A stretch of DNA of 64,000 bases, from contig JAAOMT010000633.1 in NCBI GenBank assembly GCA_016748015.1, forward strand, positions 28,196 to 92,195. The letters are read 5' to 3'. Shown piece after piece: positions 1 through 64,000 of this stretch. Every line of letters begins with the position of its first letter. The stretch's first letter is position 1. A program made the position numbers and the translations under genes. The notes under the pieces are model-generated. The model searched no databases, was not told where the DNA came from, and saw only the letters and a program-made list of their open reading frames with translations. The stretch is from Geosiphon pyriformis uo1 (taxonomy: Eukaryota > Fungi > Glomeromycota).

Positions 1-939
1 ATTTAAAATTTCTTGTGATGTTGACACGTTTTCTAACTCTGTTCTGAGGTATCCAATGATGGTATCTTCCGAAATGTAGACAAGTTCTTCTGTGGTGTTT
101 GCAATAGAAATTTTTATCTATTAAGCTTTATTAGCTGGAATAAAAAAATTAGTAAGTCCTATGAGAAACTGTTGACAAGTTTCTGGGTAGAGCTCAAATA
201 TTAGGTCTTTTTCTTTAATTGTCTTTTTTATTCTTATTTCTGATTTTTTATATGGTAGGAGCATGATAGACTGCTCAGTTTTAATTACTTTGCCTTTTTC
301 TTCTATTGTTTCAGCAAAATTTGCTTCAATTTCTTTTCCTGTCGATCTGAAACCAAAAGTTCCTTTCATTATTTGTAACAATTCCTCACAATTTTTTACT
401 GGCACAAATTTCCCAATTTTTACCAATGGTAGAAAAATTGCTTGTGCAATTTTTTCCTTAGATTCAATGATATAAGGCTTTTCTGAATTGTTCTGTAGTA
501 AAACCATCAAATTTCCAGAGTATCCAGAGTCACTTACTCTTCCTTAAACACTTATTCTTTTTTTCACAAGACTTGATTGTGATGCTATTTGAATCATTAT
601 TTCTGGGGGAATTTCAACCACTATTTTTAGGTCAATTTTGGTGATGCTTCTGGGTGGATTTGTCTTTCAGATAACATAGATCAAATCCAGTGTCAGTTGG
701 ATAGGCTCTTTTGGGTATTATTCTTAAGTGTCTGTTGTCAAAATATTGGATGTCAATCATCTGTTCTAGGTCAGTATAGACTACAAATTTTTTTGACTCA
801 GGACCATCAAATGAGTCTTGTTGATTTATTGATTGATTTTGAGACTGCTGATTCTCAATTTCTATTTTTCTTTCTAAGTCTCTTTTGTCTTGACACTCTT
901 CACAGCACTGAATTTGGCACGGGATAAGACAGTTTTTGC
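1..939 (-). pseudogene. pol: Z pol fragment: last Cys cluster, dUTPase and post-dUTPase domain (stops and frameshift)
   Basis: ORFs 632-985 (AYPTDTGFDLCY) and 121-510 (LLQNNSEK, KIAQAIF, GTFGFRSTG) are near-identical to C 12250-13200. Confidence 0.9.
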
Positions 940-1793
940 TGTTATAGGTAACTATTTCTGGTGTTAAATTAAATAACAAACCCATAACTTGGTGCTAAAA
1001 GTTATTTGCATTGATGTTATTAATCTGAAGGTTTTGTATCTAAAGGTTTCAGTTTGAGTTCTTTGTATAATAAACAGAGATTCAATAGTGGTTTTATCCA
1101 TAGCTTCTCAGAATCACAATTTTGTCAATTTTTCTCTCGGTATGATGGCCAGCAATTCTCTAGTAAGTATTTCATATTTTTTGTATGTGTCCTACTCTCT
1201 TGCAAGAGTCTTTTACCAAGCAATCTTTAATGTCAGTAATCTAGCACTTTATTCACCCAATTAGTGCACAACAATAAAATAAAAATAAAATAAAAAAAAG
1301 AAATAAAAGAAAATAAAGAAAAAAAAAAAATAAGCCAAGATGATTTGCAAGTTAATATTCCGTCAATAGCTGTGATCAAGAGCTATTGTTCCAGTGTGGT
1401 TAAGTATCAATTATTATCAACATGGAGTGTTGATAGTGGAATTAGGTTTGAGATACCAAATAGTTATTTATTGTGTTTGGAAAGTTGTCTAGATGAAATC
1501 TAAACTTGGAGGTCTGTTTCTTTTAGCTTCTCATACTACTGCTATATATACATAATTAAGATTTCTCAATTCCTCAATTTTTCACAACAGGAATTCTGGA
1601 ATTTCTGGAATGCTGCAATTTCTTTGAGAAGAATCCTGGAATTCTGGAATCCTGCAATTCCTCGTAAGACTCCTGTAATTTCTGGGATCCTGCAATTCCT
1701 GAGAAAAATCCTGGAATTCCACATTTACTACATCTACTTCTGATTGGCTAATAACTATGCTAATATATATTCCCTATATTTCTATGAGTAACA
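940..1793 (-). repeat. A 3' LTR (854 bp)
   Basis: Plus-strand termini TGTTAT...GTAACA; direct repeat of 29745-30598; PPT adjacent. Confidence 0.93.
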
Positions 1794-1808
1794 TTATTCC
1801 CTCCTTTT
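1794..1808 (-). promoter_or_regulatory. A polypurine tract
   Basis: Minus strand reads AAAAGGAGGGAATAA directly before the LTR start TGTTAC. Confidence 0.88.
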
Positions 1809-2466
1809 AATATTGAGCTCCATTGAAATCCAATTCTGTTAATTCCCTCTCTTGAAGTATTTTCTGAATTTTGTTTTTGAGAATTACTTGTGCTATTTGA
1901 GTCTGTAATTCTTCAAATTGAGTGTTGGTGATCTTTCCTAATTGATTATTGGTAACTGTATCTATTGCTTTGTTGAGTAAGATTCTTGGTCAATTTTAAA
2001 ATGCTGTGTGTATTCGGTATATGGCTTGGATCTGTGTGGATAAGTTGTTCTTTCTCACAAAATGTTCTAATTGTTGTAGTATTCTTGTGTCAAATAATTA
2101 CTTTGTTTTATCTGTATATAGATTCTAGATATTCACGTGTTGTCCCAAGTAAAAATAACAATAGTTTCTTGGAAATTGTTGTATCCACCAATTCCAAGTT
2201 TCTTTAGTCAACTCTTGGTATAGTGACTCTTTTGACGACTCTTTTATTGCTAATTTTACTTTTGCTATGATTTTGTCAATAGTATTTTCTGTTTTCTTCT
2301 GTGTTCTATGTGGCGATGTCTTTCTAGTGTCTTGATATTAGATGGTTTGTTGATTAATTGTAATTTCCATCTCTTGGTGTTGAATTAATTAAAAGAGTTG
2401 TTGTGCTAGTGAGTAGATGTTGTTTGTAATTTCCATTTTTTTGATATTTCTTGTCACATCTACCAT
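1807..2466 (-). pseudogene. A ORF3, unknown ~220-aa protein (decayed)
   Basis: Reads MVDVTRNIKKMEITNNIYSLAQQ...NYCYFYLGQH...; 660 bp; homologous to ORF3 of B, C, D, E and F. Confidence 0.75.
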
Positions 2467-3496
2467 GTCTTTATATATTCTTTTGATGGATTAATTAATG
2501 TGTTGTTGTCAATAATAATGATTGGTTCCAGATCTTGTAAAATCTCCTCTGGTTGGACTAGTATCTTCTGTACTCTTAATTGTAGAATATTATTGGTGGA
2601 TTGTGATGTAATGTTGTGGTATGGTTTTAGTCAATCTCTATGTGCTGCTTTGGTTAAGATTTTGTTATCCAGTCTTAATTTGTAAGCTCTATTTCCTAGA
2701 ATTTCTTCTATGTGAAATGGTCCATCCTATTTGGAGTCAAATTTTCCACTTCATTGTTTTTCCGCTTTGGTATGATGTAAGAGTACTTTGTCTTCAATTT
2801 TGAATTCAACTGGTTTGTTTAATAGTTGATTATCATGTCTTTCCTTCTGTTTTTTTGTAACTTTTGTATGTTATCAGCTGCTTTTCTTTGTTTGTTTTCT
2901 AATGTTTCCATTAGGTCATATGTTTTTCATAATAATGTCTCTTGGAAATTCTCTTTTGTTATTGGTTCAGTTAGATATGTGTTAACCTCTATCTCAACTG
3001 GTAATGTTGCTGTTTTACCATATATTAATTTAAATGGTGTTGCTTGTGTGGTGTCTTGTTTTATTGTCTGATAAGCAAATAATACTAATAGTATGAACAA
3101 ATCCTATTTGTCCTGGTTTTCTTGGCTGAGTTTTGCTATTGCTTTACACAATGTTCTATTAAATCTTTCAACTAATCTATTGGTTTGTAGATAGTATGGT
3201 GATGATAGTGGTCTCTTAATTCCGAATCTTTGGCTTAGTTCTGCTAATGTTCTATTCACAAAATAGGTTTCTTGGTCTGATAATAGGTTTTTTGGACATT
3301 CATGTCAACAAATCAGATCTTGATGGATGAATTTGGCAATGAATTCTGCATCCACTTTTTGGATTGCTTTTGCTTCTGGCCATTTAGTAAGATAGTCCAT
3401 GACTACTACAATGTATCTATTGCTTCTGCTGGTAATTGTCAATGGTCTGACTAAATTAATTCCAATGTGGTCAAATGGTTGTCCCACTTTGATTGG
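2460..3496 (-). pseudogene. int: A integrase core and C-terminus (N-terminus at 23017-23395)
   Basis: VGQPFDHIGINLV...VVMDYLTKWPEA, SDQETYF and WDGPFH motifs. Confidence 0.92.
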
Positions 3497-4386
3497 TGTT
3501 ATTCATAGAATATAGGAAATATAGTATTATTAGTCAGTAGATATTAGTCATCAGAAGTAGACATAGTAAATGTGAAATTCCAGAATTCCTCTCAGAGGAA
3601 TTGCAGGATTCCAGGAATTTCAGGATTCTCTGATGAGGAATTGCAGAATTCCAGAATTCCAGAATTTTTTTTATCAGGAATCGCAAGATTCCAAGAATTC
3701 CAGGATTCCTGTCGCAAAGAATTAAGGAATTGAGGAATCTCACTTATGTATATATAGCAGTAGAATTAGAAGCTGAAAAGGCAGATCTCTCAGTTTAGAT
3801 TTAATCTAAGCAACATTCCAGTTCTCAATCATCAAATAAATAATTATTCTATATCTCAACTCACTCTTTACTATCAACACTTTATGTTGATAGTAATTGA
3901 TACTTAACCACGCTAGAACAATAGCTTTTAATCACGGCTATTGACGAGATACTAACATACCAAATTGTCTTGGCTTATTTTATCTATTTTCTTTATTTTT
4001 ATTTTCTTTATTTTATTTTCTTTCTTTTTTTGATTTTGTTGTTGTATACTAATTGATTAAAAAATTAAGCACTGAGTTATTGATGTCAAGGATAGCCTGG
4101 TAAAAGACCCAGAAATAAGGGTAGGATTTTATATATTATCAGATAGCTTACCAGAAGGGCATGACTGCCAGACTAAATCAGGCCACCATGCTGAGAAAAA
4201 AATTGAGAAAACTTTTGGAAAGATACATCTACTATCAACACTATTAAATCTCTGTCCATTATACAAAGGACTTCATCAAAATCTTCAGATACAATACTTG
4301 CAGAACTTTATCCACAGAAGTAGCTTTTGAGCACCAAGTTACAGGTTTGTTATTTAATTCAACAGCAGAAATAATCACCTGTAACA
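3497..4386 (+). repeat. B 5' LTR (890 bp)
   Basis: TGTTAT...GTAACA; matches 22143-23016; contains a GGAATTCC-type repeat array and TATATATA. Confidence 0.95.
3573..3740 (+). repeat. U3 tandem array of GGAATT(C/G)CAGGATTC-type units in A/B/E LTRs
   Basis: Repeated gaattcca/ggattcca units. Also present at ~1567-1720, 22221-22370, 30367-30525, 39546-39655 and 48676-48840. Confidence 0.85.
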
Positions 4387-4388
4387 TT

Positions 4389-4401
4389 TGGTGCTCCCTG
4401 T
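4389..4401 (+). promoter_or_regulatory. B primer-binding site (TGGTGCTCCCTGT)
   Basis: TGG lies 2 nt after the LTR end. The A/B/E consensus TGGTGCTCCCTGTGAGG resembles the complement of a tRNA-Ile(UAU)-like 3' end (inference). Confidence 0.85.
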
Positions 4402-4466
4402 AAAATATAATCTTACAGAGAACCAGCACCAACAACACCAAACCAAAAGTAGCAGAATCAGAAATA

Positions 4467-7400
4467 ATAGAGACAAACCATCTAGGATTCGCAAAATCAT
4501 TATTTCAACAGTACAGCCAGCAGTTAGGCCTAAACAACAACCATTACCCAGCAGAATCAGCTTTCAACTTTTACGTCAATGAAAGAATCACAGATTTCCT
4601 AGGAAGACCAATTGACATTGAATCAGCAAGAGAAAATTTCTATTTGGAACTAATCTAACACACCAACTTACTCAGAAATCACAGCTTTGCACCCATCATT
4701 AAAGAAATCAACTAAGAAATTGAAAGATATACACAAAAAACATTCCCTATTACTTACCAGGACAAAGACAAAGAAAAACTACAAACACCAGCAGTAACAC
4801 TCAAAGGAATACAAATTCTTAATTGGAAGAAACAAAGAATTAAATCTTTGATATATCCATCATATTATCACATGCCTGGAAGTACCATCAACATCACATC
4901 AGTAGACACGTCTATCAATACAAAGACACTGTAGCAAAAATTGCATTTTGGAGTAAACAAAAGAAAAATGAACTATTAGGAGCATATGGCAATTATTTTG
5001 AAGGATTTAAATTGAGATCGCCAACACCATCAGGATTTCAATCACCACCTTATCAGCCAGATTTTGGAACCGTCAGTCTCTGGGAAATTACTGAATTAGA
5101 AGAAAAAAAAGACGAGGATCAAGAATTTAATTACCAAAACCTGATGCTAAAAGACCCGAACATTCAAACTCAGCAACATTTAGAAAATTCGGAAATCAAA
5201 ACTCCGAATATTCGAACTCCGCCAAATCAAAGAAATCAAAACCCCAAGTTAATTTATCAACCAAATTTACCTTCAGTTATTGTCATCAATCAACCATCTA
5301 TTGAGCTGATCGGTAAGCCAATTAAACTACTTCAAGTACCATCCCAACAACTGTTACCTCTTTAACAACCACTTTAACAGCCACCACAACCACCCAACTT
5401 AGATTTAATGGCCTACGCACCAATTGCAAAACTTGACAACTTTATCAGCAAAGAGAACGACACTCAAGTATGGCTGAATAATGTAGAAAAAACCATCACA
5501 GCCAATAGATGGAATGACGCCTGGGCAATACAAGCCATTCTCTACTTTCTCAAGGATACTGCTGATTCATAGTACCAAAGCTTGATTAATAAACCACAAG
5601 ATTTCAATGCCTTCAAAGTGGAATTTCTAAGATACTTCAGCAACAATAACAGCATCAATTGCCTAGTCAATATATTTACCACCATGAAACAAGGAGAAAC
5701 TGAAGCAGTCACCACTTACCTGAGATGCTTCCATTGAAATCTGTGCCAAATTCAAGCAATTGATGCCAACTACTTCACAGCACCACAAATCCTCAACCAG
5801 TTTATCCGTGGCCTGCACAGCAGCATCCTGCAACATGTACGTCCATTGCATTCAGGCACACTTCAAGACACAGTCACATGCACCAGAGATTTTGAATCCA
5901 TTGAGTTAGAGACCAACCACATCCAAGCCATTAATCTAGTAATGAACAGATCATCTGAATTGGATTCCAAATTGGAGAAGTTCAGTGAATCAATTAATAA
6001 GAGATTAGAAGGATACTTAACTGACAATTACACCATTTATCAGCCTCCACAACGACGCAATAATCAAGGAAACTCTACTTGTGGCCAAAATCAACCACGT
6101 TCATCTTCATCAGCCAATCAACAGTGGCAACAGGAAACACATATCTGCCACTATTGTGGTAGACAAGGACATATTCAAATCAACTGCTGCCAGTGTTTAA
6201 ATAACCAATGATTGGGAAATCAATATCAAAATCCTGATTGCTGGTTCTCAACTCCAAATCATCAATCAAACTCAACACAATATCAAACTACTTACTTGCC
6301 AATGATACAGCAATCAATTTATCAACCACCAGTATATCAAGTTCCAACTTATCAACCAACGGCCCCAATTTATTAGCCACAGCCACAGGTAATATATCAA
6401 CCACAACTGCCAACAATCTATCGACCCCAAACAATTCAGATCTCACCACAAAACTTACTAGCCAGTAGAATCCAAAGACTGAGAATTACACAACAAAACT
6501 GGAGATCATCGATGGTAGTTTATCAGCCAATCCTCAGCTTTTTCAGTCAAACAGGATCTCGTCAATGGAATTTGGGTGCCAGGAATTCCCAAAACCCAAA
6601 TTTCCAGAACTATTTAAGTCTCCTGGTTACCCCAGAAGACGTCTCACCCAGCAACCAGGAACCCACCCAAAAACAACAAACATGTACCAGCAATATTTCA
6701 CCAGCAACAGTCACCAATGACAAATCACTGGACACCATTTTCTTATTCAAACTCGAGAAACTGTCAACTATGCCATTATTTAGTAGAGCCGTACTGGAAG
6801 AAAAGCCAATTACTGCCATATACACTAATGCAAAAATTGATGGCTATCTCATCAAACTAATTCTTAACAGTGGTTCAGCAGGCAGTATCATTACACGACA
6901 ACTCATGGATCAATTAGGTTGCTGAGTTGATCGTGCTGCTAGCACCAGAATCATCACAGCTGATGGAGAGACCAAAACTCCAATCGGTGAAATCGATGAC
7001 TTACCAATCAAAATTAACGGCATTACAGTACCAATCAAAGTACTCGTTATGGAAGCCACCTAATACTAAGCTCTAGTTGGTAATAACTGGCTGTCTAAGA
7101 CAAACGCCACTCTGAACTGGAATACACAAGAGCTTCAACTTAGCCAGAATGGGCAACACACGTGAGCACCAGCAACATGTGGCCACTTTAAGGCTACCAA
7201 CACCACGGCACCACTAATCAATTTCGAGAAAGAAAAACCAAAACCTACCTGGGAAGCCTACCAAGTGTCGTGGGCTGATGAAGAGCACAATGAGCTGCCA
7301 CCAATACTCTCTTGGGATGACAACAGAAAAGAAAAGCAGACAAATGAACTTACCTGGAAAACTGATGATCTGACTTGGACCGACAACAAACAAGAAGAAA

Positions 7401-8178
7401 CCTCCAGTTGGGAATAAAATGAAGATAAGAGAAAAAAAAAAAAAGGAAGAAGGAACACCACCAACCACTGCCATTTATAATTTCTACACCCACCACACTT
7501 CACAACAATCCAATTATCGACAGCCAAAGCTTGTATGTGTCGATTGCAGTAAGAAACTGTCGTCAATGGGCACATACTATGGCGACAATGAAGAATACCA
7601 CACCGCAACAAAGTTCTATTGTCATCCATGCTTACTCGAATGCTTTGGATGACCAATAAGGCAAGAAAAATGGGATAACCAACTTTGTCTCACTTGTGAG
7701 GAGACTCTGCTAGATGAAGAGATGTGGAATGACATCCCAGAATGTGGAGGAACATGTAATGCATCATGTCAATACATGATTCTAATAAGCAACTGGGTAA
7801 AGAAAAGAACACCAATAGAAGCAGCCTAAAGAAGAGCCATGCAGTGGCTGGACAATTGTCCACATGACAATGATAAAATTTGGAGAATGGCAATCAGCAA
7901 AATAGAAGAAGTGACACCCGAAGAGATCAGAGAAATCAAAAACAACCCACCAAAACCCATCAAGCTTGACTGAAACACAGAGCCAGTCATAAATTTTCTG
8001 GAACCAAAAGAGTTCCATGAACACTACCAGAACATGGCACCCACTAGAAAAAAACAAGAACAATGGTTAGCACAGTTGAATACAAGACTGTGTCGCCATT
8101 GTTTAATTTCCAGTGACTTTAAATATTGTGACAATTGTAATTGCATTTACAATCCACCACTACGCATGATCTACACAA
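4467..8178 (+). pseudogene. gag-pol: B gag-pol 5' part: gag, zinc knuckle, protease, Cys-rich domain
   Basis: Capsid-like KQGETEAVTTYL and QFIRGL; CHYCGRQGHIQINC; LILNSGSAGSII; CVDC...YCHPC. Confidence 0.9.
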
Positions 8179-8926
8179 TGTTATGGTTTAAGAATTTAGC
8201 AAAAAGAATCATAAAAATAATACAAACTATTCAATCAAAATATAGCACAGTAATAATCTTAGAAAGGTAATGATTAACATAGTAGCAAACACCATCTCGC
8301 GATAGTGACAAGCACCAGTTCACAATAGCAGCCAACACCAACTGGTGATAGCAGCAAGCACCAGGTTGAAATATCAAAAAGAAAGTATTTTTTTGTAGAA
8401 CTACAAACATGTATATATACAGTAGTTTTAATATTGGGAAAGAATAAATCAAGTAATAAAAATTATAACTTATCAAGCAATAGATCCAATTTTATTCAAC
8501 AAACTCCACTTTAAATCATACTTTCAAATTAAATATCCCAAGAAACCTTTAAAATCAAAAAAAAATGAAAAAGAATATTTAAAACTGAACTATCACAACC
8601 CAAAGTATTAAGAAACTTACTTGTATTATTTATTGAATGAAACTATCATTCATCAACTGAATCCCTTGGAAGAATAATCCTTGATCAAGATTATTCACGT
8701 TGTTACTAATTGATAAAAGCTTTATTGTGAGAATTAGAAAAGTGCTAAAGACCATTAACATTCTGTGTTTCTAGATTAGAGAAACACATCAGGCAATTGC
8801 AAGGATAGTCTCAGAGAAGACCCCAAACAGTGGGTAGATTTCAGTTTAGCCTCTGAGAAGGAGTACATAAACACACACAACAATCAAGAATTAAAGAATA
8901 ACTTACATTGCAACAGTAAAAAGAAA
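8179..8926 (+). repeat. C 5' LTR (3' end lost in N gap)
   Basis: About 97% match by eye to 16661-17408. Confidence 0.93.
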
Positions 8927-9374
8927 NNNNNNNNNNNNNNNNNNNNNNNNNNNNNNNNNNNNNNNNNNNNNNNNNNNNNNNNNNNNNNNNNNNNNNNNNN
9001 NNNNNNNNNNNNNNNNNNNNNNNNNNNNNNNNNNNNNNNNNNNNNNNNNNNNNNNNNNNNNNNNNNNNNNNNNNNNNNNNNNNNNNNNNNNNNNNNNNNN
9101 NNNNNNNNNNNNNNNNNNNNNNNNNNNNNNNNNNNNNNNNNNNNNNNNNNNNNNNNNNNNNNNNNNNNNNNNNNNNNNNNNNNNNNNNNNNNNNNNNNNN
9201 NNNNNNNNNNNNNNNNNNNNNNNNNNNNNNNNNNNNNNNNNNNNNNNNNNNNNNNNNNNNNNNNNNNNNNNNNNNNNNNNNNNNNNNNNNNNNNNNNNNN
9301 NNNNNNNNNNNNNNNNNNNNNNNNNNNNNNNNNNNNNNNNNNNNNNNNNNNNNNNNNNNNNNNNNNNNNNNNNN
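8927..9374. other. Assembly gap
   Basis: Run of N. Confidence 1.
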
Positions 9375-12300
9375 CACCAGCTCAAACGCCAAAGAAAACT
9401 GTCACTCAATCAATAAAGAAACAACGTATTTATTCACCAGAAGATAAATCATACCATTTTTCACCAGAAAATAAGATACAAATTCCATTAGGAGCTGCAT
9501 CATCATCAACATCAACTCCACAAACGCCAAAAACTCCTAGTTATATTGATAAAATTAAACAACATAACTGGGAAGACATACCAATTACAGGAGGATATTT
9601 ATCACTATTCCAAAACCCTCTTTTTCAGCCAAAATTTAGAACGGGGTTTGAAAACCGTGAAGAGGAGTCTGAATCAGAATCCGAAAAAGAGACCAGCGAA
9701 AAAACAATCACAAGACCAGTCACTGGAACAAGCAGCCAGTTCAGAAACCAAGAAACTCATAATCAAGAGGAAGAACCGGATATAAGGGAAGCCATCTTTA
9801 GGAATGCTCAAGGAAATATTATCCCACCTCCTCTTAGACCAATAAACCCACCAGCAGAAAACGGCAACGAAATGACCACACCATACATTGCAAGACTAAC
9901 AGATTTCTCAGGAGAGGAAGAAGAAACGGACATGCACACATGGCTCAGAGAAGCACAAAAAGCCATCCAGGCAAATAACTGGAACAGCCAAAGAGCAATT
10001 CAAACATTACTTTTCTTCCTGAAAGGCACAGCCGACTCGTGGTATCAAAGCCTGGAAACAAAACCCACGAGCTTCGCCGAATTTAAAAATGCACTCCTGG
10101 AGTATTTTAGCGACCCAAATGCTGTAATCCAACTACAGAACGAATTCAATACTATCAAGCAAAATACCAGTGAAACTGTCACCCAATACCTTGCTCGATT
10201 CAATTAAATTCGCCATCAGATTGAAGTGATTGAACAAAGATACTACACTGATCCTCAGGTTTTAAATCAGTTTATTAGAGGATTAAAAAGCAGCATTTTA
10301 GAAAAAGTATGCCCTGCCCACCCTAATTCCTTACCAGAAGCCGTTACGCTCACCAGAGCCCTTGAATCGGCTGAGAAAGAAGCTAACCATAGTCAAATGG
10401 TTAACATGGTAATGGAGGAAAATAAGACAGAAACATTAGAGAAAAGAGTAACGCAATTAGGGGAGGAACTCTCTAAGAAAATAGAAAGTTACCTCATTCT
10501 GGATCCGAGAAAAAATACATACCAACCACCCCAAAGACGCAGCCAGGAAGTCAGTGACAGTCGAAATAATCGCCCGTCGCGCCAGGAATTCAGAACAGAA
10601 ACACGCGCCTGTTATTTTTGCAAACGCATAGGACATTTGATTAGTCAATATCAAATGCAAATGATGCAGGAAGCACGCGAAAATAATTACTACACGTCAC
10701 TCCAAATGCCCAGAAACCAGTACACGCCAATACCACACCAATATCCCACCACGTATCAAAATCAAGGAGCTTACCAGCAACAGCCCATAATAGCCAACCC
10801 GAATTGGCGTCCCGAGGACCGAAATCAGCCCATGTAAAACCAGAACGCATTGGTCCAGAGGAATCCAAACCACGCCGGAACCAATCAGCAAACCAATCCA
10901 AACTACCAAAATTATCAACAAACTTACCTTAATATACCGGAAAACCTAATTATCGGAAACAATGATGGTAGAAACATAAAAAGAACCAAAAATTTCTCCA
11001 AATTGAGCCAGACAATACCACCAGCAGTTGCCACCAAAGATAGCAGCCTCGCAGCTATTTTTCCTTTTGAATTAGAGGAAAACAAGGCTATGTTCAGTGG
11101 AGCAGCATTGGACGAAAAACGCCCAATCACTGCTATATATACGGAAGCCACTGTAAACAATACCTCAATCAAACTTATCTTAGACAGCGGATCCGCTGGA
11201 AGCATCGTAACACTTCAACTAGTAAACCAACTGGGTTTCAAAGTTGATCGTGCTGCGACGTCCCAAATCATAACAGCTGATGGAAGTACAAAGCTGCCTT
11301 ATGGCGAAATCGACTCATTCCCTTTCGAAATTAACGGCATAGTAATACCTACAAAAGTATTAGTAATGGACACTACACAATATCAAGCGTTAGTAGGAAA
11401 TGACTGGCTAACAAAAGCCAACGCCACCCTAGACTGGACCACCCAAGAGCTTCTGATCAATTATAATGGCCACCAGGCCAAAATTCCAGCCACCTGTGGC
11501 CACTTCCAAAAACCCAGTGCCAACCAAAGACCTACCTTTGAATTTGAGGAAAATCCAGCACTACCAGCCATCGAAACCTATCAGCTCTCTTGGGCTAATG
11601 ACCAAAAAACAGGACTACCAGCAGTACCAACGTGGACCAGCGAAGAAAGATCCGAATGGAACCAGGTAAGTTCACGAAGAAACCACCAGCGATGCAGACC
11701 AAAGCTAGAATGCTCGGTTTGCAAGAAAAAACTCTCGTCTATGACTGCGTGCAGCGCACCGGACGAAGACCCAAGAAACCCCACTCACTACTATTGTAAC
11801 CGTTGTAACAAAGAAAAATATGGTTACTCAGAAAGACACGGAAAATGGGACGAGGAACCGTGCCTCGCTTGTGGAGAACCATTACCAAGAGGGTGCGACT
11901 GGAACAACTTACCAGGCAGAGGAGGAACGTGTGACGCAACTTGCCAATACATGATCCTTATCTGTGACTGGGTAAGAGGAGGAATGCCGTTCGAAGCAGC
12001 GTTCAACAGAGCGTTAAAAAAACTACAGCACTACCCACACGACGAGAACGAGTTGTACAACACCACACAAGCCAAAGTAAGAGGAGGAACTGCCGAAGAA
12101 ATACGATGTTGGAAAGAGTCAGCCGAAGTAGCCGATGAAGTCACCAGCTACAACATGTTTGACCCAGTGGACGAATTCCAAGACTACTACCAACAACTAT
12201 GCCCCACTTGACAAGAGCAAGAACAATACCTCGCCCAAATCAACACTTACCTCTGCGAAAACTGTTTCATCCCATGCCAAAGTCAGTGCTGTGAAGAGTG

Positions 12301-12454
12301 TCAAGATGAAAGGGACTTAGAAAGAAAAATGGAAATTGAGAATCAGCAGTCTCAAAATCAATCAATAAATCAACAAGATTCACCTGATGGTCCTGAGTCA
12401 GAAAAATTTGTAGCCTATACCGACCTAGAACAGGTAACCGACATCCGATACTTC

Positions 12455-12868
12455 GACAACGGGCACTTAGGAATAATACCCAAAAGAGCCCATCCAACCG
12501 ACACCGGATTCAATCTACGTTATTCGGAAGACCAATCCACAACGTTACCACCCAGGAGCATCACCAAAATTGACCTAAAATTAGTGGTTGAAATTCCGCC
12601 AGGAATAATGATTCAAATGGCATCGCAATCAAGCCTCGCGAAAAAAGAAATAAGTGTTCAAGGAGGAGTAATTAACTCCGGATACACTGGAAATTTGATG
12701 GTTTTGCTACAGAACAATTCAGAAAAGTCTTATACCATTGAATCTAAGGAAAAGATTGCACAAGCAATTTTCCTACCATTGGTAAAAATTGGGAAATTTG
12801 TGTCAGTGGAAAATTGTGAGGAATTGTCACAAACAACGAGAGAAACTTTTGGTTTCGGATCGACAGGA
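12455..12868 (+). CDS. dut: dUTPase domain within the C polyprotein
   Basis: Trimeric dUTPase motifs, partly mutated: (A)GFDL, RSSLA, GGVIDSGYTG, KIAQ, RxxxGFGSTG. Confidence 0.92.
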
Positions 12869-14274
12869 AAAGAAATTGAAGCGAATTTTGCTGAAACAAT
12901 AGGGGAAAAAGGCGAAGTAATTAAAAATGAGCAGTCCATCACGCTCCTACCATATGGAAAATCAGAAATAAGAATAAAAAAGACAATTAAAGAAAAAGAC
13001 CTAATATTTGAGCCCTATCCAGAAACTTGCCAACAGTTTCTCATAGGACTTACTAACCTTTTTATTCCAGCTGATAAAGCTCAATGGATAAAAATTTCTA
13101 TTGCAAACACCACAGAAGAACCCGTTTACATTCCGGAAGATATCATCATTGGATACCTCGGAACAGAGCTAGAAAATGTGTCAACACCACAAGAAATTCT
13201 AAATTTCCCAGAAATCGCCCTCTACTGTGAACTCACTTCAATAAATTGGCAACAACCAGTAGAATGCTATCAATTTACGCCAGAAGAATTGGCCAAATTA
13301 AACATTGGAACAATGGATCCCGACCAACAGCGACAATTAAAAGCATTAATTTTAAAATACTCTGATATATTTTCAAGAAATGGCGAATTTGGAAAAACCA
13401 ACTTGGTTCAACACCAAATCCCTACTGGAGACGCCAGACCTGAAAAACAATGCGCTTACTGTGTCCCACCAATGGAGCATAATTTTATCAAAGAAGAAGT
13501 CCAAAGCATGTTGGAAAAAGGAATAATACAACCATCAATGAGCCCATGGTCCTCACCAGTTGTTTTAGTAAGGAAAAAGAACGGAAAAATTAGATTTTGC
13601 GTCGACTATCGCAAACTAAACAGCAAAACAACCAAAGACTCATACCCAATACTATTAATTGACGAAATCTTTGACGTTTTTGGAGGAGCAAAATGGTTTT
13701 CTACACTGGACTTGACCAGTGGGTACTGGCAAGTGGAAATGGACCCAAAGGACAGGCATAAAACAGCATTCACAACACAAAATGGCAATTATGAGTTCAA
13801 TGTAATGCCATTTGGATTAACAAACGCTCCCGCGACATTCCAAAGACTAATGGACGTAATTTACTCCGGAATCCTGTGGCAATCCGTTGTTGTTTACTTG
13901 GATGATACAAATGTTTTCTCGTCAAAATTCACAGATCATCTCCAACATTTACAACAAGTTTTTGAGAGATTGAAACACGCTGGACTTAAACTAAATCTAG
14001 AAAAATGTTTCTTTGGAAAAAATGAGCTAGCATTTTTAGGACACGTAGTTGGAAAAGATGGAATAAAACCAGATCCATCAAAAATAGACAAAGTGAAAAA
14101 TTTTCCAGTACCTCGAAACGTCTCAGAAGTTAGAAGCTTTTTAGGACTCGCATCTTACTACCGCTGCTTTGTAGAAAACTTTTCAAACATCGCCAAACCC
14201 CTTAATTACCTACTATCTAAAAATGTGAAGTTTGAATGGACTGAAGCACAACAAAAAGCTTTTGAGTACCTTAG

Positions 14275-14445
14275 NNNNNNNNNNNNNNNNNNNNNNNNNN
14301 NNNNNNNNNNNNNNNNNNNNNNNNNNNNNNNNNNNNNNNNNNNNNNNNNNNNNNNNNNNNNNNNNNNNNNNNNNNNNNNNNNNNNNNNNNNNNNNNNNNN
14401 NNNNNNNNNNNNNNNNNNNNNNNNNNNNNNNNNNNNNNNNNNNNN
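14275..14445. other. Assembly gap covering most of the C RNase H
   Basis: Run of N between RT and NADCLSR. Confidence 1.
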
Positions 14446-14517
14446 AACTGCTAATGCCGACTGTTTGTCAAGAATGAGACACACATAAAAATCACCAACC
14501 CACCTGCCACAACAACA

Positions 14518-15897
14518 ATGAACAACCACCTTTACAAAAACCTCAGCCAATACTTGGAAACACTACAAATAGACGAAGAAATGCCAGTAAAAGAGCTAAT
14601 TAAGCTCCAAAAATTAGCAAAACACTATTTCATCCAAAATCACATACTTTATTACTGGAATTGACAAAATCCAGATAATCCATTAAGAGTTATAACCACA
14701 GATGAAAAAGAAACTATCTTATTTAACATGCACTCAGATATTCATTCAGGCCACTTTGGAAAAACAGCAACCATCCAACGTGCAACTAGCCATTACTATT
14801 GGCCAAAAATGAGTTCAGACATAATCCAATACATAAAAAATTGTGACCCATGCCAATGAAGAGGAGGAGCAAAAACAACGGAATTATTAAGACCAATAAA
14901 AGTTGGACAGCCATTTGACAGAATCGGAATTGATTTAGTTGGACTCTTACCAATAACAACAAGAAACAACTGTTATATTGCAGTAGCCATGGACTATCTC
15001 ACCAAATGGCCAGAAGCTAGAGCTATTAAAACAGCTGATGCTATTTCTGTAGCTCAATTCGTACATGAAGACTTAATTTGCTGACATGGATGTCCACAAG
15101 AATTGCTATCAAATCAAGGCACACACTTCGTAAACAGCACCTTAAAAGAACTTAGCCAAAAATTTGGAATCAAGCAACCACTGTCATCACCATATCACCC
15201 TCAAACAAATGGATTAGTTGAAAGATTTAATCGCACATTATGCAAATCACTGGCGAAAATTAGTAACGAACATGAAAAAGAATGGAATTTGTTCATACCA
15301 GCAGTACTACTAGCATATAGAACAGTAAAACAAGATACTACACAATTCACACTGTTTGAACTAGTTTATGGAAGAAAAGCCACATTACCCGTTGAACTTA
15401 CTATTCCAACTTATCCGAATGACACTATCACGGAAGCAACATTCTAGGAAACACTACTTAGAAGAACATACGAATTAATGGGAACTTTAGAAAACAAAAG
15501 AAGAAAAGCAGCACAAAATATTGAACAATCACAAGAACAACAAAAAGTGAGACATGATAACCAGTTACCAGATAATATAATTAGCTACAAAATTGGAGAT
15601 AAAGTATTGTTACATCGTACAAAAATGGAAAAACAGTGGAGTGGAAAATTTGATCACAAGTAGGATGAACCATTTTATATTCACGAAATACTTGGAAATG
15701 GAGCATACAAGCTAAGACTAGATGATAAAATATTAAGAAAAGCAGCACATGGTAACCGGCTGAAATTCTATTACAGTAAACCAGTAATAACAACAAAAAC
15801 ACCCAGAATTGGAACACAATTACCTTTAATTCTACCAGAACAAATTCTACGAGATTTAGAACCAATAGTTTTAATTGAACATTATTCGAAAAGATAA
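14518..15897 (+). pseudogene. int: C integrase ORF, separate from pol
   Basis: Own ATG (MNNHLY); HHCC zinc domain (MHSDIHSGHFG...CDPC); core YHPQTNGLVERFN; GPF/Y-like motif; ends LEPIVLIEHYSKR*. Confidence 0.92.
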
Positions 15898-15981
15898 TTA
15901 ATCTTAGATCACAGCAAAAATGATTTAACAACCATAAAAACGCATGCAAAAGATTCCAAAATAACAGTCAAAATTAAAACA

Positions 15982-16647
15982 ATAATACTTATTCCAGAAA
16001 ACATCAATATAACTCAACAATTAGTTGAAAGCTTACAACAATTAAAATCCGATCTAGAAATTACAGTTAATAGCTCCAAAATAACATACATCAAAAGAAC
16101 AATAGAAAATCCAAAAACAAGAAAAGAACATAATTTCGAACCATATAATATTGCCAAATATAACACCAAATTTATTAGCAAAGTTATTGAAAAATTAGAG
16201 ATAGCATTGGGCAATACATTAATAATGGAAGAAATAGAAATAAGTGAATTAATACCAGACACATTTAGCAACTTAAAAACTAAATTCCCAATTAATTACT
16301 GTTATTATCAACTAGGAAAGCACTTGAACATACAAACATTATACTCAAAAGACTCAACTAGAGTGTTTGACAAAACAACTATCCAACTATTAGAACCTTT
16401 CATTGGAAAAACCAACACTACATTCCATTCAAAAACAGTTTACAGAATTTTCAAAGCATTTGAAAACTGTCACAAATTATTGTTGGACCCAACCATGAAC
16501 ATAATAACAACCAACAGTATTGGATGACTTACCAACTCGCAATTTCAAAAATTACAACAACAAATTAATAACACAGTATTGGACCACTATAGTAACTTAG
16601 AATTTAATGAAGAAATTAACTTCAATTTCGATGGAGCTCAATCTTGA
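15982..16647 (+). pseudogene. C ORF3, unknown protein, one internal TGA at 16525
   Basis: NYCYYQLGKHL...VYRIFKAF...IG*LTNSQF...FDGAQS*; the start position is approximate. Confidence 0.75.
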
Positions 16648-16660
16648 AAGGAGGGGATAA
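16646..16660 (+). promoter_or_regulatory. C polypurine tract
   Basis: GAAAGGAGGGGATAA immediately before the 3' LTR. Confidence 0.92.
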
Positions 16661-17526
16661 TGTTACGGTTTAAGAATTTAGCAAAAAAAATCATAAAAAT
16701 AATACAAACTATTCAATCATAATATAGCACAGTAATAATCTTAGAAAGGTAATGATTAACATAGTAGCAAACACCATCTCGTGATAGTGGCAAGCACCAG
16801 TTCACAATAGCAGCCAACACCAACTGGTGATAGTAGCAAGCACCAGGTTGAAATATCAAAAAGAAAGTATTTTCTCATAGAACTACAAACATGTATATAT
16901 ACAATAGTTTTAATATTGGGAAAGAATAAATCAAGTAATAAAAATTATAATTTATCAAGCAATAGATCCAATTTTATCTAACAAACTCCACTTTAAATCA
17001 TACTTTCAAATTAAATATCCCAAGAAACCTTTAAAATCAAAAAGAAATGAAAAAGAATATTTAAAACTGAACTATCACAACCCAAAGTATTAAGAAACTT
17101 ACTTGTATTATTTATTGAATGAAACTATTATTCATCAACTGAATCCCTTGGAAGAATAATCCTTGATCAAGATTATTCACATTGTTACTAATTGATAAAA
17201 GCTTTATTGTGAGAATTAGAAAAGCGCTAAAGACCATTAACATTCTGTGTTTCTAGATTAGAAAAACACATCAGGCAATTGCAAGGATAGCTTCAGAGAA
17301 GACCCCAGACAGTGGGTAGATTTCAGTTTAGCCTCTGAGAAGGAGTACATAAATACACACAACAATCAAGAATTAAAGAATAACTTACATCGCAACAGTA
17401 AAAAGAAAGCCTTCAGTGTAACAGTGACACTATCACACAAATAGAATTGAGGAACTCACGAAAGACTGATTGCAATTAAAGCGGGATATCAGCAATTAAA
17501 TATAACAAGAAAACCATCCTGTAACA
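16661..17526 (+). repeat. C 3' LTR (866 bp)
   Basis: TGTTAC...GTAACA. Confidence 0.95.
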
Positions 17527-20004
17527 ACGATCCCCAAAGAGGAAAAACCAATCAGCAGTTGCATATTGAAGTTGGAATCGCTGCTCAATCCCAATTCAAA
17601 CCCCAACAACAATGATGACAAGAATAATAGTTCCAGCTCCGTTCAAAATAGCAATGACAAGAACAACGATATCAACTCAGATTCAAACTTTGACTCAAAC
17701 TATGAACAATATATCGCACTTCTTGACCTCACTAAGGAACAAGAACTGAAATGGTTCAGCAATAATAATGAAAGTATTATGCCAGAATGCATGCACAATA
17801 CTAATGCAGGATTTGATCTGAGATATCCAGAAACAGAAGCCATCAAATTGGAACCACATATGCACACCTGCATCAATTTGAAAATAGCACTAAAAATTCC
17901 AGCAACAATAATGGTTTAATTAGCATCTAGGAGTAGTTTAGCAAAAAGAGAGATTAATATAAAAGGAGAAATAATTGACATGGGATATGTGAGAAATATT
18001 ATCACTATACTACAAAATGACTCAAACAAGGCCTATATAATAGAGCCAAACAAAAAGATAGCACAGGCAATATTCTTACTTTTGGTTAAGATAGCTTAGT
18101 TAGTACTGGTGGGAAACAGGGAAGAGTTAAAAATAACAACAAGAAAGATACAGGGATTTGGGTCAATGGGTAGAATAAATGTATCAGTTAATATGGCAGA
18201 GGAAGAAATTGTTGGCCAAAGAAAAATTATCTCAACCAGCCAAGCTATTTCCATTCCACCATATAGCCAGTATATGCTAACAATAGAAAGGAAGGAAAAA
18301 AAACAAGAACAGATTTTTGAAGCTGAAACAAGCCTTTGTGAATCAGAAAAGATTGGACTGATCAATTTCCACATACTAGCCAAAAGCTATAGCCACATAA
18401 AAATTCCCATCTACAACAACACTGGCAATGTCATCAACATACCAGAAAGAACCACCATCGGATATTTAACCACAAAAATAGAAGACCAACCACCAAATCC
18501 CATTCCAGACTTTCCACACCTTTGTGGATATGTCGACATTACATTACAAACAATCTATGGATGAGACAAATGTTATTTACTCCAACCAGAACATTTGGAA
18601 CAAATGAACATGAAAAACTTAGATTCACTTCAATGTATACAGCTCAAGATGTTGCTCAACAATTTTAAAGACATCTTTGCTAGTGAAAATGAGTTTGGCT
18701 GAACTGACATCATCCAGCATCAAATCAAGACTGGAGATGCAATGCCAATTAAACAAAGAGCATACAAAGTGCCACCAGCCAGCCATGAGATCATCTGTCA
18801 AGAGATAAACTGAATGCTTAACAATGGGCTAATTCAACCATCAATGAGCCCATGGTCATTACTAGTAGTACTTGTTTGTAAAAAGAATGGGAAAATCCGA
18901 TTTTGTGTGGACTACAGGAAACTCAATAGTGTAATACGTGGAGACAGCTATCCAACTCCACAAATACAAGAATTATTCAATGCTTTCGGTGGGAACAAAT
19001 GGTTTTCAACATTAGATTTGGACAGTGGTTATTGGCAAGTAGCCATGAATTCAGCTAACAAAGAGAAGACAGCATTCACCACTAGAGAAAGGAATTTCAA
19101 ATTTGAAGTGATGCCATTTGGTTTAACCAACACACCAGCCACTTTCCAATGGCTAATAAAAATTGTCTATACTGGCTTATTGTGGAAATCAATAGTTGTA
19201 TACTTGGACAACACCAATGTATTCTCAAAAACATTTGATAATCATCTTTACCATCTTCAACAAGTGTTCGAAAGACTAAGAAGAGCAGGACTAAAGTTAA
19301 ATACAACAAAGTGCTTCTTTGGCAAGACAGAGCTAAAATTTTTGGGACACATAATCAGTAAAGACGACATCAAAACGGATCCAGAGAAAATAGAGATAGT
19401 AAAGAACTTTCTAGTACCAACCAATATGACTGAATTGAAATCATTCTTGGGATTCACAAGCTATTATCAATGCTTTATAAAGAACTTTTCAGAGATAGCT
19501 CAACCACTCAATAATCTGCAAATCAAGAATACCAAATATGAATAGACAGAAAGTCAACAAGAAGCTTTTGATATTCTCAAAAGAAAGCTCATTCAAGCTT
19601 TAGTACTGATCTACTCAGATTACAACAAACCATTCATCATTACTACTGATGCATCAAGCCAAGCATTAGAAGCAGTATTATCTCAGAGAGGACCAGATGG
19701 CAGAGAACATCCAGTAGCATATGTCAGCAGAGGTTTAACACCAGCCAAAAAAAACTAAGAAACACCAGAACAAGAACACTTAGCAATATACTGGGCAGTC
19801 ATGAAATGGAAAAAATACTTGAGCCAGAAATTTGAAGTATACACAGATCACAAGGGATTAACATCACTCCAAAAACAAGAATTTGGAGATGAAAGACAGT
19901 CAAGATAGAAAATGGCACTCGCACCATACAATTATACTATATATTACAAAAAAAGAAAAGACAATAGAAATGCTGATAGTTTGTCGTAAATGAGACAAAT
20001 CTAA
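17527..20004 (+). pseudogene. pol: B pol 3' part: dUTPase, RT, RNase H
   Basis: NAGFDLRY, QGFGSMG, RFCVDYRKLN, YLDN (from YLDD), TDAS; ends MRQI*. Confidence 0.93.
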
Positions 20005-20063
20005 GAACATTTTAACACAAAATATAACAAAACCAGAACAATACCAATGAAAAATAACAAAAG

Positions 20064-21473
20064 ATGAACATACAAAAATATCAACAATTTCAACATTATA
20101 TAAACATTCAACAGTTCAAGGAGAATTTATCTCAAATGGAACAAAAGAGGATTAAACAACAATCAAAATATTTTATCACTCACCAAAATATACTTTATCG
20201 AAAAAATAAAAGGGATCCAGATCAGCCAACCAAAGTGATTACAGAGCCAGAAAAAGAGACAATATTATTTAACATGCACTCAAATCCAACAGCTGGACAT
20301 TTTCACAAAGAAGCAACCATGAAAAGAACCAAAAAAAGATGCTATTGGCCATTAATGTATCCAGACATCATCCAATATGTTAAAAATTGTGATGCTTGTT
20401 AGCAAAGAAGAGGAACAAGACCCAATGAACTATTAAGACCAATCAAAGTGGGACAACCATTTGACTGGATTGGAATTGATGTAGTCGGACCATTAACAAT
20501 TACCAGCAGAGGAAACAGATATATAGTAATAGCCATGAACTATCTCACTAAATGGCCAGAGGCAAAAGCAATTCAAAGAGCGGATGCAGAATCCATTGCC
20601 AAATTCGTTCATCAAGATTTAATTTGTCAACATGGATGTCCAAAGGAATTATTATCAGACCAAGGAACTCATTTTGTGAACAGAACATTAACAAAATTGA
20701 GCCAAAGATTCGGAATTAAGAGACCACTATCATTATCATACCATCCACAAACCAATAAATTAGTCAAAAGATTCAACAGAACATTGTGTAAAGCAATAGC
20801 TAAACTCAGCCAAGAAAACCAGAACAATTGGGATTTGTTGATACCATTAATACTATTTGCTTATCAGACAATGAAGCAAGATACTACACAAGCAATACCA
20901 TTTGAATTAGTATATGGTAGAACAGCAATACTACCAGTGGAAATAGAAGTCAGCACATACCCAACCGAACCAATAACAGAAGAGAATTTCAAAAATACTT
21001 TGTTGAAAAAAACATATGACTTAATGGAAACATTAGAAAACAAATGACAAAGAGCAGCTGATAACATACAAAAGTCACAAGAAAAACAAAAAGAAAGACA
21101 TAATAACCAACTACCAGATAAACCAGTTGAATTTAGGATTGGAAACAAAGTACTACTATATTATACCAAAGTGGAAAAACAATGGAGTGGAAAATTTGAC
21201 CCCAAATGAGATGGATCATTTCACATAGAAGAAATTCTAGGAAATAGAGCTTACAAATTAAGATTGAATGACAAAATCTTGACCAAAACAGCACATGAAG
21301 ATCGACTGAAACCATATCACTATATAGCATCATCATCCACTAGTAATATTCCACAATTAGGAGTACAAAAAATACTAGTTCAACCAGATAAGATTTCATA
21401 AGACCTGGAACCAATCATTATCATTGACAACAAAATGTCCAATTGATTGACAAAAGAATATATAAGAACATAG
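20064..21473 (+). pseudogene. int: B integrase ORF
   Basis: MNIQKY start; MHSNPTAGHF...CDAC; GIDVVGP; SDQGTHF. Confidence 0.92.
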
Positions 21474-22129
21474 TCAATGCAACAGAAAAGAGCAGAAAAA
21501 TGGAGATTATGGACAATATCCATTCACTAGCCCAACAAATTTTTTAATTAATCTAACACCAGGAGATGAAAATTACCATCAATCAACAAACTATTCGTTA
21601 CAAAAATATGGGAAAAATACCACAAAACAAAGCATAGAAAAGACTTGAAAACGTGGTTGACAAGATCATAACTAAGATAAAATTGGCCATGAAAGAACAA
21701 CAAATAGTCGGATTACACCAAGAACTTACCAGAGAAACTTGGACTTGGTAGATACAACAATTTCCAAAAAACTATTGTTATTTTTACTTGGGACAACACG
21801 TGAATATCCAGAACTTATATATGGATAAAACAAAGTGGTTATTCAACACAACAATACTACAACAACTAGAACATTTTGTGGAAAAAAACAACTTATCCAC
21901 ACAAGCTCGAGCTATATACCAAATACACACAGCATTTCAAGATTGACCAATAATCCTACTCAACAAAGCAATAGATACGGTTATCAATAATCAATTGGAA
22001 AAAATCACCAATGCTCAATTTGAAGAATTACGGACTCAAATAACACAAGTAATTTTTGAAAATAAAATTCAGAAAATACTTTAAGAGAGAGAATTAAATG
22101 AATTGGATTTTAACGGAGCTCAATATTAA
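21470..22129 (+). pseudogene. B ORF3, unknown protein (decayed)
   Basis: MEIMDNIHSLAQQ...NYCYFLLGQH...ARAIYQIH...LGKITNAQF...FNGAQY*; 660 bp. Confidence 0.75.
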
Positions 22130-22142
22130 AAAGAGAAAATAA

Positions 22143-23016
22143 TGTTACTCATAGAATATAAGAAATATAGTATTATTAATCAGTAGATATTAGCCAATCA
22201 GAGGTAGACGTAGTAAATGTGGAATTCCAGAATTCCTCTCAGAGGAATTGCAGGATTCCAGGAATTTCAAGATTCTCTGACGAAGAATTGTAGGATTCCA
22301 GAATTCCAGAATTCCTCTCATCAGAAATTGTAGAATTCCTGTTGCAAAGAATTAAGGAATTGAGGAATCTTACTTATGTATATATAGCAGTAGAATTAGA
22401 AGCTAAAAAGACAGACCTCTTAGTTTAGATTTAATCTAAGCAACATTCCAGTTCCCAATTATCAAATAAATAATTATTCTATATCTCAACCCATTCTCTA
22501 TTATCAACACTTCATGTTGATAGTAATTGATACTTAACCACACTGGAACAATAGCTCTTGATCATGGCTATTGATGAGATACTAATGTACCAAATTGCCT
22601 TGGCTTATTTTATTTATTTTCTTTATTTTTATTTTCTTTATTTTATTTTCTTTCTTTTTTTGATTTTGTTGTTGTATACTTATTGATTAAAAGATTAAGC
22701 ACTGAGTTATTGACATCAAGGATAGCCTGGTAAAAGACCCAGAAATAAGGGTAGGATTTTATATATTATCGGATAACTTACCAAAAGGGCACGACTGCCA
22801 GACTAAATCTGGTCACTATGCTGAGAAAGAAATTGGGAAAACTCTTGAAAAGATACATCTACTATCGACACTATTGAATCTCTGTTCATTATACAAAAGA
22901 CTCCATCAAAACCTTCAGATACAACACTTGTAGAACCTCATCCACAGAAGTAGCTTTTGAGCACCAAGTCACAGGTTTGTTATTTAATTCAACAGCAGAA
23001 ATAATCACCTGTAACA
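22143..23016 (+). repeat. B 3' LTR (874 bp)
   Basis: TGTTAC...GTAACA, preceded by a decayed PPT (AAAAGAGAAAATAA). Confidence 0.95.
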
Positions 23017-23395
23017 TTGGTCTCAATGGTTTGTTGGGTCTTGTTCCTTTTCTTCTTTGACAAGCATCACAATTTTGCACATATTAGATGATGTCTGGAT
23101 ACATTAATGGCCAATAATATCTTTTTCTGGTTCTTTTTATGATTGCTTCTTTATGAAAATATTCTACAGCTGGATCTGAGTGCATGTTGAACAGTATTGT
23201 TTATTTTTCTGGTTCTGTAATTACTCTGGTTGGTTGATCTGAATCTTTTCTATTTTTTTGATAAAGTATATTTTGGTGAGTGATAAAATATTTGGATTGT
23301 TGTTTGATCCTCTTTTGTTCCAGTTGAGATAATTTTTCCTTGAACTGTTAAGTATCTATATAATGTTGAAGTTGTTAATATTTTTGTGTGTTTAT
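23017..23395 (-). pseudogene. int: A integrase N-terminus (HHCC domain)
   Basis: MHSDPA...YVQNCDACQRRKGTRP. Confidence 0.88.
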
Positions 23396-23456
23396 CTTTT
23401 GTTATATTTTCGTGAATATTGTTTTGGTTTTGTTATATTTTTGGGTTGAAATGTTC

Positions 23457-26400
23457 TTAGATTTGTCTCATTCGTGACAAACTGTCAGCATTTCTATTGT
23501 TTTTTCCCTTTTTATAATGTATAGTATAAGTATATAGTGTAAGTGTTATTTTCTATCTTGATTGTCTGCCATCTCCAAATTTTTGTTTCTGGAGTAATGT
23601 TAATTCTTTGTGATCTGTATATACCTCAAACTTCTGGCTCAAGTATTTTTTCTATTTTATGACTGCCCAGTATATTGCTAAGTGTTTTTGTTCCGGTGTT
23701 TTATAGTTCTTTCCAGCTGGTGTTAAACCTCGGCTGGTGTATGTGACTGGATGTTCTCTTTCATCTGGTCTTCTCTGAGATAGTACTGCTTCCAATGCTT
23801 AACCTGATGCATTAGTGGTGATAATGAATAGTTTACTATGATCTGAATAGATCAATACTGGAGCTTGAATAAGCTTTCTTCTTAAAATGTCAAATGCTTC
23901 TTACTGGGTTTCAGTCCATTCATACTTTACATTTTTGGTTTGAAGATCATTGAGTGGTTGTGCTATCTTTGAAAAGTTCTTTATGAAACATCTATAATAG
24001 CTCACGAATTCCAAGAATAATTTCAGCTCAGTTACATTGGTTGGTATTGGAAAGTTCTTTACTATCTCTATTTTCTCTGGATCTGTTTTTATGCCATCTT
24101 TGCTAACTATGTGTCCCAAAAATTTTAGTTCTGTTTTGCCAAAAAAACATTTTGTTGCATTCAATTTTAATCCTGCTTGTCATAGTCTTTTGAACACTTG
24201 TTGGAGATGACATAGATGATTATCGAATGTTTTTGAGAACACATTAGTGTCATCCAAGTATACAATTACTGATTTTCACAATAAGCTAGTATACACAATT
24301 TCCATTAATCATTAAAAGGTTGCTGGGGCATTGGTTAAGCCGAATAACATTACTTCAAATTCGAAATTCCCTTCTCTTGTGGTGAATGTTGTTTTTTTTT
24401 TGTTGGCTGGATCCATGACTACTTGCCAGTAACCACTATTTAAGTCTAACGTTGAGAACCATTTGTTTTTACTGAAAGTGTCAAATAATTTTTGTATTCA
24501 TGGAGTTGGATAACTGTCTCCACAAATTACACCATTGAGTTTTCTGTAATCCACACAAAAGCAGATCTTTCCATTTTTCTTATGGATGAGTACTACTGGT
24601 GATAACCATAGGCTCATTGATGGCTGAATTAACCCATTGTCAAGCATTTGGTTAATCTCTTGACAGATGATTTCATGGCTGGCTGGTGGTACCTTATATG
24701 TTCACTGTTTGATTGGCATTGTATTTCCAGTCTTGATCTGATGCTGGATAATATCAGTTCTGCCAAATTTGTTTTTACTGGTGAAGATGTCATTGAAATT
24801 ATTGAGTAATATCTTTAGTTGTATCTGTTGAAGTGGGTTTAGATTTCTTATGTTCATCTGTTCCAATTGTTTTGGCTGTAACAGATAACATTCGTTTCAT
24901 CTGTAGATGGTTTGTAATATAATGTCCACATATCTACAAAGCTGTAGAAAATCTGAAATGCTGCTTGGTGCTTGATCTTCAATTTCTATGGTTAAATATC
25001 TGAGAGTGGTTCTTTCTGGTATCTTTACAACATTTCTGGTGTTGTTGTAGATGGGAATTTTGATATGATTATGGCTTTTGGCTGGTATGTATAGATTGAT
25101 AAGTCCAATTTCTTCTGATTTACAAAGGGTTGCTTTTGCTTCAAAAATCTGTTTTTGCTCTTTCTCTCTCCTTTCTATTGCTAACATATATCGGCTATAT
25201 GGTGGAATGGAAATTGTTTGACTGGTTGAGATAATTTCTCCTTGGCCAATAATTTTTTTCTCTACCATATTGACTGGTACATCTATTCTACCTGTGAATC
25301 CAAATCCCTGTATCCCTCTTGCTGTTATCCCTAATTCTTTTCTGTTTCCTACTGGCACTAATTAAGTTACTTTAACCAGAGGCAGAAATATTGCTTGTGC
25401 TATCTTTTTGTTTGGTTCTATAATATAGGTCTTTTCTGAATCATTTTGTAGCATGGCAATAATATTTCTTACATATTCCACGTCAATTATTCCTCCTCTT
25501 ATATTTATCCCTCTTTTTGCTAGATTACTCCTAAATGCTAATTGAATCATTGTTGTTGCTGGAATTTCCAGTGCTATTTTCAAATCAATGCAGGTGTGTG
25601 AATGTGGTTTCGATTTGATGGCATCTTTTCTTGGATACCTTAGATCAAACCCAGCATTGGTATTATGTGTGCATTCTGACATAATACTTTCATTATTATC
25701 ACTGAACCATTTAAGTTCCTGTTCCTTGGGGAGGTTAAAAAGCACAATATATTGTTCATAGTTTGGATTGGGGTTTAAATCTGAGTTAGAATTGTTGTCA
25801 TTGTTCTTGCCATATTGGACAGAACTGGAACTGGTGTTTTTGTCATCATCGTTGTCGGAGTTTGAATCAGGATTGAACAGTGATTCCGATTTCAATATGC
25901 AGCTGCTGATTGGTTCTTCCTCTTTTGGGATTGTGTAGATCATGCATGGTAGTGGATTGTAGATAAGGTTACACTCATTACAATACTCAAAGTCACTGGG
26001 AATTAAACAATAGCAACACAGTCTTGTATTTAATTGTTCTAGCCATTGCTCTTGCTCTTTCCTAGTGGAAGCTAATTCTTGGTAGTGTTTGTAGAATTGT
26101 TCTGGATTTAGAAAATTTATGACTGGTTCTGGGTTCCAATTAAGTTCTATGGATTCTGGTGGATTGTTTTTAACTGTCCTGATTTCTTTTGGTAATGCGC
26201 CTTTGATTTTGGCGAGTGCCATTCGCCATATTTTGTCATCGTTGTGTAGACAACTGTCCAATCAATACACGGCTCATCTCCAAGTGGCTTTGATTGGTGT
26301 CCCTTTCCTAATCCAGTTGCTAATGAGAATTGTGTATTGGCACAATTCATCATACATTCCCCTTCTCCCAGAAATGTTGTTCCACATTCCTTTGTCAAGA

Positions 26401-29400
26401 AGAGTTTTTCCACAAGCTAAACATAATGTATTATCTCATTTTTCCACTCATTTTGGTCTTTCAAAGCATTCAACAAGACATGCGTGGCAATAAAACCTAG
26501 TTGCTGGTATTCCTCATTGTTGCCACAGCATGTGCCCATTAATGACAATTTCTTGCCACAATCAGTGCATATTAGCTTTGAACAATGATAGGTGGATTGG
26601 TGTGATATAGTATAGGCATAGAGATTATGAGTGGTAGTGGTTACTTTTTTTTCTTTTTCTTTTCCTTTTCCCTTTGTGTTCTCTTCCTCTTATACCCAGC
26701 TTGTTGTTGGTTTGCTTTTGTCATAATCAGTCCAGATCAGATTGTCTGTCTTCCAGATAGGTTTTTCTCTTTGTTTACTCTTTCTGTTGTCATCCCATGA
26801 GAGTATTGGCAGTAGCTTATTGTGTTCTTCATCAGTCCACGAGACTTGATATGCTTCCCAGGTAGGTTTTGGTTTGTCTTCTTTGAAGTCAATTAGTAGT
26901 GCTGTGGTATTGGTAGCCTTAAAGTGACCATACATTGCTGGTACTCACATGTGTTAACCATTTTGACTTAGCTAAAGTTTTTACGTGTTCTAATTTAGCA
27001 TTGTATTAGTCTTGGACAGCCAGTTATTCCCAACGAGTGCTTAGTATTAAGTGGCTTCTATCACCAGAACTTTGATAGGTACTACAATGCTATTGACTTC
27101 AATTGAGAAGTCATCAATTTTGCCAATTGGGGTTTTGGTGGCTCCATCTGCGGTGATAATCCTGGTGCTGACAGCACAATCAACTTGGTAACCTAATTGA
27201 TCTATGAGTTGTCATGTAATGATGCTGTCTGCTGAACTACTGTCAAAGATTAATTTGATGAAGTGGTCATCGATCTTGGCATCAGTATACATGGCTGTAA
27301 TCAGTTTCTCTTCAAGGGCTGCTCCACTGAATAATAGCATATCTGATGGTTTTTTGAGTTCAAATGAAAAGATAGCATCCAAAGATTTATTTTCGGTGAT
27401 TGTAGCAGGTGAAATATTATTGGTAGGTGGTTGTTGTTGTTCGATTCTCTGATTGCTGGATGTGGCATCTTCTAGAGTTACCAGAATGCTTAAATAGTGT
27501 TGGGAATTCGGATTTTGGATGAGACTGGTGCCCGAATTCCACTGACAAGATCCTGATTGTTGGTGAGAAAAGCTGGAGATTGGTTAATGTACAACCATTG
27601 CTGATCTCCAGTTTTGGGTGATCTTTGATCTTGGGTTCCCTGATGTCATTTGAGCTGGGTTTGCTGGTAGTGTTTGAATGGTAGGTGTTTGATAGATTGC
27701 TGGTGGCTGCAGTTGATATATTACTTGTGGCTGTGCTTGATAAATTGCTTGTGGTGGCAGTTGATAAACTGGCAGTTGATAAATTGGTTGGTGTATTATA
27801 GACAGATAAGTAAGTTGGTATTGGTCTTGATTCGGGTGATGGTTCAGAGTCTGGAACTGGCAATCAGGGTTTCTATATTGATTTCCCGATTGTAGATTGC
27901 TATAAGTATGGCAGTTGGCTCTGATGTGCCTTTGTTTACCACAGTTGTGGCAGATGCATGTCTCTGGCTGCCATGACTAATTGGATGACGATGATAAACA
28001 TGACTGATTTTGAAAATGATTCACATTTTCTTGATTGTTATGCCGTTGAAGAGATTAATAAATTGTGCAATTGTCAGCTAAGTATCCTTCTAATTTCTGA
28101 TTAATTGAATCACTGAATTGCTTCAATTTGGAATCCAATTCAGATAATCAATTCATTGCTAGATTCACAGCTTGAATGTGATTAGCTTCTAGTTCAGCTG
28201 CTTTAAAATCCCTGGTGTAGGTGACTGCGGTTGGAAGGTCTATTGGGTGCATTGAACATATTCGTTGTAGAATGCTACTGCACAATCTTCTAATAAATTG
28301 ATTTAAAATTTGTGGCGCTGTGAAATAGTCGACTTGGATGGCTTGTATTTGGCGTAGATTTTTATAGAAGCATCCCAAATAAGTAGTGACTGCTTTAGTG
28401 TCTACTTGTTTGATCATTGTAAAGGTGTTAGTTAATTTGTTAATACTATTATTGTTGCTAAAGTACTGTAAGAATTCAGTTTTAAATCCATTAAAATTTT
28501 GGAGTTTAACAGTGAAGCTTTGATACTATGCATCAGCAGTATCCTAGAAAAAATAAGGGATCACTTGCATTGCTCTAGCATCATCCCAATTATTGGCTGT
28601 AATGGCTTTGGCCATGTCATTTAACCAGACTTGGGCATTGTCTTCTTCACCATTGAATTTGTCGAGTTTTGCAATGAGTGTGTAAGCCATTTGTTGTTGC
28701 TGTGGTGATAGAAGTTGTTGTTGTTGTTGAGGTAGTACTGGCAGTTGTTAATTTTGTTGGTTTGGTGGTTGGATGGGCTGGCCAATTGGTTCAATGGGTG
28801 GTTGATTGATGACAATAACTGGAGATAAGTGTTGATTAATTACTTCAGAGTTTGGATTGTTTTGATTTGGTGGGGTTTGAATATTCAGAGTGTCATTTTC
28901 CTGATTGTCTAAATTTGGCTGGGTTTGACAGTTTGGAGTTTTAATTTTCAGGTTTTCTAGGATCAGGTTTTGGTAAGTAAATTCTTAATCTTCAGATTCT
29001 TCTTCTTCTTCTACTTATTGTTCTCCTTCTGATTCAGTAATTTCCCAAGGACTCATGATTCCGAAATTTGGTTAAGGTGGCGGTAATCAAAATCCTGATG
29101 GCGTCGGTGATCAAGATTTAAATTCTTCAAAATACTTACCATATGGTCCTAGTAAATCTTTTTTCCTTTGTTTACTTTGGAATGAGAAACGTCCAAATGC
29201 TGATGTCACATTTGATGTGGACGTGTCTGTTGATAATATATTGATGGCACTTCTAGGAGTATAGTAATAAGATGGGTTGTTTGGTAACTCAACTCTAGTT
29301 TTCTTCCAAGTAGGTGGTTGTATCTTTTGAGGTGTTATTGCTGGTGTTTGTAGTTTTCTTTTGCCTTTACTTGTGTAAGTAATTGAGTATCTTTGCTGTG

Positions 29401-29665
29401 TATGATGTTCAATTTCTTTGTTGATCTCAGTAATGATAGATGCAAAATTATGATTTGTGGGTAGGCTAGTGTTTTGAATTAATTTGTTGTAAAAAGTTTC
29501 TCTCACTGATTCAATATTCACGGATGTTCTCAACAAATAGGCAATTTTTTTGTTGATGTAGAAATTAAAAGCTGATTCTGCTGATATGTGATTATGGGTT
29601 AATCCCAAATGTTGATAGTAATGTTGAAATAAGAATTTCACAAATCCTAGATGGTTTGCTCCCAT
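23457..29665 (-). pseudogene. gag-pol: A gag-PR-Cys-rich-dUTPase-RT-RNase H polyprotein (decayed)
   Basis: MGANHLGF start, NQFIRRL, NAGFDLRY/GGIID/GIQGFG, YLDD, KCFFGKTELKFLGH; ends SRMRQI*. Confidence 0.92.
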
Positions 29666-29725
29666 GTTTTCTGATTCTGCCACTTTTGGATAGGGTTGTT
29701 GGTGCTGGTTCTTTATAAGATTATA

Positions 29726-29742
29726 CCTCACAGAGAGCATCA
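29726..29742 (-). promoter_or_regulatory. A primer-binding site
   Basis: Minus strand TGATGCTCTCTGTGAGG, 2 nt after the LTR end. Confidence 0.8.
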
Positions 29743-29744
29743 AA

Positions 29745-30598
29745 TGTTACAGGTGACTATTTCTGGTGTTGGATTAAATAACAAATCTGTAACTTGGTGC
29801 TAAAAGTTATTTGCATTGATGTTATTAATCTGAAAGTTTTGTATCTGAAGGTTTCGGTTTGAGTTCTTTGTATAATAGACAGAAATTCAATAGTGGTTTT
29901 ATTCATAGCTTTCCAGAATTGCAATTCCATCAATTCTTCTCTTGGTGTGATGGCCGGCAATTCTCTGATAAGTATTCCATATCTTCTGTATATGTCCTAC
30001 TCTCTTGCAAAAGTCTTTTACTAGACAATCCTTGATGTCAGTAATTTAGTACTTTATTCATCCAATTAATGCACAACAATAAAATCAAAATAAAATAAAG
30101 AAAAGAAATAAAAGAAAATAAAGAAAGAAAAAAAATAAGCCAAGGCAATTTGCAAGTTAGTATTCCATCAATAGCCATGATCAAGAACTATTGTTCTAAT
30201 GTAGTTAAGTATCAATTACTATTAACATGGAGTGTTAATAGTGGAATTAGGTTTGAGATACCAAATAGTTATTTATTGTGTTTGGAAGATTGTCTAGATG
30301 AAATCTAAACTTGGAGGTCTGTTTCTTTCAGCTTCTCATACTACTACTATATATACATAATTGAGATTTCTCAATTCCTCAATTCTTCACAACAGAAATT
30401 CTGGAATTTCTGAAATCCTGCAATTTCTTTGAGAGAAATCCTGGAATTTTGGAATCCTGTGATTCCTTATAAGAATTCTGTAATTCCTGGAATCCTGCAA
30501 TTCCTGAGAGGAATCCTAGAATTCCACATTTACTACATCTACTTCTGATTGGCTAATAACTATGCTAATATATATTTTCTATATTTCTATAAGTAATA
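29745..30598 (-). repeat. A 5' LTR (854 bp)
   Basis: Direct repeat of 940-1793. Confidence 0.93.
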
Positions 30599-33500
30599 TC
30601 ACAGAGATAAGTGTTGATTTGGGCAAGATATTGTTCTTGTTTTTGTCGAATAAGGCATAGTTGTTGGTAGTAGTCCTGGAATTTGTCTACTGGGTCAAAC
30701 ATGTTGTAGCTGGTGACTTCGTCAGCTACTTCAGCTGACTCTTTCCAATATCATATTTCTTTGGCAATTCCTCCTCTTATTTTGGTCTGTGCAGTGTTAC
30801 ACAACTCGTCTTTGTCATGTGGGTAATGCTGTAGTTTTTTTAATGCTCTATTAAACACTGCTTTGAACAGCATTCCTCCTTTTACCCAGTCACAGATGAG
30901 AATTATGTATTGGCAAGTTGTGTCACACATTCCTTCTCTGCCTGGTATGTTGTTCTAGTTGCACCCTCTTGGTAATGGTTCTCCACAAGCAAGGCATGGT
31001 TTTTCATTCCATTTTCCATGTCTTTCTGGGTAATCGTATTTTTTTTTGTTACAACAGTTACAATAGTAATGGGTAAGATTTCTTGGGTCTTCATCTGGTA
31101 TGCTGCACACAGTCATAGATTAGAGTTTCTTCTTGCAAACCAAACATTTTAGCTTTGGTCTGCATTGCTGGTGGTTTTTTCATGGATTTATTTAGTTCTA
31201 TTTGGATCTTTCTTTACTGGTCCATATTAGTATGGCTGGTAGTTCTGTTTTTTGGTCATCAGTCCAAGAGAGCTGATAGGTTTCGATGCTGGTAGTGCTG
31301 GATTTTTCTCAAATTCAATGATAGGTCTTTGGTTGGTGCTGGGTTTTTGGAAGTGGCCACAGGTGGCTGGAATTCTGGCCTGGTGGCCATTATAATTGAT
31401 CAGAAGCTCTTGGGTGGTCCAGTCTAAGGTGGCATTGGCTTTTGTTAACCAGTCATTTCCTACTAATGTTTGATATTATGTAGCATCCATTATTAATACT
31501 TTTGTAGATATTACTATGCCATTAATTTTGAAAGGAAATGAGTAGATTTTGTCATGAGACAGCTTTGTACTTCCATCGGCTGTTATGATTTGGGATGTCG
31601 CAGCATGATTAACTTTGAAACCCAGTTGGTTTACTAGTTGAAGCATTATGATGCTTCCAGTAGATCTGCTATCTAAGATAAGTTTGATTGAAGTATTGTT
31701 TACAGTGGCTTCTATATACATAGCAGTAATTGGGCATTTTTTGTTCAATGCTGCTCCACTGAACATAGCCTCATTTTTCTTTAATTCAAAAGGAAAAATA
31801 GCTGTGAGACTGCTATCTTTGGTGACAACTGCTGGTAGTATTGTTTGGCTCAATTTGTTGAAGGAATTTTCAGTTCTGTTTATGTTTCAACTATCATTGT
31901 TTCTAATAATCAGATTTTCCAGTATATTAAGATAAGTTTGTTGATAATTTTGGTAGTTTAGATTGGTTTACTGACTGGTTCCGGCATGGTTTGAATTCCT
32001 CTGGACCAATGCATTCTGGTTCCACATGGGCTGATTTCAGGGCTCAGAACACCAATTCGGGTTGGCTATCATGGGCTGTTGCTGGTAAGTTTTTTGATTT
32101 TAATACATGGTGGGATATTGACATGGTATTGGCATATACTAGTTTCTGGGCATTTGGGGTGGCATGTAATAATTATTTTCATATGCTTCTTGCATCATTT
32201 GCATTCAATATTGATTAATCAAATGTTCTATGCATTTGCAAAAATGGCAGATGTGCATTTCTGTTCTGAATTCCTGGTGTGATAAATGATTATTTCAACT
32301 GTTGCTGACTTTCTGGCTGTATCTTTGGAGTGGTTGGTATGTATTTCTTCTTGGATCCAAGATGAGGTAACTTTCTATTTTTTTAGAGAGTTTTTTCCCT
32401 AATTACATTACTCTTTTCTCTAATGTTTCTGTCTTATTTTCCTTCATTATTATGTTAGCTATTTGACTATGATTAGCTTCTTTCTCAGCTGATTTAAGGG
32501 CTCTGGTGAGTGTAATGGCTTCTGGTAAAGAATTAGGGTGGGCAGGGCATACTCTTTCTAAAATGCTGTTTTTTAATCATTTAATAAACTGATTTAAAAC
32601 CTGAGGATTAGTGTAGTATCCTTGTTCAATCATTTTAATCTAATGGCAAATTTGATTGAATTGAGCAAGATATTGGGTGACAGTTTTACCAGTACCTTGC
32701 TTGATAGTATTGAATTTGTTCTGTAGTTGGATTATAGCATTTGGGTCGCTAAAATACTCCAGGAGTGCATTTTTAAATTTGGTGAAGCTCGTGGATTTTG
32801 TTTATAGGCTTTGATACCACAAATCAGCTGTGCCTTTTAGGAAGAAAGATAATGTTTGAATTGCTCTTTGGTTATTCCAGTTATTTGTCTGGATGGCTTT
32901 TTGTGCTTCTCTGAGTCACATGTGTATGTCCGTTTCTTCTTCCTCTCCTGAGAAATCTGTTAGTCTTGTAATGTATGGTGTGGCCATTTTGTTGCCATTT
33001 TCTGCTGGTGGGCTTATTGGTCTAAGAAAAAGTGGGATAATATTTCCTTAAGTGTTCCTAAAGATGGCTTCCCTTATATCCAGTTCTTCCTCTTGATCAC
33101 AAGTTTCTTGGTTTCTGAACTGGCTGCTTGTTCTAGTGACTGGTTTTGTGATTGTTTTTTTGCTGGTCTCTTTTTCAGATTCAGATTCAGACTTTTCTTT
33201 ATGGTTTTCAAAACCCGTTCCAAATTTTGGCTGAAAAAGAAAGTTTTGGAATAATGATGAATATCCTTCTGTAATTAGTATGTCTTTCCAGTTATGTTGT
33301 TTAATTTTATCAGTATAACTAAAAGTTCTTGGCATTTGTAGAGTTGATATTAATGATGATACAGCTCCTAATGGAATTTGTATCTTATTTTCTGGTAAAA
33401 AATGGTATGATTTATTTTCTGGTGAATAAATACATTGTTTTTTTATTGATTGAATGACAGTTTTCTTTGGTGTTTGAGCAGGTGTTCTTAGTTTTTGCTG

Positions 33501-33900
33501 GTTACTTTTCTGATTAGTTCCTAAATTTTTTTTGGTTTTGTTGGCATGTTCTTTAGTGTTTTCTGTGGATATTGGAAAATTTTTGTTGGTGTATTGCTTA
33601 ATTTCTCAATGGATTTTGACAATAGTTGCAGCTATTACTGCTACTTCCTTTGTAGTGTATTGTGATAATTCTCTATACAATCCAAGTTTTGAATCATGTG
33701 GTTCTTCTTCATTTTTTATATGATAATTTATTCTGGCATTGATATAATAAGTGAGGGCAGATTTTACTAAACAACACCCTTCTAGAAATCCAAGATCACT
33801 TTGATTTTGTGTGTAAATAGCATGGCAGAATTCAAAAACAGTAAGGTTAGAGGTTTTTGTTGCCACTTTTGTTTCTTCTTTTTTAGCAATAAATTATTGC
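30599..33900 (-). pseudogene. gag-pol: Z gag, protease and Cys-rich region (decayed)
   Basis: ORFs 33606-33866, 33048-33335 and 31476-31853 (LILDSRSTGS); collinear with C 9375-12250. Confidence 0.9.
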
Positions 33901-33932
33901 TAATTATTATTTTTTTTTGATTTTCTTTTTTT

Positions 33933-33945
33933 GTAGAGTTCACCA
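33933..33945 (-). promoter_or_regulatory. Z primer-binding site (TGGTGAACTCTAC)
   Basis: TGG lies 2 nt after the LTR end; differs from the A/B/E PBS. Confidence 0.75.
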
Positions 33946-33947
33946 AA

Positions 33948-34331
33948 TGTCATGAGATGGTTTTCTTAGAATATTTAATTTAAAAGTATGATTTAAAGTG
34001 GAGTTGGATAAATTGGATCTCTTGTTTGATAAGTTATGATTTTTATTACTTGATTGACTTTTCTCAATATTAAAGCTATTGTATATATACATGTTTGTAG
34101 TTCTATGAGAAAACACATTGTAATACTTTCTTTTTAATATTTCAACCTAGTGTTTGCTGCTATCACCAGTTGGTGTTGGCTGCTATTGTGAACTGGTGCT
34201 TACTACTATTGTGAAATAGTGTTTGCTATTATGTTAATCATTACCTTTCTAAGATTATTACTGTGCTATATTATGATTGAATAGTTTATATTATTTTTAT
34301 GATTCTTTTTCTAAATTTTTAAACTGTAACA
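33948..34331 (-). repeat. Z 5' LTR, internally deleted (384 bp versus 866 bp in C)
   Basis: Both termini match the C LTR; about 480 bp of the interior is missing. Confidence 0.88.
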
Positions 34332-35920
34332 GTATTAAAATCTCATCAACAAACCACTAAACTTTAATGCATTTAAAACCACGTTTCTACAGCATTTTAG
34401 TGATAATAATAGTATTAACTGCCTAGCCAATAGTTTTACTACAATCAAATAAGGTAATATCAAAGCAGTTATCACTTACTTGGAACACTTCTACAAAATT
34501 CTGTGCCAAATATAACCCATTGAAGCTGACTACTTTACAGTATCACAGATTCTAAATTAGTTCATCTATGAATTGTACAGTAGCTTGCTACAGAAAGTAT
34601 GTCCAATGCACCCAAATACACTTTAAAATGCAGTTACACATGTCTGAAATTTCAAATCAGCAAAGTTAAAAGCCAACTACAGCCAAGCCATAAATTTAGT
34701 AATGAATAAATTATCTGGATTAGATTCCAAATTAAAACAATTCAGTGATTTAATCAACCAGAAATTGAAAGAATATTTAGCTAACAGTCAGGTCATTTAT
34801 CAATCTCTATAACAACATAATAATCAAGGAAACTCAAATTATTTCCAAAATCAGTCATGTCTTTTATCATCAACCAATTAACCATGGCAGTCAGAAATGT
34901 GTATTTGCCACAATTGTAATAAACAAAGTTACATCAGAATCAACTGCTATTATAATGGAAATTTATGATTGAAAAATTAATATTAAAATCTTGATTGCCA
35001 GTTTTAAACTCCAAATTATTCACCAAATCAAAATCACTATCAATCCTATTACCCATTCATAACACAACAAATATATTCATCTCCTATATATCAAACTCCA
35101 GCACCAGTAATATATTAACCACAGCCACAAATTATCTATCAACTTTAACAACTTCAAACACTATCACAAATTGCAGCTCAGATAACACCTAAAAATCAAA
35201 GGCCAAGAGTAATTTAGAACTGAAAATCAGTAATAGTTATTCATTAGCTGATTTCAAGCTTCTTAAACCAACCATCAAGATCACACCAGTAAAGTTCAGA
35301 AACTGGATATGCCCAAAACCCAAATTCCCAAAACTATTTAAGTCTTCTGATTACTTCAAAAAACACCAAACTTAGCAAACAAGAACCCAATCAAACTCAA
35401 CTATTCACTAACAACATACTTCTAGCAATTATCACTGAAAACAAATCACTTACTGCTATCTTTCCTTTTGAACTCAAAAAATCAGTCAAAATACTACTAT
35501 TCAGTAAAGCCACCCTAAAATCTAAATCCATTACTGCAATGTATATTAATATAAAAGTCAATAGCCATCTTATCAAACTTATCTTTAATAATGGTTTAGC
35601 AAACAGCATTATTACCAAGCAACTCATGGACCAATTAGGTTGTCAAGTTGATCATGCTGCCAGCACCCAAATTATCACTGCTAATAAAGCAATAAAGACT
35701 AATATTATGCTTGACTGGAATATTCAGAAGCTATAACTTAGTCAAAACAGTCAACACATTCGAGTATCAACCACTTGTGGTTATTTTAAAACTACCACCA
35801 ATGAACAGCCACTAATTGAGTTGGAAGAAGAAAAAAAAACCTATCTGGGAAACATATCAGGTATCATAGATTAAAGAAGAACACAATGAATTACCTCCAG
35901 TACCTACATAGAAAGAAAAG

Positions 35921-35985
<65 letters not shown>

Positions 35986-38956
35986 ATCTAGACAACTACC
36001 TCTACATATATTTTATACAGCACTACTACTCAATGCCAGCCAAACTATTATTGACCAAAATTAATTTGCATCAATTGTGACAAGAAATTGTTAACAATAG
36101 GTGCATATTATGGCAATAATAAGAAATGACTAATAGTTACCAAATACTATTGCTACTTATATATTTTTGAATGCTTTAGACAACTAAAAAAACAAGGAAA
36201 ATAAGACAACAAACCATGTCTTGCTTATGGGAAAACTCTTTTAGACAAAGAAATATGAAATGACATTTCTGGTCATAAAGAAATATGTAATAAATTGTAT
36301 TAATATATGATTCTGATTAACAATTAAATAAGAAAAAAAATACCCATAAATGCTGTTTGAAAAAGAGCTGTAAAATGACTGGATAGTTGTTCATACTATA
36401 ATGACAAAATATGGAAAATAGCAATCACCAAAATCGAAGATGTAACATCAAAAAAATAAAAATAATAAAAAACAACTCACCAAAACCAAAAGAGATCATT
36501 TGGGTCCCAAATTCAAATATTATTCTTAATATAATGAATTTTGAACAATTCCATAAACACTACCAAGAATTAGCACTTATTAAGGAAGAATAAGAACAAC
36601 ATTTAGAAAAGCTAAATACTTAACTTTGTGACTACTGTTTAATATTATGTAACTTTTAATATTGTAATAAGTGTGATCTCATTTACAATCCACTACTATA
36701 TATAATCTACATAATTCCCAAAGAGGAAAAACCAATCAACAATTGTGTCTCAGAATCAGAATTGAAGTTCAAGCCCAATTCAAACTCTAATAATGATAAC
36801 AAAAACAATAGTTTCAGCTCAGTCCAAAATAACAATACTGATAACAATAATTCAAACTCCAATTCAAACTTAGAATTATACATTGCACTTCCTAGATCTA
36901 GTTTAGCAAAAAAAGAAATCAACATTAGAAAAAGAATAATTGATACAGAATATATAAAAAATATTATTGCAATGCTACAAAATGACTCAGAAAAAGAATA
37001 TATCATTAAATCAAATAAGAAGATAGCACAAGCAATATTCTTATCTCTAGTGAAAATAGCTTAATTAGTGCTAATAGAAAAAAGGAAAGAATTAGGAATA
37101 ACAGCAAAAGAGATAAGTGGATTTAGATCCATAAGGTGAATAGACATACTAATTAATATGACAGAGGAAAAAATTATTAACAAAAAAAAATTATCTTCAC
37201 CTGTCAATTAATTTTCATTCTGTTATATGGCCAATACATATTAATCATAAAAAAGAAAGTAAAAGATCAGACTTAAATTTTTGAAATAGAAACTACAATT
37301 TGTAAATCAGGAAAAATTGGACTTACTAATCTTTACATACTAGCCAAAAGCTCTAAACACATAAAAATTTTTATTTACAATACAACAGGAAAGATTATTG
37401 AAATATTAAGCAAAACTATCATTGAATACTTAAGCACCGAAGTTGAAAACCAACCATCAAGCACTATTCCAAATTTTTCACAACTTTGCTAATATGTGGA
37501 TATCACATCACAAATAATATACAGACAAAAATAATGTTATTTGCTCCAACCAGAACAATTAAAACAAATAAACTTGAAAAACTTAAACCTACTCCAACAG
37601 ATGCAGCTCAAAATATTGCTTAACAATTTTACTGATATCTTTGCCAGTAAAAATAAATTCAGCAGAACCAACATTATACAACATCAAATCAAAACTGGAG
37701 ACATAATACCAATCAAACAATGAGCATACTGAGTGCCACCAGCCAGCCATAAAATCATCTGACAAGAAATTAACAGAATGTTGAACAATGAATTAATTCA
37801 ATTATCAATAAGTTTATGGTCATTACTGGTAGTACTAATCCATAAAAAATTCACTTTTGTGTAAATTATAGAAAACTCAATGATATAACTTGTAAAAACA
37901 GCTATCCCACTCCACAAATTCAAGAATTATTTGATGCTTTTGAAAGAAAAAAATGGTTTTTTACTTTAGACTTGAATAATAGTTACTGGCAGATAGCTAT
38001 GAATCCAGTTAACAAAAAGAAAACTGTGTTTACTACCAGAGAAAAAAATTTCGAATTTGAAATCATGCCATTCAGTTTTACCAATGCTCCAGCCACATTT
38101 TAATGACTGATAGAAATTGTTTATACCAGACTGCTATAGAAAACAATAGTTGTATATTTGAATAACACCAATGTGTTCTCAAGAACATTTAATAATTATT
38201 TGTATCATCTCTAGTAAGTGTTTAAAAGATTGCAAAGAGCAAGATTAAAACTAAATGCAACCAAATGCTTTTTTGGCAAAACAGAATTAAAATTTTTAGG
38301 ACATATTGTAAACAAAAATGGCATTAAGACAGATTTAAACAAGATTGAGATTGTTAAAAACTTTTCAGTATTAACCAATATGACAGAACTACAAACATTC
38401 TTGGAATTTACGGAATATTACTGTTATTTTATCCAAAACTTCTCCAAACTGGCTCAACCACTCTACTAGCTTCAAGCCAAAAATGTAAAATATAAATAGA
38501 ATAAAACACAACAAAAAGCTTTTGACACTTTAAGAAAAAAGCTCATTTAAGCACTAGTATTAATTTATTTAGATCACAACAAACCATTCATTATTACCAC
38601 TAATGTATCTGGTCAAACATTGGGAGCTGTACTATTTCAGAGAGAACCAGATGGACAAAAACATTCAGTAATATACACCAATTGAAGTTTGAGTCCAGCT
38701 GAAAAGAACTATGAAACACTGGCACTAAAACACTTAGCTATCTATTGGGCAGTCATGAAATAAAAGGAATATTTAAGCCAGAAATTCAATATATACTGAT
38801 TACAAAAGATTAACATCAATTTAAAAGTAAAAATTTGGAGATAACTACCACACCAGATAAAAAATAAAACTTTCACTATTCAAATATATAGTACATTATA
38901 AAAAGAGAAAAGAAAACAAAAATGCTAACAGCTTATTATAAATGAGACAAATCTAA
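34332..38956 (+). pseudogene. gag-pol: D gag-pol remnant with internal deletions
   Basis: Degenerate protease (LIFNNGLANSII), partial dUTPase (RSSLAKK), RT (KCFFGKTELKFLGH); ends MRQI*. Confidence 0.85.
35921..35983 (+). repeat. Poly(A) run, 63 nt
   Basis: Uninterrupted A tract inside D. Confidence 0.95.
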
Positions 38957-38986
38957 CAACATTTCAACCCAAAAATATAACAAAAG

Positions 38987-39488
38987 ATGAATACACAAAA
39001 ATATCAACAACTTTAGCAATATATTAATACTCAAGAGTTTAAGAAAAAATTATCTCAAAAAAAACAAAACAACATAAAACAACAATCAAAATATTTTATT
39101 ACTTAACAAAATATACTATATTAGAAAAACAGAAAAAATTCAGATTAATTACTCAGAGTAATCACAGAATCAGAGAAAAAAACAATACTATATAACATGT
39201 ACTTAGATTCAACAACAGAACATTTTTATAAAGAAGCAACTATAAAAAAAACTAAGAAAAGATATTATTGGCCATCAATGTATTCAGACATTATCTAATA
39301 TATTCAAAATTGTGATGCTTGTCAAGGAAAAAAAGAAACAAGATCCAGCAAACTATTAAGACCAATTAAAGTGAGACAAATATTTAATAAAATTGGAATT
39401 GACTTAGTTGAACTATAAACAATAACCAACAAAGGCAATTAGTATATAGCAGTAGCTATGAACTATCTTATAAAATAACCAAAGGCAA
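38987..39488 (+). pseudogene. int: D integrase N-terminal part
   Basis: MNTQKY start, CDAC, IGIDLV. Confidence 0.85.
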
Positions 39489-40284
39489 TGTTACTCATAG
39501 AATATAAGAAACATATATTAGAATAAATTAGCCAATAGTAAATATGAAATTCCAGGATTTTTCTCAAAAAGAATTCCAGAAATTTCAGGATTCTCATATA
39601 AGAAATCACAGGATTCCTGGTGTGAGGAATTAAGGAATTGAGGAATCAAAGAATCTTAATTATATATATATAGCAGTAGTATTAGAAAGAGAAAAAAACA
39701 GAATTTTTTTAGTTAGAGACCTTTCAGTTTAGATCTGATCTAAGCAATCTTCTATTCACAAATATCAATAAATAATTATTCACTATTTCAATCTATTCTT
39801 CACTATCAACACTTCATGTTGATAGTAATTGATACTTAACTACACAGAAACAATAGCTCTTAATTATGGCTATTAACAGGATACTAACTTGCAATTGCTT
39901 TTGTTTATTTCTTTATCTTCTTTTATTTTCTTTATTTCCTTTGTATTTTTTGTTGATTGACTAATTGATTAAAAATTAAAGCACTGAATTACAGATGTCA
40001 TAGAAACTAGTAAAAAACCTGTGAAACAAGGGTAGGACATTTATAGATTTGAGAATAGTTTACCAGGAGGATTACTGGTCACCATGCTGAGAAAAAAATT
40101 TGATAGAATTGCAATTCTGGGAGGCTACTGAAACAACTATTAAATCTCTGTTCATTATACAAAAAACTCTACAACAAAACCTTCAGATCAATTAAACCTT
40201 CAGAGATCAACACCAGAATACCAACCAAGCACCAAGTTACGGATTTATTATTGGTTTTGAGACCCCAAATAAACATCTGTAACA
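39489..40284 (+). repeat. E 5' LTR
   Basis: TGTTAC...GTAACA followed by the PBS TGCTGCTCCTTGTAAGG (40287-40303). Confidence 0.93.
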
Positions 40285-40364
40285 TTTGCTGCTCCTTGTA
40301 AGGTATAATTCTACAGAGAACCAGCACCAACAACAATCATCCAAAAGTGACAGAATCAAAAATC

Positions 40365-43300
40365 ATAGAAGCAAATCATTTAAGATTTGCCAAATCCTTG
40401 TTTTAACAGTACAGCCAACAATTAGGATTAAACAATAACCACTTCCCAACAGAATCAGTCTTTAACTTCTATGTCAATAATAAAATCACAAACTGCTTAG
40501 AAGAAATAGTTGATATTGAATTCGTAAGAGAAAACTTTTATACAGAATTATTTCAACACACCAGCTTACCAAAAAACTACAGTTTCACACCAATTATCAG
40601 AGAAATCAATTAAACCATTGAAAGGTATACACAACAACAATTTTTTATCACCTACACAAACAAAGGCAAAGGAAGATTGCAAACACCAGCAGTAACACCA
40701 AAACAAATACAACCACCCACTTGGAAGAAAACCAGAATTGAATCACTAACAAATCCAATATACCACTATACACCCAGAAGTGTCATTAACATCTTATTAA
40801 CAGATGTGTCCACATTACGCACAACATCAACATTTGAATGACTCTTATTTCAAAATAAACAAAAGAAAGCAGAATTACTAGAAACCTATGGCAATTATTT
40901 TGAAGGATTTAAATTGTGATCGCCAATGCCATCAGGATTCTGATCACCATCACTTCAATTTGATTTCAGAAATGCAAGTCTCTGGGAGATAATGGAATCA
41001 GAAAAAAAAGAAAAAAAAGAAGCCAAAGATCAAGAATTTACTTACCAAAACCCAATTTTAAAAAACTTGAACATTAAAGCCCCGAACTTTCAGATTCAGC
41101 AAGATCCAAATTTAGAAAATCCAGAAGTTGAAACTCCAAATTTTCAAACTCAGCAAAATTGGAACAATCAAAACCCCAGCATTAATAATCAACAACACTT
41201 ACCCCCAGTAATCATCATCGATCAACTACCAATTGAACCAATTATTGAACCAATTTAATAGCAACCACTTCAACCACCCCAACAATCACAACAGCCACTG
41301 CAACAGCCATAACCACTACTTCAACAACAGCAACAACAATTCATGGCATTTGCACCAATTGCAAAATTGGAAAAATTCACCAGCAAAAAAGACAATGTCC
41401 AGGTGTGAATCAATGACATCACCAAAGCAATTATGGCAAATAACTGGAATGACAACAGAGTCTTCCAAGCAATTCTATACTTTTTTCAAGATACTGCCAA
41501 CTCATGATATCAAAGTTTAGCCACCAAACCTTAAACATTCCAAAAATTCAGAGTTGTATTCTTGGGATACTTCAGTAATAATAACAGTATTAATTATCTA
41601 ACCAACATCTTCATCACAATTAAACAGGGAGAAACTAAAGCAGTTACCATTTACTTGGGATGTTTCCACAGGAATTTGCACCAAATTCAAGCAATCTAAG
41701 CTAACTATTTTACAGCATCACAGATTCTAAACCAGTTCATCCATAGACTGTGCAGTAGTCTTCTTCAATGCATATGCCCAATGCACCCACAAACTTTCCA
41801 GAACACAGTCATCAATGTAAAAGATTTTGAATTGGCAGAACTTAAAACAAACCATGCCCAAGCCATTAACCTGGTCATAAATAGATTATCTGACTTGGAT
41901 TCCAAATTGAAACAGCTTAGTGATTCAATTAATCAGAAATTGGAAGGATACTTAATTGACAATTATGCAATTTATTAGCCATCTCAATAATGTAATAATT
42001 CTGGAAGCATAAATCGCCCACTAAATCAGTTGTGTCCATCATCTTTAACCAATCAGATATGACAGCAAAAGATGCATGTTTGCCATTATTGTGGTAAACA
42101 AAAACATTTGAGAATTGACTGTAGGTTAAAACTAGATAACTAACAATCGGAAAATCAATATCAAAACTCTAATCACAGGTTTCAGATTACAAATTATCAA
42201 TCAAACCCAAAACTGTATCAACCAAATAACCTACTTATAACACAACAGCCAATTTATTAACCACCAGTTTATCAGCCAACAACACCAGTAATCTATCAAC
42301 CACAGTCCCAGTTTATCTATCAGCCACAGCCTCAAGTAATCTATCAACCCCAACAAATTCAAACACTGCCACAAAACTTACCTCAAAACAGAACCCAAAG
42401 GCCAAGACTGACACAACAGAGCTGAAGATCGTTAATAATAGTCCATCAACTGATTTCCAGTTTCTCAAACCAGCCATCAGGATCTCGACAATAAAATTTA
42501 GGCACTGGGTATATCCAAAACCCAAATGCTCAACAGTATTTAAGTCTTCTGATTACACCAGAAGATGCCTCACCCAACAATCAGGAATCCAAACAGAAGT
42601 AGCTGCTTACCAGTAATATTCCACCAGCAATCATCTCCAATGAAGATATTCCTAGCAGCTATTTTTCCTTTTGAACTAAAAAAAACCACACCAGTCTCAT
42701 TATTCAGTGAAGCTGCTCTTGACACCAAACCAATCACTGTCATATACATTGATGTGAAAGTTGATAGTCATGCCATCAAACTAATTCTAGACAGTAGATC
42801 AGCTGGCAGCATCATTACATGACAACTCATAAACTAATTAGGTTGCCGAGTTGATCACACTGCCAGTACATACATAATCACTGTTGATGGAGCAACTAAA
42901 ACTCCAATCAGCAAGATTAATGACTTTTCTATAGAGATCAATAGCATTATTGTACCAATCAAAGTATTATTTATGGAGACTACCCAATAGCAAGCACTCA
43001 TTGATAATGATTGGCTGTTTAAAGCCAACACAATGCTTGATTAGAACACCTAAGAGCTCCAGATTAGTCAAAACAGTTAACATCTATGTGTACCAGCCAT
43101 GTGTGGCCACTTCAAGTCTATCAACATAATATTAGCTCCACTCATCAAGTTTGAAGAAAAGGAAAAGAAACCTACCTGGGAAGCCTACCAAGTCTCCTAG
43201 ACTGACACAGAACACAACAAACTACTGCCAATATTATCATAGAATGACAAAAGAAAGGAAAGAAGAGAAGAAGAACTTACTGGAAAAACCAACCAAAGTT

Positions 43301-46300
43301 ATTGGGACAGTAATAGTCAAAGCAAGCAGGCACCAATTTGGACTTGGGAAGAGAAGAGAAAAGAAAAAGAAGAAGGACCAAAACCAGTTACTACTCCAAC
43401 ATATATTTTATATACTTACTCTCAACCACCACAATTATATTATTGTCAACCAAAGCTCATATGTGTTGATTGTGGTAAAAAATTGTCATCAATAAGTGCA
43501 TACTATAGTAACAATGAGAAATACCTAACAGCAACTAAATTTTATTACCATCTATGCATCATTGAACACTTTGAAAGACCAAAACAAGTTGGAAAATGGG
43601 ATAATGAGCTGTGCTTGGCTTGTGGTAAAACTTTTCTTGATGAAGAAATATGAAATAACATTTTTGGAAAAGAAAAACATGCGATGAATTGTGTCAGTAC
43701 ACAATTTTCATAAGTGACTGAGTAAGAAAAGGAATGCCCATAGACACTGCCTAGAGATGAGCAGTCAAATGCTTGAACAAATATTCACATAATGATGACA
43801 AAATTTGGTGAATAGCTCTTGTCAAAATTAAAGAAGTGTCACCAAAAGAAATAAAGATAATCAAAAATAACTCTTCTGAGCCCATAGAATTTGACTGAGA
43901 CTCAGAACCAGTTATAAACCTCCTAAATTCAGAACAATTTCATGAACACTATCAGGAATTAGCACCTACTAGAAAAGAACAAGAGCAATGGTTGGAAGAA
44001 ATAAATACAAGACTATGTGACTATTGTTTAATCCCATGTAACTTTCAATATTGTAATGAGTGTGATCTCATTTACAATCCACCAATTCACATGATTTACA
44101 CGATCCCAAAAGAGGAGAAACCAATTAGCAGCTGTGCATTAGAATTGAAATCAGCTTTCAATCCCAATTCAAACTCCAACAATAACAACAATGAAAACAA
44201 TAGTTCTAGCTCTGCTCAATATGACAATAGAAAATATAGCAATTTGAACTCTGATTTAAAACCCAAAACATACATTGCACTCCCTGATCTCACCAAAGAA
44301 CAGGAACTTAAATGGTTTAGTGATAATAATAAAGGTATTATGCCAGAATACACACATGATACTGATACAAGGTTTGATCTGAGATATTTGGAAAAAAATT
44401 CCATCAAATTAGAACTCTATTTGCACACCTGCCTTAATCTCAAAATAACACTGGAAATTCTAGCAACAACAATGGTTCAGTTAGCATCTAGGAGTAGTTT
44501 AGCCAAAAAGAAAATCAACATCAGAAGAAGAATAATTGATGCAGAATACATAAGAAATATTATTGCAATGCTACAAAATAACTCAGAAAAGACATATATC
44601 ATAGATCTAAATAAAAAAATAGCACAAACAATATTCCTGCCTCTGGTTAAAATAGCTCAATTAGTATTAGTGAGAAACAAGAAAGAATTAAAGATCACAG
44701 CTAAAAAAATACAGGGATTTGGATCCACAAGTAGAATAAATGTACCAGTTAATATGGCAGAGAAAGAAATTATTGACAAGAAAGAAATTATTTCCACCCA
44801 TCAACCAATTTCTATTCTATTATATGACCAGTACATGGTAGTCATAGAAAGAAAAGTAAAAGATCAGATACAGATTTTTGAAGTAGAAGCAACACTTTGT
44901 GAATCAGAAAAGATCGGATTAGTCAATTTAGACATACCAGTCAAAAACCACAGCCACATTAAAATCTCTATTTACAACAATACAGGAGACATTATCAAGA
45001 TACCCGAAAAAACCACCATTAGATACTTGACCACAGAAATTGAAGACCAATTCTTAGACACCATTCTAGACTTTTCACAACTGTGTGGATATGTAGATAT
45101 CACATCTCAAACCATATACAGATAAAAAAAATGTTATTTGCTCCAATCAATACAATTAAAACAAATGAACATAGGAAACTTAGATCCATTACAACATCAA
45201 ATTAAGACTAGAAATATAATGCCAATTAAACAGAGAGCATATAGAGTACTATCAGCTAGCCATAAAATTATTTGTTAAGAAATCAATCAGATGCTTGACA
45301 ATGAGCTAATTCAGCCATCAATGAGTCCATGGTTATTATTAGTGGTACTAATCCAAAAGAAGAATGGGAAAATCTGCTTTTGTGTAGATTACCAGAAGTT
45401 AAATGGAGTAACCAAAGGAGATAGCTATCCAATACCAAAGATCCAAGAGCTGTTTAATACTTTTGGAGGAAAGAAATGGTTTTCAACATTAAACTTAGAC
45501 AGTGGTTACTGGCAAGTAGCCATGAAACCAGAAGACAAAGAAAAAACAGCTTTTACAACTCAAGAAAAAAATTTTGAATTTAAAGTAATGTTATTTGGCT
45601 TGATGAATGCTCCAGCAACATTCCGATGGCTCATGTAAATTGTTTATACTAGATTACTGTGGAAATCAGTAGTTGTTTACTTAGATGACACCAATGTGTT
45701 CTTAGAGACATTTGATGATCATTTGCATTATTTCTAACAAATGTTTGAAAGATTGAGAAGAACCGAATTAAAATTAAATGTGACCAAGTGTTTTTTTAGC
45801 AAAACAGAGTTGAAATTTTTAGGACATGTCATAAGCAAAGATGGCATTAAAATGGATCCAGATAAAATTGCAATAGTAAAAAACTTTTTAGTACCAACTA
45901 ACTTAACAGAACTGAGAGCATTTTTGGAATTTACTAGATATTATTGCCATTTCATTAAAGATTTTTCTAAACTGGCCTAGCCACTTCATCACTTACAAAC
46001 TAAAAATATAAAGTATAAATAAACAGAAGCTCAATAAAAAGCATTTGACACACTAAAAAGAAAGCTTATTCAAGCTTTAGTGTTGATGTATCCAGATTAC
46101 AACAAACTATTCATTATCAGCACTGATATATTAGGCCAGATATTGAGAGCAGTACTATCACAGAAAAGACCAGATGGAAGAGAACATCCAGTAGCTTATG
46201 CCAGTAGAAGCATAAGTCCAGTAGAAAAAAACTATAATACTCCAGCACTAGAACACTTAGCTATCTATTGGGCTGTTATCAAGTAAAAAGAATACTTGAG

Positions 46301-46481
46301 TCAAAAGTTTGATGTGTATACTGATCACAAAGAATTGACTTCAATCCAGAAGCAAAAATTTGGAAACAATTGCTATGCCAGATGAAAAATAGAACTTTCA
46401 CTATTCAATTATACAGTACATTATAAAAAGAGAAAAGACAATGGAAATGCTAATGGTTTGTTGCAAATAAGACAAATCTAA
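40365..46481 (+). pseudogene. gag-pol: E gag-PR-Cys-rich-dUTPase-RT-RNase H polyprotein (decayed)
   Basis: CHYCGKQKH, LILDSRSAGS, ORF 43992-45125 with dUTPase motifs, YLDD, HPVAYASR; ends IRQI*. Confidence 0.92.
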
Positions 46482-46513
46482 AAAAACATTTTAACTCGAA
46501 AATATAACAAAAC

Positions 46514-47928
46514 ATGAATATACAAAAATACCAACAACTCCAATATTATATAAATACTTAATTGTTTAAGAAGAAATTATTTCAAAAAGAATAAAACAAC
46601 ATAAAACAGCAATCAAAATATTTTATCAACCATCAAAATATACTTTACCAAAAGAACAAAAGAAATTCAGATCAATTAACCAAAGTAATTACAGAACCAG
46701 AAAAAAGGACAATATTATTTAACATGTACTCAGATCCAACAGCAGGACATTTTCATAAAAAAGCAACTATAAAAAGAACCAAAAAGAGATATTATTGGCC
46801 ATCAATGTATTCAGACATCATCCAATATGTTCAAAAATGTGATGCTTTGTCAGAGAAGAGGTAGAACAAAACCCAGTAAACCATTAAGACTAATTAAAGT
46901 GAGACAACCATTTGATTGCATTAAAATTGACTTAGTCGGATCATTAACAATTACTAGTAAAGGCAACAGATATATTGCAGTAGCTATGGACTATTTTACC
47001 AAATGGCCAGAAGCAAAAGCCATTCAAAGAGCAAATGCAAAATCCATTGCTGAATTTGTTTATTAAGATTTGATCTGTCAACATAGATGTCCAAAAGAAC
47101 TATTATCAGATCAAGGAACACACTTTGTGAATAGAACATTGACAGAATTAAGTCAAAGATTTGGGATAAAAAGACCATTATTATTACCATACCATTTACA
47201 AACAAATGGGCTAGTTGAAAAGTTTAACAGAACATTGTGTGAAGCCATTGCCAAAATCAGCCAAGAAAACCAGAATGAATGAGATTTGTTTATACCATCA
47301 GTATTATTTGCTTAACAGACAATAAAACAGGACACTACATAAACAACACCATTTGAATTAGTATATGGTAGAACAGCAATATTACCAGTTAAGATAGAAG
47401 TCAATATTTATCTAACAGAACCAATAATGGAAAACAATTTTCAAGAAACGTTGCTAAGAAGAACATATGAATTAATGGAAACACTAGAAAACAAATGGTA
47501 AAAAGCAGTTGATAACATTCAAAAGTTATAAGAAAAACAAAAAAAAAGACATGATAACCAACTACCAGATAAACTAGTTGAATTCAAGATTGAAAACAAA
47601 ATACTTTTATATCATATCAAAGCGGAAAAACAATGGAGTGAAAATTTGACCCCAAATGAGACAGATTATTTCACATAGAAGAAATTCTTGGAAATGGAGC
47701 TTACAAATTAAGATTAAACAACAAAATCTTAATCAAAGCAGCACATAGTAATTGACTGAAACCATATTATCATATAGTGTTACTAACCACTAGTAATATT
47801 TTACAATTAGGAGTACAGAGAATACTAGTCCAACCAAATAAAATTCTACAAGATCTGAAACCAATCATACTCATTAGACCAAACACGTAAAATTGAACAA
47901 TAAAAAGAGGATATAAAAAACATGGTAG
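46514..47928 (+). pseudogene. int: E integrase ORF
   Basis: MNIQKY start, DYFTKWPEA, SDQGTHF, QTNGLVEKFN. Confidence 0.9.
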
Positions 47929-48590
47929 ACACAACAGAAAACTTCAGAAAAATAGAAATCACTGACAACATCCACTCATTGGCACAACAAATCTTCCAAT
48001 TGATTGAACAACCGAATATGAAAATTACTATCAATCAACAAACTATTAGATACTAAGATACCAAAAAGATACCCAAATACAAAAGTCAAAGAAAAACAGA
48101 AAACACTATTAACAAAATGGTTCTAAAAATAAAATTAGCAATAAAAGAACCAACAATTGTCACCACATATCAAGAGTTGACTAAAGAAACTTAGAAATGG
48201 TAGATACACAAATTTCCAAGAAACTTTTGTTATTTTTATTTGGAACAACACTTAAATATTCAGAACTTATACACAGATAAAACAAAATGATTATTTAACA
48301 CAACAATATTGCAACAACTAGAACAATTTGTGGGCAAAAACAATCTAACAACACAAGCAAGAGCTATCTATTGATTACATGCTAGATTCCAAGACAGACC
48401 AGAAATTTTACTCAATTCAAAAATGGACTCTATTACAGTTAATTAAATGAGAAAAATAACCAACACCCAATTTGAAAAAATACAGAACAAAATAACTTAA
48501 GTAATTCTTAAAAAAGAAGTTCAGGAAATACTCAAAGACAGAGAATTAAAGTTAAGAGATTTGGGAGATTTTGATGGAGCTCAATATTAA
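47922..48590 (+). pseudogene. E ORF3, unknown protein (decayed)
   Basis: MVDTTENFRKIEITDNIHSLAQQ...NFCYFYLEQH...FDGAQY*; 669 bp. Confidence 0.75.
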
Positions 48591-48604
48591 AAAAGAAGGA
48601 ATAA

Positions 48605-49261
48605 TATTACTTATAGAATATAGAAAATATATATTAGCATAAATTAGCCAATCAGAAATAACCATAGTAAATATAGAATTCCAGGATTCTTTTCAAGAGG
48701 AATTGTAGGATTCCAGGAATTTCAGGATTCTCGTATAAAGAATTACAGGATTCTAGAATTCCAGGATTCCTCTCAAAAGAAATTGCAAGATTTCAGAAAT
48801 TTCAAGATTTTTGGTGTGAAGAATTGAGGAATCAAAAAATCTCAATTATGTATATATAGCAGTAGTATTAGAAGGAGAAAAAAACAGAATTCTTTTAGTT
48901 AGAGACCTCCCAGTTTAGATCTAAACTAAGCAACCTTCTATTCACAAATATCAATAAATAATTATTTACTATCTCAATCTACTTTTTACTATCAACACTT
49001 TATGTTGATAGTAATTGATACTTAACTATACAGGAATAATAGCTCTTGATTATGGCTATTGATAGGATACTAACTTGCAATTGCTTTTGTTTATTTTTTT
49101 ATCTTTTTTTATTTTCTTTATTTCCTTTGAATTTTTTGTTGGTTGACTAATTAATTAAAGATTAAAGCACTGAGTTACAGACATCATAGGGGGTAAAAAA
49201 CCTGTAAAACAAAGGTAGGACATTCATAGATTTGAGAATAGCTTACCAGAAGAATTACTGG
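48605..49261 (+). repeat. E 3' LTR, left part
   Basis: Matches the E 5' LTR; preceded by the PPT AAAAGAAGGAATAA. Confidence 0.92.
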
Positions 49262-50245
49262 TGTTACCAGACGAAATTAGAGATATTATTTAGCATGAAA
49301 TTATCTTTATAATTCCCATCATTAATTAACACATATTATCGTTTTAAATTATCACTTATTACATTAGCAAAATATCCAAAATTATCATTTAATTAATAAC
49401 CCAATTTGTATTTAACACAAATGTAACCCAAGTGTGATGATCAATTATACAATACTCTGAACTATGTAACATTCAAAAAGTTTGCCAAAATTTGTAAAAA
49501 TTTGCCAAAATAATTGATAGTTCACCGAAATATCTAATAGTTCACAGAAATAACTTGTAGTTCACTGAAATGTATCTTTAGTTCAGCAAAATTGTAGAAA
49601 ATAGCAAAGTTCGAGTCCATAGAATAGTGTTATAACAAGTTGTATAAAAGAAGAGCTTTTCTCTTCAAAAAAATGTATCTTACTTTAGATTTAATAATTA
49701 GAATCATCTTTTATACACAAAAACAAAATAAATATCAAATAAATTCGAAAAGCCAAATTCTTAATTACTTCCTTTGAAATTAACCAATTTCTACTAACAG
49801 TTAAAATTAATTAGCTACCAATTTCAGTAGACTGTTAAAACACTTTCAGACCTGGATCCGAAACAACTTCCATAAATCATCAGTTTTACTTTTTTTTTTA
49901 CATTTCTTTTATTCTCTTTCTTTTCTTATTAGAAATCATTTGGGTAGTCTATGGACAAAAATTCCTGTAGAAGAGTTGACTTTCACAGCAAAGTAACTAC
50001 ACATTTTAGTAAGCTTCTAAACGAGCAATTTCTGGGAAAGAGTTGATATTTACTACAACATAACTATACAAAGTAACTGGCATGGAATTGGCCATTCCAC
50101 TTATAAGTCCAGCAGTTCAAATTATAGGAGATAATTTGAAGATAAATTCGGTTACTGGAGGTTCAACCACATTCAGAAAACGTGAATTCACAGCAAACGG
50201 GCATTAACAACATTTAAGAAAAGAGACCAAAAACCTCCAGTAACA
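49262..50245 (+). repeat. F 5' LTR
   Basis: TGTTAC...GTAACA; four U3 repeats of AGTTCA(C)CGAAAT type; PBS TGGTGCTCTCCC at 50248. Confidence 0.95.
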
Positions 50246-50290
50246 TTTGGTGCTCTCCCATAGAAACAACACAGTAAAAACAAATTTGAA

Positions 50291-53200
50291 GTGGTGATCA
50301 TACCAGATGAAACAACTCTAAGGTATTACCAATTAATTTACACCCACTGTAAGCAAAGATTCAACATTCCAGACGGAATTAAAGTTGTCAAGAAATCAGT
50401 ATACCAATACATTGAAAACTGCATTAACAATTATCTTTTTGGAAATTACAATATCTCAGAAGTTAGAAGCAACCTTTACAATAATTTAACACACTATTCA
50501 CAGTTGGGAACTGAAGACCTTAACAGCAAAATACTTGCCACTTACTTTCAAGAACTTAATTTTAACATTATCAAGTACTGTAAAGAAACATATCTAGTGC
50601 AGTCTCAATACTCTATTGATTTTGAATCAAAAACAGAAACAAGCAACAAAGACAAACAAAAATTGAAGCAATACTCAAAACCACCCCAAATACCCCAATA
50701 CTACCAAAAACAACTGCCAAACACTTACAAACACCTGAACAAGGAACCAGTTCAAAACTTCCACTTACTATCACACTTTTTCCAGCTTCATTTGCACAAG
50801 CACAAACACCTAATTCACCCTTGAATTGATTTACAAGACCAGAAAATTTTACATCACTCAGAAGTTTTACCAGACAGCAAGAACTCCTTCAAACTAGTTC
50901 CAATCTTTTTGATTTTCTAGCTGAAAATCAAAGCGAACACTCTGAGACAGCAGCAAACAAAGAAAATGACTCTGAAATAACCGAAGAAGAATCAATAGAC
51001 AGTAAAAATGAAGAAAACAAAATGACAGCATACATTGCAAAAATCTCTGAATTTAATGGAGAAGACATTGAGACCAGTCCCCAAGAATGGCTCGATCAAG
51101 TTACTAAAGCTGGAGATGCAAATGGATGGAATGCTGCCAGAATATTAAGAATAATTTTCTACTTTCTTAAAAGAACAGCAGGAGAATAGTTTGAAAACTT
51201 GGCTGCTCCATTCAATGATTGGAATGCTTTTAAAGCAGCCTTTTTTTAACAGTTTACTGACAATAATATCTCCATCACTCTTCGAAATTGGTTTCACAAT
51301 ATCAAACAAGAATCCTCCGAATTTGTTATGACTTATATTGGAAAATTCAACAACCTTTTCAGATGAATTCGCCAACTCGAAACAAACAATTATTATTCTG
51401 ATGCTCAAATTTTGGATCAATTTATCGCTGGTCTAAAAGATAAACTAATTAAAAAGATTTGCCCACATGTGTTAAAAGATTTAAACTCTGCCATACAGCA
51501 TGCAAAAAGATACGAAATGGCCATAGAAGAGGCCAATTGCACAAAACTTGTAAATTTGGCAATTGAAGAAACCAGCTCAGCAGCTGAGAAAAAAATTGAC
51601 CAACTCACAAAGAAGGTTGAAAACTATTTCACCAATCAACAACAACAGCAACCCCAAAAATATCAACCACTCCAAAGATGAAATCAAAATAACTTTGCAC
51701 CACTTTCTAATAACCAGTCTTAGAATTGCTATTACTGTAGAATTCCTGGCCACTGGAAAAGATATTGCAGAAAGCTATAATGAGACCAACAAAATAGGAG
51801 TAATCAACGTTATCCTCTACCACAGCAATCTTATTATCAACCACCACTACCAGCTTACTATCCACCAAGACCCTAATATTAAAATAACTATTATCAGCCT
51901 GTCTCACAGCCAATCCAACAGCAATACCAACAAACACCCACACAACATTATCAAGTACCTGTTCAAAAACTGATTACACAAAATCAATTTACACTACAAA
52001 ACCAATACCAAGTAAACAACAATAGAATCAGTTCGAACAACTAAGTGGTTCCCCAAAATTCCACTCAACCAAGACCCAATCACTATTACACTCAACCCAG
52101 TTATTTAATCATGCCAGAAGAACAGGATTTTCATTATACTGCACCCTCAGAAGGTAGAGCTACAGCACAACAACAAAACTCTTCCTATACTTCCATCACA
52201 ATTTCACCAGCCAGAATTGCTGAAAATGCCAACTTTTCAGATATATTCCCTTTTGAGTTCAAAGCAAATGAGTCACCATTCTTGCTTAGCAATACAGCCG
52301 CCAACAAACAAAAAGCAATCACGGCTATGTACACTGAAGCAGAAGTCAAAGGAAAGACAATTTGCTTGATTCTAGACAGTGGATCCACTGAAAGCATTAT
52401 CACCTACCAGTTAATGCAACAGTTGAAGAGAAATGTTGACTGACCAGCTCAAACAGTAATTGTCACTGCTGATGGCATGAAAAAGACCCCAGTAGGAGAA
52501 ATTGACAATTTTCCATTCACTCTTGATAGAATCACCATTCCAGTCAAAGTTCTTATAATGAATGCACCCCAGTATCAAGCCCTTGTCAGAAATGATTGGC
52601 TTCAAAAAGCCAATGCAAAATTAGACTGAAAAACCCAAGAATTACAACTCTTCTATCAAGAACAATATACCCGAGTATCCATTACTTGTGGTACATTCAA
52701 CAAATGCTCTGAGAAAGCCCCGGCTTTTGAATTCGAACCGAAAGAGAAAAAACCCATCATTGAAACATTTATGGCACTTGGATTAACTTCCAATTGGGCT
52801 GATGAAACTGAACAACAGTACTTTTCAACAAATGATTCTCTTGAAACAAAAGAACCAGTAACAACCAGATGGAATGTTCCCTATTCAAAACCAGAACCAC
52901 AAAAACAACGCTCTTACATTTCACTCAAATACAAAGATTGTCACAAAATACTCTCATCAATGGGAGCCTGCATTTCACCTGAAGAAGAATATGAAAATCA
53001 TACTTGTTATTACTGCAAGGCTTGTCACAGAGAATAATGGGGCCATCTAATAAAAAGAAGTGGGAAATGGGACAACACCCCTTGTTTGACTTGTGGAGAT
53101 ATACTACTGGAAGAATGCAATTGGATTGATGTAGCCATGAGAGGAGGAGTCTGCAATCAGACCTGCCAATATGCTTTATTAATTTCAGAAAAAGTAAAAA

Positions 53201-55923
53201 GAGGAACACTCTTTAATGAGGCATACAACAGTGCTTTCAACAAACTTTATCATTATCTTCATGATGCCAAGATGATTTTCAACTTAGCAATGGCATTAAT
53301 TAATGGAGCTACCAAAAAAGATGTCCATCAAATGAAAGAAGCAGAATACATTAAATACACCATGGAATTAGCTGGATTTGATTATGAAGATGAAGTAGAA
53401 GTCTACTACCAAATTGCAAGTTACACCTATCCAACCCAAAAAGCTCAAATTTAACAATTAAAGCAAATGAACATTAGACTATATGAAGAATGCATTATGT
53501 CTTGTGATGAACAGTGGTGTTCTGAATGTTACGCTTTTAGCATCCCCTTGTCCAGTGAAAGTGATGAGAATGAAATTGAATTTGGAGAACCTAAAGCAAT
53601 GGAAGAAATTGAAACAACATCCATTTACTTTATCGAAAATTAGCCTGTCTTACAACTCAAATACTTCAACAACAATGGACAAGGAATAAAACCCAAAAAA
53701 GCACACGAAATTGATGCTGGATATGACCTATGATATCCAGACAAGGATACTCTTGTTCTCAAACCCAAATCTCTCACAAAAATTAACCTCAAAATTGCAC
53801 TCAAAATTCCGCCAGGAGCAATGGTTCAAATCGCCTTCCGGTCCTCTCTGGCAAGCAAAAAAATCAATGTCAGAGAAAAAATAATCAATGCTGGATATAC
53901 TGGAGACATTACAGTGATGCTTCAAAATGAAACTAACAAACCATTCAAGATCGAACATGCTGAAAAAATTGTCCAAGCTATTTATCTACCTCTAATCAAC
54001 ATTTCAGGTTTGCAACTAGTCAATCAAAGAGAACAATTAGGAAAAAGCGATAGAAGAACCCAAGGTTTTGGTTCAACTGGACAATTCACAGTTCCAGTTA
54101 ATATAGCTCTTAACACACAGAATGAATCCCACCAGATTCTCAGACTTTCACAACCAATTATCATCTCACCCTTTAGAAAACATCCGGAAATCTATGCCTG
54201 TCCAAAGCCAACAACCACACAACAAATTTTTAAGTCTAATGAACAAGTCTGCTTGGAACATAATATTTTGATCTCAAACATTTATATTCCAGAAGGAACA
54301 AAGAAAGTCTGAGTTACTTTTTACAATTCCAACAATTACCCCATAGTTTTATTAAATAATTTAGAAATTGGAGTTATTCACAGTAATATATTTCAATAAG
54401 AATTACCCCAAACAGTCTCCGATTTCTCTGAAATTATTGGACATACATTACCAAAAATCAACCCAAACTCCAGCTCTGAAAACTACCATGTTGTCATGGA
54501 AAAACTATTTCGAATCAACATGGGACAACTTGAACCACAACAACAAAGCCAGCTCAAAAAGCTAATTGCAGAATTTGCTAATATCTTTGCTGAAAACAAT
54601 AATGACTTAGGAAGAACTGATTTGGTTCAACATCAAATCTACACAGAAGATGTCAAACCAAGGTGACAACAAGCCTATCAAGTTGCTCCAGAAAGCCACC
54701 AATTCATCTGAGAAGAAGTACAACAAATGCTTAACAATGGGCTCATCCAACCCTCTATAAGTGCTTGGGCTTCACCTGTAGTGCTAGTTAAAAAGAAAAA
54801 TAGAAAGATATAATTTTGTGTTAACTATCAACAACTCAACAGTGTTACAATTGGAAATGCCTATCCCTTTCTCCAAATTGATGACATGTTAGATGCCCTT
54901 GGAAAATCCAAATACTTTTCAACACTAGATTTAGAAAGTGGTTACAGGCAAGTTGCTATGGATCCCAAAAATTGTCCTAAAACAGCATTCACTACCCAAG
55001 GCAGAAATTACAAGTTCAATGTAATGCCTTTCAGATTATGCAATGCACCAGCAATGTTTTAGAAATTAATGGATTTTGTGTACCAAGGACTCCTTTGGAA
55101 GTCAGTAATCATTTATCTTGACAATACTGATGTTTATTCTCCATTGTTTGAATTACACTTAAAACATCTGCGAGAAGTTTTTCAATGATTACAAAAAGCA
55201 GGACTAAAATTCAACATCGAAAAATGCTACTTTGGAAAAACAAGCTTGGCCTTCCTTGGTCATATCATTAGTAAAGATGGAATCAAACCAGACTCTGGAA
55301 AAATCAGCACTGTCAAAAATTTCAAAATTCCTCAAAATACTACAGAACTAAGAGGATTCATAGGATTAGCCTTCTACTATCGAAAGTTTATCAAAGGATT
55401 CTTAGAAATCGCAAAACTTCTTAACCAGCTTACCACCAAAAATGTCGAATACAAATGAACTGCTGAATGCCAAAATGCATTTGAAATCCTCAAAGAAAAA
55501 CTAACGACAGCTCCAATTCTCGCCTACCCAGATTTCAGCAACTGATTCCGATTAGCAACAGATGCCTTTTATACTGCCTTTGGTGCTATTCTATTACAAT
55601 TGGATGACAATAGAAATGAGTGAGTAATTGCCTATGCTAGCAGAACATTAAAACCAGCTGAAAGAAATTATTCTGCCACTGAATTGGAAACAGCAGCTGT
55701 AATTTGGGCTCTACATTATTTCAACCTTTATCTCTGGCCAAAGGAATTTGATATTATCACTGATAATATTGGACTCAAATGGCTTCAGAACAAAAATACT
55801 CAGCTGAATGCAAAACAAACCCGATGGACAGGATTTCTAGCAAACTATCAATACATAGTACATCACAAACCAGGAAAACTCTACACCAATGTTGACTGTC
55901 TCTCCAGAATAAGACAAGATTAG
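50291..55923 (+). pseudogene. gag-pol: F gag-PR-Cys-rich-dUTPase-RT-RNase H polyprotein
   Basis: DQFIAGL, CYYCRIPGHWKRYC, LILDSGSTES, DAGYDL/RSSLA/GFGSTG, RT, NVDCLSRIRQD*. One frame after a shift near 50680. Confidence 0.93.
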
Positions 55924-55974
55924 AAAACACAAAAACCAACACTCAACTTAACCAACCAAAACAGCCAACAAACA

Positions 55975-57360
55975 ATGAATTTGGAAAACTACAACAATCT
56001 CAAACAATATTTGGAAACATTAACAATTCCAATAGATTGGTCTTCAGATGAAAAACATTGACTACAACAACAAACCAAACAATATTTTCTACACAACAAC
56101 ATTATTTATTATCGAAATTTCAAAAACCCAGACAAACCATTCAGATTAATACAAGAACAGAAAAAAAAAACTATATTATACAACATGCACTCAGATTCTT
56201 CATTAGCACACTTCGGAAAAGACAGCACCATCCAAAGAACACTAGAATACTACTTTTGGCCTCAAATGAGAAAAAACATTCATGAATATGTCGAATCTTG
56301 TGATAGTTGTCAAAGAAAAAGAGGAACATGCCCTACTGAACCATTAAATCCAATCAAAGTTGGACAACCCTTCGACCGAGTTGGTATCAATTTAGTCAGA
56401 CTACTATCTATTACCACTCAAGGAAACCATTATATTGCAGTAGCTGTAGACTATCTTACTAAATGGCCTGAAATCAGAGCCATTCAACGAGCAAATGCAA
56501 AATCAGTAGCAAATTTCATCTACGAAAACATCATTTGTAGACATGGATGTTCAATTGAACTTTTATCTGATCAGGGAACACACTTTGTGAACAACCTGAT
56601 ACAAAAAATTTGCGAACAATTCAATGTCAAAAGACCTCTGTTTTCGTCCTACCATCTACAAACAAACGGACTTATGGAACATTTTAACAGAACATTGTGT
56701 GAGTCATTAGCCAAAGTCTTAACCGATTTTGAGCAAAAATGGGACATCTTTATTCCATCAGTGTTACTAGCATATAGAACACTAAAACAAGATACCACAA
56801 AACACACACCATTTGATTTAACTTATGAAAAAACAGTAATATTACCAATTAGTTTTACAGTAAAAACATACCCAACACAACCAATCAATAAAAACAATTT
56901 CCAGGAAACACTACAATGAAAAGCCTACACTCTGCTTAGCACATTGAAAGATAAATGACGAATAGCAGCAACTCATATTGAACATTCTTAAGCTCAACAA
57001 AAAGAAAGACATGACAACAAATTACCACCTATTACTAATGAATTTAAAGTTGAAAATAAAGTTCTCCTACACAGAACTAAAGCTGAAAAACAATGGAGTG
57101 GAAAATTTGAAAATAAATGGGATGGACCATTTTTTATTCATGAAATTCTAGACAATGGATCATACAAGCTAAGACTTGATGACAAAATCTTAGCAAAAGT
57201 TGCACATGGAGATTGTTTGAAACACTATAATTCCAGAAACAATCCTAAATCATTAATTCCACAAATTGGCACACATTCCCCTTTAATCAATCTCGAAGAT
57301 ATTCCTCAGAATTTAGAACCAATAGTTGTCATTGAACAACCTTCTAACTTGAACACTTAA
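55975..57360 (+). pseudogene. int: F integrase ORF
   Basis: MNLENY start, MHSDSSLAHFG...CDSC, SDQGTHF, WDGPFF; ends LEPIVVIEQPSNLNT*. Confidence 0.93.
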
Positions 57361-57482
57361 TTTAAATTTATTATTATAGTTATCTTCTTATAATTTAGAA
57401 ACAATCTCACAAAAACAAAACAAAAATAACATAAAAACTTATACACCAAAAATAATTTTCTTTTATTTTCAAATTTTTTATA

Positions 57483-58202
57483 ATGACTATTCCTTAAAAC
57501 ATTCAACAATTATCCTAAAAACTAATGTTAGCTTTAAAAACAATACCTGAATTATCTATTACTGTTACTGGAAACCACATTAATTATGCCCAAACAGAAG
57601 TAGTCACAAATTTAGCCCCAAATTCACGAAAATATTACCTATATAAAAAGAACACAAGAAGTTATTCTGGAATCCACCTGTCAGAACTCTTAAAGCTTGT
57701 TTTAAGAAGAAATTTAATGTTCACTTCTATTAGTATTCCACCAAATACTACTATTCAACAAAAACTTCAACTGTGTCTTAATGAAGAAAACCATAACTAT
57801 ACTCCAATATATAGATATTTCTACATTGGAAAAACACTTCACGAACAAAAACAAGAGCTTACAGCAGCAAACCTCATAAAAAAAGCTATTCAAAAACAAC
57901 TCCACAACGAATTCAAAACAACAGCTGGATTTACAAACAGTCGCTATAAACTAAGAGCTGCTCTTAGACTTTATGACCTATTCCACACCTGTGAAAACAT
58001 TCTACAAAACCCAATTTTACAACTTTTGAAGATTCAATACATTGAAAAGCTCACAGAACTGAAATTTCAACAATTTTCAGACCAAATTTCTTCAATAATT
58101 TTGGATTATTATCTGAAAATTACAAACAGTACTTGGATTTCGACAGAGCTCAGTTTTGAGGAGAAGGTTATGTTACCAGATGAAATTAGAGATATTATTT
58201 AG
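57483..58202 (+). pseudogene. F ORF3, unknown protein, nearly intact (225 aa open from 57525)
   Basis: YRYFYIGKTL...RAALRLYDLF...IEKLTELKF; two TAA (likely from CAA) near the start; the frame runs through the PPT into the LTR. Confidence 0.8.
58158..58170 (+). promoter_or_regulatory. F polypurine tract
   Basis: GAGGAGAAGGTTA before the LTR. Confidence 0.88.
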
Positions 58203-59154
58203 CATGAAATTATCTTTATAATTCCCATTATTAATTAACACATATTATCATTTCAAATTATCACTTATTACATTAACAAAATATCTAAAATTATCATTTA
58301 ATTAATAACCCAATTTGTATTTAACACAAATATAACCCAAGTATAATGATCAATCATGCAATATCCTGAACTATGTAACATTCAAAAAGTTTGCCAAAAT
58401 TTGTAGAAATTTGCCGAAATAATTGATAGTTCACCAAAATATCTAATAGTTCACAGAAATAACTTGTAGTTCACCAAAATGTATCTTTAGTTCAGCGAAA
58501 TTGTAGAAAATAGCAAAGTTCAAGTCCATAGAATAGTGTTATGACAAGTTGTATAAAAAAAGAGCTTTTCTCTTCAAGAAAATGTATTTTACTTCAGATT
58601 TAATAATTAGAATCATCTTTTATACACAAAAACAAAATAAATATCAAATAAATTCAAAAAGCCAAATTCTTAATTACTTCTTTTGAAATTAACTAATTCC
58701 TACTAACAGTTGAAATTGATTAGCTACCAATTTCAGTAGACTGTTAAAACACTTCCAGGCCTGGATCTGAAATAACTTCCATAAATCATCAGTTTTACTT
58801 TTTCTTTTATATTTCTTTTATTTTCTTTCTTTTCTTATTAGAAATCATTTGGATAGCTTATGAACAAGAATTTTTGTAGAAGAGTTGACTTTCACAGCAA
58901 AGTAACTACACATTTTAGTGAGCTTCCAGACGAGCAATTCCTGGAAAAGAGTTAACATTTACTACAACATAACTATACAAAATAACTGGCACAGAATTGG
59001 CTATTCTACTTATAAGCCCAGCAGTTCAAATTATAAGAGATAATTTAAAGATAAATTCAGTTACTGGAGGTTCAACCACATTCAGAAAACGTGAATTCAC
59101 AGCAAATGGACATCAACAACATTTAAGAAAAGAGACCAAAAACCTCCAGTAACA
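58171..59154 (+). repeat. F 3' LTR
   Basis: Direct repeat of 49262-50245. Confidence 0.95.
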
Positions 59155-59158
59155 CTGG

Positions 59159-59364
59159 TCACCATGCTGAGAAAAAAATTTGATGAAATTGTGATTCTGG
59201 AAGGCTACTGAAACAACTATTAAATCTCTGTCTATTATACAAAAAACTCTGCAACAAAACTTTCAGATCAATTAAACCTTTAGAAATCAACACCAGAATA
59301 CCAATCAAGCACCAAGTTATAAATTTATTATTGGCTTTGAGATCCCAAATAAACATCTATAACA
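59159..59364 (+). repeat. E 3' LTR, right part
   Basis: Matches 40079-40284. Confidence 0.93.
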
Positions 59365-60270
59365 GCAAAAGCAATTCAAAGAGCAGATACAAAATCTATA
59401 GCCAAATTTATTTACCAAGTCCTAATTTGTTGACATAGATGTCCAAAAAAATTGTTATCAGATCAAAGAACTCATTTTGTAAATAGAACACTAATAGAAT
59501 TAAGCCAAAGATTTAAAATTAAAAGACCATTTCTATTACAATATTATCTACAAACAAATAGTTTAGTAGAAAGATTTAACAAAACATTGTGTGAAACAAT
59601 AGTCAAAATCAGTTAAAAAAACCAAAATGAATGGAATTTGTTTATATTATCAGTACTATTTGCTTATCAAACAATAAAACAAGATATTACACAAGCAACA
59701 CAATTTAAACTTGTTTATAATAGAACAACAACATTACCAGTTGAGATAAAAGTCAATACATATTTAACTGAACCAATAAATAAAGCCAATTTTCAAAAAA
59801 CATTGCTAAGAAGAATGTACAAACTAATAAAACCATTAGAAAACAAAAGACAAAGAGCAGCTGATAACATTTAAAGATTACAAAAAAAACGACATGATAA
59901 ACAATTACCAGATAAACCAATTGAATTCAGAATTAGAGACAAAGTACTCTTATATCATACCAAAGTAGAAAAACAATAGAGTAAAAAATTTGACCCCAAA
60001 TGAAATAAACCATTTTACATAGAAAAATTTTAGGAAATAGAGCTTATAAACTGAGATAAGACAACAAAATCTTAGCCAAAGCAGCACATAGTAATTGATT
60101 GAAACTATATTACAATACAGTATTATCATCAACCAGTAATATTCTACAACTAGAAATACAATGAATACTAGTCCAATCAAATGAGATTTCACGAGATCTG
60201 GAACCAATTATAATCATTTTTTCAAACATGTCAAGTTAATTAACCCAAAAGAGTATATAAAAACACAGTA
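59365..60270 (+). pseudogene. int: D integrase core and C-terminus
   Basis: KAIQRAD, SDQRTHF, LVERFN, RDLEPIIII; the end position is approximate. Confidence 0.85.
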
Positions 60271-60925
60271 TATGTAATAAAAACAACAAAAAAAATAGAA
60301 ATACCAGATCATATTTACACCTTAGTTCAACAATTATTTCAGGTCTTAAATCAACAATTGAACATGGAAATCACTATTAACTACCAAACAATCTGCTATC
60401 AAAACACCAAGCAAAAAAAAAAGTACACCATATCAATAACCACAGAACCAGCCAAAAAACTGATCAGATAAAATAGTAGAAAAAGTAAAAAACATTTTTA
60501 AGAAAATATTCATCATGGTTTCAACAAAAAAACTTTCAAAAAAAAATTGGAAACAGTAGATAGAACAACTTCTAATATTATACTGCTACTATTAGTTGAA
60601 ACAAAAGTTGAATATTCAGAAGTTATATCTTAATAAAACCAAAAGAATATTTAATCAAAAGATAATATAAAATATTGAAGACATTATTGAAAAGAAAACA
60701 AATTTGACACTACACATTAAAACAATCTATCGATTATAAACAATATTTTAAAACTACTTAAAAATATTGCTACACTCTAACATGGAAACAATAACTATTA
60801 ACTAATAGGGAAGAATAAACAATTTACAAATTGAAGATATAAGAACCAAAATTGAACAAACAATACTAGAAAGAAAAATTATAGAAATAATTTAAAATAA
60901 ATATTTTGATGGAGCTTAATATTAA
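60264..60925 (+). pseudogene. D ORF3 remnant
   Basis: EIPDHIYTLVQQLFQ...YCYY*L...FDGA*Y*. Confidence 0.65.
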
Positions 60926-60938
60926 AAAAAAGAGATAA

Positions 60939-61711
60939 TATTACTCATAGAAAAAAACATACAAGAAAATAGTAAAAAAAATAGATAAACCAATAGAAAA
61001 ATAGTAGTTAACATGTAAGCATATTGCTCAGCAATGTGAGCATTGTTTAAAAAATTATAGCACATTGCTTAAGAATGTGAGTGATCTCATAGAATTCAAA
61101 TTATGTATATATAGCAAAAGCATTAGAAGCAAAAAAGACAGAATCTCCAGCTAAAATTAATATCAAAATCAAGTAAAAACATCTTAATTAGAATTATCAA
61201 TATCAATAAATAATTATTTATTATTTAAATTAATCTCTTTACTATCGACATTTTATGTTAATAATCTCTGATATTTAATTATACTAGACCAATAGTTCTT
61301 AATTATGGCTATTGACAAAATATTAACTTTTTATTGTCTTGGCTTATTTTTTTATTTTTTTTATTTTTTTATTTTTTATTTTATTTACTAATTAATTAAA
61401 GATTAATACATGGAGTTATTAACATTAAAGTAACTGGTAAAAAACCTAAGAATAAGAATAAAACACTCAAGAATTGAAAATGATTTACTAGGAGAATTAC
61501 TGACCATCATGCTAAAAAAAAAATTTGACAGAATTGCAATTCTGGAAAGTGACAAATAAAACAACATTTGAATCTCTGTCTATTATACAAAAAACTCAAC
61601 CAAAACCTTTAGACAACCAAAACTTTTATATAATACCAATTATATTAAGTTATTGAGCACTAAGTTACAGATTTGTTATTTGATTCAAGATCCCAAATAT
61701 CATTTGTAATA
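60939..61711 (+). repeat. D 3' LTR
   Basis: T(A)TTAC...GTAA(T)A; R/U5 part is homologous to the A/B/E LTRs; decayed PPT upstream. Confidence 0.85.
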
Positions 61712-61770
61712 TTGTATATATTAGCCATTAATGTTATATAATTAGCCACTCTATTTTTAGATAGTAATCA

Positions 61771-61824
61771 TTAACCTGATCAATAACATAATTGTTGACC
61801 TGATTATTGATCTGATTATTGACT
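61771..61824 (+). repeat. Short 12-bp tandem repeat (TTGACCTGATTA-like)
   Basis: ttgacctgatta ttgatctgatta ttgact, plus a degenerate upstream copy. Confidence 0.6.
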
Positions 61825-62738
61825 ACTTTTAATAGCTAAATAAGCAATAAAACTTTTAACTATAGAAAAACATATTAAAAATCAAAAAAATCAAATAAAT
61901 AAAATAACAACTTTTATCTCAATTCTTCTCTTATTGCTAATTTTTTTTTTCTTATCTTTAAGTATCTGAATATCTTGAAATAAAAAATTATTTGTTGGTT
62001 ATTTTCTACCTTTGTCTTGAAATGTATAATTGCAGCATTTGAAGATTATTGAATAAAACATGACTGAAGAATACATTTGATATCTGATATTGAATTCTAA
62101 GAGCACTGACATAAGACATAAAATTATACCAGTATGTAATTATTTGTTAATAGTATGTATTATTTTTCTACTTTTAGATTCTCCAGTTATCTTTTAAAAA
62201 GTATAGTAACTGAGATATTTTATGAAACTGATCTCACACATTAAATCCATACTCATTCAATTTACTCTTTGAAGTTAAAATTTTTTTGATTCTTTTTATC
62301 ACTCTATAATTTTGTTTTATCTTGCTATTTATTAGCTTGTTATTTCAATTTGTAACAATAGTAAATAATATTGAAAAAAATCAAATTATAAGTGAAAGAA
62401 TCAAGCAATTTTTAAAAAAATATTAGTACTTATTCTAATAATTTTTATGTTTTTTTATTATAATTTCAAGAAACAAGATAATATTTTTTATTATTTGTAC
62501 TTTTTAATATTATTTTGTATTAATTTTATATTTTTTAATAAGATAATAATAACCAAAACAATATATTATATAATATTACTAACTTATCTGTTGGCTATTA
62601 TAAAATACACCAAATTGCTTACAATTAATATATTAATAATACCAAAGTAATGCAAAAAAAATGCTGTATAAAATGCAAAACAGAAATATCTTATAAGATT
62701 AAAAATTTTATGCAAATTAGAATTCTAAAGATTGATTA

Positions 62739-63553
62739 NNNNNNNNNNNNNNNNNNNNNNNNNNNNNNNNNNNNNNNNNNNNNNNNNNNNNNNNNNNNNN
62801 NNNNNNNNNNNNNNNNNNNNNNNNNNNNNNNNNNNNNNNNNNNNNNNNNNNNNNNNNNNNNNNNNNNNNNNNNNNNNNNNNNNNNNNNNNNNNNNNNNNN
62901 NNNNNNNNNNNNNNNNNNNNNNNNNNNNNNNNNNNNNNNNNNNNNNNNNNNNNNNNNNNNNNNNNNNNNNNNNNNNNNNNNNNNNNNNNNNNNNNNNNNN
63001 NNNNNNNNNNNNNNNNNNNNNNNNNNNNNNNNNNNNNNNNNNNNNNNNNNNNNNNNNNNNNNNNNNNNNNNNNNNNNNNNNNNNNNNNNNNNNNNNNNNN
63101 NNNNNNNNNNNNNNNNNNNNNNNNNNNNNNNNNNNNNNNNNNNNNNNNNNNNNNNNNNNNNNNNNNNNNNNNNNNNNNNNNNNNNNNNNNNNNNNNNNNN
63201 NNNNNNNNNNNNNNNNNNNNNNNNNNNNNNNNNNNNNNNNNNNNNNNNNNNNNNNNNNNNNNNNNNNNNNNNNNNNNNNNNNNNNNNNNNNNNNNNNNNN
63301 NNNNNNNNNNNNNNNNNNNNNNNNNNNNNNNNNNNNNNNNNNNNNNNNNNNNNNNNNNNNNNNNNNNNNNNNNNNNNNNNNNNNNNNNNNNNNNNNNNNN
63401 NNNNNNNNNNNNNNNNNNNNNNNNNNNNNNNNNNNNNNNNNNNNNNNNNNNNNNNNNNNNNNNNNNNNNNNNNNNNNNNNNNNNNNNNNNNNNNNNNNNN
63501 NNNNNNNNNNNNNNNNNNNNNNNNNNNNNNNNNNNNNNNNNNNNNNNNNNNNN
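62739..63553. other. Assembly gap
   Basis: Run of N. Confidence 1.
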
Positions 63554-63749
63554 AATTTGGAAAGTATCTAATATTTGGTAATTATAATTAAAATTCGTAA
63601 TAATTAAAAATTAATGAACCCAGTTCTCTGCAAGGTTTGTGAAAATTTCATTATACCAATTTATTTTTTGCACCAATAATAGAATGACAAATATGGATAT
63701 CAACATTCTAAGCCTTATTTGTCTGTTTTCATTTCATAAAAAAATTAGC

Positions 63750-63782
63750 TATTATTATTATTATTATTATTATTACTATTAT
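63750..63782. repeat. (TAT)n microsatellite
   Basis: About 11 units with one interruption. Confidence 0.85.
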
Positions 63783-64000
63783 GGTAATCAAAGGTAAATC
63801 CTCAAAATTAGATTCTTCAAGTTGAATTATTTTAATGTTTATCTTTAATATGTAAATTAAATGAAAAAAGCAAAAAATATATATATTGTATATATCTTAA
63901 TTGATAAAATTAATTTTGAGAAAAAAATGAAATAGAACTTTTCATTTTTACCCTGAAAATTAGTTTAGTTTGATTTAATTTAGGCTCTGGCGAAGGGGTT

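Follow-up and report, generated by a model that had tools for sequence, protein, structure and literature searches.

In the reference layout of Ty3/Gypsy elements, the integrase lies within Pol, which sets its dose and its delivery into the particle. How, then, is the integrase made and packaged if the Pol frame stops before it? This question is raised by element F, an LTR retrotransposon copy in a 64,000-nt stretch of DNA (the window) from Geosiphon pyriformis, a fungus whose genome contains 41.2% LTR sequence (PMC11952901).

Anatomy of element F

F is a dead, decayed copy of a Ty3/Gypsy LTR retrotransposon with the following features:

49258..49261, left TSD CTGG, same as 59155-59158; F inserted into the 3' LTR of element G
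49262..50245, + strand, 5' LTR, 984 bp, TGTTAC...GTAACA
50248..50262, + strand, PBS-like sequence TGGTGCTCTCCC
50264..51021, + strand, Gag N-terminal extension, without a Pfam family above threshold, split over two frames in F
51022..51768, + strand, capsid domain of Gag, with a CCHC zinc knuckle (Pfam Retrotrans_gag E 5e-7, Ty3_capsid E 0.002)
52336..52602, + strand, aspartic protease (PR; LDSGS), Pfam
52930..53560, + strand, Cys-rich module with several CxxC pairs, alignable in F, family C, Bm and intact P0047
53692..54081, + strand, dUTPase, decayed in F (PF00692, Pfam E 3e-17, above cut-off)
54088..54400, + strand, "dUTPase-like" region, a likely homologue of the domain that lies between PR and RT in ordinary Gypsy elements
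54481..55920, + strand, RT and RNase H (RH); the Pol frame closes 4 codons past DCLSR
55921..55974, + strand, conserved stop TAG (55921-55923) and 51-nt spacer
55975..57360, + strand, integrase ORF from Met 55975, with zinc-binding (HHCC), core and weak SH3-like domains
57483..58202, + strand, ORF3, about 235 aa, crossing the polypurine tract (PPT) into the start of the 3' LTR
58158..58167, + strand, PPT, with a GAGCTC motif just upstream
58171..59154, + strand, 3' LTR, 984 bp
59155..59158, right TSD CTGG

Gag, protease, dUTPase, RT and RNase H were assigned by a Pfam search of the stop-masked frame 50830-55920. The zinc knuckle of Gag is visible as CYYC..GH..YC, and Ty3_capsid reaches E 2e-11 in element B. 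The relatives have an N-terminal HxxxCxxC module in Gag, and a profile made from it gave no match in the window. The best solved relative of the RT is the Ty3 RT (E 4e-78), followed by the next solved structure at 1e-51 and foamy virus at 7e-34. The 5-mers flanking the element do not match, hence the TSD is the 4-bp CTGG. No tRNA gene was found within the 64-kb window, and no tRNA was matched to the PBS of F.

F had been described as uninterrupted. Indeed, no other element is nested inside it, but its frames carry 26 + 4 + 2 = 32 premature stops and a probable 1-nt deletion near 50676, in the Gag N-terminal extension. Its LTRs differ at 64 positions, every one by a transition (93.5% identity), and its CpG observed/expected ratio is 0.27.

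Other copies in the window

The window contains further copies:

8179..17526, + strand, element B, the least decayed copy, from the second family and with two N gaps: RH stop 14488, 29-nt spacer, integrase from 14518 in another frame, ORF3 15898-16647
3497..23016, + strand, element C (third family; contains B): 59-nt spacer after the RH stop, integrase from 20064, ORF3 upstream of the 3' LTR
940..30598, - strand, element A (family C; contains C), layout as in C
39489..59364, + strand, element G (family C; F lies in its 3' LTR)
about 34345-61713, element E, whose integrase is the insertion site of element G

Three LTR families are present, namely F, B with Bm, and A, C, E and G. Their LTRs are as dissimilar as had been noted, the longest match between families being at most 55 nt, and all three share one layout of RH stop, separate integrase and ORF3. 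GAGCTC ahead of the PPT is common to F, families B and C, and the nearest metagenome relative, L005. Different PBSs had also been claimed: that of Bm (TGGTGAAC) is clearly distinct, but F and family C share TGGTGCTC, and the PBS of element B itself falls within an N gap. The 4-bp TSDs noted before were confirmed at all five insertions whose two ends are visible, although in two cases the copies match only when CpG decay is allowed. The central dinucleotide is CG, TG or CA in 5/5; two targets are provably NCGN and three are NTGN or NCAN, and any central pyrimidine-purine step fits as well.

The RNase H/integrase junction and the stand-alone integrase

The stop after RNase H is present at all six junctions visible in the window. 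Five spacers were measured (51, 29, 59, 30 and 32 nt), and frame offsets of 0 and 2 occur even inside one family. The spacer of F is A/C-rich (A30 C17 G1 T3), free of ATG and without a further stop. Since the integrase of F is in frame with Pol, F alone cannot prove a separate ORF. Contigs of run X1 over the junction, compared to look for a sense codon at 55921 in other family copies, gave no variant row there. This says little, as rows appeared no closer than 37 bases to the ends, and a control, a decayed stop close to the opposite end, gave no variant row either.

Relatives without premature stops show the same split between Pol and integrase, and the intact Gag-PR-RT-RH proteins P0026, P0027, P0032 and P0033 terminate 1 to 5 residues past D.LSR. 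The best 120 integrase matches are 396 to 453 aa long, 118 of them start with Met, and most begin at a common M(D/N/E)xxxYxxLxxYL motif; the search was restricted to proteins of 121 to 807 aa, so fused forms could not show up. As had been noted, there is no chromodomain: Pfam gave no Chromo match on the integrases of F and B, and PF00385 is absent from the 120 nearest stand-alone integrases. We regard it as very likely that the Pol frame stops before the integrase and that integrase and ORF3 are separate genes. That C-to-T decay of dead copies merely mimics both is barely credible. F is heavily decayed and a single transition turns CAG into TAG, but the intact relatives largely refute this reading, and the coding pattern of ORF3 (stops, third-position excess) and the confident fold of its intact short form, both detailed below, speak against it.

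Spread of the split

Rhizophagus and Entrophospora have stand-alone integrases that begin at the conserved Met. Among 28 metagenome loci with the RNase H motif, 23 are split and 5 fused. In the 27 split junctions of metagenome relatives all three frame offsets occur; L047 and L052 were excluded from this set because their integrase start is uncertain, and L052 clusters with fused animal-type elements. IMG/VR scans did not find close relatives. As far as these sequences indicate, the separate integrase is the mark of a wider lineage, far beyond the three families of the window, and we found no published description of it in a literature search.

In the integrase tree, a branch with support of 100/97 parts 17 of 18 fused from 23 of 23 split sequences. 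The outgroup of the trees consisted of animal matches, unassigned matches and one plant protein, with no fungal chromovirus. A first RT tree, in which long branches were retained, did not resolve the split group. The trees fall short of proving a single origin of the split, with three changes on the careful RT tree (AU p 0.545) and two on the integrase tree (AU p 0.07).

Translation of the integrase

We consider it somewhat probable that, on this anatomy, the integrase is made by termination-reinitiation on the same full-length RNA. Ribosomes would finish the Gag-Pol frame and then restart at the nearby integrase ATG, in some relatives across a stop/start overlap and in the Geosiphon copies across a short, unstructured A/C-rich spacer. 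Seven of the 27 junctions overlap, by 1 nt (TAATG), 4 nt (ATGA, twice), 8 nt, 11 nt and 14 nt (twice); UAAUG, AUGA and AUG-n2/5/8-stop are forms of coupled termination-reinitiation listed in the portion of PMC5972666 available to us. The other 20 junctions are spaced, as are all five measured in the window (29 to 59 nt, none overlapping). In 16 spacers of 24 to 163 nt, 7 ATGs were observed vs 17.4 expected from composition (p 0.004), and a purine at position -3 precedes 24 of the 27 integrase ATGs vs 90 of 155 internal Mets (p 0.002). Restart over a spacer of 63 nt is described, in the account available, for LINE-1. However, in cellular mRNAs with a separation of more than 14 nt the start lies before the stop, according to the same portion of PMC5972666, and three relatives have spacers of 365 to 727 nt with 7 to 12 ATGs each, for which simple reinitiation does not account.

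These three ATG-filled spacers would suit the main rival reading, in which, on the same anatomy, integrase and ORF3 come from separate subgenomic mRNAs that either start at internal promoters or arise by a splice from the region of the 5' LTR. Precedents are the env of errantiviruses and the Pol of foamy virus. The strong ATG context is equally compatible with such a message, the CTTAAC...CAG in the spacer of F could be a branch point and splice acceptor, and an AG stands right before the ATG in C and E. Furthermore, spliced messages are the typical source of ORF3 proteins in LTR retrotransposons, as stated in the accessible part of PMC5408684. Still, we hold this route to be unlikely: it gives no reason for exact stop/start overlaps recurring in 7/27 junctions, and the spacers of B, L004, L005 and L039 contain no AG, even if an acceptor could still sit upstream within RNase H.

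Internal ribosome entry on the full-length RNA, via a structured RNA or the A/C-rich leader, would not require upstream translation. In its favour, a conserved hairpin was predicted shortly 5' of the integrase ATG in 16 of 80 loci. In a model built from 14 of these 16, 96.8% of cells are paired, 7 of 9 pairs are changed on both sides and none of 500 shuffles reaches this pairing; Rfam gave no match in the nine loci scanned. However, the hairpin was found neither in the window (best hit 13.5 bits, off the junction) nor at overlap-type junctions, and it could instead be a protein-binding site or an aid to restart. The covarying hairpin, a predicted structure, is a property of one subclade, and internal entry appears improbable.

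Low-level read-through or frameshifting at the stop, yielding a fused Pol-integrase, is more doubtful again. The integrase is in frame with Pol in F, E and L005, but offsets vary freely within one family and over the 27 relatives, and the start Met is conserved. Among seven listed in-frame PR/RT stops of relatives, five have TGA-CTA and one has TAG-CAATTA, both of which we take to be read-through contexts; unlike these, the RH/IN stops measured in the window lack such contexts. We thus consider this route very improbable.

Under termination-reinitiation, an integrase that is not delivered by Gag-Pol would need a separate route into the particle. Packaging would probably proceed via the new 60-residue N-terminus of the integrase, which may bind RNA or a partner.

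ORF3

The ORF3 of element B shares 26 to 36% identity with its counterparts in F, C, G and A, and an ORF3 lies downstream of the integrase in 13 of 26 relatives. The frames contain 0 to 7 stops vs 9 to 22 in shifted frames, and a third-position excess of 1.3 to 2.5 was found in 10/10 pairs; ORF3 divergence is of the coding type. A frameshift at the ORF3 end of F was considered and rejected, since L005 shows the very same continuation of the frame into the LTR. The downstream ORF of L056 was not accepted as a proven ORF3 homolog (6.4 bits).

ORF3 is predicted to be a soluble, mainly helical protein. In 23 rows, its maximum 19-residue hydropathy is 0.34 to 1.53, with 0 to 4 Cys. The model of an intact short-type ORF3 is helical (pLDDT 94.7); that of the Geosiphon type is poor (pLDDT 52) and gave no Foldseek match. 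For the short-type model, nothing was found in PDB or BFVD, and the best VIA score was Z 4.5; the ORF3 sequence likewise found nothing in PDB and no usable Atlas match. The only similarity to a protein family, DUF1016_N (YhcG N-terminal), is below threshold (18.9 bits vs a cut-off of 32.8, E 0.002, 2 of 23 members). The fold is possibly new, which the absence of matches does not establish.

An identity as Env was rejected, since ORF3 has no transmembrane segment. In retroviruses, the integrase is kept within Pol. On both counts the label "retrovirus-like" given to these elements is not supported. We tentatively suggest, at less than even confidence and as the weakest step of our account, that ORF3 is a soluble protein that binds nucleic acid and assists expression or packaging, in contrast to an envelope protein.

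dUTPase, Cys-rich module and PR-RT spacer

The dUTPase motifs, which we take to be I to V, are recognisable in the region of F and clearest in intact P0047, and the protein is a predicted trimeric dUTPase (PF00692) with five conserved motifs. The Cys-rich module shows a third-position excess and, by its sequence, likely binds zinc; no Pfam family matched it, and Atlas gave nothing usable apart from one lead at 0.75. The adjacent piece had been called a dUTPase-like module. In hhalign, the PR-RT spacer of fused Gypsy elements (82%, E 1e-5) beats dUTPase (5%, E 0.008). The idea of a new module was rejected, and a degenerate dUTPase copy is the weaker match.

It had further been proposed that the full combination of modules defines a clade. 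Of 16 relatives with the PR-RT span visible, only two have a dUTPase and one a Cys-rich module, and half of the relatives lack ORF3 (see above). Given the rarity of dUTPase and Cys-rich module, the full combination marks a Geosiphon subclade. This subclade has gained a Cys-rich module and a dUTPase; the latter would keep uracil in the cDNA low, as is established for its family.

Implications

A lineage spanning several Glomeromycotina orders must translate and package its integrase in some other way than the reference layout. Candidate signals are now defined (stop/start overlaps, the covarying hairpin and ORF3) and can be tested in Rhizophagus irregularis. RNA data exist for this fungus, which has recently active Gypsy elements. 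For annotation, this means that such elements are the likely origin of many proteins listed in these fungi as "integrase core domain" or hypothetical.

It is imaginable, if rather unlikely as a whole, that the lineage is an old polycistronic LTR class in which ribosomes restart serially on a single RNA to make Gag-Pol, integrase and ORF3. ORF3, possibly with a new helical fold, would then be a dedicated trans-acting factor that drives restart or carries the integrase into the particle, and in one subclade the hairpin would serve as its control site. The integrase, lacking a chromodomain, would find silenced DNA by cutting around CpG. If true, this would be a caulimovirus-like gene strategy within an integrating retroelement.

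Comparison with known systems

With the Metaviridae (PMC7879559), F shares LTRs, PBS, PPT, a Gag with capsid and zinc knuckle (nucleocapsid), the PR-RT-RH-IN order and a Ty3-type RT. In that family, however, the integrase is inside pol and env is the only third gene, whereas the F lineage has an integrase ORF of its own and an ORF3 without membrane segment. ORF3 has neither transmembrane nor surface domains, and F is thus not of the Env-bearing Errantivirus type. As its integrase is outside pol, we treat F as a variant related to the Metaviridae and not as a canonical member.

dUTPase-bearing Gypsy elements like F are PosPlaTy3-5 of Postia placenta, Phanerochaete elements and Tuber Tmt1, as given in the accessible portion of PMC2864245; a position between PR and RT, as in F, is reported there for PosPlaTy3-5 and, in the part available of PMC6431247, for planarian Burro. 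The bdelloid rotifer families (PMC5408684, in part) resemble F in having dUTPase and varied ORF3s, but there IN is within pol and the ORF3s are Env, GDSL, DEDDy or membrane proteins. The available descriptions of these dUTPase-bearing elements (PMC2864245, PMC5408684, PMC6431247) give no separate integrase and no counterpart of the Cys-rich module. Fungal chromoviruses, on the accessible account of PMC3248453, are likewise fungal Ty3/Gypsy elements with a Ty3-like RT; the chromodomain is absent from the integrases of F and B and from the 120 nearest stand-alone integrases. The NCGN insertion preference of Phygy from moss (PMC6317226, in part) resembles the targets in the window, 2/5 of which are provably NCGN, but Phygy belongs to a plant lineage.

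Finally, stop/start overlaps, seen here in 7 of 27 relatives, or a short spacer as in L1, are described for hypovirus CHV1, caliciviruses, influenza B and the LINEs SART1 and L1 in the available parts of PMC5972666 (see also PMC2699510). The termination-reinitiation systems described there are RNA viruses or non-LTR elements, whereas the F lineage is an LTR element and its mechanism is putative.

Results

Element F and its setting

The element under study is a decayed Ty3/Gypsy copy (F). It is one of seven nested elements in the window, which fall into three LTR families (F; B and Bm; A, C, E and G).

49262-59154, element F, with two LTRs

Its LTRs are 984 bp each and 93.5% identical, CTGG stands on either side, and the insertion target was the 3' LTR of another element. 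According to Pfam matches and frame reading, a single frame (50830-55920, with 26 premature stops) covers Gag, protease (PR), a Cys-rich region, dUTPase, a spacer, RT and RNase H (RH). It is followed by a TAG four codons past the RNase H end motif, an integrase with its start Met at 55975 and, from 57483 onward, a small third gene (ORF3) that runs over the PPT into the LTR. F's main frames contain no in-frame ATG from the PBS to the capsid domain (50246-51021), so translation of Gag may depend on a splice, on a start within the LTR, or on a codon that is decayed or is not ATG. Geosiphon pyriformis gene models match the ORF3 of copy B (96% identity) and the dUTPase region of F (several models, 81-84%), which makes this fungus the most likely host.

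Positions 1-61713 form two nests of one lineage, Bm>A>C>B (each holding the next) and E>G>F. Decay in the window is almost exclusively by transitions (64/64 differences between the F LTRs), with CpG depletion.

The integrase is a separate ORF

F by itself cannot prove the split: its integrase shares the Pol frame, and a single transition would turn CAG into TAG. Evidence beyond F settles the point, as originally predicted: the stand-alone integrase is real. A stop follows RH in 6/6 visible window junctions, with stop-to-integrase spacers of 51, 29, 59, 30 and 32 nt in the five measured. Among 120 listed long proteins similar to the dUTPase-RT-RH region of F, four intact Gag-PR-RT-RH proteins (46-50% identity) terminate 1-5 residues past D.LSR; a fifth, P0106, terminates there too, but it falls among fused elements and its cluster includes a longer member. 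Furthermore, the RNase H end motif was found upstream of the integrase in 28 of 80 metagenome loci, of which 23 are split and 5 fused. The best 120 integrase relatives, from a search for stand-alone forms that could not return fused ones, measure 396-453 aa, and 118 have a Met start, mostly at a common motif; named sources among the matches listed are Rhizophagus irregularis and Entrophospora. In 27 split junctions (L047 and L052 excluded, loci located by ORF position included), all three frame offsets relative to Pol are present. One stand-alone integrase of the split lineage (P0416) was deposited under an Acidobacteria metagenome bin and is probably misbinned fungal DNA.

In the integrase tree, a branch with 100/97 support parts 17/18 fused from 23/23 split sequences, the sole exception being L079, a fused locus on a very long branch; the AU test for one clade gave p 0.07. 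A first quick RT-RH tree left the split group without resolution. The careful RT-RH tree requires three changes (AU p 0.545). In another RT-RH tree, with three long rows removed, the split group forms one side of a branch with support of 87. Hence, a single origin is neither rejected nor proven by these trees, which were built without GyDB, REXdb or Repbase references and without a fungal chromovirus. The window families and locus L005 group together in both trees (support 98-99).

ORF3 is conserved; the dUTPase is a local addition

ORF3 is a real gene, in line with the predicted third ORF: it has 0-7 stops in frame versus 9-22 in shifted frames, and a third-position excess in 10/10 pairs. A profile built on the window copies retrieved two intact homologs, P0354 and P0360 (the ORF3 of L005). 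A shorter form of 120-160 aa is related to the window type (hhalign 81%, E 1e-5). Where the sequence extended for 500 nt or more downstream, leave-one-out profiles found ORF3 in 13/26 loci (40-98 bits; reverse-strand control, ≤4.8 bits). In L020, L023 and L046, the integrase is directly followed by the PPT. The short form is predicted to be an all-helical domain (pLDDT 94.7), and its model found no fold match in PDB, BFVD or a wide VIA search. No membrane segment was found in ORF3, and we rejected Env as its identity.

A GAGCTC-type motif (58147-58152) lies just 5' of the PPT and recurs at the equivalent position in B, C, G, A and L005. Its conservation across families, although the frame in which ORF3 crosses it varies, points to a cis signal.

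As judged from its sequence, the dUTPase is genuine. The PR-RT span is visible in 16 relatives, of which ten are loci and six are proteins; only P0047 and L056 among them carry a dUTPase, and only P0047 has the Cys-rich module. The full combination, proposed as a clade mark, is thus not supported as one (dUTPase 2/16, Cys-rich module 1/16, ORF3 13/26). The supposed "dUTPase-like" module (54088-54400) was rejected as a new module: hhalign pairs it far better with the spacer between PR and RT in ordinary Gypsy proteins (82%, E 1e-5) than with dUTPase (5%). At the core, the unusual feature is an integrase encoded on its own, often accompanied by a conserved ORF3; dUTPase and the Cys-rich module were added locally. 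P0047 and P0354 each lie on a 19,119-nt contig, probably one and the same, which would represent an intact element related to those of Geosiphon.

Other features of relatives and target sites

In one subclade, a strongly covarying hairpin of ~40 nt, whose large internal loop is one-sided, lies directly 5' of the integrase ATG (16/80 loci, 14 of them used in the model). It had no Rfam match in the 9 loci scanned and was not found in the window.

Hairpin before the integrase ATG
L008:295-334
L009:596-635
L010:4464-4503
13 further loci

A module of ~140 aa that contains His and CxxC residues and has no Pfam family at threshold opens the Gag of many relatives. In some, Pol is longer by 235-600 aa past RNase H, where the integrase would usually sit; this extension is Cys/His-rich in P0057 and L036.

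Gag N-terminal module
L001:3226
L008:2501
L010:6804
L013:328
L020:4112
L028:4651

Pol extension after RNase H
L010:3497-4438
L013:4348-5163
L017:2420-3271
L028:587-1291
L036
P0057

By eye, L051:4838-7599 and L053:7401-10192 are animal-type Gypsy elements with a fused integrase, then a GDSL/SGNH-esterase-like and an envelope-like ORF; in the Gypsy polyprotein of L072:7440-8400, a chromodomain-like segment follows RNase H and precedes the integrase instead of coming after it.

All five window insertions with both ends visible have the expected four-base TSDs, two of which match only when CpG decay is allowed for.

Four-base TSDs
936-939
3493-3496
8175-8178
39485-39488
49258-49261

Their centre is CG, TG or CA in 5/5 (background 0.15 per site), a pattern noticed post hoc in a small sample; for two, homologous empty sites prove NCGN. 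This may reflect a preference for CpG or for any flexible pyrimidine-purine step. Foamy virus prefers such flexible steps. A CpG preference would resemble the NCGN preference of the moss Phygy elements (PMC6317226).

Discussion

How may the integrase be made? Ribosomes would terminate after RH and restart at the nearby integrase ATG on the same RNA, a route that the junction sequences lead us to favor slightly. A purine stands at -3 in 24/27 integrase ATGs versus 90/155 internal Mets, and short spacers are ATG-poor (7 versus 17.4 expected), so this ATG is a true start. Stop and start overlap in 7/27 junctions (1, 4, 4, 8, 11, 14 and 14 nt), types listed for coupled termination-reinitiation in the accessible part of PMC5972666. 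The Geosiphon spacers are short, rich in A/C and low in G; four of five lack ATG, and the ATG in the C spacer reads ACG in a sister copy. They may be likened to LINE-1, where restart, in the partial account available, crosses a 63-nt spacer. Against reinitiation count the 20/27 junctions without overlap, three junctions with long ATG-rich spacers, and a candidate branch point and acceptor in F; synthesis from a subgenomic mRNA ranks as less likely, and internal ribosome entry as quite improbable. Read-through of the RH stop is unlikely, because TGA-CTA and TAG-CAATTA, which we take to be read-through contexts, are absent from the window's RH stops and present at the in-frame PR/RT stops of relatives (6 of the 7 listed).

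In-frame PR/RT stop in TGA-CTA or TAG-CAATTA context
L022:872
L023:3292
L030:904
L035:931
L036:3360
L037:1587

At those PR/RT stops, programmed read-through likely yields Gag-PR and Gag-PR-RT-RH. A free integrase would need its own way into the particle, and ORF3 may be a soluble helper of expression or packaging.

In the literature searched, we came across no account of a Gypsy lineage whose integrase is encoded separately; most subscription papers and Repbase lay outside this coverage. The Glomeromycotina element papers treat, in the parts available, abundance and not gene layout (PMC11952901; bioRxiv 2021.03.30.436303), and their supplements or repeat libraries may contain these families. 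The proposal of an undescribed complex lineage is partly supported, for the split integrase and the frequent ORF3, but not for the dUTPase and Cys-rich module, which are not lineage-wide, or for the "dUTPase-like" piece. In the ICTV Metaviridae profile, the integrase lies within pol and the third gene is env (PMC7879559), whereas here the integrase has its own ORF and the third ORF is not Env. Fungal Gypsy elements are, in the accessible text, mostly chromoviruses (PMC3248453); in contrast, the F integrase has no chromodomain match in Pfam. Rotifer elements, in the portion available, combine dUTPase with varied ORF3s (PMC5408684). A dUTPase between PR and RT is already known, according to the available parts of two papers (PMC2864245; PMC6431247); what is unusual here is the separate integrase ORF and the conserved ORF3 that often follows it.

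Follow-up and report, generated by a model that had tools for sequence, protein, structure and literature searches.

A third gene kept by purifying selection in dUTPase-bearing Ty3/Gypsy elements of Geosiphon pyriformis

LTR elements with extra open reading frames (ORFs) have been described in rotifers (PMC5408684), plants (PMC13547354) and fungi (PMC2864245); the available part of PMC3248453 does not mention one. In bdelloid rotifers, as in the elements described here, Ty3/Gypsy-like retrotransposons carry a third ORF in the env position, and several lineages possess a dUTPase domain (PMC5408684). However, the rotifer ORF3s are GDSL esterases, DEDDy exonucleases or Env-like proteins, none of which ORF3 of Geosiphon matches in Pfam, and for them no significant departure from neutrality was seen within the genome (PMC5408684). 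Geosiphon ORF3, by contrast, shows purifying selection between subfamilies. Fungal Gypsy elements such as PosPlaTy3-5 share with those of Geosiphon the position of dUTPase between protease and reverse transcriptase (RT), and a figure legend of the same article refers to an 'additional ORF of unknown function', a likeness by description only; these elements come from fungal lineages other than that of Geosiphon (PMC2864245). Accessory ORFs in LTR elements are already known, and the ORF3 family itself is apparently undescribed, no description having been found in the literature searched, which covered subscription journals thinly.

A nest of elements and their ORF3 copies

The window, a stretch of 64,000 nucleotides of Geosiphon pyriformis DNA, carries nested, AT-rich Ty3/Gypsy elements whose genes run gag, protease, dUTPase, RT, integrase. 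Elements A, B, C, D, E and F were separated by self-comparison and by their end sequences: A (minus strand) is split by B, which contains C, D is split by E, and F lies inside the 3' LTR of E. Along the elements, Pfam calls Retrotrans_gag/Ty3_capsid, aspartyl protease, dUTPase, RVT_1, Integrase_H2C2 and rve, the Ty3/Gypsy (Metaviridae) gene order, with no Pfam call for RNase H in the window ORFs scanned. As in other Ty3/Gypsy elements, the LTRs have TG...CA ends and are flanked by 4-bp target duplications (CTGG in F, TTGG in B, GCAA in E), a PBS (TGGTGCTC...) is present and a PPT precedes the 3' LTR. The dUTPase lies between protease and RT in every element (12473-12868, 17776-18171, 25290-25685, 36774-37130, 44337-44729 and 53686-54081). 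The youngest copy is C (8780-14488), with LTRs 96.9% identical, long open pol segments, gag profiles matching two separate regions and assembly gaps at 8927-9374 and 14275-14445. The window end (62000-64000) is strongly AT-rich (GC 0.09-0.14) and is interrupted by an assembly gap at 62739-63553. Downstream of the PBS in B, A and E comes a near-complement of it that ends in AGCACCA and folds back on the PBS (4385-4435, 29695-29755 on the minus strand and 40282-40335; z -4.7, -1.2 and -1.5, respectively), possibly a PBS-occluding hairpin; the fold-back is absent in F.

Element F is on the plus strand. Its 5' LTR (49262-50245) is followed by the PBS TGGTGCTCTCCC (50248-50259), and its 3' LTR (58171-59154, TG...CA), 93.5% identical to the 5' LTR, by the target duplication CTGG. 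The integrase region (56065-57360) comprises the H2C2 zinc domain, the core and a GPF-bearing tail with stops. The pol-frame stop is at 57358-57360, and the ATG of ORF3 lies 122 nt downstream in another frame.

The first-pass annotation had placed an ORF of ~220 aa between integrase and PPT in six elements. A homologous frame of 220-239 codons does follow the integrase stop in 6/6 window elements with a surviving 3' end, but no copy is intact (0/6) and that of F runs through the PPT. ORF3 of F (57483-58202, plus strand) has 239 codons and a stop, with TAA at codons 5 and 12 and hence an open stretch from 57519 to 58202; it crosses the PPT (58158-58167), with its stop 32 nt into the 3' LTR, and the PPT of the metagenome contig L001 is likewise crossed by an ORF3 that extends into the LTR. 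The other five window copies, those of A-E, stop 11-15 nt ahead of the LTR. The copies of B (21470-22129), C (15982-16647, start codon ATA) and E (47922-48590) are on the plus strand, as is the heavily decayed copy of D (about 60265-60925), which shows one frame change and, in its second part, 10 internal stops; ORF3 of A, earlier given as 1807-2466 with no strand, is on the minus strand (2466-1807). Relative to integrase, ORF3 is shifted to another frame in A, B, D, E, F and L001; C alone keeps the frame, after one stop.

The four motifs reported at first pass as common to the six elements align across them in decayed form. The conservation claimed from them holds as homology and in omega values of 0.20-0.24, but identity is 65-74% among A, B and E, 41-43% between D and these three, 32-36% for C and 17-23% between F and the rest; judged from the sequences, the six ORF3s represent four subfamilies, not six independent lineages.

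Several short signals accompany the frame. In A, the first ORF3 ATG overlaps the pol-frame stop (ACATGGTAG, at 2466 on the minus strand), the same letters recur in E at 47922, and a TATATAA string stands directly upstream of the ORF3 start in A, B, D and E; these could be devices for reinitiation or an internal promoter. The motif GAGCT(C/T)A is kept just upstream of the PPT in 7/7 elements (A-F and L001), and in F both the motif (GAGCTCA, 58146-58152) and the PPT (GAGGAGAAGG) are inside ORF3. Since it is kept while being read in differing ORF3 frames (GAQ in A-E, ELS or ELN in F and L001), it is likely a nucleic-acid signal.

Selection on the ORF3 frame

In a three-frame comparison of A, B, C, E and F, with D left out, the ORF3 frame had 6, 6, 1, 7 and 2 internal stops, respectively, versus 9-22 in each of the other two frames; together with omega of 0.20-0.24, this scarcity of stops sets the ORF3 frame above chance. 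In the same decayed elements, stop density was of the same order in ORF3 (0.5-3.2 per 100 codons) and integrase (0-2.0). Nei-Gojobori omega of ORF3 was 0.24 for A-B, 0.22 for A-E and 0.24 for B-E, and that of integrase in the matching pairs 0.35, 0.23 and 0.21. Because transitions dominate, a codon model with fitted kappa was also used, with stops masked, the LTR overlap trimmed and only the second part of D used. This model yielded ORF3 omega of 0.199 for seven sequences (2dlnL 169), 0.217 for A/B/D/E and 0.235 for A/B/E, and integrase omega of 0.111 and 0.188. As a control, the LTRs of A/B/E were read in each of three frames, with values of 1.16, 1.07 and 0.70, none of them significant. A dN/dS near 1 had been named at first pass as the outcome that would speak against selection; what was obtained is about 0.2, next to 0.11 for integrase and 0.70-1.16 for the LTR controls.

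In the pairs of F with B, C, D or E and of D with L001, the omega interval extends to 1, which we attribute to saturation. Selection in the lineage of F itself is supported by the F-L001 pair (pN/pS 0.74, interval 0.62-0.87). Furthermore, the 71 listed proteins of 220-246 aa divide into two F subfamilies (44 and 27 members, 64% identical), and the 43 differences fixed between the two are of a more conservative kind than 426 rare ones (p 0.004), a comparison based on gene models that may mask stops behind predicted introns. The codon evidence makes ORF3 the third gene of a dUTPase-bearing Ty3/Gypsy lineage, maintained by purifying selection.

Homologs, predicted structure and candidate roles of ORF3

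A protein search with ORF3 of F found 197 homologs among 449 candidates; among the 120 homologs listed of these 197, 119 are from Geosiphon pyriformis (59-88% identity) and the remaining one is the protein of the window itself. In the Geosiphon annotation, some 200 'hypothetical proteins' can thereby be recognised as transposon genes. When 1.84 billion representatives were searched with a profile, 48 matched, and the 10 that were looked up comprise 7 Geosiphon and 3 metagenome proteins; a second search added three further metagenome homologs. The single readable metagenome context, L001, has the order RT/RNase H, integrase, ORF3, PPT, LTR, and its ORF3 is 27-28% identical to that of F. With ESM features of the L001 ORF3 core, 25/30 matches fell in clusters lacking a common Pfam family, and the top two clusters (0.95 and 0.94) are eukaryotic, mostly Mucoromycota, a lead towards a wider family. 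For the seven elements, (F,L001) and A/B/D/E are supported groups in both the ORF3 and the integrase tree, which shows the two genes to be co-inherited; the ORF3 tree has branches about 3-4 times longer.

AlphaFold2 modelled the full-length protein at pLDDT 75, with a low-confidence N-terminal helix and beta-hairpin, a disordered segment at 39-64 and a confident helical core. The conserved core (residues 85-216; 57735-58130, plus strand) is predicted to be all-helical (pLDDT 89.3, pTM 0.81), and Y/W110, G116, L119, R162, Y/F164 and F167 (P0015 numbering) are kept across 8 subfamily representatives. The structural check proposed at first pass thus delivered a confident helical core (pLDDT 89) but no significant Foldseek match; Pfam and the VIA libraries gave none either, and the core stands as a confidently modelled helical domain with no significant structural match in the libraries searched. 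Weak VIA rows and Pfam leads, all non-significant, point towards ParB/DUF1016-type helix-turn-helix domains: DUF1016_N (PF17761) scored 19.7 bits versus a Pfam cut-off of 32.8, its HHalign score was reached by 4/40 shuffles and the profile test was not above shuffles. As a separate observation, in L014 and L016 (W04, W05) the Pfam HTH_ParB profile matches YhcG/DUF1016 genes, in one case above the cut-off, and profile comparison ties DUF1016_N to the ParB helix-turn-helix region.

Is ORF3 a gene, and if so is it a former env? An unselected relic, or conservation merely apparent because of cis-signals near the PPT, would fit the broken state of 6/6 window copies and the overlap of the last ORF3 codons with the GAGCTCA/PPT signal. 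However, omega is about 0.2 against about 1 in the LTRs, the annotated one of six frames is lowest, or ties for lowest, in pN/pS in 8/9 pairs, and stop density is comparable to that of integrase, so that the codon tests refute this reading, the least probable of all, unless the alignment is wrong. Hardly more credible is a decayed Env or a different membrane or infectivity factor, for which nothing speaks except the env position. In 10/10 ORF3 proteins, the top Kyte-Doolittle 19-residue mean is 0.44-1.29, with no hydrophobic segment, and cysteines number 1-3. By hydropathy, from which transmembrane segments and signal peptides were called, the 10 proteins lack a C-terminal anchor; they also lack a hydrophobic N-terminal core and a cysteine-rich ectodomain, the N-terminus being modelled as helix and hairpin, and the model as a whole is soluble and helical. 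In PDB and BFVD, ORF3 has no match at E<=0.001, whether to an Env fusion protein or to any other fold. A pol stop precedes ORF3 in all six elements and L001, the frame differs in 6/7, and the GPF motif is upstream in Pol. ORF3, a separate ORF that encodes no hydrophobic segment, is thus not an Env, nor is it the tail of integrase; a match to Env or to the integrase C-terminal domain, which the first-pass annotation had set as a counter-test, did not appear in Pfam, PDB or BFVD. The first-pass proposal of a selected soluble accessory protein distinct from Env is upheld, and we put the probability of this reading at about 0.95; the roles offered with it, anti-silencing, LTR transactivation or targeting, are candidate functions.

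As to what the accessory protein does, we tentatively prefer a DNA-binding regulator of the element's own LTR. A soluble helical ORF3 protein would bind repeats in its LTR and thereby raise transcription or provide a shield against silencing. In the predicted layout, a short N-terminal helix and a beta-hairpin, both of low confidence, are joined by a disordered, basic linker to a compact helical core, in which Tyr, Gly, Leu, Arg, Tyr and Phe are invariant; this core may be a helix-turn-helix-like DNA-binding domain, with subfamily-specific U3 repeats as putative targets and host CpG methylation and small RNAs as the presumed selective pressure. For the A/E subfamily, reinitiation at the pol stop that overlaps the start is a possible route to ORF3 translation; other elements would need a subgenomic RNA. 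The one pointer to DNA binding is the weak, non-significant ParB/DUF1016 likeness, and what the U3 repeats, palindromes and CpG add for a role at the LTR is circumstantial. The U3 repeat differs by subfamily, being 20 bp in F (58388-58501, plus strand; candidate binding sites), about 40 bp in A/B/E, 23 bp in C, a palindromic unit in D and TTGCCCTAG x3 in L001. Palindromes are enriched in B (3/300 shuffles) and D (2/300 shuffles) and marginally in A and E; against shuffles, no enrichment was found in F, C and L001. CpG is depleted (0.27), consistent with methylation; the related Rhizophagus uses methylation and small RNAs to keep its transposons in check (PMC8647823).

Two other functions are close rivals of the LTR regulator. 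ORF3 could be an RNA-binding accessory protein that suppresses RNA silencing, or that coats or chaperones element RNA inside the virus-like particle or at an earlier step; we consider this rather unlikely, since the leads to RNA binding are all under the tools' own noise levels and cover less than half of the core, and Pfam offers no RNA-binding family for ORF3. Alternatively, ORF3 could tether the integration complex to chromatin, in place of the chromodomain missing from the lineage (ORF3 itself has no chromodomain match in Pfam). This is unlikely too: ORF3 and integrase differ in frame in A, B, D, E, F and L001, ORF3 branches are several times longer than those of integrase, and nesting is expected anyway in a genome of which LTR elements constitute 41.2% (PMC11952901). 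Other accessory roles take a small remaining share. Returning to the LTR regulator, its broadest form is a long shot: a Mucoromycota Ty3/Gypsy lineage whose helix-turn-helix third gene, of prokaryotic ParB/DUF1016 ancestry, would be a subfamily-specific LTR activator or anti-silencing factor, evolving with the U3 repeats and helping LTR elements to expand to about 41% of the Geosiphon genome. Expanding elements may beat methylation and small-RNA control by means of a selected accessory gene, for which ORF3 is a direct candidate, and the existence of intact gene models and of several subfamilies with distinct U3 repeats makes a comparison of matched versus mismatched binding feasible.

Possible analogues in other systems

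The DUF1016_N (PF17761, YhcG N-terminal) and HTH_ParB (PF17762) domains resemble the ORF3 core in being helical and of similar length, and the pattern Y-x-x-I-G ... G ... R-x-Y-x-x-F aligns over 57 columns. However, the likeness is under the Pfam cut-off and not above shuffles, and ORF3 carries neither a nuclease nor a ParB CTPase domain. Tas of foamy viruses would be a functional analogue, a retroelement accessory product that binds and activates its own LTR (PMC4929722, PMC8670036). No sequence or fold link between Tas and ORF3 was found, and LTR activation by ORF3 is a prediction. VANC proteins recognise family-specific motifs. They differ from ORF3 in belonging to plant DNA transposons, the Mutator-like VANDAL elements, and in a MAIN-derived fold that ORF3 does not match; the analogy would be functional, VANC being a fast-evolving, lineage-specific accessory anti-silencing protein in a methylated genome (PMC13547354).
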